In this document: piece after piece, positions 1 to 60,797 of the stretch
Layout of the letters: each line of letters starts with the position of its first letter
Position numbering within the stretch: the stretch's first letter is position 1
Source: a virus
Length of the DNA stretch: 60,797 nt
IMG/VR virus record: IMGVR_UViG_3300028549_000940
Location: 1-60,797 of that record
Strand: one strand, 5' to 3'
Notes under the pieces: model-generated
Told to the model about the DNA's origin: nothing
The model's database searches: none
What the model saw: the letters and a program-made list of their open reading frames with translations, nothing else
Made by a program: the position numbers and the translations under genes

Positions 1-157
1 ACAAAGTTAGGGTGGCACAGCACAAAGCATCGCACCCGATTGAATGGATATTAAAAAGCAACTTTACTTTTAGACAGCAAATAATTTGGGATAGGAAAAA
101 TAGCCCTGCGGTTGCACCGATTAGATATTTGCCTAATACAGAGTTGATTTTTTGGCT
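1..157. repeat. Terminal direct repeat, copy 1 (identical to 60641..60797); marks circular closure or permutation of the genome
   Basis: Read directly: bases 1-157 match the last 157 bases of the window base for base. Confidence 0.95.
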
Positions 158-461
158 GACTAAAACACCTTGCCAACCTAACTTTGAAAGAGCAAAATCA
201 CCTTTATTTGTTGGAGAAGTATGGCAATTTTCGGCTAAACCTAATCCGCTTCATCCTGCACCGTTTCCAGAAGAATTGCCAACTAATATTATGATGTGTA
301 TTAAGGATAAAACCGAAGATTTTGTAGTGTATGACCCTTATGCTGGAACAGGAACTACCTTAAAGGTGGCGAGGTCATTTGGACTTAAATACTTTGGTAG
401 CGAAATAAATTCAAACTATTGTCGATTAGCTAACGAAACTTTGAATGGAACGCTGTTTTAG
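1..461 (+). CDS. Same DNA methyltransferase, 3' part (bases 1-157 duplicate 60641-60797); the joined gene is 261 codons
   Basis: C-terminal AdoMet motif I VVYDPYAGTGTTLKVA..YFGSEIN. The order motif IV then motif I indicates beta class. Stop TAG at 459-461. Confidence 0.85.
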   Translation, partial: KVRVAQHKASHPIEWILKSNFTFRQQIIWDRKNSPAVAPIRYLPNTELIFWLTKTPCQPNFERAKSPLFVGEVWQFSAKPNPLHPAPFPEELPTNIMMCIKDKTEDFVVYDPYAGTGTTLKVARSFGLKYFGSEINSNYCRLANETLNGTLF

Positions 462-537
462 CATTACGCCTAACGGTTTGCGGCTTTGCGTAGTGTCGAT
501 TAAGAACTACGAATTATAAATTTAAAACAAAAGTAAA

Positions 538-792
538 ATGAGTGCAAAAAACATCACTGAAAAACTAACTAAGGCATTACGCAAAGCCGATGTTAGCAGC
601 AGTTTTATTCCGCCCGATAATGGCGATGTGCGTTGGCAAACAGGTTCAGAAACATTTACAAGAGAAGAAGTTGCTTCGCTGCTATGGTCGCAAATTGCAA
701 TGATAAGCAATGACCTTAAATCCTGTTGTGGGAAGGACTTGACACCAGATATGTATGCAGTAATAGATGGCCCTCGAATACCAGAGTTCTAA
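538..792 (+). CDS. Hypothetical protein (84 aa)
   Basis: ATG ORF in a same-strand run of small genes. No recognisable motif. Confidence 0.5.
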   Translation: MSAKNITEKLTKALRKADVSSSFIPPDNGDVRWQTGSETFTREEVASLLWSQIAMISNDLKSCCGKDLTPDMYAVIDGPRIPEF

Positions 793-842
793 AATTGCTG
801 CTAACTCCGAAATAAACCCACCTTCACCAAGGATTAACTACC

Positions 843-1058
843 ATGGCTACAATATACAAACCCATTGAAATCAAGTTCGAGATAGTAGGCTTTGAAACCT
901 ACGGACAAGCGGATGATGGTAAGGTTTATAACATTAAAACTAGTAGAGAGATACACTCTGTCTTAAACAACGGATCAATAGGCTTCTGGTTTGGCAGAAA
1001 GTTCAGGACAGCAAGCAAGATCAGGAAGCGGGTAATTAAAAGTGATTGCCCGTTCTAA
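843..1058 (+). CDS. Hypothetical protein (71 aa)
   Basis: ATG ORF in the same-strand cluster. No recognisable motif. Confidence 0.45.
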   Translation: MATIYKPIEIKFEIVGFETYGQADDGKVYNIKTSREIHSVLNNGSIGFWFGRKFRTASKIRKRVIKSDCPF

Positions 1059-1092
1059 GCAGTAAGTTTAACCCACAGTAAAACAATATACC

Positions 1093-1383
1093 ATGAAGCT
1101 CGGAGATGCAGTTAAAAAACTAAGAAAGGAGAAGTGCCCACACTACACGGCCAAGGTCTTCGCCAAAAAGATAGGAATCTCGAACAACTACCTATCCTCA
1201 ATTGAGCACAACAGCCGAAAGCCAAACATAGTGGTAGTAGAGCGAATTGCTGACTTTCTCGCGGTGCCACTTCCAGTCCTATTCTGGTTTGCCGTGGAGG
1301 AAAGCGACGTTCCGGAGGAAAAGAGGCAGCACTTTAAGACCCTAAAGGGGCCGGTGGATGCGATGATTAAGGAAATGTTTTAG
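1093..1383 (+). CDS. XRE-family helix-turn-helix protein (96 aa)
   Basis: KKIGISNNYLSSIEHNSRKPNIVVVERIADFL matches the XRE/Cro-type HTH pattern. Confidence 0.7.
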   Translation: MKLGDAVKKLRKEKCPHYTAKVFAKKIGISNNYLSSIEHNSRKPNIVVVERIADFLAVPLPVLFWFAVEESDVPEEKRQHFKTLKGPVDAMIKEMF

Positions 1384-1403
1384 CAATCTTTATAAGTTGA
1401 ATC

Positions 1404-1757
1404 ATGGAACTAGTAAGAAAGATAGAGACAAAAGAATCCTGCCCAAGCGTTTCGGCATGGTATGACACAAACAAAGACCGGCTATACTATTTCGCCCAAA
1501 AAGAAGTTTGGAGTTGCCGGGATGATAGGGTAAGCGAAGAATACCCTTCATGGTGGCTAGAAACCAGCCCTTGTATCACCAAAAAAGATATTACCGGATC
1601 GGAAGTATTTGTAATGCGCAGAGATTGGTTCAGGGAAGCAGACAACGGGATAGATAGAGCAACCCTCATAGCAGAATGCCCAGCTTGTGGCGATACCGTA
1701 GTATTCAACGACGGGTGTGTAAATTGTGATGCAGTATTTAACTTTGAAAACGACTGA
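1404..1757 (+). CDS. Hypothetical protein with C-terminal zinc-ribbon-like CxxC..CxxC (117 aa)
   Basis: CPACGDTVVFNDGCVNC lies near the C-terminus. Tightly packed with its neighbours. Confidence 0.5.
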   Translation: MELVRKIETKESCPSVSAWYDTNKDRLYYFAQKEVWSCRDDRVSEEYPSWWLETSPCITKKDITGSEVFVMRRDWFREADNGIDRATLIAECPACGDTVVFNDGCVNCDAVFNFEND

Positions 1758-1758
1758 A

Positions 1759-2325
1759 ATGAAAACGAAAGAGGAAATACTACTTCCAGTCTTAGGAAAC
1801 ATTCACCCATCAAACTATAGTGCGCTGCTTGATGCTATGGAGGAATACGCCAAGGCATACTACGAAGATAAAAAACAGCCAAGCGCTCCGGTAGTTGATC
1901 GAGATAACTACGATTACTTGAGAGGGTTCTCAGATGGATACGGAGGACCAGAACCACACGAATGTTTCCCTGAAGGGTTTAAGGATATAAACGAGGTCAT
2001 GGATCGAGCATATGAATTAAAACAACATAAGAGTCAAGAGACATTGCTAAGTCCAGACATGTCTTTGTTCTATATGGAGAATATTCAGAAACACCACGAA
2101 GATAAACCAGCGACTCGATACTTTAATGTGAGTTATGTTTTTAATAAGAACGGACTTGGTTACGGTAATACAAACATAACTGCAACCGGAGACAACGGGC
2201 CTTATATGGAAAAATTAAAAGTTCTTGAGATTATTTCAGAATCATCCGGGGCCACGGTTGACAGCATTATAATTTCAAACATCATAGAGATGAACGAATC
2301 CGATTACAAGCAATGGATACGATAG
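1759..2325 (+). CDS. Hypothetical protein (188 aa from ATG 1759; the ORF is open from 1726)
   Basis: In-frame ATG at 1759 sits 2 nt after the upstream stop (1755-1757). No motif recognised. Confidence 0.5.
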   Translation: MKTKEEILLPVLGNIHPSNYSALLDAMEEYAKAYYEDKKQPSAPVVDRDNYDYLRGFSDGYGGPEPHECFPEGFKDINEVMDRAYELKQHKSQETLLSPDMSLFYMENIQKHHEDKPATRYFNVSYVFNKNGLGYGNTNITATGDNGPYMEKLKVLEIISESSGATVDSIIISNIIEMNESDYKQWIR

Positions 2326-2771
2326 ACATAAACGGCAGAACCTACGAGGTAGGTGTTGATTTAGCATCCGGAAAGGACTATTCCAGAATAGCTATTGTTG
2401 GACATATCGAAAGCGCAGAAGCCAGAACAGTAATATCGGCATTGAAGGCAAAAGAAATAGATGTTGTCTGTATAGAGATGAGCCGCGAAAACATGGATAT
2501 ACTTTCTGGTCGCACCGAGACAAGAGTAAGCGCCTCTCCCGAAATGGTGGCAGCGTTAAATAAGGCGAGTATGGATTATCCAAAGGTTATATGCCTCGGA
2601 CATATAGATGAGGAAACAAAAGTAGTTCCACCAATGCCTCCATCTGTTAAGGAGATTCCATTCACGGCACGAGAACCGCTACTAGAACCATACTGTCCGA
2701 GAAAGAACAATAACGAGCCTTGGTATAGCAGATGGACAACAAGCGAGGCAAACGGAAGAAGCGATAGATAA
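2313..2771 (+). CDS. Hypothetical protein (152 aa)
   Basis: ATG ORF that overlaps the upstream gene end by 13 nt. Confidence 0.5.
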   Translation: MDTIDINGRTYEVGVDLASGKDYSRIAIVGHIESAEARTVISALKAKEIDVVCIEMSRENMDILSGRTETRVSASPEMVAALNKASMDYPKVICLGHIDEETKVVPPMPPSVKEIPFTAREPLLEPYCPRKNNNEPWYSRWTTSEANGRSDR

Positions 2772-2799
2772 AATATTGAGGACAGTAAAATAACCCACC

Positions 2800-3015
2800 A
2801 TGAAAAAACTAATCGTAATCATCTTTGTATTCCTATCAGGATCTTGTTTTGCTCAAACCGACTACAAGAAGGAGTTCAAGACAGCAGATAGTTTATTCAC
2901 TAAAATGACTGACTCGCTAAGGAGTAACCGAACCATCTTTGTGACGAAGGTAAAGAAGGATACGGTTGCAGTAAAGCCGAAAACTAAAGTTAAACCGATC
3001 ACTAAAGTTAAGTAG
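2800..3015 (+). CDS. Small secreted or lipoprotein-like lysine-rich protein (71 aa)
   Basis: N-terminal signal-like MKKLIVIIFVFLSGSCFAQ. C-terminus has VKPKTKVKPITKVK repeats. Confidence 0.5.
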   Translation: MKKLIVIIFVFLSGSCFAQTDYKKEFKTADSLFTKMTDSLRSNRTIFVTKVKKDTVAVKPKTKVKPITKVK

Positions 3016-3016
3016 C

Positions 3017-3463
3017 ATGACAAAGGAAGAGTTAGCCGAGATAATAACCGGCAGAGATAGAAGGGAAGAGCTTGCATTCTTCTACAAAGAGTTGGTAAAG
3101 AAAAGCGGTCTTGTAATTATCTACGGAGCCAGTGACGATATTATAGAGTTTGATGGATTTATCCGGGACGAGATTGGAGCATACGAAGGAACCGACTTTA
3201 TTATTGCAATGCCGGGTGACGAGATACCGGTAGACGAAGAGGAAGAAACTTACCGTAAGGTAAAAGTATTAACACCTGTTGCTTTAAATAGAAAACAGGT
3301 AAACGAAAAAAACTTTTTTCAAGCCTTATGGTCTCCAGAGGAGTTAGATTGCTCTTGGCTTATTACAACTACGTTACCTCATGCACCTTTTGACATCATG
3401 GAAGATGGTGAATTGTTTTGCCGAGGAATGGTTATTGATATTAAAGACTTGCAAGCCAAGTAA
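3017..3463 (+). CDS. Hypothetical acidic protein (148 aa)
   Basis: ATG lies 1 nt after the upstream stop. Last gene before the bidirectional terminator. Confidence 0.5.
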   Translation: MTKEELAEIITGRDRREELAFFYKELVKKSGLVIIYGASDDIIEFDGFIRDEIGAYEGTDFIIAMPGDEIPVDEEEETYRKVKVLTPVALNRKQVNEKNFFQALWSPEELDCSWLITTTLPHAPFDIMEDGELFCRGMVIDIKDLQAK

Positions 3464-3494
3464 TTGTAAATATTTAAGCGTTAATAGAGAGAAA

Positions 3495-3526
3495 TAAAAA
3501 AGCCTACATATCCGTAGGCTTTTTTC
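3495..3526. terminator. Bidirectional rho-independent terminator between convergent genes
   Basis: AAAAAAGCCTAC-atatcc-GTAGGCTTTTTT: a 7-bp GC-containing stem flanked by an A-run and a T-run. Confidence 0.75.
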
Positions 3527-3547
3527 GTAAACTGTTTACAGATAGCA

Positions 3548-6244
3548 CTATCTAAGTTTTTGATTCATTCGCTCGTTTGTATCGAACTCAACCCCAAGTA
3601 TTTCGGCTGAATACATTCTGACACCAGCAACAACTATTTTAACCGCTCTCCACTTTCCGGGAATATGCCCAAATAGAACTTCTGAAACCATACCACCAGA
3701 ACCGAGCATAACCTTTTTCCCCGCGATCATTCCCCACTTTGAAGCATCTCCGTTGGTTGCGAGAACAGCAACTATAAGGCAATTTGCAGTGGCACCCTTG
3801 GTGAATACTTCCACCTTTAGCCCACTGATACCGGTTAACCCTTTTCCTGCGAAAATTGGGCGTGTTTCAAGCCTAAATGATTTTGCATTGGTGTTTGTTT
3901 TAGTTTGATCTACTTCAATAATTTCCGAAGGGTTGCTGGTTGGAATAGCCAAGATGCGGGAGTAATCGTTCAGTATTGAGATGTATCCTCGGTTTTTGGC
4001 ATACCAGGCTTTCGAATCCAAGCCAAAGGTGTAGGTAAAATCTTTTACGCGATTGTAGACGAGGAGTTCGTTGGTTTTTGGATCTATTGCCAGCCTCGTG
4101 CCCTGCAAAGCGATGTAGTCAAGCATGGAAGTTCTGTCTACTGGTATCGGTGTCCCGGCTGGAACGGTGTAAAACATTCCGGCCAAAACTCCATTCAGCT
4201 GCGCGTTGCTATCCAGCGAAGTGTCACAACTGGCTACTAGCGGAATGGAAAGGTTTGTTGATTGTCTTCCGGACAAAGCAAATATGCCGTGCTTGGTTTT
4301 AAAGAATACTGCTGCAGAGTTTGAAACTAAGTTGTCGTCCATAGCCACATCAGAAGTCATAGGAACGATCGACTGCACAAAAACTTCTCCTCCTCCTAAC
4401 TCAAGCGCCCAAACTCCGTCACCTGTAAAAACTATTACCGGATACTGACCGAACTGACCCGTTGAAGTTGGTTCGGTGGTTGCGGCCATCGCCACGACTT
4501 TAGTTGTGCCTACGTTATACGAGTAGCGTGCAGGGAATAGGTAAGGGTTTCCAGTTTCAGAAGCTTGAACGCGGTTGGTGTCGGTGATGGTAGGGTTGTA
4601 TGTTGGTTCTGGAATAACAGATGATAGCGTAGATACCTCCTTGAGTGTTTCTATCACATTTAACGGTCTAGTATAGTAGGCTATATTAGAAGTTTCTGAT
4701 GGCTGTAGTTTAAAGGAGTCTGCCAGTAGGTATGTATCTGTTAAGATGTTGTGTAAAATAATGTCCATAGCATACGCCCTGCTATCCGGGTAAACGATTG
4801 GATTGTTAGGTAATCTCAACCAGTAAGTAGGCCCTCCGGTATTGTATAACTCAATAGCAGCTGGTATAGTTCTAATAGACAACTGCTCGTCTGATGTTTT
4901 TAGCTTAAATATGCAGAAGACTTCGTGGGTAACACCAGACGGGGTAAACATGAGCACATCTTCTGTCTTCAGATTCTCCCCATACAGCTTAGTGGAGATA
5001 TGACCAAGTAATAACCGGTTATTGTAAACGAAAGATGTCTTTGCAGAAATAGTGTGTCGCGCCAAGTCTGTAGGGAACTGATCCTGCTGCTCAATAGTGT
5101 TGTAGTTGCACTTTGGCACATCTGTCCATGTCTCAGATATCGATTCAATGGTTAGCGATCCTACCTTATACAAACCAATCCACTTATACCAATCGCTAAC
5201 ATCAGCGTTGCCAGAAAAAAACGAGTTCTTAATTACCTTTTTTGCAACATCTTCGTAGGATAGGTATTCTTCACGATGAAGCAAGCGCTGTATGCCTGAT
5301 CGTTTGCTCATGTCTGCCGTTACTCTCGATTTCTCAGCACCATACTCCCACTTCCTAGATACAACAGGGGATGCGAAAATGGCTATACCTACAATCTTAC
5401 CTACTGCTGCCATAGCCGAAATTGTTTCATGTGACGCAACGCTCACCTGCAGCTTTCCAGGTCTGTAGTTTTCTATTTTAACATACTCGTGAGAAACTCC
5501 TGTCGTAGTTATTTTTACAGTGGTATAATCCGCAGGGTCTAGCGTTCCAATACCTGCACTGTCCGGGGATAGAGCTTGGTTCCCGTTGCCCATGTATATA
5601 AGCTGCGGAACCGATGGCCTATAGTATGACCCATCGTATAAAACAAATGCCGCAGATACAAACATCCACCCGTTAACCTTCCCGTCGGTTTGCCAATCGT
5701 TAAAGTATTGATCGACAGTAGCCTTTACGGATGCGTAGTTGTCTACACCTCCCGTGTTGGTCATGGTCATATCGTTGTTTAGCGTATTAATATCGGTAAC
5801 GTTTTGAAATAGAAATTTTACTGCCTCTGTCTCGTCAAGGGTGACGTTCTTGTAGATGGCGGTGGTGATGTTATACTCAAAGTATTTCATCTTAGCCTGT
5901 TCTCCGGCAACGCTGGTAATAACTACCAGGATCGCTCCCATCGCTTTCATGGTCACATCGAACTCAGCCCCTACAAATATAGTTTTAGGAGTTTCGTTTC
6001 CTATCCAGTAGTGCAGGTCTCCCGTTTGGAAGTTGTAGGCTGTAAAAACTTTAGCCGAGTCTATGGTGTGAATGAATACATCATCAAACTCGTGCGATGA
6101 AACAACAACCGAGTCGTTGTCAGAGGTGGCTACCCACGCGCCGTTCTCCAACCTCATCCCTTCTATGTGCTCAAGAGCGCCATCTGCTGTTCCGGCCATC
6201 GAAAGGCTTCGCGCCATGCCGGGAAAACTAATCCTTTGCCTCAT
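3548..6244 (-). CDS. Large protein of unknown function (898 aa); possible virion, tail or nozzle component
   Basis: Long uninterrupted ORF, translationally coupled to the upstream 161-aa gene by a 17-nt overlap. Beta-rich composition. The function is inferred only from size and from the promoter motif it shares with the terminase operon. Confidence 0.55.
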   Translation of the reverse strand: MRQRISFPGMARSLSMAGTADGALEHIEGMRLENGAWVATSDNDSVVVSSHEFDDVFIHTIDSAKVFTAYNFQTGDLHYWIGNETPKTIFVGAEFDVTMKAMGAILVVITSVAGEQAKMKYFEYNITTAIYKNVTLDETEAVKFLFQNVTDINTLNNDMTMTNTGGVDNYASVKATVDQYFNDWQTDGKVNGWMFVSAAFVLYDGSYYRPSVPQLIYMGNGNQALSPDSAGIGTLDPADYTTVKITTTGVSHEYVKIENYRPGKLQVSVASHETISAMAAVGKIVGIAIFASPVVSRKWEYGAEKSRVTADMSKRSGIQRLLHREEYLSYEDVAKKVIKNSFFSGNADVSDWYKWIGLYKVGSLTIESISETWTDVPKCNYNTIEQQDQFPTDLARHTISAKTSFVYNNRLLLGHISTKLYGENLKTEDVLMFTPSGVTHEVFCIFKLKTSDEQLSIRTIPAAIELYNTGGPTYWLRLPNNPIVYPDSRAYAMDIILHNILTDTYLLADSFKLQPSETSNIAYYTRPLNVIETLKEVSTLSSVIPEPTYNPTITDTNRVQASETGNPYLFPARYSYNVGTTKVVAMAATTEPTSTGQFGQYPVIVFTGDGVWALELGGGEVFVQSIVPMTSDVAMDDNLVSNSAAVFFKTKHGIFALSGRQSTNLSIPLVASCDTSLDSNAQLNGVLAGMFYTVPAGTPIPVDRTSMLDYIALQGTRLAIDPKTNELLVYNRVKDFTYTFGLDSKAWYAKNRGYISILNDYSRILAIPTSNPSEIIEVDQTKTNTNAKSFRLETRPIFAGKGLTGISGLKVEVFTKGATANCLIVAVLATNGDASKWGMIAGKKVMLGSGGMVSEVLFGHIPGKWRAVKIVVAGVRMYSAEILGVEFDTNERMNQKLR

Positions 6245-6713
6245 CGTCCTTAATTATTACGTTGTTTTGAATAAGCTGCTGATTTAATTGGTTGAAGAAG
6301 TTCACGGTTGGAGGTGTAACTCCCCCCTGCGCTGTCAGGACTTCGTTCACAAACCGTCCTATGTTGATTAGCTTGTTGATGTCGTTGGTATCGGCTATCT
6401 TACCCTCTAACTTTGCAAGAATAGCCATCCGCATATTTTGAGCAACCTCTACATAGTTTACCTTGGCGATTGCCACCTCTTTCACTACGGCCTCTCTGAT
6501 GGATTCAAGCTCGTTCTTTCGCTTCTGGTCACAGCCTAGGAGTATGTGCCACTTCCTGATCGTTACCTTGCTTACGCCAGTCTCTCTTTCGGTCTTGTTT
6601 GCGTTGTAATCGTTGGCACGGTAAAGCTCCACGACCTCAAGCTTGCTCTTGAGGTCATATTTAACCGGCTCCTTCTTGGCTGGTTTCCTTACGGGTTTGG
6701 CTTTGACTGTCAT
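6228..6713 (-). CDS. HTH-containing small protein (161 aa); terminase small subunit-like or regulator
   Basis: Basic N-terminus, then NKTERETGVSKVTIRKWH (HTH-like), then a helical C-half. First gene of a leftward operon. Confidence 0.5.
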   Translation of the reverse strand: MTVKAKPVRKPAKKEPVKYDLKSKLEVVELYRANDYNANKTERETGVSKVTIRKWHILLGCDQKRKNELESIREAVVKEVAIAKVNYVEVAQNMRMAILAKLEGKIADTNDINKLINIGRFVNEVLTAQGGVTPPTVNFFNQLNQQLIQNNVIIKDDEAKD

Positions 6714-6748
6714 AACGACAAAAATAGACTATATAAAGAGCAAAATAA

Positions 6749-6779
6749 GTATAACAAAAACCAAAATAGGTTTATCATA
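6749..6779. promoter_or_regulatory. Bipartite motif GTATAACAAAAAC-N11-TATCATA, copy 1, in a divergent intergenic region
   Basis: The same two boxes with the same 24-nt offset recur at 28586..28616. This copy lies 36 nt upstream of the leftward start at 6713. Confidence 0.5.
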
Positions 6780-6833
6780 TAAGGGTTATATTTAATCTAT
6801 TACCTACACTTGCCTAAACAATATATTCAAGGT

Positions 6834-7412
6834 ATGGCAATAGGTGGGGTATTAGCAGTCGCAGGGATAGGGATGAGTATCTACGACAGGATGAAGAGCG
6901 CCAGCGCTAACAACAGGGCACAACAATACCTAAGGAATCAGAAGAAAACCCTAAACGATTATCTATACGGGGAGCTTTCCAAAAATTATATGGACTCGAA
7001 CGAGGGTCAATCTGCCATCAAATCCGTTCGGGACAGCATTACCAAGAACAACCGCTCGGCAGAGAACTCTGCAGCCGCATCCGGTGGAACGGACGAATCA
7101 AAGCTAGCTGTAAAAGAAGTCAACGCAAAATCCTACGGAGACACTATTGCGAATATGGCTACTATGGCCGAACAGCGAAAGGCAGGGCTAAGGGGACAGC
7201 TTATCGGAGCCAACGGAGCCTACGACAGCCAGATAGCAGGGTTTGATAAGGACAGAGCAGAGCAGATGTCAAACGCTGCCGGAAACGCAATTAGCACCGC
7301 CTCTTCTGTTATTGCTGCCGACGGAAAGGGGGCTTTTGACAAGTATGACGACAAGGTAAATAAGCTATTCAAGTGGGGGAAATACAGTCCCGACTATAAA
7401 CCAGAAGAGTAA
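6834..7412 (+). CDS. Membrane-anchored Q/N/A-rich protein (193 aa from ATG 6834; alternative TTG at 6810); possible internal virion or ejection protein
   Basis: N-terminal hydrophobic helix MAIGGVLAVAGIGMSIY. First gene of the block that ends with the portal. Confidence 0.55.
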   Translation: MAIGGVLAVAGIGMSIYDRMKSASANNRAQQYLRNQKKTLNDYLYGELSKNYMDSNEGQSAIKSVRDSITKNNRSAENSAAASGGTDESKLAVKEVNAKSYGDTIANMATMAEQRKAGLRGQLIGANGAYDSQIAGFDKDRAEQMSNAAGNAISTASSVIAADGKGAFDKYDDKVNKLFKWGKYSPDYKPEE

Positions 7413-9220
7413 TGGGAATCACTAAAGATAAAGCACCAGCCATAGCAGACACACCAGCCCCAACACCCGCAGCCGTTGATCCTGCTATGTTTACCCCTGA
7501 GACGCTTGCCCTCAAGCTTAAAGAGCTTGGGCTTAACGATCACCGAGCGCTTAACAAGACAGCGGCCCAGATGAATAAGGTCGGAACGATCATAAGAACA
7601 TACACCGATGCTAACCCAGCCGCATTTGCTAAATACGTAAGGGTGGAGAACGGACAGGTAACCGGAAGAAACCTAAACCTTCTGGTAAACGACATACTCC
7701 CTGCCGAGCAAGAGTTTGGTATGAGCGGAACCGGATTATCAAAGCACACCATCGATCCGTTCCAGTGGCAGGACCCAGACCCAAAGGAAGGTGAGACGTT
7801 TGGAGAAGGTGGGATTATTAAGCCGGTTGCTTCTAACGCTGGTATAGCCGTAGGACAAACCCACGAAGAAGGTGGAATAAAGATCGGGAAAAACGAGGTA
7901 GAGAACAACGAAACCCTCGTAAATGATGGAAAAGATATAAAGGTTTACTCCGACAAAAGAGGCTATGCCGATCAGGCGAATAAGCTGGTTGCTGAAAAGG
8001 GACAGCTAGAAAAGGCTATTGAGGGTATTGACTCCAAGCTCGACAACCTGTTCAACCAGCAGGAGAACTCATTTGCAGATGGCGGGAAGTTTCCTGTTCC
8101 TGATGAGTTTCCAATCAACGGAACACCAGAGGAACAACGCGCTTGGATGTGGGACTATCCTGACCCTGTAGCGGACATTAAGGCAACACCAGATCCTGTA
8201 TCTTTCAGCGAAAAGGTGAAAACAGATGCAAACAGCAAAGCAACATCCGAACTTGTTAACTCAGTAAAAGAATACAGCTACAAAGAGCCGGTAAAGGTAG
8301 TTCCAAAGCCGACCTATCACGAGCAGCTACTCTCTCTTGTTGAAGAGCTAAAACCTACGCCAGACAAGAAGCAGGAAACCAACCTAAAGAGAGCCGCGAA
8401 GTATCAGGCAATAGCAGACTTTGTAAGTGTATTAGGGGATTCGTTCTACGGGGCGAAGGGTGCAAAGATTAATCCAAGAGAACCCGGCGTTACCGGTTCG
8501 CTAAAAGCCTTGCAGGACTACTACGACAAGCTAGCAAGCGGAGAGGCTACGTATAGAAGCACCAAAATTGGATTACTCTCAAAGCTGGCAGATAAGGCAG
8601 ACGCTAAAGACGCGCTTGCAGAAGGAAGAACATACCAAGAAGGCAGGGACAAGCTGAAAGCCGATGCCGAGGATGAAAGGTTTAAGGCAAAAATTGCAGC
8701 TGACGAAAAGGCTTTAGGCAGAAAATTAACAGCGGCAGAGAAAATTGCAGCGAAAAGGCTTGCTGCACAAAAGAAGGACAAGCCAGACAAGGGAGCCACG
8801 AGATACGGAGTTATTTCCGACGGAAAAGAGTATGGGTTGACCGCCGCTCAGGTTTCTAACGTAGTGGGAGAGTTTACCAAGAAATACACAGGCATACTCA
8901 CCAACAAGGACGCAAAGACACCGTTCCCCACAGAGCTTCTTCCTGTTTTAAAGCAACTGCTACAGGGTGGAATGTTGAGCAACATGGGCCAACAAATGGA
9001 GCTGATTAACCGATTTGCGAAGTATGACCCAGCGATGAAGTCATTAATTCAATCATACGGAGGAGAGACATCTACTACTCCAAAGCAGGACGACACCGCC
9101 CCAATTGCTCCTGACTACAGTATGCCCGGAAGCAACGAAGCCTACGTTTCACCCGGACAAGCCGCCTTGACAGAAGAAGAATTGCAATCAAAGATCGACA
9201 ACCTCGACTTCAACTTTTAA
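7412..9220 (+). CDS. Putative internal virion or ejection protein (602 aa)
   Basis: TAATG coupling to the upstream gene. K/A/E-rich helical C-half. Lies directly upstream of the giant gene. The function is inferred. Confidence 0.5.
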   Translation: MGITKDKAPAIADTPAPTPAAVDPAMFTPETLALKLKELGLNDHRALNKTAAQMNKVGTIIRTYTDANPAAFAKYVRVENGQVTGRNLNLLVNDILPAEQEFGMSGTGLSKHTIDPFQWQDPDPKEGETFGEGGIIKPVASNAGIAVGQTHEEGGIKIGKNEVENNETLVNDGKDIKVYSDKRGYADQANKLVAEKGQLEKAIEGIDSKLDNLFNQQENSFADGGKFPVPDEFPINGTPEEQRAWMWDYPDPVADIKATPDPVSFSEKVKTDANSKATSELVNSVKEYSYKEPVKVVPKPTYHEQLLSLVEELKPTPDKKQETNLKRAAKYQAIADFVSVLGDSFYGAKGAKINPREPGVTGSLKALQDYYDKLASGEATYRSTKIGLLSKLADKADAKDALAEGRTYQEGRDKLKADAEDERFKAKIAADEKALGRKLTAAEKIAAKRLAAQKKDKPDKGATRYGVISDGKEYGLTAAQVSNVVGEFTKKYTGILTNKDAKTPFPTELLPVLKQLLQGGMLSNMGQQMELINRFAKYDPAMKSLIQSYGGETSTTPKQDDTAPIAPDYSMPGSNEAYVSPGQAALTEEELQSKIDNLDFNF

Positions 9221-9230
9221 ACGATAAGCC

Positions 9231-12200
9231 ATGCCTAACGATAAACTCCAACAAGCCGCCTCTAAGTTCAACCAAACCATTCAGGGCATTCACCCTGAAT
9301 TGGTAATTAAAAACCCAGAGAGCAAAGAAGAGTGGGACAACGCTATAGGATCTCTCAAGAAGAGCGGAATTAATACAAGCAAGATAGAGGGTATTTACCA
9401 GCTGTTTGGTAATGGTATTAGCGAGAAAGTTGAAACACCTACCCCCGCTGAGGTTAAGCCACCTGAAAACATGGTAGATGATTTGTCTACCGAGGAAGGA
9501 AAGAAGCGATACTACGAAACCCACGGGGCCGGGACGAGACTTGTAGAGGGAGTTGACGCAGGATTTAACCAAACCACAGGAGGAATAAGAGTAGGTTATG
9601 GGAATGTAGCCAAGGAGATGACGGGAGAAGCACCTCTGGAACGGGTATCTAGGTCGATTGATTTAGGAAGAATACCACAGGGAAAGACTATTTCAGAATA
9701 TGAATCGCTTCTTGCAAAAAGAGAAGAGGAATTCGCCGACCTACTCAAGCGAAGGGCCGCAAAGTATGAGTTCATCCGTAGGGATAATAAGTTTAGTGAT
9801 AACCCAACCATAAACACCGGAGAAATTGCCATACCATCTAATGAATGGAAGGAGAATGGTGCAGAGATTGAGCGACAGGCTACCGATTGGGATAAGAGAG
9901 CGGGTTACGATCAGAAAAGATATGAGATAAGCGATCTAAAGGAATACATTGACCTTGCCAAAAAAGAAGGCGTAGAGGGAGCGACTAAAAAGGCACGTGA
10001 GGCTGTAAAAACCGTATCGTGGAATGACGAAGTAATAGCCCAAGGAGTAAAGGATATCGATGTAGATGCGCCAAAGGGAACCGGGTTGATTTACGGTGTT
10101 GGAGTATTTTCCACACAAGTAGTTCCGGTCGTAGCATCTGCGGCAGTCGCTCCATTTACCGCAGGAACATCACTAGGATGGATACCGGGGGCTATTGGAG
10201 CGTCTACTATGGGCGTGTTGGCTTCTGGTTCTGCTGGTCAGTTCATGCACGAGTATGATAAATACACTAGTGAGAATAATATAGAGCCAGATCAGGGAAT
10301 GAAGTTCGGTGGTGCCGCAGCCTACTTTGCATTTGAGCTTATTGGTGAGCAGATGGCGCTGGATGCCGCACTTAAAAAAATTACCTCGCAGTATATCAAG
10401 AAATCGGTTATTGCCGGAGTCCCAAATAAGGCCATGGACTTGATGCAAGCCTACCTTGAGAAGAATCCTGCAATGGCGAAGAAATTTATCGGAGCCGCAA
10501 CGGACTATATCGACAACGGAGTGTCCGAGGCCACGAGTGAGGTGTTTACTTCGCTAGGGCAAGACCTATCCTATAACATATCTAGAGACAAAGAGTTTCA
10601 GAAAGGATTTAAGGAGGTTATACTTGACGCCTACGAATCTGCCAAGGGCGGGTTTATGATGTCTGGAATAACAAGCCCTATGATCAAGATGGGGCAACAC
10701 TACCAACAAAAGAAGGGCATTAGGGATAACGGAATTACCCTAGTGGAGGATAAGGTTTCGGGAACCCCATACCAGTTCATGGAGGCCAACGATGATGGTT
10801 CTGTGCTGGTCATGGATAAGCTGGGGAACGAAAAGAAGATCCCGACGGAAAACGTAGGCAGGATACAGCAGTATGACGCGAAAACCTACCAAGAGCTAGT
10901 TCAGCAGCACAAGGAAGGGAAACAAATAACCATATCCAACCCCGGAGATATTCTTGCTCAATCAAACGAGCAGCAGATGGGTAACAACTTTGGGAAGTTT
11001 GCCGACGAAAACGGGCAAATGAACATGGCTACCGACAGCCAAGGGAACACGCTCTTTATTACCGACATCGACGAAAAAACCTACGGGGCTGTAAATGCTA
11101 TTACCGGGGAGAAAACCACCATTGCCAAAACAAGTGTTTCGAGCGTTGGGAGTGAGAACCTTGGTATTCTATCCGCTAACTCCATATCTCAATCGCTATA
11201 CACTTCCGGGTATCTATACGGAGGCCAAGGAAAGGCAGTAAGCATACAGGAAGCGGTTGATGACGCTATCAGTAAAGGCCAAACCGCCGAGACTATGGCG
11301 GTAACTGCCAATGAGCACATGGATATGGTCGCTCAGGCCATTCAAGCCAACGACATGGCCGGAGCCGCTGAGAATACCATCAAGGCCAACTTTTACACTA
11401 ACCTAGCCAAGGAACTTGCAAATATAACGCCAAAGGCAGAAGTTGTTGCCGGAGGAACTATCCTGTTTAACGGAAAGCAACATAACGTTATTTCGGTGAA
11501 CAACGGCATTGCTGAACTAGAAGAGGTAACTGAGGACGGGTTGGGTAAGTCATTCGACGTTCCGGTTGAAGAAATACAGCAACAAATTAAGCCAGAGGTC
11601 AGTGAGCTTACAGTAAATCCTACTGTACCAGAAGTAGCAAAAACAGCACAAGAGCCAGTATTACAAGAAGATTTAAACACAGTAAATCAAGAAGTTGCAG
11701 CAAATATAGAACCCGTACCGACAGAGCCAAAAACATACGACATTGAGGTAGGAAAGGAAACTGTTAAGGCTGTTCAGCAGGATAACGGAACCTTTCTTCT
11801 TGGGAAAACATACACCAAGAGCGAGCTGGAAAAGGCAGGGAAGCTTGTAGAAGTTCTTAACAAGGACTACGAGGATAACGGTTTATCTTTCGAGATTACC
11901 CCTCTACCAAAGCAAGACCCTGCCAACCCGTTCGAGAAGCCAACGTTTGCCATCGTGGCAAAACCTGTAATTGCAAAAGAAGAGCAAGTAATACCCGAAA
12001 GTGTAGCAGAGATACCTACTCCTTCAAAAACAGAGGACAACATACCTGTTTCTACACAGGAAGAGATCAAGCCAGTAGAGGCAGAAGTTGAACCAGCAGC
12101 TAAAGAAACTATACCTCCTATCGAGGAAGTAGCTAAAGAGTCGCCAAAAGTTGACGAGGTAAAACCAACCAAGCTAGACGATACCATAAAACACCTTGAG

Positions 12201-15200
12201 GTTATATCCGAGGGAGAACAAGTTGATAAATCACCCACCGAAGCGCAAAAGGAGGCCGGAAACTACAAGAAGGGACACACTGTCGTTCAGGGCTTCGATA
12301 TTACCATCGAAAACCCGGAAGGAAGCAAGAGAAGCGGAACAGACGGAGGGGGTAACAGGTGGGAAACTACCATGCACAACACCTATGGATACTTTAAGCG
12401 AACCAAAGGAAAAGACGGCGACCAAGTAGACACCTTCTTAGGGCCGAACCCTGAGACTGGAAAGATATACGTGGTCGATCAGATGGACTCCAATACGGGT
12501 ATGTTTGACGAGCACAAGGTAATGCTTGGGTTTAACTCTGAAGAACAAGCCAAAACCGCTTACCTATCGAACTACTCTAAGGGTTGGTCGGGATTGGGTG
12601 CCATCACCGAAATGGGGCACGATGAGTTTAAGGGCTGGTTGAAGGATGGTGATAGAACAACGGTTCCTGCTTCTTTTAATGCCGAGGCAGAGAGAAAGGC
12701 AACCGAGCACCTAGAAGCGTTGAAAGAACCTACCATAGTTCCAGCAGACCCCATCGTTTCTCACAACAACCTCGTTAGACAGGTTAAAAACTACAACGGG
12801 TTAACTAAATACCAGCGCGGGACAAAGGCAAATAGGCGATTATTTAAGACCTTGAGCACCTTGGCTACTAGGCTTGAGTATGGAATTACCCAAAACACCG
12901 ACGGCTCCTTAAACGTAACCAAAGGGGGTAGTAAAATACGAACTATCACCCAGAAGAAAACCAAGGAGGAGATTAATGCTCACAAATTGCTAACTGAATA
13001 CCCTCAAGAGTTCCAAGACTTCGCCAACTTTATTATGGGCGTTGACAACCTTGGGTATATCGACGTAGATATGGACAAAAAAGCCGTATCTCAGGGTATT
13101 AAGAACATTAAAGAAGGTAAGAAAACTGTTGCCGCCAACGCGCTTCTGGATGAACTTTCCGCTATTTACAACCTTGGAGAGATTCATTTGTCAAATAATG
13201 GCGAAGGAACGCGCGTTTCTCTGCAAGAGTTTCGTAACTTGTATTCGTCCGAAGAAAAAGGAGCCGCAGAAGAGCAACAGTCAAACGAACTATTTGAGCC
13301 AACCGAAGAGGGTGAATTTGTAGAAGATTACAACCAAACGCTTTTAAATGCCATTGCCGATAACTCCATCACCAAGGAGAACGTTGAATCGTTCGATTGG
13401 CTGTTAGGGGAGGCAATGCTTAACGATATTAAAACTATTCTATATGAAACTGAGCAAGGAAATAATAGCAGCCCTTCCACCGGATCAGAAGCAGGAAGCG
13501 CTATTACAGGTGAAAAAAGCGATAATGCAGCAGATCGAGTCGATGCCGGAACCAAAGAGGTCGGAAGCGTTGAAGAACCTGGACTCTCTGAAGCTACAGG
13601 GAATCAAGATGGCCGCGATGCAGCGAACCCAGAGCAAGTTGCTGAAAAGGGGTTAACCGAGCTACAAAAAAGCGAAATTGAGGCCAAAACCGGCGAACTT
13701 TCCCGTAAAATTGAGGCAAAAAGAGCAGAACTAGTTGCCGAAAGAGGCAAGTTACAGGCCAAAAAGAACGAGCTGGAGGGTAAAAAAACTACCCAAACTT
13801 CACTGTTTGGCACCGAAAAACCACAGTTTGCCGGTCAACTGTTCGATATTCCCGCTGATTTCTCACAGGGAAGCATCACCCGCGCCCTTAAGGACTTAAA
13901 GAGCGGTATTACAATTAAAGAAAAGGAGCTGACTGACCTTGTTACTAAGCGTGACGAGATCGTTAAGTCTATTGTGGATAGCGCCACGGCACAGCAGGAA
14001 CTGGATTTGAGTAAGGAGGCAATTAAAGAAGAAAAACCCACCTATCAAGTTCCTTCATCATTCACCGCTCAAACCATAAGCGAGTTCTCCGATGAGTTAG
14101 ACAGGGGTAATATTAACATTGACTCGTTTAAAAAGGCTTTCGAGGTATTCTTGGCAAGCAAAGAGGCGATCACCCAAGAGCTGAGCGGCAAGACAAAAGC
14201 CGAGCTGCTTTCCGGTATGAACGCCATGGGAAGGTATCGATATAAAAATGAGAAGAAGGACGCAACTGTAAGGGCTATTTATGGCAGCCACCTAATGACG
14301 TTCTCGTTTGGTTCTCTTGTGTATGATTTCAGCAAAAGCACAGAAGAGGTAGTAAGCGAAAAGGTAGCGAAAACTACTCAAGCGGACATAGACAACCATG
14401 TAAGCGAAGTAAACAAGCAGATCGAGGACTACAAGGCGCGAGTAGCCGAGTATAAAAAAGCCCTTACTAACCCAGAAACAATTGCCGAGTTTGGAATATT
14501 CATTGCAAAGAACGGTAAGGATGCGTTAAGCGTAGAGCAGAAAGCAGCCTACGACAACCTTATTACAGATAAGGTTTTTGATAAGCGCAGCGCAGAGGCC
14601 GAGAAAAAGGCAGAAGTTTCTAAGGTGGAGATAGGCGATACCGGCATGAGCCTTATTGAAACAAAACACACCAAGACTGGAGAACCAATATTCGTAGTCA
14701 CCCTTTCGAATAGGGTTGATTCTGACACCTACAAGGACTTAAACGCAAAGGCCAAGAAGTTAGGAGGCTACTACTCTTCTTTTAGAGGTAATGGGGCTAT
14801 ACCCGGATTTACCTTTAAGGATAAATCACAGGCAGAAAACTTCATGGCGCTGAAAGAAGGCGATGTGTCAACTTCCTCAGAAGAAGTAAAAGCAGAGGAG
14901 ACTAAGTTTAAGGCCGATAAATTGAGGGATGCTGCACAAAAAATGATTGAAAAGGCAGATGAGTCTTTAGGAAGAGAAAGGCTAACCAACACCTATAAAA
15001 GAGCCAACGAAGCAAGCCGTGCCGATGCCAACGCTAACGAAGAAAAGCGTATTGCTGAAACGATGGTAAACATTGCCGACGCTATAGATGCAGGAAACGT
15101 AAAACTTCTTAACGGTGTGAAAGCAAAAACGCACATTGAGCTGCTTGAGATGATGGTTAGAACATCCAAGAACCAAGAAATAGCAGCCAAGTATCCTAAC

Positions 15201-18200
15201 GATAGGATTAAGCACAAGGATGATCCTGCAACGCTTGAAACAATCGAATATTTAAGGTTTGGATACTACCCAAGCATATACGGAAGAGCTATCGTTGATA
15301 TTGCAAACAAAGCAAGCAGGAAAAGTGGACTAAAACAGGTTGCGGCCAGATGGGAGAAGAAGCTAAACAGTCTATCGGAATACGAGAACTACCAAGTTAC
15401 CTCAGATAGGGAGATCGACGAGCTTACAGAAATGTTTAATGCGCTTCCCGAAAAGGAAAAAAGTTACAGCCAAGTAGGCAACAGCCTCGCCAACCACAAA
15501 AGGCTAAAAGCAATGGGGATAGAAAACGACTCCATGCTTCGCGCTGTGCTAAGGGAGTATATTCAGTATCGCGGAAAAGTTAAAGAGGCAAACAAGGTAA
15601 AGGAGTTAGAACGGGCAATCGTAGGGAGAAACGTAGGTTTTGACTTCTTCCCCACCCCTTCTTCCGTGGCTGAATTGATGGTAAATGAGGCCGGTATTAC
15701 TGAAAACATGGACGTTTTAGAGCCAAGTGCCGGAAACGGAAACATTGCCGATGCAATAAAATCAAGCAATATCATTCCCGACGTAATCGAGCTATCCTCG
15801 GAGCTATCAAAAATTCTCGAAGCAAAAGGCTATCCGGTAGTTGGTAGCGATTTTATGTCCTACAACGAAAAGCAGTATGACCGAATAGTAATGAATCCCC
15901 CATTTTCTAACGGAGCAGATGGGGAGCATGTAATACATGCCTATGAACTGCTAAAACCCGGAGGAAGAATAGTTGCCATAGTTGGAGAGGGAACGTTTAT
16001 CAGAAGCGATAAAAAGGCGGTCAGTTTTAGGGAATGGCTCGACCAAGTAAACGGAAGCGAAGAGAGGTTGCCACAGGGAACCTTTAGCGATAAGAAGCTA
16101 TTAAATACAACTCAGGCCAACGCCAGAATGGTTGTGATTGACAAACCAGAAGCTTCTGTTCAGTTCCGCAAAACCTCACCATACTACGCCAACGCAGAGC
16201 GCGCACTTTCGTCCATTGAAATGAGCAAGGCCACCCCCGAGCAGTGGAAGGCCATGATACTAAAAGGAGGTGCTAAGGAAACAGAACTAAGGTGGATGAA
16301 TTGGGATGATTTCGCCAAGGATAAAAAGTCTATCACCAAGGAAGAGGTGCAGCAGTTTATCGATGGGCAAAAGGTAGTAGTTGAAGAGGTGGTAAAATCA
16401 CAATCAAAAACTATTACCAGAGAAGAAGCCTTAAAGGCGCTAGATAGAGGTATTGAGGTTTATGGAATACATCAAGACGGAAGCGAGTTTCTTATTGAAA
16501 ATCTTGATGATCTTGATAGAGCCGAAAAACTAGCTTTTGAAGAAGATTTAGCGCCTAGCGAAACCAAATACTCCCAATACACCACTCCCGGAGGAAAGAA
16601 CTACAAGGAGGTGTTACTTACGTTGCCAAATCAAACAGATGGTAAGATTTGGAAAATAAAGGCCGGAGATAATTCAACTCAAGTATGGAGCAAAGAATTT
16701 ACGAATGAAAGCGAATATCAATCGTATATTGAAGGATTAAAGCAAGACGGAATACCATTCAAAACTACTGTAAAAGGAAAAGACAATCCTGCATTCTCAT
16801 CTTCACACTATGACGAAAAGAACATTGCCGCGCATATTCGCCTTGCTGAATTTACCACCAAGGAAGGAAAGAGAGCGCTTCATGTTGAAGAGGTGCAGAG
16901 CGATTGGGCGCAGAAGGGAAAGAAGGATGGGTTTAAAACAAAAACAGAGGCACAGCTATACGCAGAACTGGAATCCAAGGGTATATATAGAGATAAAAAC
17001 TCTACTATGAATACATCTTTTGTTGATAAAGATGGAAGCCAAATCTATCACCCAAATCCCAATGTAAAGCGAAGTTCTACGCCAGAGCAAGATGCGGCCA
17101 TTGATGAGTTTTTTAAAGGACTAAAATCTGGTGACATTCCCGACATGCCCTTCAAGCAAACCGACCAATGGGTAGGATTAGGCATGAAGTGGGCTTTGAG
17201 GTATGCCGCCGAGAATGGGTTCGATGTGGTAACATGGACCACCGGAGAGCAACAGGCTGACAGGTATGATTTGAGTAAAAAAGTAGACAAAATTCATTAT
17301 AACAAAAATAATGGAATCTTAAGAGTTGACGGTATCAACGGAGAATCAATATTTAATGATTATGTAGAAGAAAATGGCATTCAAGATATAGTAGGAAAAG
17401 AAATAGCTGATAGAATTATCGCTAAATCAAACGACAACAAAGGAGAATATGTATCAATTTCAGGAGACGGGCTAAAGATTGGCGGCGAAGGAATGAAAGC
17501 CTTTTACGACAACATCGTTCCTTCGTGGGTGAACAAGTATGTAAAGAAGTGGGGCGCCAAAGCCGGAGCTACCGAGATTGACACCAAACCAGAATTAACC
17601 AACGATGGAATAAACCTCGACAGCGGAGAGATAAACCAACCAACAAATGGAAAGTTTACCACCGTCCATTCGGTAGAGGTTACTCCTTCAATGACCGTAT
17701 CTGTAATGGAAGGACAGCCGATGTTTAGAGCTTCTGAAAGGGTATTTGCTGATGTAACTAAAGAGCGCCACCACCAGCAAGTATCTAAAGCGGTAAACGA
17801 CCTTCAAGAGAAAGCACCCAACGCACTTCCGTTACGGGTTGTTCGGAATAATAAAGAGCTAAGCGAGGCCATAAAAGACCTTTCAAAAATAGAGCAAGAA
17901 GGCATCCAGGAAGCAATCAACAAAGGTTCTACCATATTTGGGTTTAAATCTAGTAAAGCTGTGTTTATTGTATCAGAAAGTATGGCTGATGAAAATGAAG
18001 CCATTCATACTTGGATACACGAGCAAGGAGGCCACTTAGGTATTGAATTGCTGATACCTAATGAAGATAAGCGAAATGCTTTCTTTGAGGCAGCATACGA
18101 AAGCGTAGGCGAAGAGCAGTTCAAAAAATTGCTTGATGAAATAGATCCAACCGGAGAGATTTACGCTACATACAAAAAAGCCAGCAAGGCTGAAAAAGGC

Positions 18201-21200
18201 TCAGAATACCTAGCTTTCTTGGCAGAAAAGATACTAAACCGGGAGCAAATGACACCTGATCAGTATAAGTTTTGGTCGGTTATTCGTCAAAAGATACTGG
18301 AACTCATAAATAGGGTATTGACTTCGCTCGATAAAAGAGCTACATTTACAGACAGAGAGTTGGCCTTAATTGTTAAGGCCGGAGCAAGTAAACTATATGA
18401 GGATAAGGGTAGATTTGAGACAGGAAACAATACTGAACAACAGGAAGGCGCGAATGCTTCCAACGGTTCAGCGCTACGAGGAGATCGTGGGGGTATTCTT
18501 GTCGTGCCCGAGATTCAGAATACGGTTAGTAGCCCCAATCTTCAAGCCATTCACGCTGAACGAGCATATCGAGAATTCGATCCCATCGCCACGCATAAAG
18601 TTGCCCATGACGCGCTCCTTCGCTCAGTCCCTAATTCAAAACTAGAAAGGCTTTCTTTCGGGCACGGGACCAACGTAGAGTTTTCAAACTTTGACATTAA
18701 GTATGCAGGAACCGGCACCGGGGAGAAGATTCACGGTTACGGGTTATACCTTTCCATCACCGCTAACGATCCAGCTGTTGCTGTAACCTACGCCAACAAG
18801 GTAGCATTTACCTCTGCCGAGGTAAGAAAGTATGCAGAAGGTATTAGCGAGAAATACGGGCATTTGGCTTTTAAAGCATTCGAAAAGGCTACCTACGACA
18901 CCAAGAGAGGGAAAGACCTGCTTACCTCCTTAAAAGATCGATATGCTGAAACGGGAAAACCGTATATCAAGAGCGTAATCGACCACGTAGAAAGCAACCC
19001 TATTCCATTTTCAAAAATCGTTTACTTCGGGCAAATGGAGAAACCAGACGGCACCCCATTTCACTTTATCGAGTGGGATACCGAGTTTGTCTATAAAGAC
19101 CAGTGGGACGCTATCACCAACGGATTAAATAGGGAAGGCCACAGCGTAGACGAATGGTTGGAAAGGTTGGGCGAAGAAGCATTGCTTGACGATGGACAGC
19201 TGAACGGAAAACAAGTTTACAGATCACTAGCTAAGCTACTAGCTGAAAAGAGTGACGATTCAAACGGTAGCCCAAAGAACGCTTCTGAGTTTCTATACAG
19301 GGCCGGTTTCGACGGGACTACCTACGCCGACAAGGAAATGGTAGACGGAAAGGAGAGGTATAACGTGTGCTCGTTTTCTGACAAACCTATTCATATTACC
19401 GAAACGGTGAAGTTTAGGAAGAAGGACAAGACCCCTGCCGAGATGTCTAGGCTTGATGTCCAGATTAGGAGATTTGCCGATAAAATGATCGCACAGAAAA
19501 ACGTCGAAAAAGAGATACTACGAAGAGGTGGAAGGATTACCGACGCCTCAAACGTTTCGATGCAAGAAAACCTATCCTCTTCCATCGCCAGCGAGGCCAT
19601 GAAGAAATTCAACAGAGAGATGGTTAAGCCGTATGTTGAAACTATTGTCTCGGTAATGCAAGAGGGAAACTTAACCCAAGAGGATATTGAGAAGTATCTT
19701 ATTGCCAAACACACACCCGAAAGAAACAAAACCTTTAGGGATTTAGGCAAGGAGGGAGATACCTTTTCGGGCATGGATGAGAAAGAGGCGCTTGATAGAG
19801 TTAAAGATGTAGAGGGGAAAGTATCTGGTAAGCTGATAAGCAAATTGTGGGAGAAAACCAACGCTATTACCAAGTTCGCTCTTGATTACGATTTAGCCTG
19901 TGGAAGAATAAGCAAGGAGACACACGACAGGTATACCGGACCAGATAACGAGTGGAAGCACTACGTTCCACTAAAGGGATGGGAAGCAGAAACCTTAGAT
20001 GATGCCGACTACGTAGACACCGGAAGCGGATCATTCACGCCTACCTTAAAGAAGGCCAAGGGCAGAACATCGGCCTCGGATACTCCTATTCACTACATGA
20101 TATCGGCTGCTTACTCATCGATTGCCGCCGGAGAAAAAAATAAGGTAAAGGCTGCTGCAGTTCGCTTGGCTACCAACAACCCGGATATGACCGATATATT
20201 CCACCTTAAAAAAGTATGGATGGTTAAATCTGGCTTGAAAGACGAAAACGGAAAAGACATTTACTTAGAAACTACTGAAAAGCCATCACCCGAGCAGTTT
20301 AACCAAGGATTGGTAAAAACCAAGATTGATACCCGGCATGAAGTAGGTAAGCCAAGAGATAAATCAAAACAAGAAGAAGTTACCGCTTACATCAAAGGGG
20401 AAAAATACACCGTAATCTACGAACCAAAGTATGTGGCAGCGGCCAATGCAATAAACAAGGTTACTGGTGAAAAGACAGCAAAGGCAAATGATGTTATACA
20501 GGGAACCATTGGCATATTTACCAGATGGTTGTCGGCAAACTTTACCTCTAAGAGTCCTGACTTTATCCTACCAAACTTTGTGCGTGACGTATCGTTTGGT
20601 TTTATGAGCGAAAGCCTTAAGGAAGGTAAAGGGTTAAAGTTTCTTGAGAACACCAGAAAGGGGATGGCTACCATTCACAGAGCCTACGCAAACAAGTTGG
20701 ACCCAAAGAATCCAATCGATGTTCACTACCAAAACTGGCTTAAGAACGGAGGTCCTACCGGGTTCGTTCACCTTGGATCGCTGGAGAGCATAAAGTCAAA
20801 CATTAACCTAGAGGTTAAACGGTTGATGAAAGACAATAGCTTGTGGGATAAAACAACCCAAAATAGGCTGTTCAAAAAGTTGGGTGCGATGATGGATTAC
20901 GCCGCAATCATGTCGGAAAATGCATCGCGGTTTGGGGTTTACCTTACCTCTATCGAGCAGGGTAAATCGGAAGCCAAGGCAGCGCACGACGGGAAAGAGG
21001 CTACGGTTAACTTTAATACCAAAGGGGAATGGTCTGGAATTATTGGAGGATTCTTTACGTTCTTCAACGCCTCAGTTCAGGGTGGAAAAACATTCGCTAA
21101 GCTAGGTTACGAAAACAAGGGTAAGATGGCTATTGCTGGAGCTTCGTTTATGGCCCTTGGATACCTTGTTGCTGCGATGAACAGGTTTATGGACGACGAC

Positions 21201-22214
21201 GAAGAGTATGATAAGGAAAACCCATACATCAGGGAAAACAACCTTATATTCAAGTCGGGCAAGAACCATGTTATGATACCACTCCCACACGGGTTTAGAA
21301 TGTTCTACGCGCTAGGGGTTATTATAAACGACTTGGAGCACGGAAAAGAAACTGTCAGCGGTGCCACCAGAAGAGGCATGTCGTCAGTAGTTAGCTCGTT
21401 CTCGCCTATTGACCCTGTTGGGTTAGTAGATAAAAAAGGAAGTTTATCTCTACGGCCTATAATTCCAACTACAATGATTCCAATATATGACATAGCTAAA
21501 AACGAAGATTTTGCCGGACGGAAGATACACAACGAGCCGTTTATGCTTTCTAAGGAAAATGTTCTTGCTGATAGAGGTCTTGGACTTAAAAATGTAAACC
21601 CGTTTTTACAGCAAGCATCTGACATATTGTTTGAACTAGGCGGTGGAGAATTAGATACCGGATTAAAGACAAAAATAGCTGACGGAAAAGAGTCTAGGAT
21701 AAAAGGAATATATGACCTTAACCCATCAGATGTTGAGCACATAATATCATTCTACACCGGAGGAAGAGGCCAGTTCTTTAACAACGTGATAAAGATGGGT
21801 AACTCTATTGTAGATCAATCAAAAGAGTATGCCAAGGACAAGGATTTGAAAAAAGCAGTTGACGGGTTGGATATAAACTCTATGCCAATACTTAGAAGGT
21901 TTTACAAAGAGCCTTGGGCCGGAAGCAACTACAAGGAATTTATCAAGATACGTGACGAAGTGGAGGCGTATAAAGCGACTCTCACGGAATACGAGAAGAT
22001 GATGGTAAACAACGTTCCTCGGTATATTGGCGCCATGACGGCTATGGACCTTCAGCAAAAGGCTATCATATACGAGTCATTCAATAAGAGTATTAAAGAA
22101 TTGAACGCGCAAGCCGATAACCTTATGGAATACTCCGACCCAAGCGCGATAATTGAGCAAAAAGACCAGCTAGTAAACCAGATGATAGAACAAGTTAACA
22201 ACCTGAAACGATGA
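9231..22214 (+). CDS. Giant multidomain (polyvalent-type) protein, 4327 aa, probably virion-packaged
   Basis: One uninterrupted 12,984-nt ORF. It contains hydrophobic segments, a P/E/V/K-rich spacer, a pyrophosphatase-like module, an EPSAGNG/NPPF methyltransferase module, an HVEEVQSDW region and C-terminal membrane helices. It overlaps the portal gene by ATGA. Confidence 0.9.
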   Translation: MPNDKLQQAASKFNQTIQGIHPELVIKNPESKEEWDNAIGSLKKSGINTSKIEGIYQLFGNGISEKVETPTPAEVKPPENMVDDLSTEEGKKRYYETHGAGTRLVEGVDAGFNQTTGGIRVGYGNVAKEMTGEAPLERVSRSIDLGRIPQGKTISEYESLLAKREEEFADLLKRRAAKYEFIRRDNKFSDNPTINTGEIAIPSNEWKENGAEIERQATDWDKRAGYDQKRYEISDLKEYIDLAKKEGVEGATKKAREAVKTVSWNDEVIAQGVKDIDVDAPKGTGLIYGVGVFSTQVVPVVASAAVAPFTAGTSLGWIPGAIGASTMGVLASGSAGQFMHEYDKYTSENNIEPDQGMKFGGAAAYFAFELIGEQMALDAALKKITSQYIKKSVIAGVPNKAMDLMQAYLEKNPAMAKKFIGAATDYIDNGVSEATSEVFTSLGQDLSYNISRDKEFQKGFKEVILDAYESAKGGFMMSGITSPMIKMGQHYQQKKGIRDNGITLVEDKVSGTPYQFMEANDDGSVLVMDKLGNEKKIPTENVGRIQQYDAKTYQELVQQHKEGKQITISNPGDILAQSNEQQMGNNFGKFADENGQMNMATDSQGNTLFITDIDEKTYGAVNAITGEKTTIAKTSVSSVGSENLGILSANSISQSLYTSGYLYGGQGKAVSIQEAVDDAISKGQTAETMAVTANEHMDMVAQAIQANDMAGAAENTIKANFYTNLAKELANITPKAEVVAGGTILFNGKQHNVISVNNGIAELEEVTEDGLGKSFDVPVEEIQQQIKPEVSELTVNPTVPEVAKTAQEPVLQEDLNTVNQEVAANIEPVPTEPKTYDIEVGKETVKAVQQDNGTFLLGKTYTKSELEKAGKLVEVLNKDYEDNGLSFEITPLPKQDPANPFEKPTFAIVAKPVIAKEEQVIPESVAEIPTPSKTEDNIPVSTQEEIKPVEAEVEPAAKETIPPIEEVAKESPKVDEVKPTKLDDTIKHLEVISEGEQVDKSPTEAQKEAGNYKKGHTVVQGFDITIENPEGSKRSGTDGGGNRWETTMHNTYGYFKRTKGKDGDQVDTFLGPNPETGKIYVVDQMDSNTGMFDEHKVMLGFNSEEQAKTAYLSNYSKGWSGLGAITEMGHDEFKGWLKDGDRTTVPASFNAEAERKATEHLEALKEPTIVPADPIVSHNNLVRQVKNYNGLTKYQRGTKANRRLFKTLSTLATRLEYGITQNTDGSLNVTKGGSKIRTITQKKTKEEINAHKLLTEYPQEFQDFANFIMGVDNLGYIDVDMDKKAVSQGIKNIKEGKKTVAANALLDELSAIYNLGEIHLSNNGEGTRVSLQEFRNLYSSEEKGAAEEQQSNELFEPTEEGEFVEDYNQTLLNAIADNSITKENVESFDWLLGEAMLNDIKTILYETEQGNNSSPSTGSEAGSAITGEKSDNAADRVDAGTKEVGSVEEPGLSEATGNQDGRDAANPEQVAEKGLTELQKSEIEAKTGELSRKIEAKRAELVAERGKLQAKKNELEGKKTTQTSLFGTEKPQFAGQLFDIPADFSQGSITRALKDLKSGITIKEKELTDLVTKRDEIVKSIVDSATAQQELDLSKEAIKEEKPTYQVPSSFTAQTISEFSDELDRGNINIDSFKKAFEVFLASKEAITQELSGKTKAELLSGMNAMGRYRYKNEKKDATVRAIYGSHLMTFSFGSLVYDFSKSTEEVVSEKVAKTTQADIDNHVSEVNKQIEDYKARVAEYKKALTNPETIAEFGIFIAKNGKDALSVEQKAAYDNLITDKVFDKRSAEAEKKAEVSKVEIGDTGMSLIETKHTKTGEPIFVVTLSNRVDSDTYKDLNAKAKKLGGYYSSFRGNGAIPGFTFKDKSQAENFMALKEGDVSTSSEEVKAEETKFKADKLRDAAQKMIEKADESLGRERLTNTYKRANEASRADANANEEKRIAETMVNIADAIDAGNVKLLNGVKAKTHIELLEMMVRTSKNQEIAAKYPNDRIKHKDDPATLETIEYLRFGYYPSIYGRAIVDIANKASRKSGLKQVAARWEKKLNSLSEYENYQVTSDREIDELTEMFNALPEKEKSYSQVGNSLANHKRLKAMGIENDSMLRAVLREYIQYRGKVKEANKVKELERAIVGRNVGFDFFPTPSSVAELMVNEAGITENMDVLEPSAGNGNIADAIKSSNIIPDVIELSSELSKILEAKGYPVVGSDFMSYNEKQYDRIVMNPPFSNGADGEHVIHAYELLKPGGRIVAIVGEGTFIRSDKKAVSFREWLDQVNGSEERLPQGTFSDKKLLNTTQANARMVVIDKPEASVQFRKTSPYYANAERALSSIEMSKATPEQWKAMILKGGAKETELRWMNWDDFAKDKKSITKEEVQQFIDGQKVVVEEVVKSQSKTITREEALKALDRGIEVYGIHQDGSEFLIENLDDLDRAEKLAFEEDLAPSETKYSQYTTPGGKNYKEVLLTLPNQTDGKIWKIKAGDNSTQVWSKEFTNESEYQSYIEGLKQDGIPFKTTVKGKDNPAFSSSHYDEKNIAAHIRLAEFTTKEGKRALHVEEVQSDWAQKGKKDGFKTKTEAQLYAELESKGIYRDKNSTMNTSFVDKDGSQIYHPNPNVKRSSTPEQDAAIDEFFKGLKSGDIPDMPFKQTDQWVGLGMKWALRYAAENGFDVVTWTTGEQQADRYDLSKKVDKIHYNKNNGILRVDGINGESIFNDYVEENGIQDIVGKEIADRIIAKSNDNKGEYVSISGDGLKIGGEGMKAFYDNIVPSWVNKYVKKWGAKAGATEIDTKPELTNDGINLDSGEINQPTNGKFTTVHSVEVTPSMTVSVMEGQPMFRASERVFADVTKERHHQQVSKAVNDLQEKAPNALPLRVVRNNKELSEAIKDLSKIEQEGIQEAINKGSTIFGFKSSKAVFIVSESMADENEAIHTWIHEQGGHLGIELLIPNEDKRNAFFEAAYESVGEEQFKKLLDEIDPTGEIYATYKKASKAEKGSEYLAFLAEKILNREQMTPDQYKFWSVIRQKILELINRVLTSLDKRATFTDRELALIVKAGASKLYEDKGRFETGNNTEQQEGANASNGSALRGDRGGILVVPEIQNTVSSPNLQAIHAERAYREFDPIATHKVAHDALLRSVPNSKLERLSFGHGTNVEFSNFDIKYAGTGTGEKIHGYGLYLSITANDPAVAVTYANKVAFTSAEVRKYAEGISEKYGHLAFKAFEKATYDTKRGKDLLTSLKDRYAETGKPYIKSVIDHVESNPIPFSKIVYFGQMEKPDGTPFHFIEWDTEFVYKDQWDAITNGLNREGHSVDEWLERLGEEALLDDGQLNGKQVYRSLAKLLAEKSDDSNGSPKNASEFLYRAGFDGTTYADKEMVDGKERYNVCSFSDKPIHITETVKFRKKDKTPAEMSRLDVQIRRFADKMIAQKNVEKEILRRGGRITDASNVSMQENLSSSIASEAMKKFNREMVKPYVETIVSVMQEGNLTQEDIEKYLIAKHTPERNKTFRDLGKEGDTFSGMDEKEALDRVKDVEGKVSGKLISKLWEKTNAITKFALDYDLACGRISKETHDRYTGPDNEWKHYVPLKGWEAETLDDADYVDTGSGSFTPTLKKAKGRTSASDTPIHYMISAAYSSIAAGEKNKVKAAAVRLATNNPDMTDIFHLKKVWMVKSGLKDENGKDIYLETTEKPSPEQFNQGLVKTKIDTRHEVGKPRDKSKQEEVTAYIKGEKYTVIYEPKYVAAANAINKVTGEKTAKANDVIQGTIGIFTRWLSANFTSKSPDFILPNFVRDVSFGFMSESLKEGKGLKFLENTRKGMATIHRAYANKLDPKNPIDVHYQNWLKNGGPTGFVHLGSLESIKSNINLEVKRLMKDNSLWDKTTQNRLFKKLGAMMDYAAIMSENASRFGVYLTSIEQGKSEAKAAHDGKEATVNFNTKGEWSGIIGGFFTFFNASVQGGKTFAKLGYENKGKMAIAGASFMALGYLVAAMNRFMDDDEEYDKENPYIRENNLIFKSGKNHVMIPLPHGFRMFYALGVIINDLEHGKETVSGATRRGMSSVVSSFSPIDPVGLVDKKGSLSLRPIIPTTMIPIYDIAKNEDFAGRKIHNEPFMLSKENVLADRGLGLKNVNPFLQQASDILFELGGGELDTGLKTKIADGKESRIKGIYDLNPSDVEHIISFYTGGRGQFFNNVIKMGNSIVDQSKEYAKDKDLKKAVDGLDINSMPILRRFYKEPWAGSNYKEFIKIRDEVEAYKATLTEYEKMMVNNVPRYIGAMTAMDLQQKAIIYESFNKSIKELNAQADNLMEYSDPSAIIEQKDQLVNQMIEQVNNLKR
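12230..12660 (+). other. Inorganic-pyrophosphatase-like module inside the giant protein
   Basis: GNYKKGHTVVQGFDITIENPEGSKRSG..YGYFKRTKGKDGDQVDTFLGP..DEHKVMLGF. DGDQVD resembles the family I PPase D-x-D-x-x-D signature. Confidence 0.45.
15630..16150 (+). other. AdoMet-dependent N6-adenine-type methyltransferase module inside the giant protein
   Basis: Motif I LEPSAGNGN (E codon at 15720) and motif IV NPPF (15894-15905) are both in frame and about 55 codons apart. Confidence 0.75.
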
Positions 22215-24133
22215 TAACGAACCCAACCGCCCAAGACTTCAAGAAGTTTAAGGATTCAGGAGCTCTACAACTCCCAAGATACTCGGAAGATAGCGCTGAT
22301 TTTAAGGTAGACCAAGCCCTTTTAATGGAGTGCATGAACCACTGGTCTAACCTAAGAGAGCTAAGAGAAAGAACCTCTAGGGCGCTGAGGTATGTCCGGG
22401 GCGACCAGTGGAAGGACTTTATTACCGACCCAAAAACCGGCAACCAGATTACCGAGGAGGACTACATTAAAGGTCAGGGAAAAATACCTTTAAAGCAGAA
22501 CCAAATTAGACAGCTGATGAACAACCGTATTGGTCAGTATCGGTCAAACCCAACAAAAAGCGTTGTGTTCACCCGAAGGAGAGAGGATGCGCCGGTTGCA
22601 GAAATGTTCTCCAACTCCTTAGAGTGCTCACTTCAATTAAACCAAGCCAAGCGGATTGATATAAGGAACTTCGAGCTGTTTCTTTCTTCCGGCACAGCAT
22701 TCTGGAAAACGGAGTATGACTACTGGGCAAATAGAAACATAGAGGACGTATTAATCACTACTCCTACTATATTCCGTATGTTCTTTAACACAGATATTGA
22801 GGATCACCGATATAGGGACTTGAGAATCATTGGAGAGCTGGTTGATTCCCCTATTGAAGAAATTATCAGGGCCTACGCAAAAACACCGGCACAGGAAAGA
22901 GCTATTAGGGCTATTTACAACCCTCAAATAAACCAGATACAGAATAACCAACTGCTAGCAAAAAGTAGGGCAAAGAACTTTCTCACCCCGGCTACCGGTA
23001 TGTGTAGAGTTATTCAGGTATGGTATCAAAAAGGTTCGTGGAAAACATACGTTCACGACACCATGGACGGCTCGTATAACATCGTTGAACAATCGGTGGA
23101 ACAGATTGGAATTTTAAACAGGCAGCGAATCGATGCCGCTGTTTCGATGGGGATAGAGGAAGCAAAAGTTCCATTAATGACCGCCGAAACGAAGTTCGAA
23201 CGGCAGTGGTATGTTAAGCACATGACTACCTCCGGCCACGTTTTATATGAAGCGTTAAGCCCATACGAGCACGAGGAACACCCATACACACTACTACTTT
23301 ACCCGTTGATGGATGGAGAAGTTTGGGGATGGGTTGAGGACATTATTGACCAACAACGGTATGTAAATAGGCTTATGACCATGATGAACATGATTATGAG
23401 CGATAAGGGGGCGCTGTTAATACCTTCGGATAGCATACCGGATGATATGTCTCCAAGTGATTTTGCCGACGAGTATGAAAGCTTGAACGGCATAATTGTT
23501 TACAAGCCAAATGCGAATAGAGTTGTTCCTCAGCACGTGCAAAACAACTCCACCGCTGCCGGTCTTGGGGAAATATTTACTATTCAAATGAACCTACTAA
23601 AGGAGATCGGGGGAACCGGAGGAGCAATCCAAGGTATAGCCCCATCGAGCGGAACACCCTCATCGAGGTATGCTATGGAGGCACAAAATTCCTCTATTAA
23701 CTCCATCGACACCAACCAAACATTTGCGGAGTCTATCAAGGAAAGGGACTTGAAGGTAATAAAATTACAGCGACAGTTCTACGACCAACCTAGACACCTA
23801 GCCATTAGCGGAAAGGTGGCCTCTGAGGATTCGAGAACCTACGACCCAAAATTAGCGAAGAATGTAGAGATTGACATGACCGTTGCTCAGTCCACTGATA
23901 CGCCGATGTTCAGAATGGAGGCTGACAATATGCTTATGGAAATGGTTAAATCGCAAATGATTGATACTAAATTGTTCCTAGAGCACTGCTCTTGGCCGTT
24001 CGCTGACAAGTTACTTGATGCCATGGAAAAGAGGGCACAAGACCCGAACGCGGCCATTCCTCCGGAGGTGAATCAGGTGGTAAACCAAAACCCGAAGGCG
24101 CAGCAGATGCTTTCGCAAGCGATAGGAAGATAA
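22211..24133 (+). CDS. Putative portal protein (640 aa)
   Basis: Size and position in the morphogenesis block. N-terminal ..LRYVRGDQWKDF.. resembles portal-family sequences. Followed by a strong terminator. Confidence 0.55.
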   Translation: MITNPTAQDFKKFKDSGALQLPRYSEDSADFKVDQALLMECMNHWSNLRELRERTSRALRYVRGDQWKDFITDPKTGNQITEEDYIKGQGKIPLKQNQIRQLMNNRIGQYRSNPTKSVVFTRRREDAPVAEMFSNSLECSLQLNQAKRIDIRNFELFLSSGTAFWKTEYDYWANRNIEDVLITTPTIFRMFFNTDIEDHRYRDLRIIGELVDSPIEEIIRAYAKTPAQERAIRAIYNPQINQIQNNQLLAKSRAKNFLTPATGMCRVIQVWYQKGSWKTYVHDTMDGSYNIVEQSVEQIGILNRQRIDAAVSMGIEEAKVPLMTAETKFERQWYVKHMTTSGHVLYEALSPYEHEEHPYTLLLYPLMDGEVWGWVEDIIDQQRYVNRLMTMMNMIMSDKGALLIPSDSIPDDMSPSDFADEYESLNGIIVYKPNANRVVPQHVQNNSTAAGLGEIFTIQMNLLKEIGGTGGAIQGIAPSSGTPSSRYAMEAQNSSINSIDTNQTFAESIKERDLKVIKLQRQFYDQPRHLAISGKVASEDSRTYDPKLAKNVEIDMTVAQSTDTPMFRMEADNMLMEMVKSQMIDTKLFLEHCSWPFADKLLDAMEKRAQDPNAAIPPEVNQVVNQNPKAQQMLSQAIGR

Positions 24134-24160
24134 AAAAAGCCCCATAGTTGGGGCTTTTTC
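24132..24160. terminator. Bidirectional rho-independent terminator
   Basis: AAAAAAAGCCCCA-tagt-TGGGGCTTTTT between convergent genes. Confidence 0.75.
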
Positions 24161-24180
24161 ATTGTCTATTGGATTATTAT

Positions 24181-24699
24181 TTATTCTGCCTCTTTAAATG
24201 TAAGGTAGTATTCCTTACCCGGCTTGAAAAACTCTGCAGCCGGTGTTTCGTTTGAAATTACCAAACTAACGGTTCCTGCCGGAGTCCATCGCGAAAATGA
24301 TTTATTCTCCTCGCATCCATCCGTTACGGCACCTAAATTCACATTTGTTTGCTCTCCATCGGTAGGGGTGGCACCATTGCATCTAAACTTTGCTAAGACT
24401 TCCACCATCCATGCTTTAGGGATTAGAGTATTTCCATCTTCAAATTCCTTTGCGGGGCAAAATGATTTGTGACCATCCTTGTAGGCTACATAGTAGCCTC
24501 CCGCTTGAGGTTTGTGTTTACTCATATACTCCCAGTCAACCTTAAAAGGAGCATAACCATCCTCTTCTGGGGTAATTACCGCGCTTCCGTCGGTTTCTCT
24601 ATTTTCACCTTCGCCATCTCTTACGATGGACTTAATCTTTAAAGCCCAAACTTGCTTGTGGCTTTGATACCTTGGCATTTCACATGTAACATCAATCAT
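24181..24699 (-). CDS. Hypothetical protein (172 aa)
   Basis: ATG ORF. Last gene of the leftward terminase operon. Confidence 0.55.
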   Translation of the reverse strand: MIDVTCEMPRYQSHKQVWALKIKSIVRDGEGENRETDGSAVITPEEDGYAPFKVDWEYMSKHKPQAGGYYVAYKDGHKSFCPAKEFEDGNTLIPKAWMVEVLAKFRCNGATPTDGEQTNVNLGAVTDGCEENKSFSRWTPAGTVSLVISNETPAAEFFKPGKEYYLTFKEAE

Positions 24700-24717
24700 T
24701 TTGTAATCCTCCTATTT

Positions 24718-24993
24718 TTAGTTAAACATCAAATCTGTTCTCTTTATATCGTCTTGCGTTTCCTTGTTGTGTTTGTCGTAGTGCAACTTTTCAAACTTAC
24801 CATGCCACTTTCCGTATTCGGTTTTTGTTCCGTCTATAAAAAACTGTGGGGCGCATTCACAGCAAAGCGGTTTTCCGTAGTAAGGCTTTAACTCTTCCGG
24901 CCATTTGTATCTTTTGGAAAAATGTTTGTCCCAATAAAACCCAAGTGCAGAGTTATCCACACATCCGCATTTTGAACATTTAAATAGTGGCAT
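24718..24993 (-). CDS. Zinc-ribbon protein (91 aa)
   Basis: CSKCGC ... CCECAP cysteine pairs. Confidence 0.5.
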   Translation of the reverse strand: MPLFKCSKCGCVDNSALGFYWDKHFSKRYKWPEELKPYYGKPLCCECAPQFFIDGTKTEYGKWHGKFEKLHYDKHNKETQDDIKRTDLMFN

Positions 24994-25009
24994 CGCTTCT
25001 GTTTTAAAT

Positions 25010-25210
25010 TTATCCGTTAGTTTTCTTTACAATATCTATTCTTGCGCTAAGCTCCATGGCGTAGTGCCAGCTCTCTACAGTTTGAATTGAGGTTCTGTAT
25101 AGCAACCCATTTGCATTTACCTGTATGGCCGTAACCATTCGCTCCTCTTGATGCGGATCGTGAGTAAGGAAAACAGGCTGTCCGAGTGAGAATTTATTAT
25201 CTATTTCCAT
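25010..25210 (-). CDS. Hypothetical protein (66 aa)
   Basis: Short ORF packed between its neighbours. Confidence 0.4.
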   Translation of the reverse strand: MEIDNKFSLGQPVFLTHDPHQEERMVTAIQVNANGLLYRTSIQTVESWHYAMELSARIDIVKKTNG

Positions 25211-25212
25211 AG

Positions 25213-25671
25213 CTATGCGTGACCAAGGATTTCTACTGGTTGTGCCATTTCTTCTTTATTAGGAGATACTATTTTAGTCGCACTGCTACCTATGGTCGGA
25301 GCGTATATACCTCCAAAGTTTACATCAATTGGAGTGTGCTCATTTGCCAGAACTGGATTAAGTTTTGGTATGTCAAACATTCCATTATATACTGGTGAGT
25401 CTAATTCATACATTGGATTGTGCTTGATTATTTCTTTTTTCAGAATATCCAACGGAGTATGCTTACCGGATAGGTTGGCTATTTTGGTCATTATGCCTTG
25501 ACTATTCCCGAACATTACGGAATCTTCCATACAAAGTATCATGACCCACCTATGCTGTGTTTGCGCCTTTAGGTATTCATCATCCCCAACTAAAGCAGCA
25601 ATATCCTCGCGTAAAGACTGTATTTCCTTTTTGTGCTTGTCGATTAACTTACGACAGGTTGCCTTTTTCAT
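25213..25671 (-). CDS. Hypothetical protein (152 aa)
   Basis: ATG ORF with no recognisable motif. Confidence 0.5.
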   Translation of the reverse strand: MKKATCRKLIDKHKKEIQSLREDIAALVGDDEYLKAQTQHRWVMILCMEDSVMFGNSQGIMTKIANLSGKHTPLDILKKEIIKHNPMYELDSPVYNGMFDIPKLNPVLANEHTPIDVNFGGIYAPTIGSSATKIVSPNKEEMAQPVEILGHA

Positions 25672-25725
25672 ATCCCAATTTTTAAGGTTTAAAAAATCCG
25701 GGGATATCGCACCCCGGAGAGCGGA

Positions 25726-26079
25726 CTAGGCAGCTGCTCTAAGCAGCGGCTGTGTCATTGAAATTGATTTGCCTGTTTGATGATATACGATGCTATCCCC
25801 TTGTATAAATTCAGTGCCATTGTCTATATCCGATAGCTTAAAAACCTTTGGTTGTCTAATTACTTCTTCGACCTTAGCTTCTACTTCACATAAAAACACA
25901 TACACGTCATACAGCTCGTTATCGCTTAGCTTGCTTAGTATTTCTGTATTCCAGAACCACCCGTTATTATCGGTGAAGTGTCCGCGTCCTGTTACTGACC
26001 AGTGCTCCATTTGATCGTAGCTTGGGATGCAACCTCTTACTAAGGTTACTAATCCGTTATGGTCTAGCTCTACTTTCAT
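25726..26079 (-). CDS. Hypothetical protein (117 aa)
   Basis: ATG ORF with no recognisable motif. Confidence 0.5.
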   Translation of the reverse strand: MKVELDHNGLVTLVRGCIPSYDQMEHWSVTGRGHFTDNNGWFWNTEILSKLSDNELYDVYVFLCEVEAKVEEVIRQPKVFKLSDIDNGTEFIQGDSIVYHQTGKSISMTQPLLRAAA

Positions 26080-26082
26080 GGC

Positions 26083-26382
26083 CTATCGTGTATGGTAAAT
26101 ACTCTCCTTTAAAAGGTCTACAATGGTGGCCTTTTTGTTCATCATTCCATTCCTCTTCAATAGCTCTACATCCTTAGCCAAACAGGCATGAAAGTTTCCG
26201 AATACATCCTCTAGGACGTAAACCCGCTTCCCTCCGTTGGCTTGTGATTTTAAGTTAGCCATCCGGATAGCTCTTTTGGACTTTATAGATTTTTTCCACA
26301 TCCGGAACAGGTCGCCGTAGTACTTGTGAGTTTTTGCGATCTGGAATAAAATTTCGAGTAGGAATCCGTTTTTAGTTTTCAT
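26083..26382 (-). CDS. Hypothetical basic protein (99 aa from ATG 26382; the ORF is open to 26481)
   Basis: In-frame ATG at 26382 lies 2 nt downstream of the terminase stop (26385-26387). The longer form would overlap terL by 97 nt. Confidence 0.5.
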   Translation of the reverse strand: MKTKNGFLLEILFQIAKTHKYYGDLFRMWKKSIKSKRAIRMANLKSQANGGKRVYVLEDVFGNFHACLAKDVELLKRNGMMNKKATIVDLLKESIYHTR

Positions 26383-26384
26383 GG

Positions 26385-28343
26385 CTATACAGTTGCTTCG
26401 TTTACAATTCGTTTTTTCATTGATCCTGGTGCTGACTTCTTGATTACCGCAGGAGGCTTCATGTAGGAGGTGGCCAGCCAATACCCCCCTGCCCTTGTCA
26501 TTAAAATATCGTCGTGCTCTCCATCTACCGCTCCGTAAGATCCGTTTGGCTTTATCTCGTAGTAGTCATACTCGTCACAGGCCTCAATCTCCCGCTCCAC
26601 AAAACCACCATCCCGAAGGGCACCGTTCAGCCCATCAATTAGCATCGTCTTTGTTGCTATGTTAGTATGAAAGCCATACTTTGCCGGTATCCCTTCTGCT
26701 ATTTTCTCTGGGTCGGTTCTGGTGAATAGGTTATCGTAGTGCTTGGCTATCTCGTCTAAAACGGTCATGCCGTGGCTACCCTCGTCTTGGGATTGGTTTA
26801 GTGAGTTTACCTCAATACCTAATAGCGCGTTATTATACCACTTAGCCACACGTGCGGCCACCCATGCGAAAAGGTCTTGATCTAGGTGTCCCCTCCAAGA
26901 CGCTACCACTTCTGGAACTCCTCCTTCGAGCATTGAGTATCGATCAAACACCGTTAAGGTTGAGTAGTCGGCTTTATCTGTTCGTCCTCCTATGTCGCCA
27001 AAAACGCAATACCTATTAGATATTAGCTCTTCTGTATCTGGTAAATCCCATACCTTTAGCGATCCCTTTGGCAGAGAACTAAATGTTATATTTTGTAATG
27101 CCTCTTTTCCTTTTTCTGAGCTGGCAAACAAATCACCCACAAAGGCAGGTTTACGGCAAGTCTTTCTCGCCTGAGAAACGTAGTAAGGACGGAATGCTCT
27201 TCTTCCGGTAGATTGAAACGCCTCATCTGCGCTGGAAGGGTATTCACTCTTCATAGACCAATCATCATACTGATCGTCGTCCTTTGTCTTTCTATACCAA
27301 GCGATACCCTCAAGGGTTGCCCCTTGCTCCCACAGATACCAATCGTATTCTTTGAAGGTGGAAACGAATTTGGGGTAATCGGTGATCGTGATTTGATACC
27401 GCTCAATCTCCCACCATGCTACAAAGATTGGATCGTAGGCAGATTTTCCAGATACAGCGGCTTGCCACTCCCTATGAAAGTAGTTACCTACGCCTTTTGC
27501 AGTAGACTCTTTTACCACCAAGGTATAGGGAAAGTCCGGGACGGTTGCGGCTAATGATTGAGCTAGGGCCTCCGCTGATCGAGTAGCTGTTGATTTCCAA
27601 AGGCCAACCTCTGACTCGTGCAGCATGGAGAAGTCGAACGATCTAAGAGAGTCCGGCTCTTGGGCCGAGCCTATACCTACAACGCACTCTCTTTCCAGGA
27701 TTACCCTGTTTTTTGAACTCCCTTCGTATGGACCAAACGTAAGCGGTCCAAGCGGGTATTCTTTAGCCATGTTCGTAAACATGCCCCGGATATTTCTGGC
27801 TTGACCTTCTACGTCGGCAACGATAGCAGAATGCCACCGCTTTTTAAGCCTTACCTGTATCCAAGCCATATACATTTGAACAAGGGTAGATCCACCCCAC
27901 TGTCTCGCCTTTAAGAGTATTGCCCGAATGGGGATACCAGCTAACCGCATTCTCTCTAGCCGAGCAAGTGTTTTGCGTTGCCCTCTATTTAATCTAAATG
28001 GGATTAGCTCTTTTGTTTGCTTGTCCTGAATCTTTACCGTAGTAAACGCCCAGAACTCAAAATCATGGTTCAGCCTTTCCTCTTGTAGCCCTGATAAAAA
28101 CTCCAGTTCGCTTCCTTGTTGCCCTATCGAATCCAGCGCATGCTTAATCGAACCGTGCTTAATAAGCAACTCAACCGCCGGAAGTTCAGCCATTGACTTA
28201 GGTAAATACAGGGTCGAACTATCGGTAATTGGAACCGCCACCCTTTCGATTGGCGAACCAAGACCGGTAATAGGATCGTAGGGGCTATACATTACAGCCC
28301 TGCGCCTATCGTTCTCCCTAATTACCTCAGTCGTGCTTGTCAT
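26385..28343 (-). CDS. terL: Terminase large subunit (652 aa)
   Basis: Walker-A-like ILLKARQWGGSTLVQ. C-terminal nuclease-like VFGDIGGRTDKADYSTLTVFDR. Size is typical. Confidence 0.85.
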   Translation of the reverse strand: MTSTTEVIRENDRRRAVMYSPYDPITGLGSPIERVAVPITDSSTLYLPKSMAELPAVELLIKHGSIKHALDSIGQQGSELEFLSGLQEERLNHDFEFWAFTTVKIQDKQTKELIPFRLNRGQRKTLARLERMRLAGIPIRAILLKARQWGGSTLVQMYMAWIQVRLKKRWHSAIVADVEGQARNIRGMFTNMAKEYPLGPLTFGPYEGSSKNRVILERECVVGIGSAQEPDSLRSFDFSMLHESEVGLWKSTATRSAEALAQSLAATVPDFPYTLVVKESTAKGVGNYFHREWQAAVSGKSAYDPIFVAWWEIERYQITITDYPKFVSTFKEYDWYLWEQGATLEGIAWYRKTKDDDQYDDWSMKSEYPSSADEAFQSTGRRAFRPYYVSQARKTCRKPAFVGDLFASSEKGKEALQNITFSSLPKGSLKVWDLPDTEELISNRYCVFGDIGGRTDKADYSTLTVFDRYSMLEGGVPEVVASWRGHLDQDLFAWVAARVAKWYNNALLGIEVNSLNQSQDEGSHGMTVLDEIAKHYDNLFTRTDPEKIAEGIPAKYGFHTNIATKTMLIDGLNGALRDGGFVEREIEACDEYDYYEIKPNGSYGAVDGEHDDILMTRAGGYWLATSYMKPPAVIKKSAPGSMKKRIVNEATV

Positions 28344-28548
28344 GCTTCTTGAGTTGTTCGCTGATGATTACAGCCGCCCGTTTTGGATCGTAGAAAGTGA
28401 TCTCTCCTACCTCTTCGTAGATTTTGGACATAGGCATATACTTATTCTCTGCCTTTATCCGCGCCAGCGTCTCGGTGTAAACTTTAAAAACGTTCCGGTG
28501 TCTGGCCTCTATCTGCTCTACCGTATAGCTTCTCTTAACTCTTGCCAT
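28327..28548 (-). CDS. Small protein upstream of terL (73 aa); possible small terminase or DNA-binding partner
   Basis: 17-nt overlap with terL. Basic and helical. Confidence 0.4.
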   Translation of the reverse strand: MARVKRSYTVEQIEARHRNVFKVYTETLARIKAENKYMPMSKIYEEVGEITFYDPKRAAVIISEQLKKHDKHD

Positions 28549-28569
28549 AGTTCTGTGATTACACGGCTA

Positions 28570-28577
28570 CAAAGATA
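28570..28577 (-). promoter_or_regulatory. Candidate Bacteroidota -7 promoter box TATCTTTG for the leftward terminase operon
   Basis: Matches TAnnTTTG on the minus strand, 21 nt upstream of the start at 28548. A TTTG lies about 19 nt further upstream. Confidence 0.35.
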
Positions 28578-28585
28578 CAATAAAG

Positions 28586-28616
28586 GTATAACAAAAACAA
28601 AAAAAAGTATATCATA
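28586..28616. promoter_or_regulatory. Bipartite motif GTATAACAAAAAC-N11-TATCATA, copy 2
   Basis: Same boxes and spacing as 6749..6779. Lies 38 nt upstream of the leftward start at 28548. Confidence 0.5.
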
Positions 28617-28641
28617 AAACACTCACTTTGAATTGTTACAA

Positions 28642-28649
28642 TACATTTG
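28642..28649 (+). promoter_or_regulatory. Candidate -7 promoter box TACATTTG for the rightward head operon
   Basis: Matches TAnnTTTG, 27 nt upstream of ATG 28677. Confidence 0.35.
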
Positions 28650-28676
28650 GCTCAAGTAATACTTTAAGTCAAAGCC

Positions 28677-29453
28677 ATGGACCCAGAAGAAGAAAAGAAA
28701 AAGGAAGAGGAAGTAGCCATTGCTGGCGAAGTGACACCAACCAACCCTTTACGCGAACGAATGATGAAGTCGCGCCCAGAAGGGAAGTATGACACCGACG
28801 AGGACGTTCAGAGCGCAGTTCTTGAGCACATGGACGAACTGGAAGGCTACAAAGGCAGCTCAGAAGCCGCTAACCAAAAGCTTGTTGAGGTAATGGATGC
28901 CAACCCAGAGCTGGTTGACATGATCCGCGACCTAGCCAACGGAGCCACCCCGGCAGAGGCTATTGCCAGAAACTTCGACCTAGATGAGATAATTCCAAAA
29001 GATGGCGAACCAGACTACGAGGCCTGGGCAAAAAATAAGGAGTCACGCCTTTCTAAGAAGTCCGAAATGGAGGCAAGAAGCAAGGAGTATCAAGACAACC
29101 TAGCTGTTTCCGAGGCTAACGTTCGTGAGTATGCCGAGGAAAACAACATGAGCGAAGAGGAAACCGGTAAAATGCTCGACGATATAGACTCTATGCTAAC
29201 AGACCTCGCCTCTGGAAAGGTAAGCAAGGAGTTTGTCACCCGGATGAGAAAAGCCCTTACCGCCGATCAGGAGAAACAGGAAGCTGTAGAGATGGCAAAA
29301 ATTGAGGGAAAAAACGAGGCCATTATCGCAAAGAAAGCACCTGTTGGAGATGGCATCCCAAAAACCATGGGAGGATCGATTGAGGCAAAATCAGAAGTTC
29401 CTCAAAAGAAGGACATTTTCGACAGAGCCATAGAGAGAGAAAAAAGAGGCTAA
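28677..29453 (+). CDS. Putative scaffolding protein (258 aa)
   Basis: Highly acidic, helical, E/K/D-rich ORF immediately upstream of the capsid gene. Confidence 0.5.
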   Translation: MDPEEEKKKEEEVAIAGEVTPTNPLRERMMKSRPEGKYDTDEDVQSAVLEHMDELEGYKGSSEAANQKLVEVMDANPELVDMIRDLANGATPAEAIARNFDLDEIIPKDGEPDYEAWAKNKESRLSKKSEMEARSKEYQDNLAVSEANVREYAEENNMSEEETGKMLDDIDSMLTDLASGKVSKEFVTRMRKALTADQEKQEAVEMAKIEGKNEAIIAKKAPVGDGIPKTMGGSIEAKSEVPQKKDIFDRAIEREKRG

Positions 29454-29504
29454 CCGCCACCAGGCAAGCACAGATAAATAAAAATTTAACTAATACACGT
29501 AAAG

Positions 29505-30884
29505 ATGAAAAGAAAATTCGAAAAGCCAGTCCAGTTACTTGCAATGCTGTTGCTGGTGGTTATTGTTATTGTTATTACCGGCCCGCTGGGAGGGTTTGCG
29601 GCAAGCGCTGGCTTGTATCACGCAGTAGGAGCACCCATAGCAGGAACAGTAGATACTGCTAGTGTAGAGACTGCTGCACCTGGTCTTAATCGGCCTACCG
29701 TCAGCCAGAAAATTACCCTCATAAAACCATCTGCAACTCCGCTAGATACCATCTTTCGTGAGTTTGCAACACAGGTGCCGATCAAGAACTTTAAGACTGA
29801 ATTTTATTCAGTAGGCGCTAGGGGTTTGACCGACGTAGTTACCACTACTGTTACTGAGACTCACACCGTTACCGAGCAGCCGGTATTTGAGATCGTGGTG
29901 AATAACATCAACATCTGGTCAGTTGATGATACTTTTATGGCATGTGGTCTTACAGCAACCAACTACACTGGAATGAACCTAGTGATGATGGTGTATGATA
30001 TTGACATGACAGCCAATAAGATTAAGTGTATTCCGCTTAACTCTACAATAATGGGGTCTGCTGGTAATTCCGGTAAAATGATCTTGGCTACTACCATCCC
30101 GGCAACAACCGTTTTAGTAAGAATGGGTAACTCCAAATCTGAAAAGGACGCACAGACATCTCCTTTTGCCATGATACCAGACAAGGACTTCAACTACGCG
30201 CAAATATTCATGGCGCAAGTTGAAGAGTCCTTCTATCAAAGAATTACCCAACAAGAAGTTGAGTGGGGATTCTCTGACTACGAGCAGATGAACATCGAGG
30301 ATATGAAGGCTAGGCAAGAGTATTCATACTTGTTTGGAGCCAGAGCCAAGGTAATTGATCCGCTTGGAAAGGACGAAAAGCATATGTGTGGAGGTATTCT
30401 TAACAGCATTACCAAGGGAGTAACCTACGGAACTGGTGGCAGCAACAGAACTATGTCTCCAACAGACTACGTTAACATAACTAAGAGCCTTTTTGTTGGT
30501 AACGCAGGATCGGACAGCCGCTACCTATTTGCCTCTGCAGGACTAATTGCCACCATGCACTCATGCGATGCTATTGTAAAGCAGCTCGCCGCTGCCCAGA
30601 CTGAGGTTAAGTGGGGTATTACCTTTAAGAAGCTTGAAACCAACTTCGGAACCATCAATATTAAGCACCACGCGCTGCTTGACTACGTTTACGGATGGGA
30701 GGATAAGGGCTTTGTTCTTGACGTTACCCAGCTAGAGAAGCACACATTTAAGGCTCTTGGAACAAGAGAACTAGACCTTAAAACCTCAGGACAAAGCAAC
30801 GTGGATGCTACGGTTATCGACGAGGCATCCTGCCCTGTTCTTAGATACCCTGAAACCCACTGTATCGTATCACCAAAGGCTTAA
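29505..30884 (+). CDS. Putative major capsid protein (459 aa)
   Basis: Lies after the scaffold-like gene and before a strong terminator. Size and ..KITLIKPSATPLDTIF.. are consistent with HK97-fold capsid proteins. The N-terminus is unusually hydrophobic. Confidence 0.6.
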   Translation: MKRKFEKPVQLLAMLLLVVIVIVITGPLGGFAASAGLYHAVGAPIAGTVDTASVETAAPGLNRPTVSQKITLIKPSATPLDTIFREFATQVPIKNFKTEFYSVGARGLTDVVTTTVTETHTVTEQPVFEIVVNNINIWSVDDTFMACGLTATNYTGMNLVMMVYDIDMTANKIKCIPLNSTIMGSAGNSGKMILATTIPATTVLVRMGNSKSEKDAQTSPFAMIPDKDFNYAQIFMAQVEESFYQRITQQEVEWGFSDYEQMNIEDMKARQEYSYLFGARAKVIDPLGKDEKHMCGGILNSITKGVTYGTGGSNRTMSPTDYVNITKSLFVGNAGSDSRYLFASAGLIATMHSCDAIVKQLAAAQTEVKWGITFKKLETNFGTINIKHHALLDYVYGWEDKGFVLDVTQLEKHTFKALGTRELDLKTSGQSNVDATVIDEASCPVLRYPETHCIVSPKA

Positions 30885-30902
30885 TTATTTAAATACAAAA
30901 AA

Positions 30903-30928
30903 GGGGAACCCTCGTTCCCCTTTTCTTT
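30903..30928 (+). terminator. Rho-independent terminator after the capsid gene
   Basis: GGGGAAC-cctc-GTTCCCC followed by TTTTCTTT. Confidence 0.75.
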
Positions 30929-30941
30929 AATCTTCTACGCT

Positions 30942-31433
30942 ATGCCACTAAAGATATACCGCCTTACCCGAATGACAAGCCTACACACTAGCGTTATCCT
31001 AAAGGATAAGAGCGCGGTGTTTGTTGAGTTTAGGGCTTCGTATGACCAAAATAATACGCTACGAGGCACATTCGTTACAAAAGACGAAGAGCTTCAGTAT
31101 GCAATTGAGAAAGACAATGCCCACGGTATTGACTGGGATCTTGAATCTATCGACGGTAAAAGTCCAAAGGAGTATAAAGCCTCTACTAAGGCAAAAGATA
31201 CCAACCCTCCTAAAGGTGACAACCCGGGCGATAACCCACAAAACGATGCTGAACCGCCTAAAGGTGACACCCCACCAGACTTAATCATAGTCCCAGAGGT
31301 AGTAAAACACCAAGAGGCTAAAGAGTATCTACTTTCCAAGTTCCCCGAGACACAACCCGGAGATTTCAAGAGTAAGGTAATGGTAGTTGCCTTTGCCGCA
31401 GCAAATAAAATTTCATTCCCCAATCTAGCGTAA
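30942..31433 (+). CDS. Hypothetical head-associated protein with a P/D/N-rich linker (163 aa)
   Basis: ATG ORF. PPKGDNPGDNPQNDAEPPKGDTPP low-complexity segment. Confidence 0.5.
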   Translation: MPLKIYRLTRMTSLHTSVILKDKSAVFVEFRASYDQNNTLRGTFVTKDEELQYAIEKDNAHGIDWDLESIDGKSPKEYKASTKAKDTNPPKGDNPGDNPQNDAEPPKGDTPPDLIIVPEVVKHQEAKEYLLSKFPETQPGDFKSKVMVVAFAAANKISFPNLA

Positions 31434-32080
31434 TGACCAGAGAACAAGTCATACAAAAGGTTTTGTCAAAGCTCGACGAAGTAGCCCCGTTTGACGATAG
31501 CACTATTGTCACTGGGGCTGATTCGCTGGCTAACCCTGTTCGGGCCATTGTGCTCGAATTGCTGGACGAATGCGCTAACCAAGTATTGTTAGATGCGCCA
31601 ATCAACTCTTGTCCGGTTACCTCATTTTCATCAACAATTACACTAGATATCACCAACGCATCGGTAGATGGTATTTTAACCATCCCAATGACTGCCGATT
31701 TTATCAAGATTGCAACGCTAGATTTATCCTGCTGGGAAAGGCCCATATCAAGAACCTACCCGCAAGATCACCCAATTTACCAACTCCAACGGAACAAATA
31801 CACCCGAGGAGGATTATCTAAACCAGTAGGGATATTAATCAAAACACCCGCTGGATTCAACATTGAGTGCTACACGATCACAAAGCCAACAGCAATTACA
31901 GGTTTTGTGAGGACGGCTACCTATATAAAAAGAACCGCTATTGAATTACTCCCCGACAACCTTATTGAGCTTGCTACGTGGTTGTGCGCCGCTAAAGTTT
32001 GTCAGGCTATTGGGCGAGACAGTAAGATAATAGAAGATTATTCACAAGCAATTGCAGCGCTATGGAGTTCACAGGACTAA
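31433..32080 (+). CDS. Hypothetical structural protein (215 aa); possible head-tail adaptor
   Basis: TAATG coupling. Position between head and fibre genes. Function is inferred only. Confidence 0.45.
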   Translation: MTREQVIQKVLSKLDEVAPFDDSTIVTGADSLANPVRAIVLELLDECANQVLLDAPINSCPVTSFSSTITLDITNASVDGILTIPMTADFIKIATLDLSCWERPISRTYPQDHPIYQLQRNKYTRGGLSKPVGILIKTPAGFNIECYTITKPTAITGFVRTATYIKRTAIELLPDNLIELATWLCAAKVCQAIGRDSKIIEDYSQAIAALWSSQD

Positions 32081-34686
32081 CCACTTTTATAAAGAGCTAC
32101 ATTGATGCCTGTTTGCTGGCGATAGTAGAAGCAGGAAACTCAAGAAAGTTAAGCCCAGATGGCCTTACTGAGTTCGAGCGCAACTACATGGCAAACCTCT
32201 CTGGAGACGATGTGATAAAGCAAGGAGTAGTAAGGCAGCTTGTTCAATTTATCAACCAAACGCTTATTACCGATGATTCTATTTGGAAGAAGCTAGACGG
32301 AATTACAGTTGCAGAAAACGTAGCGAACAAAATAGAAGTTCTCAACTCCCCGAAGTTAGGGGGAGAGCTAGCAGAAATTTGGGCCAAGAAGTCAGATGTT
32401 TCCCTAGCTATATCTGAATTAATCGGAGGAGCGCCAGCAGCACTGGATGTCCTAAATGAGCTGGCCGCTGCGATTAATAACGATGCGAATTTCAGCACAA
32501 CCATAGTCAACTTAATTGGAACAAAACTTGCAGCCAGCGCATACACGGCAGAAGATGTTTTTAATAAGGTAAAAAGCCTTGATGTAGACGAAGGAGGTTT
32601 AAATGCGTCTACACTACAGGGGTTAAATGCTAACCAATTTAGTAGGTTGCATGACTTAATTATTACTAATGATTTCAACCACACAGTTATAGGTATTGGT
32701 GTAGTAGACAATACAAACACATCTTTAAACAGCACCTGTAAAGGAAGCATAGTTCTAGTTAGGTCAAATGGTTCATATCCGCTTGTAGTTATAGAATATA
32801 ATGGAAGTAAGGTTTACGATAGGAGTTATGCTAGAATGGCATATACGGTAAAAGGATATAGTAGTGAATTGCAAATAATTCCAGTAACATTTACTTTCAA
32901 TGCAATAAAATATTTTGGATTTAAAATCATATCAGAACAATCTCGGGCATTCAAGTTAATAAGCGAATATAGTTCAAGTGTAAACCCTTTTGCAGTTGAA
33001 TATTATAGGTACAACAGCAGCACCATATTAAATAGCGAGATATATAACAGCGTAGCTGAGGATAATGTTGTGGATAATAGCTTAAAATATAATGGTTATG
33101 ATGTATATCATGCAGCCAACCCCCAACCAGAAACAAACAAAGTAAAATCAACAGTTGACGATACCGCTGGATACCTAGGAGAAAAGTTAGGGTTAGGAGT
33201 CACTCTTGATGCTAACAAAAAGATCACCTTCGATTTAGCCAAGGTGGCCAAGGCAGACAAACCGAATACTTTAAGAATAAACATACCGTTTAATGTAATA
33301 AAGAATAGAGAGCTAGATAACTCTCTTTCTCCAGTAGATTATCCTGGCTATGGAAGATCAGTAAGCACTCCAATACTTGTTGCTGGAATATCAGGAAACA
33401 GTATAACGGTAACTGGGCTTCCTAGATATGATCTTTTACAGCGAAGCATATTTGATGGAACAATAGGAGTCAATAAGTGGGCGCTAGTAAACCTAGATTC
33501 GCACAACACTCCTACAAACGATCAGCCAAACGGAGCATACGAGGTTCAGTCTGCCATTCGTGCAATAGCATTTACTGGAGCCAATAGTGCTGATTTAACC
33601 GTTACAAGTGCAGCTGGATTTACTAACGGACATAGGCTAATGCTTATATCTGTTTCAAATGAGAGGTTTAAAATAAACCCAAACTCAATTGATGGACTTG
33701 ATATAAACTCTGAGGCATGGAGAACAAGACAGTCACAATGCTGCTATCCGTATAGAACGCAAAGTGGAAAGTGGAATGTAATAATGCTTGGTGCTCCAGA
33801 TGCCAACACGTTTACCTATAAGCTAATGGAGTCCGATAGCCTTTACGGACCGTGGACTAGATCGGCTATTAATGCAACGAATCTTTTAAATACAGTAGGA
33901 AGTAACTTCGTTGATCTTACTGCTGCAATTCCGCAAGCATGTAAAATGTTTGTGGCATACGGAACTAAGATACCTTCAAGCCCATACATGGCCTATATAG
34001 GGTGGGGGGCCGATAGCATTACTGGCAGCTACAGCTGGAGTTTTCCCTTAAACTTTAAAATATACTTTCTGGTATGCGATGAAACATACTCAGATATAAG
34101 GGCTATTGAGGTAAAAACAAACTACAAAGTAAAAAGACCAACAGGTGGATTTTTACACTACCCATCCCTAGGATACTACAAAGGAAAATACTACTTCTCT
34201 GCCATAGACGATTACCCAACTGGAGCGTGGACAGATGAAAACAGGTGGGATAGGCATGTATTCGTTTCTGATACCCTAGATGGAGTATTTGAATATCACT
34301 CAACAATTCAGTGGGGTAGAAACTTGAACCAAGGATGTTTTTACTCGAACCATCCTGTAAATGGGTATGTGTTTGGTTACGGAGATGCTTTGTATGCATA
34401 CGTATCTGGAACCTCCAGATACCCGCTTTCTGGAAACAAAGGAGATGCCGTTACCGGATTTTTTATGTTCGACGATAAAACAGGATCGTGGAACGAGTTT
34501 CCATCAAACTTCATCCCCGTTCCTTACGGCGGTGACGAAGTATGGGGCGCCGGATATGAGTATATGAGAGATCACTCGGGTGGACCTGGACTAATCGCAA
34601 TGGAAGATAATAAGATGTTTTTCTTTCAGGGATATACCAATGGATCTGATAACTACAGATTAGCTTTAATTGAAATACCGCTGTAA
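32062..34686 (+). CDS. Tail fibre or receptor-binding protein (874 aa)
   Basis: GGAPAALDVLNELAAAINNDANFSTTIVN is a classic phage tail-fibre motif. Large, variable C-terminal domain. Confidence 0.7.
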   Translation: MEFTGLTTFIKSYIDACLLAIVEAGNSRKLSPDGLTEFERNYMANLSGDDVIKQGVVRQLVQFINQTLITDDSIWKKLDGITVAENVANKIEVLNSPKLGGELAEIWAKKSDVSLAISELIGGAPAALDVLNELAAAINNDANFSTTIVNLIGTKLAASAYTAEDVFNKVKSLDVDEGGLNASTLQGLNANQFSRLHDLIITNDFNHTVIGIGVVDNTNTSLNSTCKGSIVLVRSNGSYPLVVIEYNGSKVYDRSYARMAYTVKGYSSELQIIPVTFTFNAIKYFGFKIISEQSRAFKLISEYSSSVNPFAVEYYRYNSSTILNSEIYNSVAEDNVVDNSLKYNGYDVYHAANPQPETNKVKSTVDDTAGYLGEKLGLGVTLDANKKITFDLAKVAKADKPNTLRINIPFNVIKNRELDNSLSPVDYPGYGRSVSTPILVAGISGNSITVTGLPRYDLLQRSIFDGTIGVNKWALVNLDSHNTPTNDQPNGAYEVQSAIRAIAFTGANSADLTVTSAAGFTNGHRLMLISVSNERFKINPNSIDGLDINSEAWRTRQSQCCYPYRTQSGKWNVIMLGAPDANTFTYKLMESDSLYGPWTRSAINATNLLNTVGSNFVDLTAAIPQACKMFVAYGTKIPSSPYMAYIGWGADSITGSYSWSFPLNFKIYFLVCDETYSDIRAIEVKTNYKVKRPTGGFLHYPSLGYYKGKYYFSAIDDYPTGAWTDENRWDRHVFVSDTLDGVFEYHSTIQWGRNLNQGCFYSNHPVNGYVFGYGDALYAYVSGTSRYPLSGNKGDAVTGFFMFDDKTGSWNEFPSNFIPVPYGGDEVWGAGYEYMRDHSGGPGLIAMEDNKMFFFQGYTNGSDNYRLALIEIPL

Positions 34687-35069
34687 TGGGAAATTATAAG
34701 TATAAAAAAGTAGTCAACCAAGCTATTAGGTTAAGCTTTGATCTTACAACGGTAAGCGCTAACGTAGCTAAGATAGGTTTAAACCTACCGGCCGACGCTA
34801 TTATTACTAAAATAGTAGGGGTAATCCAAAGTGCGATTACAGCAGGAACTGGAACTACTTTTAAACTACAACATAGCAGCTCTACGGCTACTACATGGGC
34901 CGACATTACAGCAAACGTTTCTGTTTCTGGGTTGGCTACGTTGTTTGTTCCGGCATTTGCAAACTCACTTTCAGCATATCGACTACAAGGGTATAACGAG
35001 ATTCGACTTTATAGCGACGGCACATTCTCCGCAGGGGTTGTTGATTTTTACATTGAATACTATGTATAA
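34686..35069 (+). CDS. Hypothetical small structural protein (127 aa)
   Basis: ATG overlaps the fibre gene stop. Beta-rich. Confidence 0.5.
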   Translation: MGNYKYKKVVNQAIRLSFDLTTVSANVAKIGLNLPADAIITKIVGVIQSAITAGTGTTFKLQHSSSTATTWADITANVSVSGLATLFVPAFANSLSAYRLQGYNEIRLYSDGTFSAGVVDFYIEYYV

Positions 35070-35397
35070 GAAAATGAATTGGTTCTTTCGGTTTATTACC
35101 CCAGAATGGGTGATTGCAATCACTATTTATCCTTGGGTATTTTACAGAAAAACCCTGAACAAAGATGAGTGGAACCATGAAGCCATACACCTTCAGCAGC
35201 AAAAAGAGCTGTTTGTTATCTTCTTCTACATCCTTTACCTAATCGAGTGGATTTTACGGCTTCCGTTTGGTAATGCTTACAAAAATATCTCTTTTGAGAG
35301 GGAGGCTTATGCTAACCAAAATAATATAAACTACCTTAAAGCAAGGAAACCTTTTAACTTCACAAGTTATGTCTCCAACAGAAGAAAAATTAATTGA
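35062..35397 (+). CDS. Small membrane protein with an HExxH motif (111 aa from ATG 35062)
   Basis: MYKKMNWFF.. start overlaps the upstream stop by 8 nt. Two hydrophobic helices flank WNHEAIHLQQQKE. A downstream FEREAY is present. Confidence 0.55.
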   Translation: MYKKMNWFFRFITPEWVIAITIYPWVFYRKTLNKDEWNHEAIHLQQQKELFVIFFYILYLIEWILRLPFGNAYKNISFEREAYANQNNINYLKARKPFNFTSYVSNRRKIN

Positions 35398-35740
35398 CGA
35401 AAAATTCAAGGGTGTAATAAGCGCCATTGAATCGCTAAAGGAGAATACCGATTTTAAGCTAAATACCCTGATAGGTCATGTTGAGAGAACCAACGGAACG
35501 GTAATATCTCTAAATAAAAGGGTTAGTGATGTGGAAAAAACACAATACACCTGTGGGATAAAAACCATTGGCGAAAACATAAAAAAGATTGAAATCGAAG
35601 TAGCCCGGTTGGCTAACGAAACATCGGTAGTTAGATTCTACCAACGATACCCAAAGCTAATGATTACAACCATAGTGCTAGTGGCAGGATCGGGATTAAT
35701 TCAAATTATTGGTATAGCACTTAAATACTTACACCTATGA
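35369..35740 (+). CDS. Lysis-associated membrane protein, holin candidate (123 aa)
   Basis: Helical N-part and a single C-terminal TM (LMITTIVLVAGSGLIQIIGIAL). ATGA overlap with the endolysin gene. Confidence 0.4.
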   Translation: MSPTEEKLIDEKFKGVISAIESLKENTDFKLNTLIGHVERTNGTVISLNKRVSDVEKTQYTCGIKTIGENIKKIEIEVARLANETSVVRFYQRYPKLMITTIVLVAGSGLIQIIGIALKYLHL

Positions 35741-36276
35741 AACCAAGCCAACAGTGCGTTGATTTAGTAAAGCACTTTGAAAGCCTTCACGACGGAGATT
35801 TACGGGCAATTGGGCTACAGCCCAAAATGTGCCCGGCAGGAATATGGACCGTAGGCTATGGCCGTGCGCTTACCGATAAAACCGGAAGGTTCTTAAGGGG
35901 AGAAAAAGATAAGGCTCAGGCCTACTTGATGTATCCTAACCTTACTGAAAAAGAGGCAGAAGAAATGCTTCACGAGGATTTGGACGTAAGGGCGAAAGTA
36001 GTTGATGGCATATTCGCTGACCAGAAAATAAAGCTACTACAGCAGCAGTTTGACGCGCTGCTTAGCTTCGCATATAACTGCGGTGCAGGCGCTATTTACG
36101 ACAAGGTAAACAAGCGAGACATGGCCGTAATGAGGGCCGTAAAGAAGAAAAGCGAAAAGGAGATTACCGCTGCTTTTGGGCTTTGGAATAAGGCAAACGG
36201 AAAAGTTCTTCCCGGATTAATCTTTAGAAGAACCAGCGAGGCGATACTTTTTAATACAGGAACCCTTAAATTTTAA
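35737..36276 (+). CDS. Endolysin, GH24 (T4/lambda-type) lysozyme family (179 aa)
   Basis: CVDLVKHFESLHDG..GIWTVGYGRAL..QFDALLSFAYNCG..LPGLIFRRTSEA matches GH24 lysozymes. Confidence 0.85.
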   Translation: MKPSQQCVDLVKHFESLHDGDLRAIGLQPKMCPAGIWTVGYGRALTDKTGRFLRGEKDKAQAYLMYPNLTEKEAEEMLHEDLDVRAKVVDGIFADQKIKLLQQQFDALLSFAYNCGAGAIYDKVNKRDMAVMRAVKKKSEKEITAAFGLWNKANGKVLPGLIFRRTSEAILFNTGTLKF

Positions 36277-36279
36277 GCC

Positions 36280-36666
36280 ATGGAAGATTTTATAAACATA
36301 ATTTTTGTAGGCCTATCGCTCGGGTCGTTTCTGGGGTATTCCATTATTGCCTCTTTAGGGGCAATTTTACACCTAACCAAGGAGGTTAGCGATAGAAGCA
36401 AGGAGAGCAAACGAACACCGGTAGAGTTTTCGTGGAGGTTCTTTAGGGTTGATAACGTAAAGCGGTTAATCGGAACAGTCCTGCTTATTTACGTGTCGAT
36501 TGTGTTCTACAAAGAGCTGACCGGAACAGAGCTAAGCGCGTGGTCGGCATTTATAACCGGCTTTGGAATGGATGGAGCCAGCGTCTTTCTTAAGAAGAAC
36601 GGGAATACCATAAAGGATAAGGCTAAAAACATTTTTAATAAGAAACAAGATGGTAATAATTGCTAA
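36280..36666 (+). CDS. Multi-TM membrane protein, holin candidate (128 aa)
   Basis: Three hydrophobic segments and a basic C-terminal tail. Directly downstream of the endolysin. Confidence 0.45.
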   Translation: MEDFINIIFVGLSLGSFLGYSIIASLGAILHLTKEVSDRSKESKRTPVEFSWRFFRVDNVKRLIGTVLLIYVSIVFYKELTGTELSAWSAFITGFGMDGASVFLKKNGNTIKDKAKNIFNKKQDGNNC

Positions 36667-37150
36667 CAACATCTTCGGGATAGGTTTTGATACCACCGCC
36701 AAGACTGTAACCGTTTACGGAATTAGAGCCAAGTGCTCTGTTGTATCCGTTATGAATAACACAACGAAACAGTGGATGTATAGCCACGGAGCTGAAGGGA
36801 CAATCTCCGAACTTCCCGGTAGAAAAATTATCACCGTAGCCTCTGTAGATGGAATGAATACCACCGATGATATTATCGTTGAGTTGGATGTGTTAGATGC
36901 AGAATTGAATGCATACCTAACCGGACGACTGGTAGGAAGAACAGAAAAAGCAGTCACTCCATCAGCTACCGATGACCTACCCAACGGGCCGGGCTTTGTT
37001 GTGGTGAGGGGAACCGCCGGAAATGTGGATGCTATCACTTTATTTGGCGATACCGTTTCGTGGGCAATGGATGCAAAAGAAGTATCTATGGTCATGGTGA
37101 GAAGAGTATTGGAAACATCAACAGCAACTGACATTAAAGTTATATACTAA
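36650..37150 (+). CDS. Hypothetical structural protein (166 aa)
   Basis: ATG ORF that overlaps the upstream gene by 17 nt. Confidence 0.5.
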   Translation: MVIIANNIFGIGFDTTAKTVTVYGIRAKCSVVSVMNNTTKQWMYSHGAEGTISELPGRKIITVASVDGMNTTDDIIVELDVLDAELNAYLTGRLVGRTEKAVTPSATDDLPNGPGFVVVRGTAGNVDAITLFGDTVSWAMDAKEVSMVMVRRVLETSTATDIKVIY

Positions 37151-37154
37151 GCTT

Positions 37155-38432
37155 ATGAGATTCGGGTTAGGGTTAGGGTATGGATTAGGATTAAGAAACC
37201 AGTTGGCTTCTGGAGGAGGAGTTCCATTCAAGAACACCATATCCCTTTCAACGAAAGGAAGAAGTGGACTTACTCTTTCTGACTCGTTTGGTAATGATGC
37301 CTCCATAATACCTGCTTGCGGCTTAATCAACGCTACAAACTATCTATCAAAGACAATTACTAATTTCGAAGCCTCTGACTCTAGTGGTTTCGTAGAGATA
37401 TCGTTTTATTTTGATGGCAGTGCCAATACATTTAGGTTATTCTCAACTACTAACAGTGGGTCTTCTTCTACTTATTTTGATATTGCAGTGCTTACAGATA
37501 AGAAGCCATTACTGACATTAAGATCATCAACTGCATTCACTAATACGCTTGCTAGTAATGTAGCGTTAACTGCTGGGGTCAGAACTGTTAGGTGGGGGTC
37601 TACTGGGTCTGCCTATTATCTAACTATAGATGGAGTTACCACGGCATTTACGACTTATTCTGGGCTTAACGATGGAAAATGGTTGAATGCAGGATTATTG
37701 GGAACGGCACGGAATAAAATAACTATAGGAGCCAGTGAGAAATCTTCATTATCAACAAGTTCTACTTCTTTTAATATTTATAGTGTTAACTACAACGATG
37801 AGCATCGGTGGATTATATCAGGGTTAGGAAATAACGCTTATGATAATATCGGCAGTAGTCATATGGCGTGGGTTGGAAGTGGGCATGTGGCTTATGATGC
37901 TAACACGCCGAAACACTACATGGATACTGGGTATACCTATGCATCCAAGGGAGGTGCGGTGAGTGAGTATATCCCATATACTTCTTTGGGTGTTCCTGTA
38001 GATGTTTCTTCGTATTTAGTTGGATATACTTATTCAAACTGTGCAGGTGATATGTCTAATTTTAATCTGTCACCATCGCTTATAAATATCCCTTCTCTTA
38101 ATTACGATAGATCAGACGTTGTAAGGTTTAATGCAAACGCAAGAGGAACAACTTACAGTGCTAGTCATCCTACTCGGTGGAGTCCTAGGGAATTAGTTGA
38201 CCCAAGAGTATATTATGAATGGGGTAATGTTGGATACAAGGGAACTATCGGAGCTAGAGTTGATTCTGATGGTATAAACTTTTTTAAATTGTTTGAAATT
38301 CAAGCGTGGTCTCAAGATTATAGAGGAAACGATCAATTTAGAATAACAAAATACAATAACGTTGATAGTTTTGTTGTGACTAGTGGGGGGCAACCTACAG
38401 TAGACACAGATGATTATTTAATACTTACATAG
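37155..38432 (+). CDS. Putative tail or receptor-binding accessory protein (425 aa)
   Basis: Long S/T/G-rich beta-type ORF immediately upstream of the tailspike. Function is inferred from context. Confidence 0.5.
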   Translation: MRFGLGLGYGLGLRNQLASGGGVPFKNTISLSTKGRSGLTLSDSFGNDASIIPACGLINATNYLSKTITNFEASDSSGFVEISFYFDGSANTFRLFSTTNSGSSSTYFDIAVLTDKKPLLTLRSSTAFTNTLASNVALTAGVRTVRWGSTGSAYYLTIDGVTTAFTTYSGLNDGKWLNAGLLGTARNKITIGASEKSSLSTSSTSFNIYSVNYNDEHRWIISGLGNNAYDNIGSSHMAWVGSGHVAYDANTPKHYMDTGYTYASKGGAVSEYIPYTSLGVPVDVSSYLVGYTYSNCAGDMSNFNLSPSLINIPSLNYDRSDVVRFNANARGTTYSASHPTRWSPRELVDPRVYYEWGNVGYKGTIGARVDSDGINFFKLFEIQAWSQDYRGNDQFRITKYNNVDSFVVTSGGQPTVDTDDYLILT

Positions 38433-40832
38433 ATGGCGAGGTTAAAAGATATACTTAAGTCAGTAACAATATCTGCTACGGCAGGATCAGACTATGCAAC
38501 TCTTAATGATGCAGTGGCAGGGTCAGACATTAATACATATACGGTAGAGGGGGATATTGCGTTAACAGCAAATATAACTTTCCCCGCAAATTCCACTTTG
38601 ATTATAGGAACGCAGGGTAAGGTTTCTGGGGCATATACTCTTACTGGTAATAATACAGCGATTGTATTAGAGGGTGATAACTACGCCATCGGTAATGATA
38701 TTACTTTTGCAGGAACATGGGTGTGCAAATCTGTGCACGTAGACAATTTTGGAACTGTAGCAGACGGGGGAACAGATGATTACATCTCCATATCTAAAGC
38801 AATTTCTTTCTGTAAGTTAACTAAATCAAAAGAGTTACATTTCAGACAACTAACGTATAGGTGCAACACAACCATTGACTTGACTGGATTAACTGTGCAT
38901 GGTAATAACGCTAAGATAGTTTGTGCTTCTGGAGTGTTGGTGGTAGCTAGTGGAGCTGTAGGCACGTCTTACAACCTTAGTGGAAATGCCTATGTAGGAG
39001 ACTCATGGCTTAAATGTAATGATGCGACTCTGCTTAATTCTATAACAAACGGAGACTTAGTCAAGGTTATCTCTAATGAGATAATCCAACCACTCTCTAA
39101 CGAAAATACGAGAGCTGGAGAAATACACGAAGTAAGATCAGTAGACTTAATTAATGGATACATATATTTTAACGACTATTTATTTTACTCATATTCCACA
39201 TCAGATTCAGCTAGGGTAGCAAAGATTACTTATGCTAACCTAGTTATGAATAACATATCCCTTATTGTAGAGTCAGAAACAGTAGCCACCCACGCTGCAT
39301 TGATTGCGAAGGGAATTAAAAACTTAGTATTAGACAATGTATCTGCAAAAGGATATTACGCAGCTATCTCACTCCATGATTGCTATTCCCCACTTCTTAG
39401 GGTGAAAACGTTTCAGTCAGATCAAACTGGTATCGGGTACGGGGTTCAAATAGGTGGTTCTTGCATGAACAGCAATATTCAAGGTGTATTCGTCGGAGCA
39501 AGACATTGCGTTACTACAGGGAATGGTGGAATTGGTACTGGTAATGATGCTGGAGGTATATCATGGAACTCTAAGGTTCATGATTCTATCGGATTTGCAG
39601 GATTAAGTTCATGCACCGTATTCGACACTCACGCTTCCAGTGGTTCAATATATTATGACAATTGCGTGGCTATAGGAGGGGTTTTTAGGGACAAAATAAC
39701 CCTGATCACGGATTGGAATACACTATCCACGTATTCAGTTAACTCACTTGTTAGAAGTTCGTTAAAAAATCTCTATAAGGCGGCTATAGAGAACACCAAT
39801 AAAAATCCAGACACGGATATTGCAGGTAATTGGGTTGAAGATTGGGGTCATGCCTCACAGGCAGGTTTTAAATCCGAGGGTTTAAATCAATATTATACTG
39901 ATTGTAAGATATTTGGATGCGTAGGAGGGATAAATCTTACAGCCGTATCTGGGAATAGGACTAAGATTAAAAATTTAGAAGCATATGGCTGTAATGCAGT
40001 TATTCCAGCAAGCACTACCTCTTACTTCAAGGAGTTAGATGTTGATGGTATCACTGCTCAGGTAAATACAGTTGGCACTGCACTGTATATGCTAGGTAAA
40101 ATAGATAAATGGTCATTTTCTAATATAAAATTAACCAATATCTTACTTTTCGGAGCATCTATCACTACCGCAGTGCTACCAAAATCGTTGACAATAGATA
40201 ATTTTTCTGTAATATTCGAGGATGCTAAGGCTACTAGTAATTATGCTGTATCTACATTAGGATTATTTGAGGATATAACTCTAAGTAATGGTGAGATAAT
40301 AAATGCTAATTTTTTAAAAGTATCTCTTAATGAAGCTGGTAGTAATATTGATTCCGTATGTGTATTTAATGTTAGAAATACTAATCCAAAACTTGATGTA
40401 ATAACAATAGAACATACTGTAAATAATTTAATTATAAATGGATTATTAGTAAAGAACCCAACCACTTCTAACTATTTGATCTCAACAAAAAAATCTATGC
40501 AGAATTTGAGCATATCTAACTCTGCATACATCGGAACGAATGCTACTAAACTTATTTTCACATACCTAGCAGAAACTCTTGGAACGTTTAGTCACAATAA
40601 TAATATTTTTCCAAATTTAACTACCATAAAAACTGGTAGTGGGGCACTGGCATCACTAGAGGTTACTGGTGGGAGTATAGGAGCATTGAGAAGTATTTCT
40701 GGCTTTGGTATTCCAGAGGGAGCTGTTGCTGCCACCATTGGAACAAAATACACAAGGCTAGACGGAGGAACCAATACTACTCTATACGTTAAAGAGTCTG
40801 GTGTTGGTAATACTGGATGGATTGCTAAATAA
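38433..40832 (+). CDS. Tailspike with pectate-lyase-like parallel beta-helix (799 aa)
   Basis: VDNFGTVADGGTDDYISISKAISFCK resembles the Pectate_lyase_3-type N-cap. The sequence is long and repetitive with many N/G/T/I residues. Confidence 0.65.
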   Translation: MARLKDILKSVTISATAGSDYATLNDAVAGSDINTYTVEGDIALTANITFPANSTLIIGTQGKVSGAYTLTGNNTAIVLEGDNYAIGNDITFAGTWVCKSVHVDNFGTVADGGTDDYISISKAISFCKLTKSKELHFRQLTYRCNTTIDLTGLTVHGNNAKIVCASGVLVVASGAVGTSYNLSGNAYVGDSWLKCNDATLLNSITNGDLVKVISNEIIQPLSNENTRAGEIHEVRSVDLINGYIYFNDYLFYSYSTSDSARVAKITYANLVMNNISLIVESETVATHAALIAKGIKNLVLDNVSAKGYYAAISLHDCYSPLLRVKTFQSDQTGIGYGVQIGGSCMNSNIQGVFVGARHCVTTGNGGIGTGNDAGGISWNSKVHDSIGFAGLSSCTVFDTHASSGSIYYDNCVAIGGVFRDKITLITDWNTLSTYSVNSLVRSSLKNLYKAAIENTNKNPDTDIAGNWVEDWGHASQAGFKSEGLNQYYTDCKIFGCVGGINLTAVSGNRTKIKNLEAYGCNAVIPASTTSYFKELDVDGITAQVNTVGTALYMLGKIDKWSFSNIKLTNILLFGASITTAVLPKSLTIDNFSVIFEDAKATSNYAVSTLGLFEDITLSNGEIINANFLKVSLNEAGSNIDSVCVFNVRNTNPKLDVITIEHTVNNLIINGLLVKNPTTSNYLISTKKSMQNLSISNSAYIGTNATKLIFTYLAETLGTFSHNNNIFPNLTTIKTGSGALASLEVTGGSIGALRSISGFGIPEGAVAATIGTKYTRLDGGTNTTLYVKESGVGNTGWIAK

Positions 40833-40901
40833 TCACCTAACACCTATATGGTATGAAGAAGACCGTAATAGTAAAGAAACCCACTAAAAATAAAACATAA
40901 A

Positions 40902-41447
40902 GTGAAAACATTTGTAACTGCACTTTCGCTAATCCTACTCGGAGCGCTTGCCTATTACTTTAAGCCGGTGAGTATTCCAAGTGGAATGGTGTTAGTAAAT
41001 AAAACATTTCTCGACAGCCTTGGAAATTTAAAGCCAACGGTAGTAATAGACACTATAAAGGGAGATCCATACCCTGTAGAAGTTCCGGTTTATGTTCCTG
41101 TTCCACAGGAAGAGGATAGCACTATAGTTTTTTACAAAGATTCCCTCGTCACCTCAAAATTAGCAGTGTTTGTTTCGGACACTATTCAAAAAAGAACAGG
41201 AAAGATACTTTACAGAAAGTTTAGGTATCAGCTCTTTGTTCCAGAGAGGATAGAGACTATTATCACCAAACCCTTTCCGATGCCCTATGCTGTGGAAAAA
41301 CCCGAAAAGGAATGGCGATACTTCGGAAAGGTTTGGGTAGGTAACGGATTCCAAGGAGAGGGTGGAGTAATTTATAAAGACAGGTTTATTTTTGGAGCAA
41401 AGGCCGGTGTAAAATCGGTTGAAGTTGGAGCAGGACTAATATTTTAA
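40902..41447 (+). CDS. Membrane-anchored protein (181 aa, GTG start)
   Basis: N-terminal TM/signal anchor FVTALSLILLGALAYYF. Function unknown. Confidence 0.45.
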   Translation: MKTFVTALSLILLGALAYYFKPVSIPSGMVLVNKTFLDSLGNLKPTVVIDTIKGDPYPVEVPVYVPVPQEEDSTIVFYKDSLVTSKLAVFVSDTIQKRTGKILYRKFRYQLFVPERIETIITKPFPMPYAVEKPEKEWRYFGKVWVGNGFQGEGGVIYKDRFIFGAKAGVKSVEVGAGLIF

Positions 41448-41449
41448 CC

Positions 41450-42208
41450 ATGAGCGTTCAAACAGCAGAAGCCGCACTAAACAATGCGCTATCCTCCTAT
41501 TTAATTTACCTTTCTACCCATCAAACGGTAACGGTATCAGAGGTTGTTGCAGAGGAAACAGTAGTTACTCCAGTAGTGATGCGCTTTTCCCTTGCAGATA
41601 TCTTTGAAAAGGTAAAGATGCGAACTGCTAAGGCAGGGAAAGTCGCCAAGGGACCTAAAGGGGAATCGCTATTCGACGTCTTTGCAGTTACCAACGATGA
41701 TAAGGATTGGTTTGATATGGTAATCAAAGATGCCGCAACAAACGTTTATCCGGCTATCTCTCACTTGGCAAAGGCAACGGCTGGGTATATTCTTAACGAT
41801 GGGCCACAGATTACCCCATACACCGATGGAGATGGATACACAACCGAAGGGGAATACTACTTAAGCGAAGGCAAAATATATCTTTGCATAAAATCTGGCA
41901 TAGACTCATCTGTGTATGACGGAACCCTATTCACCGAGCAACCGTCTTATATTGATTCGCACGGTTACTTAACCGTTTTAATTGTTCCGGTGGAGAATAT
42001 GAACGGGGCCATGCTTTCACTGGCCGAGGCTTCGTTTATGGATGCCCTAACCTACTCCCTTTTAGAGGACTGGTGGAAGAACATTGTCGGGGATATAGAC
42101 AGAGCAGGGTTGGCTAAAATCGATTACGACAACTCTATTTCAAAGATGAAAGGAGCGCTCTACTTTAGAAACGTCCCTATGAAGAAGAAGGGTCACCCTT
42201 GGGGCTAA
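41450..42208 (+). CDS. Hypothetical protein (252 aa)
   Basis: ATG ORF. Its 3' end overlaps the convergent integrase 3' end by 32 nt. Confidence 0.55.
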   Translation: MSVQTAEAALNNALSSYLIYLSTHQTVTVSEVVAEETVVTPVVMRFSLADIFEKVKMRTAKAGKVAKGPKGESLFDVFAVTNDDKDWFDMVIKDAATNVYPAISHLAKATAGYILNDGPQITPYTDGDGYTTEGEYYLSEGKIYLCIKSGIDSSVYDGTLFTEQPSYIDSHGYLTVLIVPVENMNGAMLSLAEASFMDALTYSLLEDWWKNIVGDIDRAGLAKIDYDNSISKMKGALYFRNVPMKKKGHPWG

Positions 42209-43439
42209 GTATCTTCCTGGATATTTCCGAAAGCTTTTCCCTATCAAATTCTCCGTGATACTTGTTGTGGATCTTCTCGCTGTTATGACCTACCATTTGC
42301 ATTCTAATCTCTGCGGATACTCCGTTTTGCTTTAAAATATCCACAAATGAATGTCGTGACAGGTGAAAGTGAATGTCCTTGTCTATCTTTGCCCTGAGCG
42401 CAATTATCTTTAAGTTTCTGTTTACGGAGTAGTTTTGCCCTCCCACTGCGTTTTCATACTGCAGCATCTCTTTTTTATACTGCGCCATTATAGCTTTATC
42501 CTCCTTGGACGGGGGTGTTTCCAGTGCTGGGAACTCTCGCTTTAGTATTGGGAAGAGATAGTGGCCGGTATGGTAAGAAAAAGATTTAAGTATATCCATA
42601 GCCTCGGGCTCAAGGATTAGGCTAATTCTCTTCGTGAAGTTCGATTTTGAGGTTAAGTATGATAGTTCATTTCCGTTGATGTTCGATTTTCTCAAAAGAC
42701 AAACATCCCTAAATCTCATGCCCCACGCATAAAAGGAGAACATAAACAGCTGACGGGCTTTCCAAACCTCCGACCGTTCCTCTATCGAAACTGCCTCAAT
42801 GCTCCTTATTTCTTCAATAGAAAGTCTATCCCTGAAAACATCTACCTCTCGCATTCTAATACCCTCGAAAAGGGTATCTACGTCCAGCTTGCCCTCCTTG
42901 AGAATGCCTTTCAATACCACAAAGTTTGAAGCAATGGTGTTGGCTTTATTTCCCTTGGCCTCCATGAATTTTTTAAACCCGGTAATTGTGTCGGATGAAA
43001 TATCCGCGAATCTAACCCCGTCACCGGCATACTCCAAGAACTTGTCGATAATTCCACCATACCTTTTGTAGGTTCCAGGTTTACCCGCTTCGAGAAATGC
43101 AGCTCTTTTATTGTTAGCGGCATCCTTAAACAGGTCAGTCCGGACTATTGCCCTTGGCTTTACCAGATCGTCAATTGTAGGAGTATCCCCGCGCATCTCG
43201 AACTCCATGATGGTATCCTTTATCTCAGATACCCGCTTATTAATTACCCTATTTATCCTGACAAAATCGCTATGCTTCTGGTTCAGCTCGCACTTGGATG
43301 CGTTCCACTGAATCTCTGTGGCCGAACCTACGGTGATATACCTTCTTTTATTCGATCCGGTAGTTATCACTATCACTAGCGGGTAATCCCCATCTTTTAG
43401 GGGTTTACTTTTCCTTAACATCACGTTTACAGTAGCCAT
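42177..43439 (-). CDS. int: Tyrosine recombinase / phage integrase (420 aa)
   Basis: Arm-type N-terminus MATVNVMLRKSKPLKDGDYPLVIVI. Catalytic pattern R (MRFRDV), HLSRHSF and GHNSEKIHNKYHG (H..Y). Confidence 0.9.
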   Translation of the reverse strand: MATVNVMLRKSKPLKDGDYPLVIVITTGSNKRRYITVGSATEIQWNASKCELNQKHSDFVRINRVINKRVSEIKDTIMEFEMRGDTPTIDDLVKPRAIVRTDLFKDAANNKRAAFLEAGKPGTYKRYGGIIDKFLEYAGDGVRFADISSDTITGFKKFMEAKGNKANTIASNFVVLKGILKEGKLDVDTLFEGIRMREVDVFRDRLSIEEIRSIEAVSIEERSEVWKARQLFMFSFYAWGMRFRDVCLLRKSNINGNELSYLTSKSNFTKRISLILEPEAMDILKSFSYHTGHYLFPILKREFPALETPPSKEDKAIMAQYKKEMLQYENAVGGQNYSVNRNLKIIALRAKIDKDIHFHLSRHSFVDILKQNGVSAEIRMQMVGHNSEKIHNKYHGEFDREKLSEISRKILSPKGDPSSS

Positions 43440-43475
43440 ATCCTTACGTTTGAATGTTACCCAACTTTCTAATGG

Positions 43476-43496
43476 GTCACATTTGTGTCACATTTT
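43476..43496 (+). repeat. Two direct GTCACATTT repeats 11 bp apart (candidate arm-type integrase sites, P arm)
   Basis: GTCACATTTgtGTCACATTTT read directly. Related GTAACATT pairs lie at 43693..43711. Confidence 0.45.
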
Positions 43497-43498
43497 CA

Positions 43499-43535
43499 AT
43501 GCAAATATATACCAAAATATGCAAATATATACCAA
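43499..43535. repeat. Two 17-bp direct repeats ATGCAAATATATACCAA (20-bp period), each with a minus-strand TATATTTG box facing int
   Basis: Copies at 43499-43515 and 43519-43535 are identical. The reverse complement contains TAnnTTTG. Confidence 0.5.
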
Positions 43536-43589
43536 TACACCAATAACGTAAAACCCATTGAAAAGGTTGTATACTCGGGAAACCCCAAT

Positions 43590-43615
43590 AAAAAAAGCCA
43601 CCCGGTTAAGGTGGC
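43590..43615 (-). terminator. Rho-independent terminator (minus strand) immediately 3' of the tRNA-end fragment
   Basis: On the minus strand, GCCACC-ttaaccg-GGTGGC followed by TTTTTTT. Confidence 0.6.
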
Positions 43616-43619
43616 TTTG

Positions 43620-43641
43620 TGATTTCGGCGCGATTCGAACC
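43620..43641 (-). other. Putative attP core: 3'-terminal fragment of a tRNA gene (T-loop to discriminator)
   Basis: The minus strand reads GGTTCGAATCGCGCCGAAATCA. That is a canonical GGTTCGAAT T-loop, a 5-nt T-stem strand, a 7-nt acceptor strand and a discriminator. The upstream sequence does not complete a cloverleaf. Confidence 0.45.
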
Positions 43642-43692
43642 ACTGTTATAATATGTTGATAATCAATATTTACATAGGCTCTGAAAATCATG

Positions 43693-43711
43693 GTAACATT
43701 TTAGTAACATT
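43693..43711 (+). repeat. Two direct GTAACATT repeats 11 bp apart (candidate arm-type sites, P' arm)
   Basis: GTAACATTttaGTAACATT. Same orientation and period as 43476..43496, on the other side of the core. Confidence 0.45.
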
Positions 43712-43794
43712 CTGTAAAACGGTAGGCTTAATTGCGGTTATTGTAAAAAACAAATATACGAAATTCTACTAATTCAGTTTCATTGATGGTAAAA

Positions 43795-44130
43795 TTAGGT
43801 TTTCTTTCTTTCCTTCTTTGGTTTCTTTGTCAAGTAATCAAAGATTACATCCCTTAGTTCATCCGAGGTGTTGCCAAAACCTTCCTGCGCTGACTGGCTC
43901 ATTAGGGTATCTACCGGCTTTCTCAACCGTTTTGCCCTAAACCTAATCTCTTTTATATCCAACCGATCCAATGATGACACCGCCAACCCTATATGCTGTA
44001 ACTTCTCGTCTATTTCTATGGAAAGGGCTTCTTGAATATCCCCGAGCAGCGCAATTACATTTATTCTGGTGGCAATAAACTCCGGTTTAATGTTTGCCTT
44101 TTCCAGTTTGTCGATAATCGTTTTATTCAT
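43795..44130 (-). CDS. Hypothetical protein (111 aa)
   Basis: Last ORF of the leftward early operon. Basic C-terminal tail. Confidence 0.5.
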   Translation of the reverse strand: MNKTIIDKLEKANIKPEFIATRINVIALLGDIQEALSIEIDEKLQHIGLAVSSLDRLDIKEIRFRAKRLRKPVDTLMSQSAQEGFGNTSDELRDVIFDYLTKKPKKERKKT

Positions 44131-44132
44131 GG

Positions 44133-44654
44133 CTAGTATCTGAAATTAGTAAAGTGAATAATTGCCATCGGCTTGCTTAGGTCGTAGCCCCGAAACCATT
44201 CTTTGAAGTCTTCTAGTGAAAGTCCGTCGTTTTTTGCAACAATGCCAATAGATAACCAACTGTTTAACGATTCTGCTACATGCGGAAAGTTAATGTCATT
44301 AGCAATGAATGTCAACTTTTCAATCCCAACCCCATCCTCCTTACCAAGTTGGCAGATGGTAACACTCGGGCTTCGGTATGGCTTTCCAGACCAGAAGTAA
44401 AGTTCAAGAACTGCCTCACCCCTTTGAATCTTTTCGAATCGTTTAGACCAAAGATCGTAGTTTCCTCTGATGGTGTGTAGTTTAGGCCAAATATCTATAA
44501 TTCCATCAAGAGTATGAATACGATAACCTTCGGTGTCTACAGCCGCGTTTATTATCTTCTCAACAAAATACGTTGGCTCCCCTGCTCTCTTGTGTGTTGC
44601 AGGAAATTTAACGCTAACAGGTAGCCTATACCTAACTATTTTCTTTGCTTTCAT
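44133..44654 (-). CDS. Hypothetical protein (173 aa from ATG 44654; the ORF is open to 44690)
   Basis: In-frame ATG at 44654 lies 7 nt after the upstream stop. No confident family. Confidence 0.5.
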   Translation of the reverse strand: MKAKKIVRYRLPVSVKFPATHKRAGEPTYFVEKIINAAVDTEGYRIHTLDGIIDIWPKLHTIRGNYDLWSKRFEKIQRGEAVLELYFWSGKPYRSPSVTICQLGKEDGVGIEKLTFIANDINFPHVAESLNSWLSIGIVAKNDGLSLEDFKEWFRGYDLSKPMAIIHFTNFRY

Positions 44655-44661
44655 CCTAATT

Positions 44662-45102
44662 TTATTTAATAGTGTCGTGAATATTTCCAATTAATTCAAC
44701 GTATGGCAGCACGTCAACGCTAAGCTCGTCGTGCTCGCAAAAGTGATGAATCATTTCATGCTTAACACCATAAGTAGTTAACCCCAATTTGCGGTAGCCA
44801 AACGATGCGCATTCTTTATCAAATACAACTTCGGCGGTAAATGAACTCATGTTGTATCCGGCATGCTCGGTATAGCTAAATATGCTGCCTACAAATAGCT
44901 TTGCTCCGCGCTTATCAGAAATACCGATGTAAATACCTACCGTTTCTGGAATTACTTCCATTTCAAACGTCATATTATCCGTAATTACAGGATAAACACG
45001 ACCATCAGTCATGCTGTGTGCGTAAAACATCTCTAGCCAAATACCATTGTCATTTGGATTTTTTTGGTTGCATGTTTTTCCTATAAATAGTATATCGTTC
45101 AT
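44662..45102 (-). CDS. YopX-like protein (146 aa)
   Basis: ETVGIYIGISDKRGAKLFVGSIF and C-terminal ELIGNIHDT resemble YopX-family signatures. Confidence 0.55.
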   Translation of the reverse strand: MNDILFIGKTCNQKNPNDNGIWLEMFYAHSMTDGRVYPVITDNMTFEMEVIPETVGIYIGISDKRGAKLFVGSIFSYTEHAGYNMSSFTAEVVFDKECASFGYRKLGLTTYGVKHEMIHHFCEHDELSVDVLPYVELIGNIHDTIK

Positions 45103-45104
45103 GG

Positions 45105-46262
45105 TTACTCCTCCTTGTTAAGCATTTGGTTTATTACTTTAAAAATCTCGTAAGCAACTTGTGGAACTATGGCGTTTCCGTAGGCTTTAAGTGATTCTGA
45201 TCTGTGCTTTGGAAAGGTAATTCCAACCAGTTCACTGGGAACCCCATCATCTCCGCAACGAACCGGGGATTGAGTTGGGAACTCTTGCCAGTTTGGCTGA
45301 AAAAATCGGGTAAACTGTTCGTTTCGTTTCTCCCCGCTTTTTCTAACGCTTCCTGACTTCGCCCCCCTTTGTAGTCTCTCGTTGCCGGAGTCGGTAGCAT
45401 TTTGTTTCTTGCATAGTTCGTTAATCCCCATTGTTTGCTCTTGTCGCTTCTCCTGTCCGAGCAATCCGGAGTAGGTAATAGGTTGCTGTAAGCAAGGTCT
45501 ATCAGTTTCGATGAATAGGCCACTCCCGACTTTCTTATCTTTCTCTTTCCATCTACCAACTGTGGTACTGCTTTTGCTTCCGAAGATGTTGGCGTCGGAA
45601 GAAAACCCCTCTGGTAGATAAACCCAGTTGCCACCTCCTGCGCCAGCGTTCCGCTGTTCCCGAACGTCTGGCTTTTCTTGCTCAGGTTCTCGCTGTAGGC
45701 ATCCATCGCGCAGGGTGTTTTTAGCAACAAACCAGACTCTATCTCGCTTATGGGGAGCGCCGACACCTGCAGCTGGAAGAATATACGGTTGTACTTCGTA
45801 GCCCTCAGCTTCCAGGTCAGCGCACACCTCTTCGAATACCAGCCCCCCGTTCCAATTAGTAAGGCCGAAAACATTTTCCCCCACGACGTAACCCGGCTGA
45901 ATTTCCCGTATTGCTCTAAGCATTTGCGGCCAGAGGTGTCGAGCATCTTCCTTTCCGAGTCTTTTTCCAGCCTGTGAGTAGGGTTGGCAAGGGAATCCCC
46001 CGGAGAGCACATCAACTCTGTTTCTCCAAATAGTGAAGTCTGTCTTGGTAATATCTCCATAGCATATAGCGTTAGGCCAGTAATACTGTAAAACTTTTTG
46101 TCCAAATTCATTCCACTCGCAGTGAAAAATATTCTCCCATCCAATCCATTGGGCTGCTAGGTCGAACCCTCCTATGCCGGAGAATAGCGAAGCGTGCTTT
46201 ACCATACTAGCGGCCCAAATATTAGCGCAATGGCTATAATAGTTGCTATCACGCATGTCCAT
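45105..46262 (-). CDS. DNA (cytosine-5)-methyltransferase (385 aa) with a low-complexity middle third
   Basis: Motif I LFSGIGGF, IV GGFPCQPYSQAGK, VI VGENV, VIII GAPHKRDRVWFVA and X AYGNAIVPQVA are all in this frame. Residues about 181-325 are K/R/E/Q/G-rich. Confidence 0.85.
   Translation of the reverse strand: MDMRDSNYYSHCANIWAASMVKHASLFSGIGGFDLAAQWIGWENIFHCEWNEFGQKVLQYYWPNAICYGDITKTDFTIWRNRVDVLSGGFPCQPYSQAGKRLGKEDARHLWPQMLRAIREIQPGYVVGENVFGLTNWNGGLVFEEVCADLEAEGYEVQPYILPAAGVGAPHKRDRVWFVAKNTLRDGCLQREPEQEKPDVREQRNAGAGGGNWVYLPEGFSSDANIFGSKSSTTVGRWKEKDKKVGSGLFIETDRPCLQQPITYSGLLGQEKRQEQTMGINELCKKQNATDSGNERLQRGAKSGSVRKSGEKRNEQFTRFFQPNWQEFPTQSPVRCGDDGVPSELVGITFPKHRSESLKAYGNAIVPQVAYEIFKVINQMLNKEE
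45167..46144 (-). CDS. Nested +1-frame ORF inside the C5-methyltransferase gene (325 codons; TTG at 46144, first ATG at 46111)
   Basis: No stop for 978 nt in the +1 frame. Three LPTP repeats (FLPTPTSSE, LLPTPDCSD, MLPTPATRDYKGG) and LNPRFVAEMMGFPVNW, which resembles MTase motif IX. Expression is unproven. Confidence 0.5.
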   Translation of the reverse strand: MDGRIFFTASGMNLDKKFYSITGLTLYAMEILPRQTSLFGETELMCSPGDSLANPTHRLEKDSERKMLDTSGRKCLEQYGKFSRVTSWGKMFSALLIGTGGWYSKRCALTWKLRATKYNRIFFQLQVSALPISEIESGLLLKTPCAMDAYSENLSKKSQTFGNSGTLAQEVATGFIYQRGFLPTPTSSEAKAVPQLVDGKRKIRKSGVAYSSKLIDLAYSNLLPTPDCSDRRSDKSKQWGLTNYARNKMLPTPATRDYKGGRSQEALEKAGRNETNSLPDFFSQTGKSSQLNPRFVAEMMGFPVNWLELPFQSTDQNHLKPTETP

Positions 46263-46326
46263 ATAAATGCTCTTCCTTCTGGAGGATCTACCATTTCTGA
46301 AATGAACGATCCTTGGTTGGCTTCTG

Positions 46327-46677
46327 TCATAACCTTGAAAAGTTAGTTACGTCCATCTTTTTATTTGCCTTCAAAAGAACCAGCTCATCTCTGCGATTTA
46401 GCAGCTCGGTAGCGGATTGAGTCTTGAACTTTCCAATAACTGACTCCAGCTCCTTCAATTTTTCCTCTGGCATTACCAGCTCTCCGTCGGTGATTAGCTC
46501 TGAGATGATGTCGTGTGCCCCCATGAGCACAATAACGTCTGCCGTGGACAGCTGAATAAATATTGGCTTTGGCGTTCCGCTGGCAAGTAAGTAGGTTGCT
46601 ACCACCAAAAGCCCTACAAAGGCTAAAACTCCTAAGATTGTAAGCTGAGTAATACTCAGCAAAATGATTGCAGTCAT
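46327..46677 (-). CDS. Membrane protein (116 aa)
   Basis: N-terminal hydrophobic segments ILLSITQLTILGVLAFVGLLVVATYLL. Confidence 0.5.
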   Translation of the reverse strand: MTAIILLSITQLTILGVLAFVGLLVVATYLLASGTPKPIFIQLSTADVIVLMGAHDIISELITDGELVMPEEKLKELESVIGKFKTQSATELLNRRDELVLLKANKKMDVTNFSRL

Positions 46678-46693
46678 AATTCTAAGATTTAGG

Positions 46694-47017
46694 TTAGATT
46701 TCGTTTTTAATTTTGTTGAAAAGCTTGATAAAATCCTTATCCGTTTCGAGTAGGTTATCCACCTTTTTCATCGCATAAAGCATTGTCGCGTGATCCAACC
46801 CTCCTAACAGGTTCCCTATTTTTGCGTAGGATAACCGAGAGTGTTTTCTGATCAGCACACACGCAACCTGTCTGGCCTCTACCACCTCCCGCTTTCTGGT
46901 TTTTACAACCATATCTTTGGGGGTTATCTTGAAGTTGCTGCACACGGCTTTGATTATGCTATCCTGCGTGGGTGCTTCTCGAAATATTCCAGGTATCGTC
47001 CAGTAGGATGGTGTCAT
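46694..47017 (-). CDS. DnaA C-terminal-domain-like HTH protein (107 aa)
   Basis: REVVEARQVACVLIRKHSRLSYAKIGNLLGGLDHATMLYAMKKV matches DnaA domain IV. Confidence 0.7.
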   Translation of the reverse strand: MTPSYWTIPGIFREAPTQDSIIKAVCSNFKITPKDMVVKTRKREVVEARQVACVLIRKHSRLSYAKIGNLLGGLDHATMLYAMKKVDNLLETDKDFIKLFNKIKNEI

Positions 47018-47580
47018 AGCTTCATTTTTATGATATTGTAATTCTTTGGAGCCGACATAAGTATTTCCTTGAAAACGCTGTCAGGGTTTAACTTTTCTTC
47101 GAAACACCTAGCAACTTCTTCTATTGAGATTAAGTTACCCAGCTCATACCCATCGCACATCTTAGCCATTTTCCATAGGCAAGCCTTTGATGTTGGAGTT
47201 TCTGCCGATCCTGTTTTGAAGTTACTAAGAATAGCATCCTGCTTCGCGCGATCAGCGGTGAAGTTGTTTCGCTTCTCTTCATCTAAGGCTATAGCCAAGG
47301 CAGAAATTTCAGAAACGATCATTTTCGGGGAAACCTTAAACGTAGTGTTTGACTTTTCTGAAATAGGCTTCAAAATTAGCCTATCGAACGCCTTGCCTAT
47401 GATTGATACGTCACAGGCTCTGATCTTCAAATCTGAGGCACACAGCTGGGCAACACGTTCGCTTATGTAGGTTGCATCTTCTGAGTTAAAGTTCTGCCCT
47501 AGGTCTCGGTATAGCACAGGTAGCTTTAGTTGAACTAAATCCATTAAGTCTACTAAGCTTGTTTTCTCGATTGCTCCCAT
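47014..47580 (-). CDS. Hypothetical replication-module protein (188 aa)
   Basis: ATGA coupling to the downstream gene. No confident family. Confidence 0.5.
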   Translation of the reverse strand: MGAIEKTSLVDLMDLVQLKLPVLYRDLGQNFNSEDATYISERVAQLCASDLKIRACDVSIIGKAFDRLILKPISEKSNTTFKVSPKMIVSEISALAIALDEEKRNNFTADRAKQDAILSNFKTGSAETPTSKACLWKMAKMCDGYELGNLISIEEVARCFEEKLNPDSVFKEILMSAPKNYNIIKMKL

Positions 47581-48386
47581 TGTAAGTCAGTTTCTTTTTG
47601 TGACATTGCCTTTACTTTATTCGGGTTTGTAGTAGGTTTTTGTGTAGGTAACTCAAATAGGCTATGCGCCTCTTTTTCTATCACGTTATCTACTACTTTC
47701 ATGGCTATAGATGGGTCTCTTCCTGACAGCTGTTCTAGTTTTTTATAGACCTGCTCTATCGCCTGTTGTGTTTTGTAGGGTTCTTTTAGTTCAAACTTGT
47801 AGTTAAGCCATTTTCTAAAAGCATCCTTAGCCCATTCTTCCAAAAATTGAAAATCAAATTTTGAGTAGTAGGGGGAGCGCGGTGTATTCTCTTCTTTACT
47901 TTGCTCTTCTTTACTTTCCTTTACTTTACTTTCATTTTCTTTACTTTCATTTTCTTTACTTTCATTTAATTTAATAGTTGAACGTCCGTTGAACGTCCGT
48001 TGAACATCTGTTGAGCGTCCGTTGATATTATTTCTTTTTTCAGCAGATGCCTTTCCTGCGTTACTGGCCTTTTCTCTTTTGTTGTCTAATTTTTCCATTC
48101 GCTCACATAACGATTCAGAGTAGAAACACTCACTGTCTTCGGTGAAGGTAAATAACCTGAAATCCTCTATGATTGATTTAACTTTAGCTGAGTCTACACG
48201 TAAGTCATATGCGATCAAATTATAATCCCTAACGCACATGTATTCGCTGCTTTCTCTCAATTTTTCAACAATTGCCCAGTATAGTCCGTATCCCTCCCAT
48301 CCGTGTTTCATTCTTAACGATAGCGTCTTCTCGTCATTTCTAGCGTTACTATCGTGTGTGAAGTAGTATGCATCTTTTTTCTTCAT
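47553..48386 (-). CDS. DUF4373-like replication initiation/organiser protein (277 aa from ATG 48386; the ORF is open to 48407)
   Basis: N-terminal MKKKDAYYFTHDSNARNDEKTLSLRMKHGWEGYGLYWAIVEKL. The gene body contains tandem repeats and iterons. Confidence 0.65.
   Translation of the reverse strand: MKKKDAYYFTHDSNARNDEKTLSLRMKHGWEGYGLYWAIVEKLRESSEYMCVRDYNLIAYDLRVDSAKVKSIIEDFRLFTFTEDSECFYSESLCERMEKLDNKREKASNAGKASAEKRNNINGRSTDVQRTFNGRSTIKLNESKENESKENESKVKESKEEQSKEENTPRSPYYSKFDFQFLEEWAKDAFRKWLNYKFELKEPYKTQQAIEQVYKKLEQLSGRDPSIAMKVVDNVIEKEAHSLFELPTQKPTTNPNKVKAMSQKETDLQWEQSRKQA
47924..47968. repeat. Three tandem 15-bp repeats CTTTACTTTCATTTT (encoding ESKEN repeats), within a wider CTTTACTTT-rich tract from about 47891
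   Basis: Read directly: copies at 47924-47938, 47939-47953 and 47954-47968. The last copy has one mismatch. Confidence 0.85.
47977..48026. repeat. Four and a half tandem 11-bp repeats GTTGAACGTCC (iteron-like; candidate replication origin)
   Basis: GTTGAACGTCC GTTGAACGTCC GTTGAACATCT GTTGAGCGTCC GTTGAT read directly. The period is about one helical turn, and the array lies inside the replication gene. Confidence 0.6.
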
Positions 48387-48387
48387 A

Positions 48388-48720
48388 TCAAGGAAGTTTT
48401 GATGCATTACACTTCCGACATAGCGTTGTTAAATTGCTTAGTTTGTTTAATCCTTCAAAATCCAAGCGATCTACAACATACTGGTAAACAGATACAACAT
48501 GATCTACTTGTAAGTATTCTGTAGATGAGCATTTAGTGCATTTATGCCCATCTCTACTAAAAATATAATTTCTAACATCATTCCTTCTGATGAATGATGA
48601 TGATGAATTTCTAGCAGCTTGATACCTTACCGAAAAATCACAATTATTCATGTTGTCCATAGACCTATTCATTGGTTTCCATTTAGGAAATCCTAAACCG
48701 GATTTTATTTGACGTGCCAT
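48388..48720 (-). CDS. HNH endonuclease (110 aa)
   Basis: DGHKCTKCSS..LQVDHVVSV..NLTTLCRKCNASK is an HNH motif with zinc-binding cysteines. Confidence 0.8.
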   Translation of the reverse strand: MARQIKSGLGFPKWKPMNRSMDNMNNCDFSVRYQAARNSSSSFIRRNDVRNYIFSRDGHKCTKCSSTEYLQVDHVVSVYQYVVDRLDFEGLNKLSNLTTLCRKCNASKLP

Positions 48721-48723
48721 AAC

Positions 48724-49128
48724 CTATAACGGTAAATCGTTAGCCATTTCAGGTTCCGCGTCGAAATATGGCTCATTTGGCTTTTCTTCCTTAGCCTCTT
48801 TTTTCGATCCACAGAAAGCAAATGTGTTCAGCTTCGTTTCGGTAACATACCGTTTTATGCCCTCTTTATCTTCGTATGAGCGAGTTTTTACCTCGCCGAA
48901 GATATTTAGCTCAGCGCCCTTTTTTACGTATTTCTCGATGGTCTCTGCGGTAGATCCCCACACTACAATATTGTGCCAATCGGTTGATTCTACTTTTACA
49001 CCATCTTTTGAAGTGTATGATGCGTTGGTGGCGAACGGGAATGATACTACGGTGCTGTTTTCGGTGTGCCTTACTTCGGGGTCTTTTCCGACAAACCCGT
49101 GCAAAATGTGCAGGTTGTTTGAGTTCAT
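48724..49128 (-). CDS. ssb: Single-stranded DNA-binding protein (134 aa)
   Basis: OB-fold pattern GFVGKDPEVRHT..WHNIVVWG..GAELNIFGEVKTRSYEDKEG and an acidic tail ending in NDLPL. Confidence 0.85.
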   Translation of the reverse strand: MNSNNLHILHGFVGKDPEVRHTENSTVVSFPFATNASYTSKDGVKVESTDWHNIVVWGSTAETIEKYVKKGAELNIFGEVKTRSYEDKEGIKRYVTETKLNTFAFCGSKKEAKEEKPNEPYFDAEPEMANDLPL

Positions 49129-49146
49129 AATTATTTAGGTTAAAGG

Positions 49147-49593
49147 TTAGTTGTTTACTCTCGATAACGATGCAAGCGTTTGAATGTCGCTGGCTTCTTT
49201 CCACGCCTTATTTATTTTGAATAGGCCCTCGTTTTGCTTGGCAATGTGCTTAATGGCCTTGATGCACTCATCGGGGGAAAGCGTTTCTACATCAACGCCG
49301 CGATAGAGCACGTTCATTTTTGAGAAATCAAGCTCGTTGGATGGGTTGCACTTGATGTTGTATGAGTTTTCTAACTCAAGAAGTCCGTCAGCATCAAACG
49401 CATCACTCGAAGTAAGCGGATACTCTTTAACGAATTTTTCACTTACAGCTTCTTGTGAAACAATGGTTTCTGATTGCAGTTGCTCCCACCTTAGCAGGAA
49501 CAGCTTCACAAAAACCCATGCAAAAAATGCCACTAATACAGCTATTGAAATGCCAACTATTAGCATAACGATAATAAATTCTTGAACTGTCAT
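49147..49593 (-). CDS. Membrane-anchored hypothetical protein (148 aa)
   Basis: N-terminal TM FIIVMLIVGISIAVLVAFFAWVFV. Confidence 0.5.
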   Translation of the reverse strand: MTVQEFIIVMLIVGISIAVLVAFFAWVFVKLFLLRWEQLQSETIVSQEAVSEKFVKEYPLTSSDAFDADGLLELENSYNIKCNPSNELDFSKMNVLYRGVDVETLSPDECIKAIKHIAKQNEGLFKINKAWKEASDIQTLASLSRVNN

Positions 49594-49604
49594 GATCGTA
49601 GGTT

Positions 49605-49865
49605 TTAGTTAAAATACTTGGTTAGGTAAGCCTCAATATCAACCTTCTCGTGCCGGTTGGAGTTAACTACATTTACCTTCCACAGGAGCGGGTAAACATT
49701 TAGCTTTCGGTAGTTCGCTTTTGAAAGCCGGAAGTGGTAGGCGGTGATGGCCTCGATGTCCACCGATAGCTTTGCAGTAAGCGCGAGTAGCAGCTGCGTG
49801 TTGGCCTCTAGCTTTGTCTTATTCCTAAGCGCTCTGGCCTCGTTGTTTTGAGTAATGGTTGTCAT
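49605..49865 (-). CDS. Hypothetical protein (86 aa)
   Basis: ATGA coupling with the helicase gene end. Confidence 0.45.
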   Translation of the reverse strand: MTTITQNNEARALRNKTKLEANTQLLLALTAKLSVDIEAITAYHFRLSKANYRKLNVYPLLWKVNVVNSNRHEKVDIEAYLTKYFN

Positions 49866-52420
49866 AGGTTATATTTAGTTTTAAAAAGGTTCATTACTCC
49901 GTGAACTATTTCTGCCTCTATTTCTTCGTCCGATCCATAGACTGTGTTGGCTACCTCTCGCTTCTCTTCAATAATTCGGTAAACCCAGTTATCGATGGTT
50001 CCTTTCCCTATAAAGTAAGGACAGGTAACAGCGTTTTTTTGACCTATCCGGTGGGCGCGATCCTCGGCCTGATCCATAATTGCCGGGTGCCAACCCATTT
50101 CAATAAAGGCTACCGTTGACGAAGCTGTCAGGGTAATACCTACCCCGGCGGCTGCAATGGAGCAGAAAATAAGCCGCGTTTTATCATCTTTTTGGAACTT
50201 ATCTACGTTGTCCTGTCGATCTGCTATTGAGTCTTTTCCGGTGACGGAAACGCTACCGGGGAACCGGTGCTTTAATTCTCCCAACACCTCTCTTAGGTGT
50301 CCGAATACTATTAGCTTCTCACCGTTGGCTAAAGTGTCTTTAATGAACTCTGTAACGGCCTCGATCTTACCCCTAGCTGAGATGTTCTTTAGTATCCCGA
50401 TGCGAACCATTGCCTCGCTGCGCATCTTTCTTTTAATGTCGTGCTCTGATTCGTTCTTATACTCCCTTAAGTATTCAGCCAAGTCTCTTTCGGCGGTGTC
50501 ATACTCCTCTTGGGTGGTGATGTCGCAAAGGATTACTTGTCTGGTTTTTTCGGGTAGGTCGGTAACCTCCGATTTCTCCCTACGGTAGTAGCAGGTTGAA
50601 AAAAGTAAGTCTCTAAGCTCCTCCAGCTTCGATTCGTCCTTAGTATCGTAGTAGTCGCTGAAGTGTGCGTAGCCTCCGAACTTGTCTATCTGGTTGATGA
50701 TTGCCAACTGCGAGGCTAGGTCTCTTGGAGTATTAATTACCGGTGTTCCAGTGAGTAAAATTTGATACTCCTTTCCGTAGGCTATTCCGCGAACGAACTT
50801 GCTTTGCTGCGCTGAAGGATCCTTGCAATTAGATACCAGTATTCCGTCGGCAAAGTAGTTGTGCGTTGTTTCTATTTCGAGGTCATATACTGGCGTATTA
50901 TTCCAATAACCATTGGCAAGTTCTCTAGAATTTCCTTGTTCGTAAACCTCACAACTCTCCACCCTAACGAGTTCAATACCTCTGTTTTCAATTTGTCTAG
51001 TGCCTTTACTTTTGTTGTGCCGTGAGACATTCCGTCTACTTCTATCGAAAGAAAAATATCCGGTATTGCAATGTCTGACTTGTAGCAACCTGGAATGTGT
51101 TGGTATAAGTGTTTTACAGAACTCGTTGCTATTGGATACTCTAGCGCACTTTCCGGCAAGTTTAGCTCTCTCCAAAGTGACAGTTGAGGTATGGTAAGTT
51201 GTCCATTCCCTCCTCTGTTTTTGAATGCACGACCTTTTAATTTTGCTGATACTTTCTCTATAATACCTGGCATCTGCATTGGATTGTTTAATTTCATCCT
51301 GTCTGAATGCATCTTCTTTAGCACAGGGTCTAGCATTTGCTTTGTAGTAGAAACACGTAATTTTTCTATTTTTTGCTCTGATCTGCTGGACAATATTATT
51401 TCCGGTTGTCTTACTCTCCATTTTGCAGAACAACTTTGACTGCAAAAACGAATCTTTGCAGATTTCTTTCCGTGAAATTTGTGCGTAAATGACTCCCCGC
51501 AATAAGCACACTTCTTCTCTACTAAAATAACCGGATGTAAGTCTTTGCGTTTCTGTATTACATCTGGACGAGAATTTACCGAAGTTGAAGCACAACTTCT
51601 TGAACAGAATATCGCTGTCGTTTTCCCCGCTTTCTTTGTTGAGAATGTCTTTCCGCAGTAAATACAAATACGATCCACTTTTGATTTCTTGTATTTCTTC
51701 GAGCCGTCCGGCATTAGTATATACTTTGTGTCCTTCTGTGGCGTAGAGCTCTCCTCTTGTATGCTTGATTCTAAATAATCTTCGTTGTCCAACTTCATTT
51801 GTCCATATATTTAAAATGCGTTTATATACTATTGTGTTTGTATCAATATCAAACGACGTAACTAAAATGTCTTTAATGTTGTTTTTTGCAATGTCACCAA
51901 TGCTAATCACTCCTTTATTTGTAGATATCATGGTGTTATGAGGAAAGCATCTGTGGCCCTCGTCGATTACTACTGCCTTAAATAGATTTATCGTTGATTT
52001 AAACCGAACATCTGCCAACCTCCACCCTTTTTTGGTTGGCATTTCAGCCACAAAATACTTCTTCAGCGACTCGTAGTTCACAATAAACACGTTGGCAATA
52101 CCGGCCTGAAAGAATAGGTGCCAGGTGTTCACCATTGAGTCGGATAAGATCATTGGTTTTAAATCGGTCCACATGGTAATCTCACGCTCCCAATTCAGCT
52201 TCAAAGAGGAGGGGCAAACCACTAAGCATGGGATAGCGTTGGCTCCTTTGATGGCCGCAATGGCCTGTAGGGTCTTACCAAGACCCATTTGGTCGCCAAC
52301 AATAACTCTCTTATTCTTTAGGATATATGCTGTTCCCGGCTTTTGGTAGGAGAACATTTCTCCTTTCAGTGGGATAGTAATTTCTAGCTCTGGTAGTGGG
52401 TAGTTGTTCTGGAAGTTCAT
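49862..52420 (-). CDS. SNF2-family helicase precursor containing an intein (852 aa; about 478 aa after splicing)
   Basis: Motif I GDQMGLGKT, motif II VVIDEGHR, then an intein, then CKDPSAQQSKF. C-terminal motifs V/VI AAGVGITLT and QAEDRAHRIGQ. Confidence 0.9.
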   Translation of the reverse strand: MNFQNNYPLPELEITIPLKGEMFSYQKPGTAYILKNKRVIVGDQMGLGKTLQAIAAIKGANAIPCLVVCPSSLKLNWEREITMWTDLKPMILSDSMVNTWHLFFQAGIANVFIVNYESLKKYFVAEMPTKKGWRLADVRFKSTINLFKAVVIDEGHRCFPHNTMISTNKGVISIGDIAKNNIKDILVTSFDIDTNTIVYKRILNIWTNEVGQRRLFRIKHTRGELYATEGHKVYTNAGRLEEIQEIKSGSYLYLLRKDILNKESGENDSDILFKKLCFNFGKFSSRCNTETQRLTSGYFSREEVCLLRGVIYAQISRKEICKDSFLQSKLFCKMESKTTGNNIVQQIRAKNRKITCFYYKANARPCAKEDAFRQDEIKQSNADARYYRESISKIKRSCIQKQRREWTTYHTSTVTLERAKLAGKCARVSNSNEFCKTLIPTHSRLLQVRHCNTGYFSFDRSRRNVSRHNKSKGTRQIENRGIELVRVESCEVYEQGNSRELANGYWNNTPVYDLEIETTHNYFADGILVSNCKDPSAQQSKFVRGIAYGKEYQILLTGTPVINTPRDLASQLAIINQIDKFGGYAHFSDYYDTKDESKLEELRDLLFSTCYYRREKSEVTDLPEKTRQVILCDITTQEEYDTAERDLAEYLREYKNESEHDIKRKMRSEAMVRIGILKNISARGKIEAVTEFIKDTLANGEKLIVFGHLREVLGELKHRFPGSVSVTGKDSIADRQDNVDKFQKDDKTRLIFCSIAAAGVGITLTASSTVAFIEMGWHPAIMDQAEDRAHRIGQKNAVTCPYFIGKGTIDNWVYRIIEEKREVANTVYGSDEEIEAEIVHGVMNLFKTKYNL
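50828..51949 (-). mobile_element. Intein (374 codons) inserted after helicase motif II
   Basis: Verified codons: Cys1 TGC at 51949-51947, terminal Asn AAT at 50830-50828, and +1 Cys TGC at 50827-50825. Blocks CFPHNTMISTNKGVISIGDI, LYATEGHKVYT and VYDLEIETTHNYFADGILVSN. Confidence 0.85.
50872..51798 (-). CDS. Nested +1-frame endonuclease gene inside the intein: zinc-ribbon repeats plus a DUF559/Vsr-like PD-(D/E)XK domain (308 aa)
   Basis: ATG at 51798 verified. CIYCGKTF..FCSRSC and CAYCGESF..FCSQSC repeats. C-terminal YKSDIAIPDIFLSIEVDGMSHG..LGWRVVRFTNKEI. The frame offset from the helicase start is 622 nt. Confidence 0.75.
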   Translation of the reverse strand: MKLDNEDYLESSIQEESSTPQKDTKYILMPDGSKKYKKSKVDRICIYCGKTFSTKKAGKTTAIFCSRSCASTSVNSRPDVIQKRKDLHPVILVEKKCAYCGESFTHKFHGKKSAKIRFCSQSCSAKWRVRQPEIILSSRSEQKIEKLRVSTTKQMLDPVLKKMHSDRMKLNNPMQMPGIIEKVSAKLKGRAFKNRGGNGQLTIPQLSLWRELNLPESALEYPIATSSVKHLYQHIPGCYKSDIAIPDIFLSIEVDGMSHGTTKVKALDKLKTEVLNSLGWRVVRFTNKEILENLPMVIGIIRQYMTSK

Positions 52421-52812
52421 GCCGCTTTTGCTTTCTTGAGTGATTTTACTTTGTTTTGGTAGTCATTTATTAGCAGCTGCCCTTCGAAGTCCGACAGCTT
52501 GCTGGTTTGGTGACGCATTACGTCAAGCTCTTGAATTACATTTTCGCCATACTTCTTAACCAACCCTCGATGGTATCCGATCATGTTTCCCTCGTCGAAT
52601 CGGTTACATGCCCGGCACTGGCCGTTGCAGTTCTTTTCGTGCCATCGCGTGGATAGGTGTTTTCTGTTAACGTAGTGGCCGTTGTCGACCTGTTTCCAGT
52701 GGTGAATACCCCCGCAGGATATACACCTTACAAACCCGTTAGCGTCTGAGTCCCGAAGCCTTACATACTCAGAAAATACCTTATCCAGCTTTGCTACGAT
52801 GGTCTTGTTCAT
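52417..52812 (-). CDS. ninG: NinG-like recombination protein (131 aa)
   Basis: FSEYVRLRDSDANGFVRCISCG..DNGHYVNRKHLSTRWHEKNCNGQCRACN matches the lambda NinG family pattern. Confidence 0.65.
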   Translation of the reverse strand: MNKTIVAKLDKVFSEYVRLRDSDANGFVRCISCGGIHHWKQVDNGHYVNRKHLSTRWHEKNCNGQCRACNRFDEGNMIGYHRGLVKKYGENVIQELDVMRHQTSKLSDFEGQLLINDYQNKVKSLKKAKAA

Positions 52813-53525
52813 TACTTTTCGATAACTACGATTTCAGGGGCATACTCTTTTACCAAGAGAAGTTCTGCGTTAACTATCTCGTCTGTAACGGTGTCAATTA
52901 TCTCCTTTGCCATTGGGCTAACTAGGGTGCAGTTTAGAGACGAAGGGTTTATGTTCACCTCTACCTCTATATCTTGCTTAGCCTGACCTTTGAATATTGG
53001 CAATACAAGTGTGAATTTTTCAGGAATGTTACTGTCAACGGCTTGGCGCTGAAGGTTTGTTCTGTTGCCTCGCTTATCGTCAAGCTTCTCTACTTCGCTC
53101 TCGACCTTTGCTTTGAAGTTGTTAAGCTCCTTGATTAGGTTTGCTGCCTCGGATGGCTTTTCGAATGCAGAGCGATTCATTTTAATGAAGTCAGCGAGTT
53201 CAAAGGTTGTGTATTCTGTTCCTGTATTTATTCCAAACACAGTAAAGGCTTTTGCCTGAGATAACTTCCCTACAACTACTCCTCCGTAGAAGTTTGAAGC
53301 GTCAATGTTTAGCGTAATACTTTTATCTTCCCGATCAACTGAGATATGGCTGCACATCTGTATTTCTGTGCTAAGCTTTCTTGTTTGAATATACCTAGAT
53401 ACGGCATCTATGTTTCCGGTAATGCTAACCTTGTTGGGTTCTTTTAGCGGAAGCGCTGCTCCTTCTCTTACCTCTAAAACGATAGGTTTACCGTCTTGAT
53501 TGAATAGGTTAATTTCGTGTTTCAT
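52812..53525 (-). CDS. Hypothetical protein (237 aa)
   Basis: ATG ORF in the recombination block. No confident family. Confidence 0.5.
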   Translation of the reverse strand: MKHEINLFNQDGKPIVLEVREGAALPLKEPNKVSITGNIDAVSRYIQTRKLSTEIQMCSHISVDREDKSITLNIDASNFYGGVVVGKLSQAKAFTVFGINTGTEYTTFELADFIKMNRSAFEKPSEAANLIKELNNFKAKVESEVEKLDDKRGNRTNLQRQAVDSNIPEKFTLVLPIFKGQAKQDIEVEVNINPSSLNCTLVSPMAKEIIDTVTDEIVNAELLLVKEYAPEIVVIEK

Positions 53526-53544
53526 AAGTAGTTGATGTTTGGGT

Positions 53545-53970
53545 TTACATTGCTTTTTGTTCGCGATGAACGCTCATGATAGTGCGCTGTCTCTCTGATT
53601 CGTTCGATGGTCTTTCGTAGATTAGCTTGCCGCGCGGATCGTAATATCCAACCATGTCGTTGTTGTAGTCGGTGATTTTGAAACATTCACCGTTAAGCGA
53701 CCTACTCTTGTGCTTAATCTCGGTAAGCAGCATAGATTTTTCGGCAATGATAGGCTTTAGCTTTGCCTTGAACTTGTCTTTAATCTCTTGAAATTCATCG
53801 TTGATCTGAGACTCTTCGATGGAGCGAGAAGCAAGCATATCCTTTCGCTCTACAAGCTCTTCTGGGGTCAAGTAGTCGGTGTAGGTCATTACCTCTACAG
53901 AGTCTGCAATTGACCTTAACGATTCAATCCTGTTTGCAGGATGTTCGTCTTGAAATAGTAGCTTATCCAT
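53545..53970 (-). CDS. Hypothetical protein (141 aa)
   Basis: ATG ORF. Helical and acidic. Confidence 0.5.
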   Translation of the reverse strand: MDKLLFQDEHPANRIESLRSIADSVEVMTYTDYLTPEELVERKDMLASRSIEESQINDEFQEIKDKFKAKLKPIIAEKSMLLTEIKHKSRSLNGECFKITDYNNDMVGYYDPRGKLIYERPSNESERQRTIMSVHREQKAM

Positions 53971-53991
53971 ATAAATTAGTGTTGGTGAAAA

Positions 53992-54402
53992 TTATGATCT
54001 GTTAAAGCTGCCAATAGCCATTTCAGCCTTGGCCTTTGAGATTACTGTCCGGCACCACTCCAGCTGGTGGGTAGCGGTTCTGTTTAGTCGCTCAATCCAA
54101 TCGACGAGATACTGCTCTTCTTTGCATAGCGACTTGATAAGCTCATTCACTGAGGTAGTGGAAGCGTTCGGAGTGTCCTTCGCTATCATTCTAAGTGAGT
54201 CCATGATGTCGGACTTTTTTTTGTCGTTAAGGTGATACTTAGCATCTGCTAGCATCTTTCCGGTTCTGGATATGTGAGCGGCTAGCATATTACCCCGCTC
54301 TTGGGCTTCGTTGGCATCTTCCGACATAGTTACGTCAAGATCGGACTGGATTACCTTAGCCTCTTCGTTAAGGTCGCTAAGGGTGGTTATGACTAGGTTC
54401 AT
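53992..54402 (-). CDS. Hypothetical protein (136 aa)
   Basis: ATG ORF with ATGA coupling to the upstream exonuclease gene. Confidence 0.5.
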   Translation of the reverse strand: MNLVITTLSDLNEEAKVIQSDLDVTMSEDANEAQERGNMLAAHISRTGKMLADAKYHLNDKKKSDIMDSLRMIAKDTPNASTTSVNELIKSLCKEEQYLVDWIERLNRTATHQLEWCRTVISKAKAEMAIGSFNRS

Positions 54403-55052
54403 GCTTGTCGTTTGTATTGTCCAAAAAGTAAATTGTGTCTGTACGCTAGGTTTATATACTGGTTAAAACCTTCTGTATAGAAATCGTCTCCTCTGGTGAT
54501 TGCTATTTTAAAAACCTTGAAATTCACCTTTGAAACACCGATCAGAAAATCTCTATCGCTTCCGGCTATGTCCATATACCAAGCTCGCTGTCTGGGGTAG
54601 TCGAAGTGCCTACAGGCTGCTTCGAACTCCTTTTGGGTTTTGGCGGTGGTGCTTTTTATGTCACCGCCATAGCCTACTGGAGGCTTCCAAATATCCCACT
54701 TACAGCGAACTGCTAGATCAAACTTAATCCCGTTAAACTCCATTTGCTTTACCTTTCGCATTGTAGTCTGGGTTTCGGCTCCGGCCATCATACTTTGGCA
54801 AAACGCATCGTTCCAGAATGCCTCCTTCATCTTAAGAATCAGGTCGAACGTTTCCTTGTCGAACACATCTTCGTCAACTGACCGCTTGAAGTAGTTTACC
54901 CTTGCTGGTTCCGTAAGGATGGCATCGAAAGCGTTTCCAAACCGGTAGGCGCTTGTTGGGTCGGGAAGGTTTCTCGGAAAGAGCTGGTTTTGAAGCCAGC
55001 CCAAATCCGAGTTTGAAACTTCGGGCCACGAAAAGTATGGGTCGTGGTTCAT
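54399..55052 (-). CDS. PD-(D/E)XK exonuclease (RecB/Cas4/lambda-Exo-like) (217 aa)
   Basis: KWDIW..GGDIKSTTA (D..D-x-K) followed by QRAWYMD (QxxxY). Adjacent to the RecT-like gene. Confidence 0.6.
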   Translation of the reverse strand: MNHDPYFSWPEVSNSDLGWLQNQLFPRNLPDPTSAYRFGNAFDAILTEPARVNYFKRSVDEDVFDKETFDLILKMKEAFWNDAFCQSMMAGAETQTTMRKVKQMEFNGIKFDLAVRCKWDIWKPPVGYGGDIKSTTAKTQKEFEAACRHFDYPRQRAWYMDIAGSDRDFLIGVSKVNFKVFKIAITRGDDFYTEGFNQYINLAYRHNLLFGQYKRQA

Positions 55053-55053
55053 G

Positions 55054-56244
55054 CTACTTGGCTTTAATGGTTTCCACGTAGGTTATGAAAGGAGAGCTGA
55101 TCTTCTCGTCGTTCTTAGTAGCGTAGTCCTCGCAGAATGCTTTCATTTGAGCAAACGTCTTTCTCTCAATCTTCTCTTGTGAAAGTGTTTTACCTTCCTT
55201 CTCAAACCAGAACTGAGCGATTACTAGGTAGGCAGCGTTGTTTGTTACATTGATCTTGTAGGACTCCTTTACCTTTGGGGCATCGGTGAAGCTCATTGTG
55301 GCCTGTGCTGTTACAATTGCGTTAGCTGATTCGCTCGAAGCTGAAACGGATGCCTTTGCTTCTGCCTCCTTACGGGCCGACTCCTGATCAGCAATAATCT
55401 TTTGCGCCTCTTCATCCTTGCGCTTCTGAACTTCTGCCTCCAACTTTTTTTTATCTTCCTCACCGGCCCTGCTGATCTCAACTAGCTCCTGTTTCTTCGA
55501 AGGCAGCTTATCAACCATGCTTCTCTTTTCAGAGGAAACGGCTTGCCTGAATTGCTCGTTGAAAGACATAAACAAGTCTCTTGATTTTACGTCAGCAACG
55601 ATTGATTCAACCTCTTCTTTTGAAAGAACCGTAGAGGTAATTGCTACCGTTAGCTTGTTGAACGCTTCGGTGGTGAATGCCTCAGAAATAGCCTTAATGC
55701 CTATCTCTGCTGAGTCTATATTCTCAAGCGTATATGACTCGAACTGCTCGAGCATTCCGCTCTTCTGTGCAGAAAGAATCTCTTGAAACTTCTCGGAGAA
55801 CTTAACCTCAGCCAACCGCTTAACCTCAATTTTCACCATATCCTTTTGCTTCTGCAGTAACGCAACTCTTTCTCGCTCCTTTTGCTCGTTGATCTTCTTG
55901 GTTGCGTATGCATCGCGCCGATTTTGGATTTCGTTGTTGATAGGGTCAAGAGCGCTCTCAAGCGATGTGAATTCCTTCTTTAGCTTATCTACGAGCTGGG
56001 TAAAACCCTTTCTATTCTCGTTCATGGTCTTAATGGTTACCTTTACCTTTGCTTGATAGTTCGCCATTTGAGAGTCCATGAGGTCGCTCATTCCGTCAGT
56101 TTCAACTAACTTGAGTAGGTTGTTTCCTACGGCCAACGCTTTAGAAACGGACGTTGTATTTGCCTCCAATACTGCTGGAGCTTCGCCAATTACTTTCTGT
56201 ATTTCGGCTATGTTGATTGCGGGTAATGTTGTAGTTGCTTCCAT
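55054..56244 (-). CDS. Coiled-coil protein of the recombination module (396 aa)
   Basis: Long K/E/A-rich helical ORF between the RecT-like and exonuclease genes. Confidence 0.5.
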   Translation of the reverse strand: MEATTTLPAINIAEIQKVIGEAPAVLEANTTSVSKALAVGNNLLKLVETDGMSDLMDSQMANYQAKVKVTIKTMNENRKGFTQLVDKLKKEFTSLESALDPINNEIQNRRDAYATKKINEQKERERVALLQKQKDMVKIEVKRLAEVKFSEKFQEILSAQKSGMLEQFESYTLENIDSAEIGIKAISEAFTTEAFNKLTVAITSTVLSKEEVESIVADVKSRDLFMSFNEQFRQAVSSEKRSMVDKLPSKKQELVEISRAGEEDKKKLEAEVQKRKDEEAQKIIADQESARKEAEAKASVSASSESANAIVTAQATMSFTDAPKVKESYKINVTNNAAYLVIAQFWFEKEGKTLSQEKIERKTFAQMKAFCEDYATKNDEKISSPFITYVETIKAK

Positions 56245-56246
56245 AT

Positions 56247-57101
56247 CTAAAAAGGTTCGTCTGGGTTAATAGTTATTGTTGCTTTTTCTTCTGGGGCCGG
56301 TTTGGCGAATGATGTGGTATTTACTGGTGCTTCGTCCTCATCGTCCTCACCCTCTAGCGCTACTACTGCGCTAACCTTTAGCTTTCCCTTTGAGCGCATG
56401 GCATGCTTGATTGTTTTAGCTTCTAAGAACCCGGGGTCAATGCCTCCGTTTGCAGAAGAGTAAAGAGCGTTGGCACTTCCCCCTGTCTTAGGAATAGAGC
56501 ACTTCTTTAATCGCTCAATGTCGTCTACCGTTAGCCACTTGAAGTCTGAGATGTTTCCGGGAACGATCATCCTTACCCATGATCCTATGATAGTATTTGA
56601 CTTACGTGGAATGCAAGCGGCATAGTCCACATATATCTCTCCGTGCTGGTTTGTCCTTGGCTGGAAGGTGTCTCCCTCGTAAACCACAATTGGGTTTAGC
56701 ATGACAAGAATTTGACCGCTCTTTATCCTTGCCTCTAGCTCTCCGTAGGCGGTAAGAACTATTCTACAGGTATGAATCCAGTTTTCACCTACCTTAGATG
56801 ATCTTGACTCTAAATAAGCCAGTGACTTTGCTCCGGGCTGAATAGAGGTGCCAATGATTGCTATTTCTAACCAAGCGGAGTATAGGCTAATTTTTGTGCA
56901 AGTCTTTAGCTTATCGCTTGACGATAGCGCTTGCTTGTAGTAAATTGCCTCTTTGTTGTAAATGACTTCGGCATCTTCGGTTGACACCTTGTGAATCTTC
57001 GAGTAGGTTTCGATGAACTGGCTCTTTACCTTTTCATCGTCCACCATCCTAACGGAGTCGAGACTATCTAACCACGTTTGGTTTTTTGGGTTATCTGCCA
57101 T
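56247..57101 (-). CDS. recT: RecT-like single-strand annealing protein (284 aa)
   Basis: SLYSAWLEIAIIGTSIQPGAKSLAYLE, LTAYGELEARIKSGQILVMLNPIVVYEGDTF and EAKTIKHAMRS parallel conserved RecT blocks. Confidence 0.55.
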   Translation of the reverse strand: MADNPKNQTWLDSLDSVRMVDDEKVKSQFIETYSKIHKVSTEDAEVIYNKEAIYYKQALSSSDKLKTCTKISLYSAWLEIAIIGTSIQPGAKSLAYLESRSSKVGENWIHTCRIVLTAYGELEARIKSGQILVMLNPIVVYEGDTFQPRTNQHGEIYVDYAACIPRKSNTIIGSWVRMIVPGNISDFKWLTVDDIERLKKCSIPKTGGSANALYSSANGGIDPGFLEAKTIKHAMRSKGKLKVSAVVALEGEDDEDEAPVNTTSFAKPAPEEKATITINPDEPF

Positions 57102-57130
57102 ATATTTGCTGTGTTAAATTTCGTTTATAC

Positions 57131-57370
57131 TTAAGCCTCGTTGGATTGCAGCCGCGAGGCTTTTTCTTTGTTAAATAGGATTCTCTTTTCATCCACCCAC
57201 TTTGCTATTTCAGAGGCTTTGGTTTCCTCGTCGTAGTCCAGAATGTCGATTGTAATTCCGTCGACAAAGAATAAAGCCCGGTGGAATGAACCCTGAATAA
57301 ATACCCCGCTCTTAGAGTCAAAGGATACTGTGTGATCTTTCGGTGCCTTAGCGGATGTTTTAGCGACCAT
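57131..57370 (-). CDS. Hypothetical protein (79 aa from ATG 57370; the ORF is open to 57433)
   Basis: In-frame ATG at 57370 overlaps the upstream gene end by 11 nt, whereas the longer form would overlap by 74 nt. Confidence 0.45.
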   Translation of the reverse strand: MVAKTSAKAPKDHTVSFDSKSGVFIQGSFHRALFFVDGITIDILDYDEETKASEIAKWVDEKRILFNKEKASRLQSNEA

Positions 57371-57566
57371 GCCTGTCGTCGTTAAGGCACTCAGGGCACC
57401 AGTATTCAATGGATTTACGATTTCTGATAACAACCTCTCTCGTTGCTAAATCTTCCGGGAGAAAAAGCATTCCGCAAATGCTGCATGCTTCGCGCTCATC
57501 CTCGGCGGTGTCGGTATGGTCCTCCTTGGTTTCGCCATACTTCTCTTCAAAGTCAGTCCAAGTCAT
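57360..57566 (-). CDS. Zinc-ribbon protein (68 aa)
   Basis: CSICG ... CPEC cysteine pairs. Confidence 0.5.
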   Translation of the reverse strand: MTWTDFEEKYGETKEDHTDTAEDEREACSICGMLFLPEDLATREVVIRNRKSIEYWCPECLNDDRHGR

Positions 57567-57627
57567 TTGGTTAAGTTTTTAGCTGGTCGGATACCGGCCA
57601 TTTGTAAAACATCTTCGAATGAATACA

Positions 57628-57819
57628 TCACGCGGTTTGCTTTTGCATTGCCCGTTCCAAGGTCTCCTCTTTTACCAGCCTCCGGTTTCCGAATCCTACC
57701 GGAACTACCTTTAGCGTCTCTAACCTTTTCCATAGCGTTCTGTAGTTGTTTGGTGATTGCTTTATTCGTAGGCGCTCCATCATCTCGTATGGAGTAAGCC
57801 ATTTAGCGGCTGCTTCCAT
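57628..57819 (-). CDS. Small HTH protein, excisionase/AlpA-like (63 aa)
   Basis: WLTPYEMMERLRIKQSPNNYRTLWKRLETLKVVPVGFGNRRLVKEETLERAM fits the Xis-type HTH pattern. Preferred over the overlapping 57563..57802 ORF. Confidence 0.5.
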   Translation of the reverse strand: MEAAAKWLTPYEMMERLRIKQSPNNYRTLWKRLETLKVVPVGFGNRRLVKEETLERAMQKQTA

Positions 57820-58000
57820 GAACGCGCCTATAAATGGTAGTTACGTAGAATGGAGTTAGGTTAAACTCTTCGGCTACCTTATTCCATACTGCCATTTTCT
57901 TGTTTGCTGGGTTTGCAAATAGCGCCTTACACGCCTTTACCACTTTTTCGTCTCGCTCCTTTCGCTTTATTTCTCCGGGAGTAAATACCTTCGTTTTCAT
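57803..58000 (-). CDS. First early-operon gene, small basic protein (65 aa from ATG 58000); Cro-like role possible
   Basis: The ORF is open to 58105, but the first 35 codons coincide with the promoter-operator cassette that is duplicated at 59394..59446. ATG 58000 is downstream of the TATATTTG box. Confidence 0.5.
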   Translation of the reverse strand: MKTKVFTPGEIKRKERDEKVVKACKALFANPANKKMAVWNKVAEEFNLTPFYVTTIYRRVHGSSR

Positions 58001-58052
58001 AATTTCTTGACTTTTGAGTTTCGATGTCGTATATTGTGCTAATAATCGAATA

Positions 58053-58105
58053 CAAATATATGAACTACGTTGATATTTTCCAAATAAAATATCAATTATT
58101 TTCAT
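58053..58105 (-). promoter_or_regulatory. Promoter-operator cassette, copy A (leftward): palindromic operator plus TATATTTG box
   Basis: The minus strand reads ATGAAAATAATTGATATTTTATTTGGAAAATATCAACGTAGTTCATATATTTG. The palindrome is TTGATATTTT-N6-AAAATATCAA. 47 of 53 bases match 59394..59446. Confidence 0.7.
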
Positions 58106-58128
58106 GTAATATTTAAAATAATTTACAT

Positions 58129-59013
58129 ATGTCTGAAAAAGAAGGTATTGGAGTTAGGATAAAAAAGATTCGTCTTAATCTCGATTTGAGCCAGAAAGAA
58201 TTTTCTGAAACTATGGAAGTTACCCAATCGCTGCTATCAATGATAGAGAACGGAAGGAGTATGCCTACAACCATTTTTATCAATAGGCTATGCGATAAGT
58301 TCAACGCAAGTATCAACTACATTCATAATGGGGCCGGAGAAATGTTTTCGCCTATCGCGCCATCTCCGGCAGATAGGGTGTTGATGATAATGCACGAGAA
58401 TAAAATGACCTTAGAGGGGTTTGTTGCCGTAATTGGTCCCAACAGAATGATGGATATGCTTGACGTGATGTCCGGTAAAAACCCTAGCCGGGAGCTGATA
58501 TTCGCTGTTGGAGATGCGTTTCCTCAGTATAAGCAGTATCTTAATACAGGGGATGTAGCCGATATACTTTTAGAGGAAAGTTTTAAGTATAAGGCAAACA
58601 ATAGGCTTGAAGGCAGTAATATGGTACCGCTATTTCCCATGTCGGCGCACGGAACCAAGCTGAGCGAGTTTGCTATGGGGGTAAAGAAATACGATTGCGA
58701 GCTGGTTGTATCTCCAGTCAGCGGTGCTGAATTTGCGCTAACGGTTACCGGAAACAGCATGGCCGATGAATACCCGCCAGGGTCTAAGGTGTTGGTGCGA
58801 AGGATTAACTCTGATTTGTTCGTAGAACCGGGAAAGGTGTATGTTTTAGATACCGTAAACGGAGTTATGTTAAAGGTGGTAACCATTCGTAGGGATGGGT
58901 ATTTATACTGCACCTCTATTAATAGCGACCAGGTAACCTATGCGCCTTTCGAGATTCCTATCAGCTGTGTTTATGGTATGTATAGGGTGTTAATGTGTAT
59001 TTCAGAAAAATAG
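58129..59013 (+). CDS. CI/LexA-like repressor: XRE HTH plus S24 peptidase domain (294 aa)
   Basis: N-terminal IKKIRLNLDLSQKEFSETMEVTQSLLSMIENGRS. C-terminal VTGNSMADEYPPGSKVLVRR ... VMLKVV (Ser/Lys dyad context). Confidence 0.85.
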   Translation: MSEKEGIGVRIKKIRLNLDLSQKEFSETMEVTQSLLSMIENGRSMPTTIFINRLCDKFNASINYIHNGAGEMFSPIAPSPADRVLMIMHENKMTLEGFVAVIGPNRMMDMLDVMSGKNPSRELIFAVGDAFPQYKQYLNTGDVADILLEESFKYKANNRLEGSNMVPLFPMSAHGTKLSEFAMGVKKYDCELVVSPVSGAEFALTVTGNSMADEYPPGSKVLVRRINSDLFVEPGKVYVLDTVNGVMLKVVTIRRDGYLYCTSINSDQVTYAPFEIPISCVYGMYRVLMCISEK

Positions 59014-59018
59014 CAACG

Positions 59019-59378
59019 ATGAAGCGAGTAGCAAAAATAATTTCTATTGCAATACTTATACTATTAGGGTTACTTATTTCGGGCACTTCTCAGAAAGTAG
59101 AAGTGTCGTTCACCTTGCCTGAATTACTTTTGGGCGTAGGGTTTTGCTTTGTGGCGTATATATTCTATGCGCTGTATTATATCTCAGTGGTTGGCGATAA
59201 ACCTAACGACAAACATCAAGACGCATTCAACAGCTCAGTTATATCTACAGTAGGAATGGTTCTGATAATGTTTTCAGTAATACTATATATTTCAGATGAT
59301 ACCTATATAGTAGGAGTGTTGGTTGACGTGTTGGTATTGATGCTCCCATTTATGATGAAACCAGACCCCGAAGAGTAG
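59019..59378 (+). CDS. Four-TM membrane protein (119 aa from ATG 59019); superinfection-exclusion candidate
   Basis: Hydrophobic segments throughout. Co-oriented with and immediately downstream of the repressor. Function is inferred from position. Confidence 0.5.
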   Translation: MKRVAKIISIAILILLGLLISGTSQKVEVSFTLPELLLGVGFCFVAYIFYALYYISVVGDKPNDKHQDAFNSSVISTVGMVLIMFSVILYISDDTYIVGVLVDVLVLMLPFMMKPDPEE

Positions 59379-59393
59379 CAAAAGCAAAATAAT

Positions 59394-59446
59394 ATGAAAA
59401 TAATTGATATTTTATTTGGATAATATCAATTAGCTTCATATATTTG
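59394..59446 (+). promoter_or_regulatory. Promoter-operator cassette, copy B (rightward, upstream of the antirepressor)
   Basis: ATGAAAATAATTGATATTTTATTTGGATAATATCAATTAGCTTCATATATTTG. Palindrome arms TAATTGATATT / AATATCAATTA. The TATATTTG box at 59439-59446 lies 24 nt before ATG 59470. Confidence 0.7.
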
Positions 59447-59469
59447 CGTGGTAAATAAATTCTACTGCC

Positions 59470-60237
59470 ATGCAAAAGCTACAATCATTCAACTACAACG
59501 GAAGTGAAGTATTGTTTAGGCTTGACAATACTAATGTCATGCTTAATGCTACCGATATGGCCAAGCCATACGGAAAGAAAACCAGCGAATGGATTAGGCT
59601 TCCTTCCACAAATAATTTTTTGCAAGCAATGGAAACTATGGGAAAATCCCATAGTTTAATTGTCACTATAGAAGGTCGTAATGGCGGAACCTGGATGCAC
59701 GAAGATGTAGCCCTTGAGTTCGCTCGTTGGCTTAATCCTCGTTTTGCCATTTGGTGTAACGATAGAATAAAAGAGTTACTGAAGCATGGCGCCACGGCCA
59801 TGAACCCGGAAGATTTACTCAACCCGGACTTTATTATCAACCTCGCCACCGAGCTAAAGAGGGAGCGGGCCGAAAAAGAACTACTCTCCAACAGGCTAGA
59901 AATTCAGGGTAAAGTAATTCAAGAGTCAGCCCCAAAGGTGGCCTACTACCAAGAAGTGTTACAATCCGAAAGCCTTATAGCTACCAACGTTATTGCCAAG
60001 GACCTCGGCATGTCGGCTATTACCTTAAACCAAGTTCTTCACAACAGAGGAGTTATCTACAAGAGTGGCGGGGTGTGGGTTCTCTACGACAAATACCAAA
60101 ACAAGGGATACACCAAGACCAAAACCACCACCTTCACAGATAAGTTAAACGAAACAAAAACGGTGATTCATACCTACTGGACCGAGAAAGGCCGGGAGTT
60201 CATTAACTCGCTGTTTAAGGTGAAGGCTACGGCGTAA
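59470..60237 (+). CDS. Antirepressor: KilA-N domain plus ANT/KilAC C-terminal domain (255 aa)
   Basis: FNYNGSEVLFRLDNTNVMLNATDMAKPYGKKTSEWIRL..GGTWMHEDVALEFARWLNPRFAIWCNDRI (KilA-N). APKVAYYQEVLQSESLIATNVIAKDLGMS (KilAC). Confidence 0.8.
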   Translation: MQKLQSFNYNGSEVLFRLDNTNVMLNATDMAKPYGKKTSEWIRLPSTNNFLQAMETMGKSHSLIVTIEGRNGGTWMHEDVALEFARWLNPRFAIWCNDRIKELLKHGATAMNPEDLLNPDFIINLATELKRERAEKELLSNRLEIQGKVIQESAPKVAYYQEVLQSESLIATNVIAKDLGMSAITLNQVLHNRGVIYKSGGVWVLYDKYQNKGYTKTKTTTFTDKLNETKTVIHTYWTEKGREFINSLFKVKATA

Positions 60238-60315
60238 CGGTTCTCGGCTTTGTGTCAGGTGGGGAAATCGAAGCCGAAATGTTCAACCCACCACTAAACT
60301 TAAATAGAAAAACAA

Positions 60316-60797
60316 ATGATGAATATAGCAGAAAACCCCACTTGCACAAAACCGATGTTAGGCGTAGTGCTTTTGGAAGATTGCCTTACAACAATGGGAA
60401 AGCTAACCGACAATTCCGTTGATTTGATAATTACTTCGCCACCTTATAACAAAGCTGGTTATGAAGGTTTTATCCGTAAAAGACACGAAAAAGATAGTTG
60501 GGGCAAAGGCAGAAACATTGAGTATGGTGGTGAAGCGGATAACGACTTTATGATTGAAGCCGAATATCAGGAACAACAAATAAAGGTGCTTAATGAAATG
60601 CACAGAATACTAAAGCCAAATGGAAGTGTATTTTATAACCACAAAGTTAGGGTGGCACAGCACAAAGCATCGCACCCGATTGAATGGATATTAAAAAGCA
60701 ACTTTACTTTTAGACAGCAAATAATTTGGGATAGGAAAAATAGCCCTGCGGTTGCACCGATTAGATATTTGCCTAATACAGAGTTGATTTTTTGGCT
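60316..60797 (+). CDS. DNA methyltransferase, beta-class amino-MTase, 5' part (ORF continues across the circular junction into 158..461)
   Basis: ATG at 60316 is preceded by an in-frame TAA at 60301. Motif IV SPPY lies at 60436-60447. There is no stop before the window end, and the frame is continuous with ORF 12..461 through the 157-bp overlap. Confidence 0.85.
   Translation, partial: MMNIAENPTCTKPMLGVVLLEDCLTTMGKLTDNSVDLIITSPPYNKAGYEGFIRKRHEKDSWGKGRNIEYGGEADNDFMIEAEYQEQQIKVLNEMHRILKPNGSVFYNHKVRVAQHKASHPIEWILKSNFTFRQQIIWDRKNSPAVAPIRYLPNTELIFW
60641..60797. repeat. Terminal direct repeat, copy 2 (identical to 1..157)
   Basis: Same comparison as for copy 1. The unique genome length is 60,640 bp. 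Confidence 0.95.

Follow-up and report, generated by a model that had tools for sequence, protein, structure and literature searches.

The 60,797-nt viral stretch analysed here (the window) gives more than a fifth of its length to one gene, whose 4327-aa product, judging from its homologues and sequence signatures, is most probably a polyvalent protein that is packaged in the virion and injected into the host. It would belong to the LPD38-terminated family of the Bcep22-, F116-, and 933W/phi24B-like podoviruses. Giant polyvalent virion proteins take up a fifth of a phage genome, and to our knowledge neither structure nor mechanism is known for any of them. The present case would add to the family a temperate lineage with kinship to Bacteroides phages, whose relative BS-TP4 was reported to occur in 31% of the gut viromes of a single cohort (BS-TP4 paper).

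Phage polyvalent proteins join several (2–15) effector-type domains in one polypeptide (Iyer et al., 2017; PMC5512222). The first-pass annotation had suggested an injected protein of this kind, and sequence comparisons agree: InPase (E 5e-57) and LPD38 (E 1e-24), both phage-only Pfam domains defined in that study and both scoring far above their Pfam thresholds, occur together with a DNA methyltransferase and at least three further bounded modules, and the gene sits among the virion genes of a phage with portal and terminase genes.

The reading frame and its gene neighbourhood

One 4327-aa frame, described at first reading as a single uninterrupted ORF of 12,984 nt and 21 percent of the genome, does occupy 21.4% of the window, and its product has a calculated mass of 480.5 kDa and a pI of 5.4 (Table 1). 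No tandem repeats were found in the ORF, and megablast against 50,697 phage records returned no DNA-level match. If the single frame came from misassembly, or from a recent fusion without function, several genes (about 2400 + 181 + 1025 aa) would be the true arrangement, and two contigs, L003 and L008, do carry three genes for the same region: aa 3056–3394 correspond there to the end of a 2399- or 2449-aa gene, an intervening 181-aa gene, and the beginning of the LPD38 gene, so that the least conserved part of the giant falls at those gene boundaries. Against this, an independent contig from JGI, L004 (4425 nt), matches window positions 19619–24043 with 100% identity, spanning the giant/portal junction and taking in the 3′ 2.6 kb of the giant ORF, and fused ORFs with the same end modules recur in independent data (4082 aa in the related contig L011, 5391 aa in BS-TP4, and up to 6049 aa); an artefact is unlikely on both counts. 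Moreover, the chance of 4327 stop-free codons at the base composition of the window is about 1e-116, and the other frames of the region hold no competing ORF longer than 160 aa. We regard the artefact or fusion as extremely improbable.

Table 1. Features of the giant gene and its neighbours (window positions; all on the + strand)
Feature	Residues (aa)	Positions (nt)	Strand	Remarks
200-aa ORF, first gene of unit		6810..7412	+	0 Cys; hydrophobic helix aa 6-24, then A/S/Q/N-rich region
602-aa ORF		7412..9220	+	0 Cys; no TM helix; orphan
Giant ORF	1-4327	9231..22214	+	ATG start; 4327 aa; internal stops 0
N-terminal conserved module	~100-640	9528..11150	+	Hydrophobic helices, then small beta domain
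Small recurrent domain	826-918	11706..11984	+	Within P/E/V/K-rich linker region
InPase	1004-1138	12240..12644	+	Family-I inorganic-pyrophosphatase-like, polyvalent-protein type; Pfam PF18823
Acidic, largely helical region	1172-1593	12744..14009	+	Common to 2399/2449-aa proteins of split relatives
F116/H66-gp60-like region	1578-2100	13962..15530	+	Upstream of methyltransferase
N6-adenine-type SAM-dependent DNA methyltransferase	2103-2316	15537..16178	+	Motif I VLEPSAGNG; motif IV NPPF (aa 2222)
EEVQSDW module	2318-2835	16182..17735	+	~520 aa; sharply bounded
Candidate zincin-like metallopeptidase	2840-3055	17748..18395	+	WIHEQGGH (HEx3H, aa 2930); EYLAFLAEK downstream
Junction region	3056-3394	18396..19412	+	Poorly conserved; few homologues
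C-terminal conserved module	3395-4327	19413..22211	+	~930 aa; mostly alpha-helical; includes Pfam LPD38
LPD38 (PF18857, PLxRFG)	3990-4193	21198-21809	+	E 1e-24; 88 bits vs cut-off 27
Portal gene		22211..24133	+	P22-type; Pfam P22_portal 2e-35, phrog_156 1e-61
Hairpin terminator, strong		24134..24159	+	11-bp stem, T-run; directly after portal stop

The neighbourhood is as first described, with a 193–200-aa membrane protein and a 602-aa protein upstream and the portal downstream, its ATG overlapped by the stop of the giant ORF through ATGA (…CGATGATAACG). The hairpin behind the portal, which has the longest stem of any terminator-like site on the + strand from 6000 to 25500, probably closes a four-gene unit at 6810–24133. 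The 200-aa product is a candidate T7 gp14-like small ejection protein: it aligns over nearly its full length to Pfam T7_gp14 (E 5e-4, 20.4 bits, below the cut-off of 27), and weak homologues are encoded at the corresponding place in BS-TP4 (gp1) and L003 (213 aa). Analogues by position in five other phages did not reproduce this lead, a PDB profile search with the 200-aa ORF gave no match, and BLAST to T7 gp14 gave no confirmation. The 602-aa product has no match in PHROGs, Pfam, NCBIfam, or, by tblastn, the phage collection; by position it may be the medium-sized counterpart of the ejection proteins T7 gp15, N4 gp51, and JC1 gp68.

Genes for the large subunit of terminase, a capsid protein of SU10 type, and tail proteins are close by in the window, and an integrase is also encoded; the phage is temperate and short-tailed, and probably infects Bacteroidota. 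A tape-measure or sheath gene, reported as missing at first reading, was likewise not found among the window ORFs scanned, whose structural matches were to the P22-type portal, the SU10-type capsid, tail fibre, and tail spike only.

Conserved end modules and exchangeable cargo

The giant protein was searched for homologues segment by segment. The sequence comparison yields a domain map, which is new, with conserved modules at both ends and exchangeable cargo between them, the C-terminal module being a separate gene in some relatives. The EEVQSDW module and the candidate HEx3H peptidase described below are likewise new. A Pfam scan in ten segments returned only InPase, LPD38, and a weak MTS match, an NCBIfam scan nothing, and a PADLOC scan methyltransferase models only. 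The earlier remark that most residues are unassigned holds as regards function, but nearly all of them now lie in bounded modules with homologues.

The N-terminal module has no Pfam or PHROG match, and only 27 clusters among 1.84 billion representative proteins match it; seven other giants (2868–6049 aa), which likewise end in the LPD38 module, carry it close to their N-terminus. Inside it, Gly/Ala/Ser-rich hydrophobic helices at aa 283–336 (nt 10077–10238) correspond to the hydrophobic, glycine-rich segment noticed earlier at about 10080–10250. The P/E/V/K-rich stretch first described as a spacer is present (aa ~780–1000), but it is more than a spacer, since the small domain at aa 826–918 recurs in other giants (45–57% identity to internal segments).

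The pyrophosphatase-like module named at the outset is borne out by the InPase profile, of which positions 1–135 of 135 are covered, and it also matches the C-terminus of the Pa193 portal (PDB 9b41_L, E 8e-30). By alignment its active-site residues are intact: E1027, D1062, D1064, D1067, D1083, D1093, E1094, and K1096 are invariant in nine homologues, and all the family-invariant acidic residues are there. The region that follows (aa 1172–1593) has no family match and is 24–28% identical to L003_2399 and L008_2449. Beyond it, aa 1578–2100 match phrog_15406 (7e-204) and phrog_11358 (2e-199), with 35% identity to H66 gp60 and 31% to gp62 of Vibrio phage douglas, and contain a small recurrent domain at aa ~1800–1875. 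The methyltransferase, first recognized by its NPPF motif, gains support from the EPSAGNG motif I and from matches to phrog_9793 (1e-64), phrog_6263 ‘DNA methyltransferase’ (6.5e-34), PADLOC MTase_II (3e-10), and PDB 1dus (E 4e-4); it is 52% identical to H66 gp60.

The EEVQSDW module contains the HVEEVQSDWAQKG region that had been pointed out at about 16880–16915 and lies at aa 2551–2563. Matches to the module number 545 among metagenomic proteins (E<=1e-5), and its limits fall at 2318 and 2832–2837 in most of the 120 metagenomic matches listed. In the alignment 19 columns do not vary (among them Y, E, N, R, E-Q-S-D, R, and Y-D). The module is probably enzymatic. It has no Pfam match, and PDB profile searches with the alignment gave none even at E<=10. 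An AF2 model of aa 2310–2850 (pLDDT 83, pTM 0.76) found no fold match in the PDB by Foldseek at E<0.1, the hits to GNAT, 2H, and Ig-like structures being noise (E>0.1, TM<0.1); in BFVD it matched only uncharacterised phage proteins with the same module. A weak PAP_NTPase match in the homologue P0002 (E 0.0075) had raised a nucleotidyltransferase reading, which was dropped, since no NTase emerged from the fold search.

The next module, aa 2840–3055, is a candidate metallopeptidase that we infer from motifs, since whole-protein and segment-wise scans gave no Pfam peptidase match there; the motif is short and its HEx3H spacing unusual. H-E-x(2-3)-H and EYxAFLxE motifs (aa 2930–2998) also occur in P0001, L003_2399, and P0002. 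The processing metallopeptidase MPTase-PolyVal is frequent, though not obligatory, in phage polyvalent proteins (Iyer et al., 2017; PMC5512222).

The C-terminal module matches phrog_14770 (7.5e-111) as well as phrog_616 and is 24–41% identical over ~900 aa to BS-TP4 gp3, POCJ13 gp71, L011, and P0129; in L003 and L008 it has a gene to itself (1025 or 1179 aa), immediately ahead of the portal. C-terminal membrane helices had been proposed, of which one stands: aa 3966–3984 form a TM-like hydrophobic helix that is bordered on one side by basic and on the other by acidic residues in 28 of 28 homologues, and an acidic cluster follows it. The second, aa 4014–4032, was discarded, not being hydrophobic in homologues. 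The AF2 model (pLDDT 77, pTM 0.77) gave no fold match in the PDB and showed no structural link to the ejection proteins of T7, N4, or DEV; Foldseek matches to helical membrane transporters were noise. As modelled, the EEVQSDW and C-terminal modules, ~1,450 residues together, are without a counterpart among solved structures, and Pfam covers only LPD38, ~200 residues of the larger.

Related giants and known ejection systems

First, proteins homologous to the giant in its methyltransferase region or its C-terminal module have been found in virions. Pseudomonas phage H66 gp60 (3787 aa) was detected there by mass spectrometry (database record note), JC1 gp69 (4515 aa, Burkholderia, 22.1% of its genome) is present with 51 unique peptides and its gene follows those of two smaller virion proteins (196 and 510 aa), and phi24B gp47 is abundant by virion proteomics yet invisible by cryo-EM, its authors proposing an ejection protein. 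LPD38-ended giants further include Bcep22 gp75 (Burkholderia), the F116 protein (Pseudomonas), and, in Stx phages, 933W/phi24B gp47 and POCJ13 gp71 (about 2800 aa). As in the Bcep22, F116, and Stx giants, one nearly cysteine-free gene makes up about a fifth of a ~60-kb genome and follows genes for small and medium virion proteins. The ~900-aa LPD38 module is shared with POCJ13 gp71 (26% identity, E 5e-53), and the methyltransferase and the region upstream of it with H66 gp60 (35–52% identity). Unlike those giants, whose genes close the morphogenesis block ahead of lysis, the present gene immediately precedes the portal, as in its Bacteroides-phage-like clade; it also has no lytic transglycosylase, helicase, LPD5, LPD1, LPD3, or MuF_C domain, and its N-terminal hydrophobic and EEVQSDW modules have no BLAST match to H66 gp60, POCJ13 gp71, douglas gp62, or BS-TP4 gp3.

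Second, BS-TP4 gp3 (5391 aa) and the 4082-aa protein of L011 are the nearest relatives by portal (34–40% identity), though DNA-level similarity is absent. BS-TP4 gp3 is annotated as a hypothetical protein only and is not discussed in the BS-TP4 paper. Both share the order of small ORF, (medium ORF), giant, and portal, L011 also having the ATGA-type portal overlap; the position upstream of the portal is retained in BS-TP4, L003, L007, L008, and L011. InPase (47% identity) and the C-terminal module (24–33%) are common to BS-TP4 and L011, and EEVQSDW is shared with L011 (36%). The methyltransferase found here is replaced in L011 by ART-PolyVal, LPD14, LPD23, and DUF6782; P0140 carries LPD5 and LPD1, and P0159 carries MuF_C and ART. 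A profile search of IMG/VR found 18 loci. Single-sequence searches of GTDB genomes and IMG/VR found no close relative, so that the host cannot be read from a prophage.

Third, the trio resembles the ejection cassettes of T7 and N4 in its small–medium–large order (T7 196/747/1318, N4 150/644/3500, here 200/602/4327 aa), in the hydrophobic N-terminus of the small protein, and in its near lack of cysteine. The three proteins hold 2 Cys in 5129 aa (0, 0, and 2), against 1.07% Cys in the other 47 ORFs of the window (P = 6e-18); the same avoidance is seen across the family relatives and in proven ejection proteins (T7 gp14/15/16, 1, 0, and 0; N4 gp52/51/50, 0, 0, and 0). These features, with the homologues detected in virions, favour the ejection or internal-virion set that the first-pass annotation proposed. 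Like the N4 vRNAP (gp50, 3500 aa), the giant appears to be a string of loosely linked domains; unlike it, the cargo seems to be a set of small enzymes instead of one polymerase. Pfam, PHROG, and PDB sequence searches, and fold searches of the two modelled modules, revealed no RNA polymerase domain. No sequence or fold homology to T7 or N4 was detected save the sub-threshold T7_gp14 match: the giant and the 602-aa ORF match none of T7 gp14/15/16 in Pfam, PHROGs, or PDB sequences. Whole-protein and segment-wise Pfam scans of the giant found no lytic transglycosylase, SLT, lysozyme, or other cell-wall-degrading domain, although T7 gp16 and JC1 gp69 have a lytic transglycosylase.

It is conceivable, though quite unlikely, that the giant stays behind as an internal head or core protein, scaffold-like or DNA-organizing, with its enzymes acting in the capsid or during assembly (e.g., methylation during packaging). 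Its gene adjoins and is translationally coupled with that of the portal, other phages (Pa193 gp19, BcepF1) have InPase–portal fusions, and the abundance of phi24B gp47 in virions where cryo-EM does not resolve it would suit a core protein as well. However, its cysteine avoidance is that of proteins known to cross the periplasm, the membrane-type hydrophobic helices have no obvious use inside a capsid, the ART-PolyVal and MuF_C cargo of relatives would be expected to hit host targets, and the phi24B authors argue for ejection.

Finally, the protein shares with P1 DarB its large size, a probable place in the virion, and an N6-adenine methyltransferase, for which protection of incoming DNA is plausible. 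A pure DarB-type anti-restriction effector would be injected too, its conduit supplied by other proteins and its end modules serving as packaging signals or effectors. The match to phrog_10089 ‘DarB-like antirestriction’ (2e-51), the DarB-like annotation of the JC1 and Bcep22 homologues, the methyltransferase domain itself, and the interpretation of polyvalent proteins as conflict effectors (Iyer et al., 2017; PMC5512222) point in this direction. Yet the phrog_10089 match falls mainly on the InPase region (aa 671–1163) and not on the DarB core. No helicase family was found in whole-protein and segment-wise Pfam scans, unlike in DarB and JC1 gp69, partners of DarA/Hdf type were not recognized, P1 is a myovirus, and there is no kinship outside the methyltransferase fold. 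Furthermore, the only universally conserved parts are end modules that look non-enzymatic and carry hydrophobic helices, and the C-terminal one can be encoded on its own, right before the portal; this suits a part in structure or translocation better than that of an effector, and we consider the pure effector unlikely.

A possible path from procapsid to cytoplasm

If the giant is indeed packaged and injected, the following course may be envisaged. The genes for the 200-aa, 602-aa, and 4327-aa proteins and the portal, whose starts and stops overlap or nearly abut ahead of the one terminator, form by their arrangement one late transcription unit, and the three proteins would be loaded into the procapsid near the portal, as the virion detection of homologues suggests. 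On infection, the trio may leave through the portal–tail channel before or with the DNA, largely as an unfolded string of separate domains, the low cysteine content avoiding disulfide trapping in the periplasm. The 200-aa and 602-aa proteins, together with the N- and C-terminal modules of the giant, could then form or anchor an envelope conduit; for the end modules this is a role that we infer, since the modelled modules (aa 2310–2850 and 3395–4327) resemble nothing in the PDB. The exchangeable middle would act as cargo in the cytoplasm at DNA entry. InPase would clear pyrophosphate (PPi) or nucleotide signals, the N6-adenine methyltransferase would protect the DNA on its way in, as P1 DarB does, the 520-aa, enzyme-like EEVQSDW module would be further cargo, and the candidate HEx3H peptidase could cut the polyprotein into units. 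An anti-defence role of this cargo is suggested by domain identity.

A broader proposal, which taken as a whole we hold only tentatively and think more apt to fail than to succeed, is that the N-terminal and ~930-aa LPD38 modules make up a self-contained delivery frame, with portal docking, tail threading, and envelope insertion, for almost any enzyme cassette, that the C-terminal and EEVQSDW folds are previously undescribed, and that EEVQSDW is a new family of injected enzymes. The comparison set supplies module boundaries for experiments (fixed ends, exchangeable cargo, fused versus split versions), and the 520- and 930-aa modules, confidently modelled and with no PDB neighbour, are targets for structural and biochemical work. 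Low cysteine content combined with the small–medium–giant gene order offers a cheap screen for likely ejection proteins in metagenomic phages. Only 4 of the 50,697 phage records carry the EEVQSDW module, and in the T7-like pelagiphage HTVC028P it sits in the internal-virion-protein cassette.

The giant reading frame and its neighbours

The giant gene begins with an ATG and continues for 4327 codons with zero internal stops, which bears out the single uninterrupted ORF described in the first-pass annotation. Given the window's base composition, so long a stop-free run is expected by chance at ~1e-116, and no ORF in the overlapping frames exceeds 160 aa. The gene takes up 21.4% of the 60,797-nt window, and its product has a mass of 480.5 kDa and a pI of 5.4. 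The annotation had also considered that assembly error might be hidden in the frame; a JGI contig of independent origin, L004, matches at 100% identity along 4425 nt spanning the giant/portal junction, and an artefactual fusion can hardly be credited. The stop codon of the giant ORF overlaps the ATG of the following gene (…CGATGATAACG), which encodes a P22-type portal (Pfam P22_portal, 2e-35; phrog_156, 1e-61). Since a strong hairpin terminator directly follows the portal gene, the genes for the 200-aa, 602-aa, giant and portal proteins look like one 17.3-kb transcription unit; the hairpin, which sits between the portal gene and a convergent ORF (24181-24699, minus strand), is probably a bidirectional terminator. 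Upstream of this unit on the opposite strand lies an 898-aa ORF, for which phrog_32516 (unknown function, 7e-31) was the only match and Pfam returned none.

Features of the window and of the 4327-aa giant protein (aa, residues of the giant)
Feature	Position	Strand	Remarks
898-aa ORF	3548-6244	-
200-aa ORF	6810-7412	+	single hydrophobic helix, aa 6-24 of this ORF
602-aa ORF	7412-9220	+	no hydrophobic helix
Giant ORF	9231-22214	+
N-terminal module	aa ~100-640		Gly/Ala/Ser-rich hydrophobic helices (283-336), then small beta domain
Small recurrent domain	aa 826-918
InPase	aa 1004-1138		Pfam E 5e-57, full profile
Acidic helical region	aa 1172-1593		common to split relatives
F116/H66 gp60-like region	aa 1578-2100		also in Vibrio phage douglas
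SAM-dependent adenine methyltransferase	aa 2103-2316		EPSAGNG; NPPF at 2222; 52% identity to H66 gp60
EEVQSDW module	aa 2318-2835
Candidate zincin-like peptidase	aa 2840-3055		conserved WIHEQGGH and EYLAFLAEK motifs
Junction	aa 3056-3394		poorly conserved
C-terminal module	aa 3395-4327		includes LPD38 (3990-4193, E 1e-24)
P22-type portal	22211-24133	+
Hairpin terminator	24134-24159	+	11-bp stem, flanking A- and T-runs
SU10-type major capsid protein	29505-30884
Tyrosine integrase	42177-43439	-	Arm-DNA-bind_5 and SAM-like domains
C5 cytosine DNA methylase	45105-46262	-
SNF2-family helicase, 851 aa	49862-52420	-
Promoter-consensus site	28570-28601	-
Promoter-consensus site	58053-58084	-
Promoter-consensus site	59415-59446	+

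Conserved end modules and variable cargo

The sub-features listed in the first-pass annotation were all found where it had placed them, with two corrections. The P/E/V/K segment is correctly located but is not only a spacer, as it encloses the small conserved domain at aa 826-918; of the two proposed C-terminal membrane helices, that at aa 3966-3984 stands as a conserved hydrophobic segment and the other was not upheld. The InPase domain is probably catalytically active, because residues E1027, D1062, D1064, D1067, D1083, D1093, E1094 and K1096 are invariant among nine homologues. The region that follows the EEVQSDW module is a candidate zincin-like peptidase from its motifs.

The two ends of the protein recur together. 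The N-terminal module is rare, with only 27 matching clusters in 1.84 billion representative proteins, and seven other giants (2868-6049 aa) that match it likewise end in the C-terminal module. The cargo between these end modules varies among giants: LPD14, InPase, LPD23, DUF6782, ART-PolyVal and EEVQSDW in contig L011; InPase, LPD5 and LPD1 in the homologue P0140; EEVQSDW, MuF_C and ART-PolyVal in P0159; InPase and a methyltransferase in BS-TP4 gp3, a 5391-aa homologue (L002, 1511-17686) whose sole annotation is "hypothetical protein". In the clade nearest by its portal (37-40% identity), the ORF carrying the C-terminal module always lies immediately 5′ of the portal gene, whether fused (4082 aa in L011, 5391 aa in BS-TP4, 4327 aa in the window) or split (2399/2449 + 181 + 1025/1179 aa in contigs L003 and L008), and we therefore read this module as an independent functional unit to which the remainder is attached as cargo. 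Its predicted structure (pLDDT 77, pTM 0.77) consists largely of alpha-helices plus two small beta inserts. In all 28 homologues (28/28) a hydrophobic helix is conserved, flanked by a basic residue on its N-terminal side and by an acidic run after it. A fold search against the PDB returned no neighbour and failed to connect the module structurally with the solved ejection proteins of T7, DEV or N4.

The EEVQSDW module, as we name this ~520-aa segment, is widespread yet unnamed, with at least 545 metagenomic homologues at E<=1e-5 (8000 candidates scored); for most of 120 homologues among the matches listed, the alignment begins at 2318 and ends at 2832-2837. Its partner domains there include ART-PolyVal, MuF_C, GGDEF, lysozyme, SLT, 2H, LPD1, LPD38 and InPase. 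An alignment of 45 sequences contains 19 invariant columns, among them Y, E, N, R, an E-x-Q-S-D core, R and Y-D, and their mostly polar character suggests an enzyme. No Pfam model covers the module and a single PHROG touches it; a profile search of PDB sequences found nothing, even at E<=10. Its AlphaFold2 model is confident (pLDDT 83, pTM 0.76), and Foldseek found no match in the PDB at E<0.1 and, in BFVD, only uncharacterised phage proteins carrying the same module. Among 50,697 phage records only four bear it, including the T7-like pelagiphage HTVC028P (a Pelagibacter phage), where it forms the C-terminal end of gp34 (954 aa, hypothetical protein; L027, 7204-10068), within the internal-virion-protein cassette.

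A probable ejection cassette nearly devoid of cysteine

Several relatives are virion proteins. The record of H66 gp60 states mass-spectrometry verification as part of the virion. JC1 gp69 (4515 aa, 22.1% of the JC1 genome), which carries LPD38, ranked second by score in the mass-spectrometric detection of virion proteins and lies after two further virion proteins, gp67 (196 aa) and gp68 (510 aa). The 2811-aa phi24B gp47 (LPD5, LPD1, LPD38, MuF-C) was found in abundance by proteomics and is missing in the cryo-EM map, and its authors proposed it to be an encapsidated ejection protein. The order small, medium, giant is common to T7, N4, JC1 and the window.

Composition points the same way. The window's giant has two cysteines in 4327 aa and its 200-aa and 602-aa partners have none, as against a mean of 1.07% in the other 47 ORFs (binomial P for the deficit of the trio, 6e-18). 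The relatives are similarly depleted: 0/5586 aa in P0143, 0/4125 in P0148, 0/3026 in douglas gp62, 0/2793 in POCJ13 gp71, 1/3787 in H66 gp60 and 4/5391 in BS-TP4 gp3; their immediate upstream partner ORFs have zero cysteines, the sole exception being the outermost L003 ORF with three. The proven ejection proteins follow suit (T7 gp14, gp15 and gp16, 1/196, 0/747 and 0/1318; N4 gp52, gp51 and gp50, 0/150, 0/644 and 0/3500), whereas the T7 and N4 replication enzymes contain 0.75-2.7%. Near-total cysteine avoidance may thus help to recognise ejected proteins from sequence alone. Together with gene order, this trait common with T7 and N4 supports the suggestion of the first-pass annotation that the trio resembles an ejection or internal-virion set. 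The 200-aa ORF also matches Pfam T7_gp14 over nearly its full length, below threshold (E 5e-4, 20.4 bits; cut-off 27), and since further attempts to strengthen this match were unsuccessful it is a lead only.

The ORF, its domains and homologies, the gene order and the compositional signature are established; beyond them we infer, with good though incomplete confidence, that the giant is a virion-packaged, injected polyvalent protein. Its end modules and two small partners would be responsible for docking, for translocation and for insertion into the membrane, and its middle domains would do their work inside the host as the DNA enters. The giant vRNAP of N4, described as loosely connected domains passing a ~35 Å channel, can serve as a working model for so large a protein. 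Against a conduit role stand the lack of fold similarity to known ejection proteins and of a cell-wall hydrolase domain. An internal core protein that is never ejected seems to us quite improbable. Among the middle domains, the EEVQSDW module would add a further putative activity, and the methyltransferase would protect the incoming DNA in the style of P1 DarB, which is thought to do so. A pure DarB-like effector is an unlikely description of the giant, which differs from DarB in having no helicase and hence is no strict homologue. For the injected polyvalent protein that we favour, pyrophosphate (PPi) or nucleotide signals would be the targets of the InPase and the HEx3H domain could cleave the giant chain, the former as proposed for InPase and the latter as assigned to MPTase domains by Iyer et al. 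(2017; PMC5512222).

In its sequence-testable features the giant reads as a phage-type polyvalent protein in the sense of that study, as the first-pass annotation had proposed, and would stand among the giant virion proteins ending in LPD38 that Bcep22-, F116- and 933W-like podoviruses carry. It does not belong with N4-type vRNAPs, nor could it be assigned to the T7 gp14-16 families. We assign it to a known protein class. The lineage it comes from is related to Bacteroides phages, and giants of this kind there have to date carried no annotation beyond hypothetical. Its existence will not surprise specialists; what is added is an architecture of conserved end modules that occurs in both fused and split forms, the cysteine-free composition common to it and proven ejection proteins, the 520-aa module, and two confident models, neither with a structural neighbour in the PDB.

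The phage and its likely host

Besides the portal and capsid proteins, the window encodes a terminase large subunit and tail-fibre and tail-spike proteins; the ORFs scanned yielded neither a sheath nor a tape-measure family, in keeping with the initial reading. The domains of the integrase indicate a temperate phage, and the C5 cytosine methylase, separate from the methyltransferase of the giant, brings its DNA methyltransferases to at least two. Among 50,697 phage records, the closest portal relatives (32-34% identity) are BS-TP4, BKO1-TP3 and BF1-TP2, temperate Bacteroides phages from sewage or human gut. The Bacteroidota promoter consensus TTTG-N17-23-TAnnTTTG occurs seven times in the window versus 2.45 expected (0/100 shuffles reached seven; three sites are tabulated, with four others), several sites lying just 5′ of ORFs such as the terminase gene and ORF 59470, and this excess supports a Bacteroidota host. 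Gene content, portal relatives and promoter consensus together make a temperate, podovirus-like phage of Bacteroidota most likely; the host is something we infer, since the GTDB genomes searched yielded no prophage copy.

Two minor observations may be recorded. BS-TP4, a gut-prevalent temperate phage, also encodes a reverse transcriptase and a 2645-aa gp14 that is a DGR target protein. In the window, an intein appears to interrupt the SNF2-family helicase, where a Pfam Intein_splicing match (aa 172-530, E 2.5e-7, 31.1 bits, under the 35.8-bit cut-off) is flanked by SNF2-rel_dom (aa 24-165) and Helicase_C (aa 684-792).

Follow-up and report, generated by a model that had tools for sequence, protein, structure and literature searches.

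The window, that is the whole 60,797-nucleotide stretch of viral DNA analysed (IMG/VR record IMGVR_UViG_3300028549_000940), carries on its minus strand a C5-cytosine methyltransferase gene that is open in two reading frames. The ORF listing of the window gives a 385-aa ORF (frame A, 46262..45105, minus strand) and a 325-aa ORF (frame B, 46144..45167, minus strand), and as the two starts are offset by 118 nt, frame B is +1 relative to frame A. Frame B lies wholly inside frame A on the same strand, and the nesting recurs at the loci of relatives. The third frame has 8 stops across the same middle stretch of the window. It had been proposed in the original prediction that the gene is dual-coding and that an open +1 frame at 46144->45167, 118 nt from the frame A start, bears variable-region repeats and a motif IX-like element. 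The listing reproduced these coordinates, and the proposal is backed by comparative and statistical tests: one DNA stretch is confirmed to encode two proteins in two frames, here called alpha (frame A) and beta (frame B). Judged from the family consensus start M.HGSLFSGIGG, alpha probably starts at ATG 46205 (MVKHASLF..., 366 aa), and the database gene call P0121, of 366 aa, is alpha from this ATG. The family consensus also suggests that beta probably starts at ATG 46060 (MEILPRQTSLF..., 297 aa). The features of the locus are as follows.

45105..46262, minus strand: frame A ORF (alpha subunit gene), recognised by PF00145; 385 codons if counted from the first ATG
45723..46205, minus strand: alpha large domain (catalytic, AdoMet-binding) with motifs I-VIII, from M.HhaI alignment, AF2 and Foldseek
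45291..45722, minus strand: alpha spacer, 144 residues, hydrophilic, predicted to be unstructured, non-conserved in sequence, stop-free
45105..45290, minus strand: conserved alpha C-terminal segment WQEFPTQSP..GDDG..L.GITF.KHRSESLKAYGNAIVPQV., with the stop codon
45182..45156, minus strand: motif X (GNAIVPQV) in the alpha C-terminal segment
45167..46144, minus strand: frame B ORF (beta subunit gene), 325 codons from TTG 46144, lying within alpha in the +1 frame
45938..46060, minus strand: beta leader, overprinted on alpha motif IV; it stays open, and its sequence is unconstrained beyond background
45731..45937, minus strand: beta N-domain TSGRKCLEQ..W.KMFSALLIG..W.S.RC.LTWKL..TKY.R..FQL, overprinted on alpha motifs V-VIII
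45278..45730, minus strand: beta cassette region LLKTP..GNSGTLAQE, FLPTPTSSE.., LLPTPDCSDRRS.., MLPTPATRDYKGG, from the substitution pattern and cassette exchange
45212..45277, minus strand: beta motif IX QLNPRFVAEMMGFPVNWLELPF, overprinted on alpha FPTQSP..GITF, from the PF00145 score and near-invariant residues

Frame A matches Pfam PF00145 (E=5e-45) and TIGR00675 (135 bits; cutoff 100.65). Its motifs can be read directly as FSGIGGF, GGFPCQPYS, ENV, HKRDRVWFVA and GNAIVPQV. The claim of Dcm-type motifs I, IV, VI, VIII and X is thereby borne out, these five being in one polypeptide, and motifs I-VIII and X are all on frame A. The large domain aligns with M.HhaI residues 13-170 (E=5e-20) and has an AF2 pLDDT of about 90; with the alpha model as query Foldseek places M.HhaI on top, the about 170 aligned columns covering only about half of M.HhaI. 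The spacer follows between motif VIII and WQEFPTQSP. A K/R/E/Q/G-rich, hydrophobic-poor middle of about 145 residues had been described here, and measurement agrees: 144 residues, 47% K/R/E/Q/G and 20% hydrophobic, compared with 32% and 37% in the catalytic part. In AF2 it has a pLDDT below 50 and no secondary structure, the unstructured middle of the model measuring 160 residues. It cannot be aligned among relatives, and variation is greatest at A position 1, corresponding to B position 3. The C-terminal helices 332-365 have a pLDDT above 90, RSESLKAYGNAIVPQV of the C-terminus aligns with HhaI 295-315, and the C-terminal segment matches residues 189-247 of the protein P0126 (E=4e-12), in which a counterpart of the spacer was looked for and none was found. 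Motif IX and a structured variable region between VIII and X were sought in the alpha polypeptide by PF00145 scoring, alignment and AF2 and are absent; alpha's own C-terminal reading covers only PF00145 model positions 294-323 (12.5 bits).

Translated, frame B runs in the order LLKTP.., FLPTPTSSE, LLPTPDCSD, MLPTPATRDYKGG and then QLNPRFVAEMMGFPVNWLELPF, which confirms the LPTP repeats and the MMGFP motif IX-like element noticed before. Placing this element before alpha motif X raises the PF00145 score from 12.5 to 25.1 bits (+12.6) and extends the match from model positions 294-323 to 269-323; positions 269-293, which represent motif IX, are matched only by the frame B reading. Motif IX is on beta and motif X on alpha. 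Counted from the G of GNA, MMGFP begins 71 nt (about 24 codons) upstream and its P stands about 19 codons upstream, so the earlier estimate of about 21 codons was roughly right. In comparison with the PDB the beta profile yields only a weak motif IX alignment (HhaI 268-301, E=1.8).

The LPTP cassettes number 2-4 per locus, and recurrent types are found in differing combinations among loci; single-linkage clustering merged 71 modules into one heterogeneous cluster by chaining, and the statement on recurrence is based on the smaller types alone. Between the 95%-identical relatives L086 and L087 cassettes have been replaced. We infer that the cassettes are target-recognition modules. They have no match to the PF00145 variable region or to any PDB chain, apart from chance LPTP matches, and the proposed recognition role therefore rests on position, variability and cassette exchange. 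Neither Pfam nor NCBIfam has a family model for beta, and its AF2 model alone (30-sequence alignment) is of low confidence (pLDDT 45.6).

Over the beta leader the identity excess is only +0.06, with 0.13 stops per sequence vs 1.25 expected. The conserved N-terminal domain of frame B, overprinted on motifs V-VIII, had been overlooked in the original prediction. Of 79 loci, 76 have a usable ATG in the beta frame, where 1.7 would be expected; most often this ATG stands at the position of 46060, and among loci it shifts between alignment columns. Beta may be translated from its own internal ATG.

An intact pair of ORFs, B lying inside A, is found at 76 of 80 viral loci (about 95%) and at 55 of 74 loci from bacterial genomes, as well as in L001 and L002. 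The comparison of homologues that had been suggested as a check on the persistence of both ORFs favours dual coding, stops in frame B being uncommon. The third frame has a median open length of only about 18-20 codons across relatives. More than 1100 relatives of beta were found, and 17,095 clusters; at E<=1e-10 the family comprises over 6,000 50%-identity clusters from several phyla, and beta is nested in alpha across phyla. Two proteins, P0126 and P0152, are natural alpha-beta fusions in which a 13-residue VIII-to-X link replaces the spacer and the beta module comes next in frame. They present a beta homologue in a non-overlapping context, and the fused module includes the N-domain (P0126 segment at 256-303).

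A canonical one-frame ancestor was also considered. The composite A-B-A matches inspected at about 98-100% coverage are alpha-type proteins aligned through the junk middle, and those at about 90% coverage whose DNA was inspected are single-indel derivatives with junctions at differing sites. Among the composite matches inspected, from the 120 listed, there was no genuine one-frame relative.

In the window, none of 300 synonymous shuffles of the frame B codons in the middle leaves frame A open (6.3 stops expected), and only 4% of the frame A synonymous shuffles leave frame B open upstream (2.2 stops expected). With related loci treated as independent, as in all the shuffle and diversity statistics given here, shuffles of the relatives predict about 5.4 stops in the alpha middle (P(open) 0.008 per locus) and 2.6-3.7 stops in the upstream part of beta (P(open) 0.05 per locus), and none are seen in either. 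When alpha is randomised synonymously, 3.7 beta stops are expected across motifs V-VIII, and the 79 loci have none, in keeping with the claim that frame B is stop-free where frame A encodes motifs IV-VIII. The double opening is not explained by chance, as had been argued when the open +1 frame was first described.

Selection differs from segment to segment. Alpha third positions are free over motifs I-IV, the beta leader included. Across motifs V-VIII their synonymous diversity is reduced (p=5.5e-4), as it is in the C-terminal overlap (p=5e-6); the former result answers the earlier suggestion to compare synonymous sites per frame across homologues. Beta amino-acid identity over motifs V-VIII is 0.571 vs a null of 0.354 (z=60, alpha-synonymous randomisation), and at the C-terminal overlap 0.79 vs 0.29. 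The alpha identity excess over beta-synonymous randomisation is +0.27 in the C-terminal overlap and only +0.04 in the last LPTP module tested; an excess of +0.18 in the LLKTP..GNSG module comes from 14 probably closely related loci and is given no weight. Counted by alpha phase, the substitutions between L086 and L087 are [2,1,10] around motif IV; in the middle the counts are [40,12,4], the beta-phase pattern, and there 45 of 124 alpha residues differ vs 11 of 124 beta residues. Selection acts on A over motifs I-IV, on both frames over V-VIII, only on B in the middle and on both again before motif X. The stretch of the beta N-domain is truly dual-constrained.

These observations are best explained, with a probability that we put at about 0.85, by a heterodimeric alpha/beta C5-cytosine methyltransferase with beta nested in alpha. 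Alpha would carry motifs I-VIII in its large catalytic domain, and the unstructured spacer of about 144 residues, the sequence of which may drift freely as long as it is held stop-free, would lead on to the motif X helix. Beta would initiate at its own ATG 46060 within alpha and supply the parts that alpha is missing: the N-domain may be an alpha-docking element, as in M.EcoHK31I beta, the exchangeable LPTP-type cassettes would serve as target-recognition modules, and the C-terminus would contribute motif IX. The two subunits are expected to assemble into the canonical two-lobed enzyme, with beta as the putative specificity subunit, and the assembled enzyme may protect phage DNA from host restriction. 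Of the explanations offered originally, the evidence favours the nested gene that would provide recognition in trans. At about even odds, beta may be the whole small domain, made up of the docking N-domain, the cassette array and motif IX and running in +1 across about 300 codons, in which case the alpha 'variable region' would be a stop-free passenger.

It is unlikely that both proteins are made and beta is unrelated to methyltransferase activity, being for example an independent DNA-binding or anti-defence protein. Such a role would agree with the lack of a confident fold for beta alone, with the lack of an annotated family beyond a PHROG name, and with cassettes unlike any solved structure. 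The C-terminus of beta is, however, the very motif IX missing from alpha and lies at the correct distance from motif X; moreover, alpha-beta fusion proteins exist, the nesting in alpha recurs across phyla, and the nested beta of the E. coli enzyme M.EcoHK31I is needed for methylation.

A single methyltransferase chain produced via a +1 shift after motif VIII and a -1 shift after motif IX, with no separate proteins, is very unlikely. In its favour, purifying selection passes from frame A to frame B and back to A along the canonical order VIII, variable region, IX, X; PF00145 gives the composite 12 bits more than alpha alone; and in the window an A5 run stands at the first junction. Yet the alpha middle (130-190 codons) is stop-free in about 95% of loci with about 5 stops expected, and beta, with a usable ATG of its own at 76 of 79 loci, is open and conserved for over 95 codons before the site of the supposed shift; frameshifting would call for none of these features. 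The possible slip sites are located as originally given (A5 at 45722-45718, TTAAAG at 45190-45185), but they are rejected because neither is conserved: the diversity at column 235 is 0.61/0.31/0.56, and the third-position diversity at columns 984-985 is 0.60 and 0.41. In the natural fusions beta follows a complete alpha instead of lying between VIII and X, the A-then-B proteins in databases are single-indel derivatives with varying junctions, and M.EcoHK31I is active from separately expressed alpha and beta. A conserved slippery site, early closure of the zero frame and the lack of a second start, which would mark programmed frameshifting or slippage, were looked for at these loci and not found. 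The idea of frameshift isoforms is not supported, both frames being open far past the putative shift sites.

There is hardly any room for frame B as a non-functional open frame, a by-product of frame A conservation or composition with only alpha being made. Invariant alpha residues such as those with W and M codons do account for some of the frame B conservation across motifs IV-VIII, and Pfam and NCBIfam hold no model of it. Nevertheless, the substitutions in the middle fall on B third positions ([40,12,4], with 11 vs 45 differences per 124 residues), the identity over alpha-synonymous randomisation is far above that of control regions, a homologous module stands free of overlap in P0126 and P0152, and motif IX is on frame B. 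Purifying selection on frame B refutes the tolerated open frame without function that had been listed among the possible explanations. A sequencing or assembly artefact, with compensating indels in the contig, can practically be dismissed. Apart from the oddity of the layout, and from single indels in a few database relatives, nothing speaks for it, and the same layout is present in cultured phages (PQ571269, PQ571277 and Paenibacillus phages) and at over 130 independent loci, viral and bacterial.

The principle of a nested gene is already shown biochemically for M.EcoHK31I and annotated in some phages, neither of which is mentioned in the original prediction. Since it has been known from 1995 on, the existence of the nested gene is not in itself a discovery. 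The extent of the family, and the location of the recognition cassettes in beta, may have received too little notice. Gene callers and databases keep only one of the two ORFs, either alpha as a 'DNA cytosine methyltransferase' with a meaningless middle or beta as a 'hypothetical protein', and as a result thousands of phage and prophage genomes carry a wrong description of one half of the enzyme. For research on overlapping genes the locus offers a same-strand overlap of about 297 codons in which alpha-only, beta-only and dual-constrained segments adjoin, and natural un-overlapped fusions that can serve as controls. If beta holds the recognition cassettes, this is a natural two-part system in which specificity is swapped by recombination and the catalytic subunit stays fixed, of relevance to the engineering of split, targetable methyltransferases, a use made of M.EcoHK31I. 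Should beta be the whole small domain, the published EcoHK31I-type assignment of the recognition domain to alpha would need revising, the family would be among the largest and oldest long same-strand overlapping gene families in prokaryotic viruses, and cassette exchange would re-program specificity with the sequence of the catalytic subunit untouched.

Totally overlapping C5-methyltransferase ORFs have been reported in Streptococcus thermophilus 5093-group phages, a pneumococcal phage and a conjugative streptococcal transposon (PMC5601072). As in the window, two same-strand ORFs in different frames lie over one C5-methyltransferase gene. Phage 5093 was considered as an instance of the same system and rejected: its methyltransferase is canonical, with motif IX in frame, and over motifs IV-VIII its +1 ORF encodes 141 aa of another sequence, which was not recovered by tblastn with either of two beta queries.

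The two-polypeptide C5-methyltransferase M.AquI demonstrates that the fold tolerates a split within the variable region. An M.AquI-type split has tandem genes and a second polypeptide with motifs IX and X, whereas in the window GNAIVPQV (motif X) is in frame A, downstream of the beta stop codon, and beta is nested, not tandem. The multispecific C5-methyltransferases of Bacillus phages SPR, phi3T and rho11s have tandem recognition modules between motifs VIII and IX that can be exchanged or added. Those enzymes are single one-frame polypeptides, and the cassettes of the window are likened to their modules by recurrence and replacement, not by sequence.

Counterparts are found in Paenibacillus larvae phages Diva (gp49/gp50) and Shelly (55/56), where homologous nested CDS are annotated as 'internal gene'. 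Window alpha matches phrog_363 (E=1.3e-72), and both window beta (E=4.7e-27) and the Diva internal gene (E=1e-73) match phrog_1008. By tblastn beta matched 48 Paenibacillus phage records, with about 29% identity to the Diva internal gene over 91% of length. The order of parts is the same as in the window: N-domain, xPTPxAxD cassettes and LNPxWVExLMGFPxGWT. The Paenibacillus phage beta is shorter (234 aa) and has fewer cassettes, and the hosts are Firmicutes, whereas that of the window phage belongs to Bacteroidota. No functional study of the internal gene was found in the literature.

A precedent for the architecture, proven biochemically, is M.EcoHK31I of E. coli, a heterodimeric alpha/beta C5-methyltransferase acting on YGGCCR (Lee, Kam and Shaw 1995, as recounted in PMC2836561 and PMC3404938). 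Its beta is coded entirely within the alpha gene in the other frame (PMC2836561, PMC3404938). Alpha-silent loss of the beta start codons abolishes activity, which is restored by beta from a second plasmid, and the beta N-terminus governs association with alpha (PMC2836561, PMC3404938). The window locus likewise has beta fully nested in alpha in a different frame of the same strand. The internal, partly redundant start codons of M.EcoHK31I beta may have their parallel in the candidate beta ATG of the window family (76 of 79 loci), and the role of its N-terminus is paralleled by the conserved beta N-domain. There are also differences. The published predicted recognition domain of M.EcoHK31I is in alpha, whereas in the window locus the variable cassettes are in beta and the alpha middle is unconstrained; unlike M.EcoHK31I, window beta overlaps alpha over about 297 codons including motifs IV-VIII; and M.EcoHK31I is a member of a restriction-modification system, whereas the window gene is an orphan methyltransferase in the replication module of a temperate phage. 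Neither the window gene nor a gammaproteobacterial relative, used as blastn queries, matched any of 5,426 E. coli genomes. It is by layout and by the division of motifs between the subunits, not by sequence, that the window locus can be likened to this enzyme and regarded as having an M.EcoHK31I-type architecture.

The methyltransferase locus of the window is read here as two genes on the same DNA, alpha in frame A and beta nested within it in frame B. The ORF listing contains the two long same-strand ORFs of the original prediction, and the offset of 118 nt between them makes frame B +1 relative to frame A:

46262..45105, minus strand, frame A ORF, 385 codons
46144..45167, minus strand, frame B ORF, 325 codons, wholly inside frame A

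Frame A is a predicted C5-cytosine methyltransferase, matching PF00145 (E=5e-45) and aligning with M.HhaI 13-170 (E=5e-20). Both frames read as had been claimed: in frame A, 144 hydrophilic residues separate HKRDRVWFVA from WQEFPTQSP (K/R/E/Q/G 47% vs 32% in the catalytic part, hydrophobic residues 20% vs 37%), and frame B reads as LLKTP/LPTP repeats followed by QLNPRFVAEMMGFPVNWLELPF. A 43-codon ORF (46199-46330, minus strand) shares DNA with the 5' extension of frame A (46205-46262), and at the matching place in relatives a 40-aa gene is called (L086:1385-1507), so the first 19 of the 385 codons probably lie outside alpha. The G+C content of the dual-coding gene (45105-46262) is 48%, compared with 43% for the window, a difference that might come from avoiding stop codons in both frames or from a foreign origin.

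By the known structures of M.HhaI and M.HaeIII, motifs I-VIII and X make up the large domain of such an enzyme, and the variable region and motif IX its small domain; alpha therefore equals the large domain. In its AF2 model, residues 1-165 form a large domain predicted with confidence and residues 332-365 the motif X helices; in between, residues 170-330 are mostly below pLDDT 50 with almost no secondary structure. In Foldseek, alpha matched ~170 M.HhaI columns, roughly half of that enzyme. The C-terminal RSESLKAYGNAIVPQV of alpha aligns with HhaI 295-315, i.e., motif X, and the C-terminus of beta aligns weakly with HhaI 268-301 (motif IX). Since the PF00145 score is 12.5 bits (model positions 294-323) for the C-terminal part of alpha read in its own frame, and 25.1 bits (positions 269-323) for beta motif IX joined to alpha motif X, motif IX is written in beta's frame, as had been suspected. 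On the M.HhaI and M.HaeIII scheme, beta carries the would-be small domain, with an extra N-domain in front.

The cultured Bacteroides phages PQ571269 and PQ571277 (~71% nucleotide identity) have this ORF pair too, and each of the two frames encodes matching content. More than 1,100 relatives of the frame B protein were found in a large protein collection, and a search with the frame B profile gave 17,095 clusters (50% identity) at E<=1e-3, of which 6,354 reach E<=1e-10. With frame B as the only query, 80 viral contigs were collected; in 76 of them the -1 frame carries an ORF that is longer than frame B's and has motifs IV, VI and X, in most cases also motif I (by pattern), and the open stretch of the third frame spans only 4-83 codons. 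The full layout is kept in 55 of the 74 bacterial-genome loci, which are mostly from Bacteroidota with other phyla scattered, and the remaining ones look decayed. Both ORFs thus persist in homologues, one of the checks originally proposed. Two chromosomal copies have an intact beta and a broken or N-terminally truncated alpha (L150:1347-2466, Bacteroides faecalis; L111:1438-2375, B. xylanisolvens XB1A); these are probably decaying prophage genes, or beta may have been retained for another partner.

Chance had been considered an unlikely source of the second open frame, and codon shuffling, with loci taken regardless of phylogenetic relatedness, bears this out. Synonymous shuffles of frame B predict 5.4 stops in the frame A middle (P(open) 0.008 per locus), which stays open, and in the window it was open in 0/300 shuffles. 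Frame A codon shuffles predict 2.6 stops in the upstream part of frame B; over motifs V-VIII, 3.7 stops per sequence would be expected in frame B after alpha-synonymous randomisation, and 79 loci have none. The double ORF is neither an error nor chance.

Which frame is selected differs by segment in the codon alignment of these 79 loci, where alpha positions 1, 2 and 3 are beta positions 3, 1 and 2, respectively. Along motifs I-IV, alpha third positions are free to vary (diversity ~0.5, likewise irrespective of relatedness), and the constraint is on alpha only, beta being already open there. Motifs V-VIII are truly dual-constrained: of the conserved alpha codons, 41% have a third-position diversity <0.25 (alpha-only controls as reference; Mann-Whitney p=5.5e-4), and +1-frame protein conservation is 0.571 vs 0.354 under alpha-synonymous randomisation (z=60), compared with an excess of only ~0.04-0.06 in the motif IV region and in the alpha-only controls. 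In the middle alpha is unalignable and the most variable phase is the beta third position. The close pair L086/L087 has 40, 12 and 4 substitutions by alpha phase in the middle, with 45 alpha differences vs 11 beta differences over 124 residues, and 2, 1 and 10 in the motif IV region. Selection in the middle is on beta only, alpha being merely kept open. The last ~25 overlap codons are constrained in both frames (beta identity 0.79 vs null 0.29; alpha identity +0.27 above beta-synonymous randomisation, vs +0.04 in one LPTP module), and the alpha-only pattern resumes downstream of the beta stop. The proposed measurement of synonymous-site conservation came out in favour of dual coding over motifs V-VIII and at the end of the overlap, and of beta alone in the middle.

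Relatives of the window differ by whole cassettes, the LPTP-type repeats of beta:

L086:1501-2547 and L087:1501-2547 vs window 45105-46205, cassette replacement, central 360 nt differ

The flanks have ~95% nucleotide identity to the window on both sides, and the block from the first LPTP to motif IX is replaced by different cassettes with both frames open, which points to recombinational exchange inside a dual-coding gene. Loci carry 2-4 cassettes, of recurrent types in varied combinations. That they lie between motifs VIII and IX, that they can be exchanged and that the alpha middle is empty suggest that they are target-recognition modules.

Frameshifting, another of the explanations offered, would join the two frames into one chain at the A5 run (45718-45722) or TTAAAG (45185-45190). 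Both sites lie where they had been placed, and neither is conserved in the codon alignment. A usable beta ATG lies upstream of the conserved part of beta in 76/79 loci, vs 1.7 expected; its position shifts among alignment columns (ATG 46060 in the window), and both frames stay open far past any possible junction. Database proteins whose single ORF passes from the alpha to the beta reading are single-indel derivatives with junctions at differing sites:

L168:1001-1882, L169:1001-2047 and L170:1001-1843, alpha-to-beta single-ORF loci, DNA checked

Each of the three has one indel, at a different site, and the displaced frames are still open; in P0056, read at the protein level, the switch is apparently at motif IV. 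Such chimeras, products of recent inactivation or of faulty assembly, contaminate protein databases. There are also natural fusions:

P0126 (482 aa) and P0152 (545 aa; L083:4001-5638), single frame, short VIII-to-X link

These have a complete alpha with the spacer replaced by 13 residues, followed in the same frame by the beta module (N-domain, cassettes and LNPEFVGEMMGFPxYWT). Alpha W..FP...P and beta LNP.FV.EMMGFP are both conserved though un-overlapped. The P0152 gene has glycosyltransferase, epimerase and Methyltransf_24 genes as neighbours and no obvious phage replication module. Taken together, the sequences argue that alpha and beta are two proteins and not one recoded chain. The evidence thus favours the preferred reading of the original prediction, a nested gene that would supply recognition in trans.

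As to context, the window belongs to a temperate phage or prophage:

42177-43439, integrase, temperate phage/prophage marker
38433-40832, tail-spike-like gene

Replication initiator, DnaA-C-like and helicase genes adjoin the methyltransferase. An 852-aa ORF (49862-52420, minus strand) matches a helicase family in its C-terminal part (phrog_62, E=3e-90), and its N-terminal residues 21-84 weakly match phrog_11801, a PHROG named DNA methyltransferase. As a screen of nine neighbouring ORFs (ten proteins) identified no gene for a restriction endonuclease, the methyltransferase is read as an orphan, presumably anti-restriction.

The gene architecture is already known. In M.EcoHK31I, whose beta is likewise encoded within alpha in another frame, alpha-silent removal of the beta start codons kills activity, which is regained with beta in trans, and N-terminal truncation of beta weakens association (PMC2836561, PMC3404938). 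Homologous nested CDSs are annotated as 'internal gene' in Paenibacillus larvae phage records, and in PHROGs beta is phrog_1008, named 'DNA methyltransferase'. Totally overlapping C5-methyltransferase ORFs are reported from streptococcal elements (PMC5601072). In Streptococcus phage 5093, the one streptococcal case examined, the arrangement differs from that of the window:

L171:6067-7026, canonical one-frame C5-methyltransferase
L171:6218-6643, 141-aa +1 ORF over motifs IV-VIII

The latter reads ..NSGMMWNGKCLT..CSLLDILEENVDEKFFLS, a string resembling sequences from other methyltransferase-associated proteins, and possibly represents another overprinted family, distinct from the first. How large and how old the present family is, its dual-constrained N-domain over motifs V-VIII, and the indication that the recognition cassettes lie in beta, not alpha, possibly go beyond the literature searched.

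Follow-up and report, generated by a model that had tools for sequence, protein, structure and literature searches.

M.EaeI, an isoschizomer of M.EcoHK31I, is a naturally heterodimeric C5 methyltransferase. In M.EcoHK31I itself, the beta chain is encoded wholly in another frame of the alpha gene, where internal Met starts are possible; motif IX is on this chain, without which the enzyme is inactive (PMC2836561, PMC3404938). M.AquI is naturally split within its variable region and is likewise active only with two polypeptides, its small subunit having motifs IX and X and the two subunits covering consecutive portions of the protein (PMC3404938). We searched the literature for a general account of nested genes in methyltransferases and obtained nothing beyond M.EcoHK31I and M.AquI, and two Paenibacillus phage genomics papers annotate both nested coding sequences of such a pair with no discussion of them.

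Coding in a second frame has also been described for mobile elements. Gosselin, Arsenault and Gogarten reported actinobacteriophage inteins with non-canonical homing endonucleases, in which the splicing domain and exteins occupy one frame and the endonuclease another, the in-frame middle is structureless, and annotation pipelines miss the element; they propose that such elements arose when a free-standing endonuclease gene invaded an intein (bioRxiv 10.1101/2025.01.02.630785). In fractured genes, the two halves of a split intein are separated by a free-standing gene for a Vsr-like endonuclease (Dassa et al. 2009, PMC2677866). The ShiLan case has a same-strand, out-of-frame endonuclease ORF without a splicing domain, located in a methylase gene that itself reads through the insert without a stop.

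The window analyzed here is a 60,797-nucleotide stretch of viral DNA (IMG/VR record IMGVR_UViG_3300028549_000940, positions 1 to 60,797), in which two genes of one replication operon, on the minus strand like every feature described below, each enclose a long ORF in another frame. The dcm ORF (45105-46262, 385 aa) contains a 978-nt ORF of 325 aa that opens at a TTG (45167-46144), and the SNF2 ORF (49862-52420, 852 aa) contains a 927-nt ORF of 308 aa that opens at an ATG (50872-51798). As the first-pass annotation of this DNA had observed, both nested ORFs lie on the host strand, exceed 900 nt and occupy the +1 frame, since the offsets of 118 and 622 nt each leave a remainder of 1 on division by 3. 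It had also argued against coincidence and suggested that the pair reflects a recurrent route or expression mechanism in this phage lineage. Our results bear out the first of these views but not the second. In our judgement the two loci are very probably unrelated dual-coding modules, each inherited as a unit and each of a described kind.

That the nested ORFs are non-random follows from several controls. The open +1 stretches measure 329 codons in dcm and 312 codons in SNF2. When each gene was shuffled 2000 times by codon order, by synonymous permutation, or by synonymous resampling with the codon usage of the window, the longest +1 stretches obtained were 216, 261 and 227 codons, respectively, for dcm and 161, 221 and 216 codons for SNF2; 0 of 2000 shuffles equalled the observed length for either gene under any of the three schemes. 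Across each overlap, 8-12 stops are expected in the +1 frame and 0 are observed; conditional on the nested protein, the host frame should hold 16-24, and again there are 0. Among the other 33 window ORFs of at least 150 aa, the alternate-frame open stretches are all 111 codons or shorter, and even the 4327-aa ORF has a longest stretch of 91 codons. The +1 frame of dcm genes does generally hold fewer stops than the +2 frame, which lends something to the idea that chance or the codon usage of this genome yields long +1 ORFs. Shuffling, however, had been proposed as the check on exactly this idea, and its outcome is matched by conservation: the nested-in-+1 arrangement is kept open in ~95% of ~160 related dcm loci from several phyla and at all 7 intein loci, among proteins that are 30-55% identical. 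Coincidence is excluded, and the codon-usage explanation retains next to no probability.

At the dcm locus, the host frame encodes the alpha subunit of a C5 DNA methyltransferase. Homologues indicate that this protein starts at ATG 46205 (MVKHASLFSGIGG), giving 366 aa (45105..46205) in a frame that is open up to 46262. It matches PF00145 (E 5e-45) and TIGR00675, and its residues 5-161 match M.HhaI at E 6e-20. Motifs I-VIII and X all fall within this single frame (frame 0), with FSGIGG of motif I at 46167-46184, GFPCQ of motif IV at 45984-45998, ENV of motif VI at 45870-45878, HKRDRVWF of motif VIII at 45729-45752 and GNAIVP of motif X at 45162-45179. Where a monomeric enzyme keeps its target-recognition domain, alpha has a stop-free linker (residues ~163-308; 45282..45719) that shows no constraint at the amino-acid level and whose wobble position is that of the +1 frame. 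AlphaFold2 assigns pLDDT values of 85-95 to residues 1-168 and ~90 to the C-terminal helices, and values of 31-46 with no secondary structure to residues 169-334, so the linker is predicted to be disordered. The linker-like character that had been ascribed to the host frame throughout the overlap is found only over residues ~163-308; it does not extend to the first ~110 nested codons, which overlie catalytic motifs IV-VIII.

The nested frame encodes a second chain, beta. Its homologues indicate a start at ATG 46060 (MEILPRQTSLF) within a frame open from TTG 46144, which gives a protein of 297 aa (45167..46060) at an offset of 145, still +1. We found 1129 homologues and a match to phrog_1008 (E 5e-27); searches of Pfam and NCBIfam gave no match, nor did the PDB, whether the query was the beta sequence or a beta profile. 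Conserved columns mark an N-terminal module over alpha motifs IV-VIII (TSGRKC, 45920-45937; LLIG..W.S..C.LTWK, 45809-45862) and four (L)xTPxxxD/E modules (45701-45730, 45578-45604, 45455-45481 and 45374-45400), and a further segment, QLNPRFVAEMMGFPVNW (45227-45277), aligns to M.HhaI motif IX. In an alpha-beta-alpha chimera, beta residues QTGKSSQLNPRFVAEMMGFP align to M.HhaI 267-293 (motif IX) and are followed by alpha motif X; the beta segment QLNPRFVAEMMGFP matches the same M.HhaI residues (267-293), whereas a motif IX match is absent when alpha alone is compared with M.HhaI. The M.HhaI domain score is 10.8 bits for the chimera versus -3.8 for alpha alone (total 85.7 versus 74.5), and in a less informative comparison, against Pfam DNA_methylase, the chimera changes the score by +12 bits for the window gene and by -5 bits for the gene of Paenibacillus phage Leyra. 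The M.HhaI alignments indicate that the motif IX missing from alpha is supplied by beta, and the frame-specific selection described below, together with the predicted disorder in alpha, suggests that beta carries the target-recognition modules as well. The nested ORF, previously regarded as an extra gene, is thereby better understood as part of the same methyltransferase. Modeled alone from a 64-sequence alignment, beta gave a poor AlphaFold2 structure (pLDDT 55, pTM 0.27).

The two frames are maintained together across a wide range of genomes. The Dcm frame is open end to end in 76 of 80 viral loci and in 76 of 82 loci from bacterial genomes and annotated phages. In the viral loci the open +1 stretch runs to 207-354 codons while the +2 frame holds 9-37 stops; in the bacterial and annotated phage set the nested frame is +1 at all 82 loci, among which we found no stand-alone beta gene. 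For 112 distinct alpha genes, the beta frame is open for at least 200 aa in 111, beta has the motif IX pattern in 101, PCQ follows the first beta ATG by 60-90 nt in 97, and alpha and beta lengths are correlated (r = 0.72), beta ranging from 120 to 360 aa across the family. This family extends to >280 species genomes, >100 viral contigs and >1100 beta protein clusters, and the alpha/beta design is present in Bacteroidota, Proteobacteria, Chlamydiia, Cyanobacteria, Saccharimonadales, and phages of Firmicutes (Paenibacillus and others). Selection changes frame along the gene. Up to motif VIII, host position 3 is the most variable codon position; from ~30 nt past motif VIII until the last ~60 nt of the nested ORF, the maximum is at host position 1, which is nested position 3; and at motif X it is back at host position 3. 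Host synonymous variability also dips at the invariant beta motif C.LTW.

Motifs that run 0, +1, 0 are what two compensating indels would leave behind, and database protein P0056 is a fusion of the sort that a 1-nt indel would give. We therefore considered paired frameshift errors or mutations that displaced the middle of single-frame genes and made pseudogenes of them. This is hardly credible when the identical phase relation appears in hundreds of independent assemblies from several phyla and when both frames are stop-free for ~900 nt, which decay would not preserve. The same selection pattern, with the motif order I-VIII, TRD, IX, X, would also fit a single canonical polypeptide made by programmed frameshifting, with a +1 shift past motif VIII and a -1 shift ahead of motif X. 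Yet frame 0 remains open through the unconstrained linker, needlessly so if ribosomes left it, and the +1 frame, which contains an ATG at a conserved position, is already free of stops ~85-110 codons before the switch. The second switch shows no excess of X_XXY_YYZ heptamers, which occur there in 13 of 51 genes and in a control phase in 12, and the characterized M.EcoHK31I consists of two polypeptides (PMC2836561). We consider frameshifting at dcm quite improbable.

We favor instead a two-subunit C5 cytosine methyltransferase of the M.EcoHK31I type. The two parts of alpha would be linked by a ~145-residue loop free of sequence constraint, and beta would be translated separately from the positionally conserved ATG ~70 nt upstream of the PCQ codons. 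Beta would then contribute motif IX and an array of (L)PTPxxxD modules acting as the target-recognition region, while its ~110-residue N-terminal module, encoded over alpha motifs IV-VIII, probably docks it on alpha. Together the two chains would make up an active enzyme that may shield the phage DNA from host restriction. To our knowledge, usable Shine-Dalgarno signals are absent from Bacteroidota, which bears on how internal starts in the window are read; in phage Leyra, where both nested coding sequences are annotated, GGGAGG occurs 13 nt upstream of the beta ATG.

The likeness to M.EcoHK31I, which is one of gene layout and motif placement as published, is that the small-subunit gene lies inside the large-subunit gene, in the other frame of the same strand (45167-46060 within 45105-46205 here). 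The window beta differs in being longer (297 aa), in starting upstream of motif IV and in overlying the catalytic motifs; moreover, the predicted target-recognition domain, assigned to alpha in the literature on M.EcoHK31I, here apparently resides in beta. With M.AquI the locus shares a division within the variable region and an expected need for two polypeptides, but in the window motif X is back in the large-subunit frame and the small gene is fully nested.

The second locus encodes an SNF2-family helicase precursor of 852 aa (49862..52420; PF00176 and PF00271). Without residues 158-531, the helicase aligns unbroken to Bacteroides phage helicases that have no intein, with 93-99% of its length covered, and these homologues set the boundaries of an intein of 374 aa (50828..51949) flanked by exteins of residues 1-157 and 532-852, with a predicted spliced product of 478 aa. 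The insertion site is in helicase motif II, between DEGHR and the following Cys. The intein has its N-terminal Cys (CFPHNTM, 51929-51949), a block B TxxH in the form TEGH (ATEGHKV, 51722-51742), and a C-terminal segment (...THNYFADGILVSN, 50828-50890) with the terminal Asn, followed by Cys+1 (CKDPSAQ, 50807-50827). The usual penultimate His is absent and replaced by Ser (VSN before the Cys); two intein relatives, L178 and L168, have VHN at this end. PF14890 (Intein_splicing) scores 31.1 bits, under its cut-off of 35.8. Splicing may be expected from a host frame that is open in 7 of 7 loci and from a site within an essential helicase motif, and we assume splicing competence because a working helicase is needed.

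Within the intein, its ends overlying the splicing blocks, is the nested +1 gene for a candidate homing endonuclease (50872..51798, 308 aa), which matches PF04480 (DUF559) at E 3e-10 (40.4 bits, cut-off 20.6). Its recognizable parts are two zinc-finger-like modules of the form CxxC...CSxSC (51586-51666, 51418-51510), a region with RMKxNNPM/RGGNGQ (51199-51300) and, at 50944-51084, a nuclease core of DUF559/Vsr-like type (YKSDIA...IEVDGMSH...GWRVVRF). Its family profile matches PDB 3HRL (E 1e-13) and 3R3P, which is I-Bth0305I (E 5.5e-4), and core residues D242, E253, D255, H259 and D268 are invariant across 17 homologues. At seven divergent loci (the window and six others, GC 0.32-0.65), the endonuclease is +1 within an intein at motif II of an SF2 helicase, the host frame has 0 stops, and the endonuclease frame outscores the host frame 2 to >20 times over the same nucleotides. 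What distinguishes the host frame of the intein is this poor conservation and not its composition: the K/R/E/S/Q fraction of its linker, 0.42, is only slightly above the 0.37 of the nested frame.

Genomic contexts, obtained from exact-protein look-ups, include free-standing relatives of the endonuclease, one of them directly upstream of a helicase gene. Many homologues are on contigs of ~1.0-1.3 kb, close to the length of the intein itself; assemblies that break where the element is present in some genomes and absent from others would give such contigs. When viral contigs were scanned for endonuclease relatives, none turned up, and a metagenome scan returned four, only one of which was useful.

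Homing endonuclease genes commonly degenerate once fixed. The candidate endonuclease could accordingly be inactive, a decaying remnant without homing, or the intein could be fixed and immobile. The invariant catalytic core, the far better conservation of the endonuclease frame than of the host frame, the occurrence of close helicase homologues without the intein, and the many intein-sized contigs all weigh against such decay, which we regard as unlikely. The intein is missing from the closest helicase homologues of this phage, and the endonuclease-in-intein arrangement is probably a mobile composite element. We suggest that it is a class 1 intein that breaks helicase motif II and whose splicing blocks are in the host frame, the host-frame middle serving only as an open, unconstrained tether. 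The endonuclease (zinc-finger plus DUF559/Vsr-like, I-Bth0305I family) would be translated separately from the +1 frame; splicing of the precursor would produce the working helicase, and cleavage of intein-less alleles by the endonuclease would lead to homing, in which the whole composite is copied in.

With its other-frame endonuclease and an in-frame middle that is open yet unconserved, the window intein fits the out-of-frame-endonuclease class. It differs from the actinobacteriophage examples, in which an endonuclease VII-like enzyme is in frame 3, LAGLIDADG and VSR-like enzymes are antisense, and the hosts are DNA polymerase, minor capsid, terminase and thymidylate synthase genes (bioRxiv 10.1101/2025.01.02.630785). 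The window has instead a VSR-like/DUF559 enzyme in the +1 frame of the same strand, at motif II of an SF2/SNF2 helicase, in a phage of Bacteroides type and in relatives that differ widely in GC. Inteins with out-of-frame endonucleases were reported in 2025, and this combination was not among them. Fractured genes and I-Bth0305I (PMC3239194) involve the same endonuclease family, tied to inteins in phage DNA-metabolism genes and separately translated. Unlike in the fractured genes, however, the host frame of the window is unbroken, and the intein is contiguous because the frame overlapping the endonuclease gene is kept open. The window intein is the unbroken counterpart of the fractured arrangement. 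ShiLan likewise has an out-of-frame endonuclease ORF on the strand of an uninterrupted host gene, but that gene is a methylase and there is no splicing domain; here the nested ORF of the methylase is not an endonuclease and the endonuclease case has intein splicing blocks.

Both dual-coding cases are +1, on the same strand, in one operon and <6 kb apart, which is what had suggested a lineage-specific route or expression mechanism for packing extra genes into permissive linkers. Against this, the modules differ and each occurs alone in unrelated genomes; Bacteroides phage BKO1-TP3, for example, has the alpha/beta dcm and an intein-less helicase. Furthermore, the dcm-nested ORF belongs to the same enzyme as its host, all intein relatives found have the identical phase, as expected from the spread of one composite and not from repeated invention, and the window has no further nested ORF of such length. 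We consider a shared route very improbable. The dcm-nested and SNF2-nested genes are both real and conserved, yet unrelated to each other; their modules reached the replication operon independently, and their closeness says nothing about a shared mechanism.

Both loci are clean, statistically solid cases in which a phage gene encloses another long gene on its own strand, and the selected frame is visible stretch by stretch. For restriction-modification, the two-polypeptide nested design of M.EcoHK31I appears to be common and routinely half-annotated, and the specificity-determining part may sit in the frame that annotation ignores, in which case specificity prediction from the annotated protein alone would fail. 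For mobile elements, a same-strand Vsr-like case is added to the inteins with out-of-frame endonucleases, and this class is linked to the split-intein fractured genes. A broader reading, which we put forward tentatively and at somewhat less than even chances, is that the nested dcm pair represents a perhaps very large and ancient family, spread across phyla, of same-strand gene pairs with one gene wholly inside the other, beta combining motif IX, a variable array of 1-7 target-recognition modules and a docking module over the alpha catalytic motifs, and that the SNF2 element is the contiguous missing link from ordinary inteins to the fractured-gene split inteins with Vsr-like endonucleases. 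If so, methylation specificity would evolve by gain and loss of modules within a stretch forced open in two frames, and thousands of database entries would each be half an enzyme. The expectation that standard gene callers mishandle such ORFs is borne out at both loci, where one member of a nested pair is dropped or fragmented: >1100 beta-frame database proteins are Pfam-less and named "hypothetical", and at one of the intein loci (L087) the endonuclease is called while the intein-bearing helicase is chopped into pieces.

The two nested ORFs lie within a minus-strand replication module of the window that encodes an integrase, a YopX-like protein, dcm, a DnaA-C-like protein, a replication initiator, an HNH endonuclease, SSB, the SNF2 helicase and NinG. 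As the first-pass annotation had claimed, both occupy the +1 frame of the gene that contains them, at offsets of 118 nt in dcm (45105-46262) and 622 nt in the SNF2 gene (49862-52420), and both exceed 900 nt, spanning 978 nt (45167-46144) and 927 nt (50872-51798), respectively. The window contains 37 ORFs of 150 aa or longer, and at these two loci alone does another frame on the same strand stay open beyond 111 codons, for 329 codons in dcm and 312 in SNF2. The window's longest ORF by far, a single 4327-aa frame at 9231-22214 on the plus strand, served as an internal control: none of its alternate frames stays open for more than 91 codons. We ran 2000 shuffles of each of three types (codon order, protein-keeping synonymous permutation, and synonymous resampling with window codon usage), none of which reached the observed +1 open lengths, the maxima being 261 codons for dcm and 221 for SNF2. 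Thus, codon usage does not account for the nested ORFs. Across each overlap, 8-12 stops would be expected in the +1 frame and, conditional on the nested protein, 16-24 in the host frame; both frames are stop-free. The observation of two non-random nested ORFs is therefore right and statistically robust.

Frame 0 of dcm, whose product we call alpha, encodes a C5 methyltransferase (PF00145, E 5e-45) with motifs I, IV, VI, VIII and X all in this frame. The open frame reaches 19 codons further upstream than the homologues' start (MVKHASLFSGIGG; 46205-46262, minus strand), and the annotated length of 385 aa is probably an over-extension. The nested +1 product, beta, has no match in Pfam or NCBIfam; it matches phrog_1008, annotated as a DNA methyltransferase, and 1129 database proteins, nearly all of them hypothetical proteins of 200-560 aa without a Pfam match. 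The homologue alignment consists of an N-terminal module with an invariant L.G...W.S..C.LTW, one to several (L)PTPxxxD modules, and a C-terminal SQLNPxFVxEMMGFPxxW. The start Met of most homologues aligns with the ATG at 46060, which suggests that the true nested gene is probably 297 aa long.

Selection on each frame was mapped by aligning 70 distinct dcm genes pairwise as nucleotides and tallying mismatches by codon phase. Between the start and the end of motif VIII, the wobble position is host position 3, with a rate of about 0.45-0.55 versus 0.1-0.2 for the other two. Some 30 nt past motif VIII the pattern flips: variability moves to host position 1, the third position of the nested frame (0.3-0.55 versus 0.1-0.2), and the pattern flips back about 60 nt before the nested stop. 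Purifying selection on dcm therefore runs in frame 0, then +1, then 0 again. Within the host-dominated part, a local dip in host synonymous variability falls exactly at the invariant C.LTW of beta, and hence the N-terminal module of beta is constrained as well. Across 112 distinct alpha genes, the beta frame is open for at least 200 aa in 111, the motif IX pattern is found in beta in 101, and the beta stop lies about 40 nt or less from motif X. Alpha and beta lengths are correlated in the same set (r = 0.72), meaning that both frames grow when modules are gained.

A chimera of alpha (motifs I-VIII), beta (modules and C-terminus) and alpha again (motif X) was searched against PDB sequences; its segment QTGKSSQLNPRFVAEMMGFPVNW aligned to M.HhaI residues 267-293 (VNGKTRKLHPRECARVMGYPDSY), which constitute motif IX, with motif X directly after. 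The second-domain score against M.HhaI was 10.8 bits for the chimera versus -3.8 for alpha alone, and the total scores were 85.7 and 74.5 bits. In an AlphaFold2 model of alpha (64 homologues), the catalytic domain (residues 1-168, pLDDT 85-95) and the C-terminal helices are confident, and 166 middle residues have pLDDT 31-46 and no secondary structure. The small domain of a monomeric C5 enzyme occupies the position of this disordered middle. Beta modeled alone folds poorly (pLDDT 55), which is compatible with a partner-dependent subunit and proves nothing. We interpret beta as a subunit of the enzyme that its host gene encodes, its expression and its assembly with alpha both being predicted from sequence.

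The main rival is a double programmed frameshift at dcm that would yield one single chain. Against it, both frames are open throughout, needlessly so outside their selected parts; the position of the beta ATG is conserved, the first one lying 60-90 nt upstream of PCQ in 97 of the 112 alpha genes; and slippery heptamers are not enriched at the second switch. Across the loci examined, members of the beta family were neither stand-alone nor joined in frame to alpha, with the sole exception of P0056, a 431-aa database protein and the only PF00145-positive match among the 120 best beta homologues. Here the alpha N-terminus (motif I to ...IDILTG) is joined directly to the beta frame (DSPANRT...) at a G-run before PCQ, apparently through a 1-nt indel, which may be a sequencing error or a naturally occurring frameshift variant.

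The subunit reading has a precedent in M.EcoHK31I, a naturally heterodimeric C5 methyltransferase whose activity is lost without the internal start codons of its beta and regained with beta in trans (PMC2836561; PMC3404938). The window gene agrees with it on every sequence-level criterion of this design, a likeness of architecture. Unlike in M.EcoHK31I, the window beta begins upstream of motif IV, and the target-recognition region appears, from the selection pattern and the predicted disorder of alpha, to sit in beta.

The dcm pair is conserved in relatives. In 76 of 80 viral loci with a nested beta protein the Dcm frame is open end to end, with the +1 frame open for 207-354 codons and 9-37 stops in the +2 frame. 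Scanning a single genome for each species turned up 283 loci; the best 80 of these are mostly Bacteroidota, and also include Burkholderiaceae, Sphingomonadaceae, Gammaproteobacteria, Chlamydiia, Saccharimonadales, Calothrix, Chlorobiota and Phycisphaerales. Nested beta is +1 relative to a Dcm frame in all 82 loci analyzed from bacterial genomes and annotated phages, and is spanned by that frame in 76. The same pair occurs in Paenibacillus larvae phages, some records of which annotate both CDSs (LEYRA_61, LEYRA_62); papers on these phages do not comment on the nested pair. In Leyra (L081, 1560-1581), the coding sequence of alpha contains GGGAGG 13 nt ahead of the beta ATG, and the alpha start has GGGAGGGG 5 nt upstream; in a host using Shine-Dalgarno signals, the former is a possible internal ribosome-binding site. 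Another viral locus (L079, 2793-4274) has, after its alpha-type dcm ORF, a further partial dcm/beta-like stretch in a different phase, which could be a tandem or rearranged copy.

In the SNF2 host ORF, SNF2 and Helicase_C domains are accompanied by a weak match to an intein. Removal of residues 158-531 leaves a 478-aa protein that aligns in one piece to helicases of Bacteroides phages BS-TP3 and BKO1-TP3 and of faecal phage contigs (93-99% coverage, 47-54% identity), and the insertion is therefore a 374-aa intein (50828-51949, minus strand) at DEGHR|C in helicase motif II. Of the intein's splicing residues, Cys1, a TxxH block, a terminal Asn and Cys+1 are present, and the penultimate residue is Ser, not His. 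The product of the nested +1 ORF combines two zinc-finger-like modules (CxxC...CSxSC) with a nuclease domain that passes the Pfam cut-off for DUF559, and a profile of 17 homologues matches PDB 3HRL (E 1e-13) and 3R3P, the intron-encoded homing endonuclease I-Bth0305I (E 5.5e-4). The ends of this ORF overlie the intein splicing blocks, and its structured part overlies the unconserved middle of the host frame. We conclude that it is a selfish endonuclease inside a selfish intein, with expression, splicing and cleavage all putative.

Only 18 endonuclease homologues were found in the database. Six other divergent composite loci (L084-86, L087, L168, L176, L177 and L178; 34-57% endonuclease identity, GC 0.32-0.65) carry the endonuclease in +1 inside an intein at SF2 helicase motif II. 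None of the six has a host-frame stop, and over the same nucleotides the endonuclease frame scores from 2 to more than 20 times the host frame (BLOSUM62). In the high-GC (0.65) phage contig L087, an intein-containing helicase ORF of 1199 aa (3163-6759) holds a 430-aa endonuclease with extra zinc-finger-like modules; public calls keep the endonuclease and fragment the helicase, bearing out the claim that gene callers mishandle nested ORFs. Most contigs with endonuclease homologues (L084-L086, L177, L178 and others) are 1.0-1.3 kb, about the size of the intein, and start or stop near its boundaries. This suggests that assembly graphs break at intein presence/absence polymorphism in the sampled populations, in which case intein-sized contigs are expected. 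Two relatives are free-standing; one (L173-L175, 35% identity) lies outside any intein, directly upstream of an uninterrupted DEAD/SNF2 helicase gene with a 4-nt overlap, and is a possible picture of the ancestral state.

Related arrangements are known. Vsr-like endonuclease genes lie between split-intein halves in fractured genes (Dassa et al., 2009; PMC2677866), and phage ShiLan has an out-of-frame HNH within a methylase (PMC11855218). A 2025 preprint on actinobacteriophage inteins describes endonucleases encoded out of frame or on the opposite strand, namely an endonuclease VII-like enzyme in frame 3 and LAGLIDADG and VSR-like enzymes in antisense, and proposes that free-standing endonuclease genes invade inteins (10.1101/2025.01.02.630785). 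The window element, being same-strand, +1, Vsr-like and at helicase motif II, is a new combination within the out-of-frame class.

The first-pass annotation had taken the two loci to suggest a recurrent gene-packing route or expression mechanism of this phage lineage, an interpretation that the results do not support. The two cases differ in kind, an enzyme subunit in one and a selfish endonuclease in the other, and are separate modules with separate histories. Both are widespread beyond this lineage, and each also occurs without its counterpart, as in BKO1-TP3, which has the alpha/beta dcm and no intein. The phase is constant within each family, so each +1 phase was inherited, not reinvented. 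The same operon contains a free-standing HNH endonuclease gene (48388-48720, minus strand; PF01844, E 1e-7), located between the replication initiator and SSB with a 20-nt overlap with the start region of the upstream gene, which is a second mobile-endonuclease candidate.
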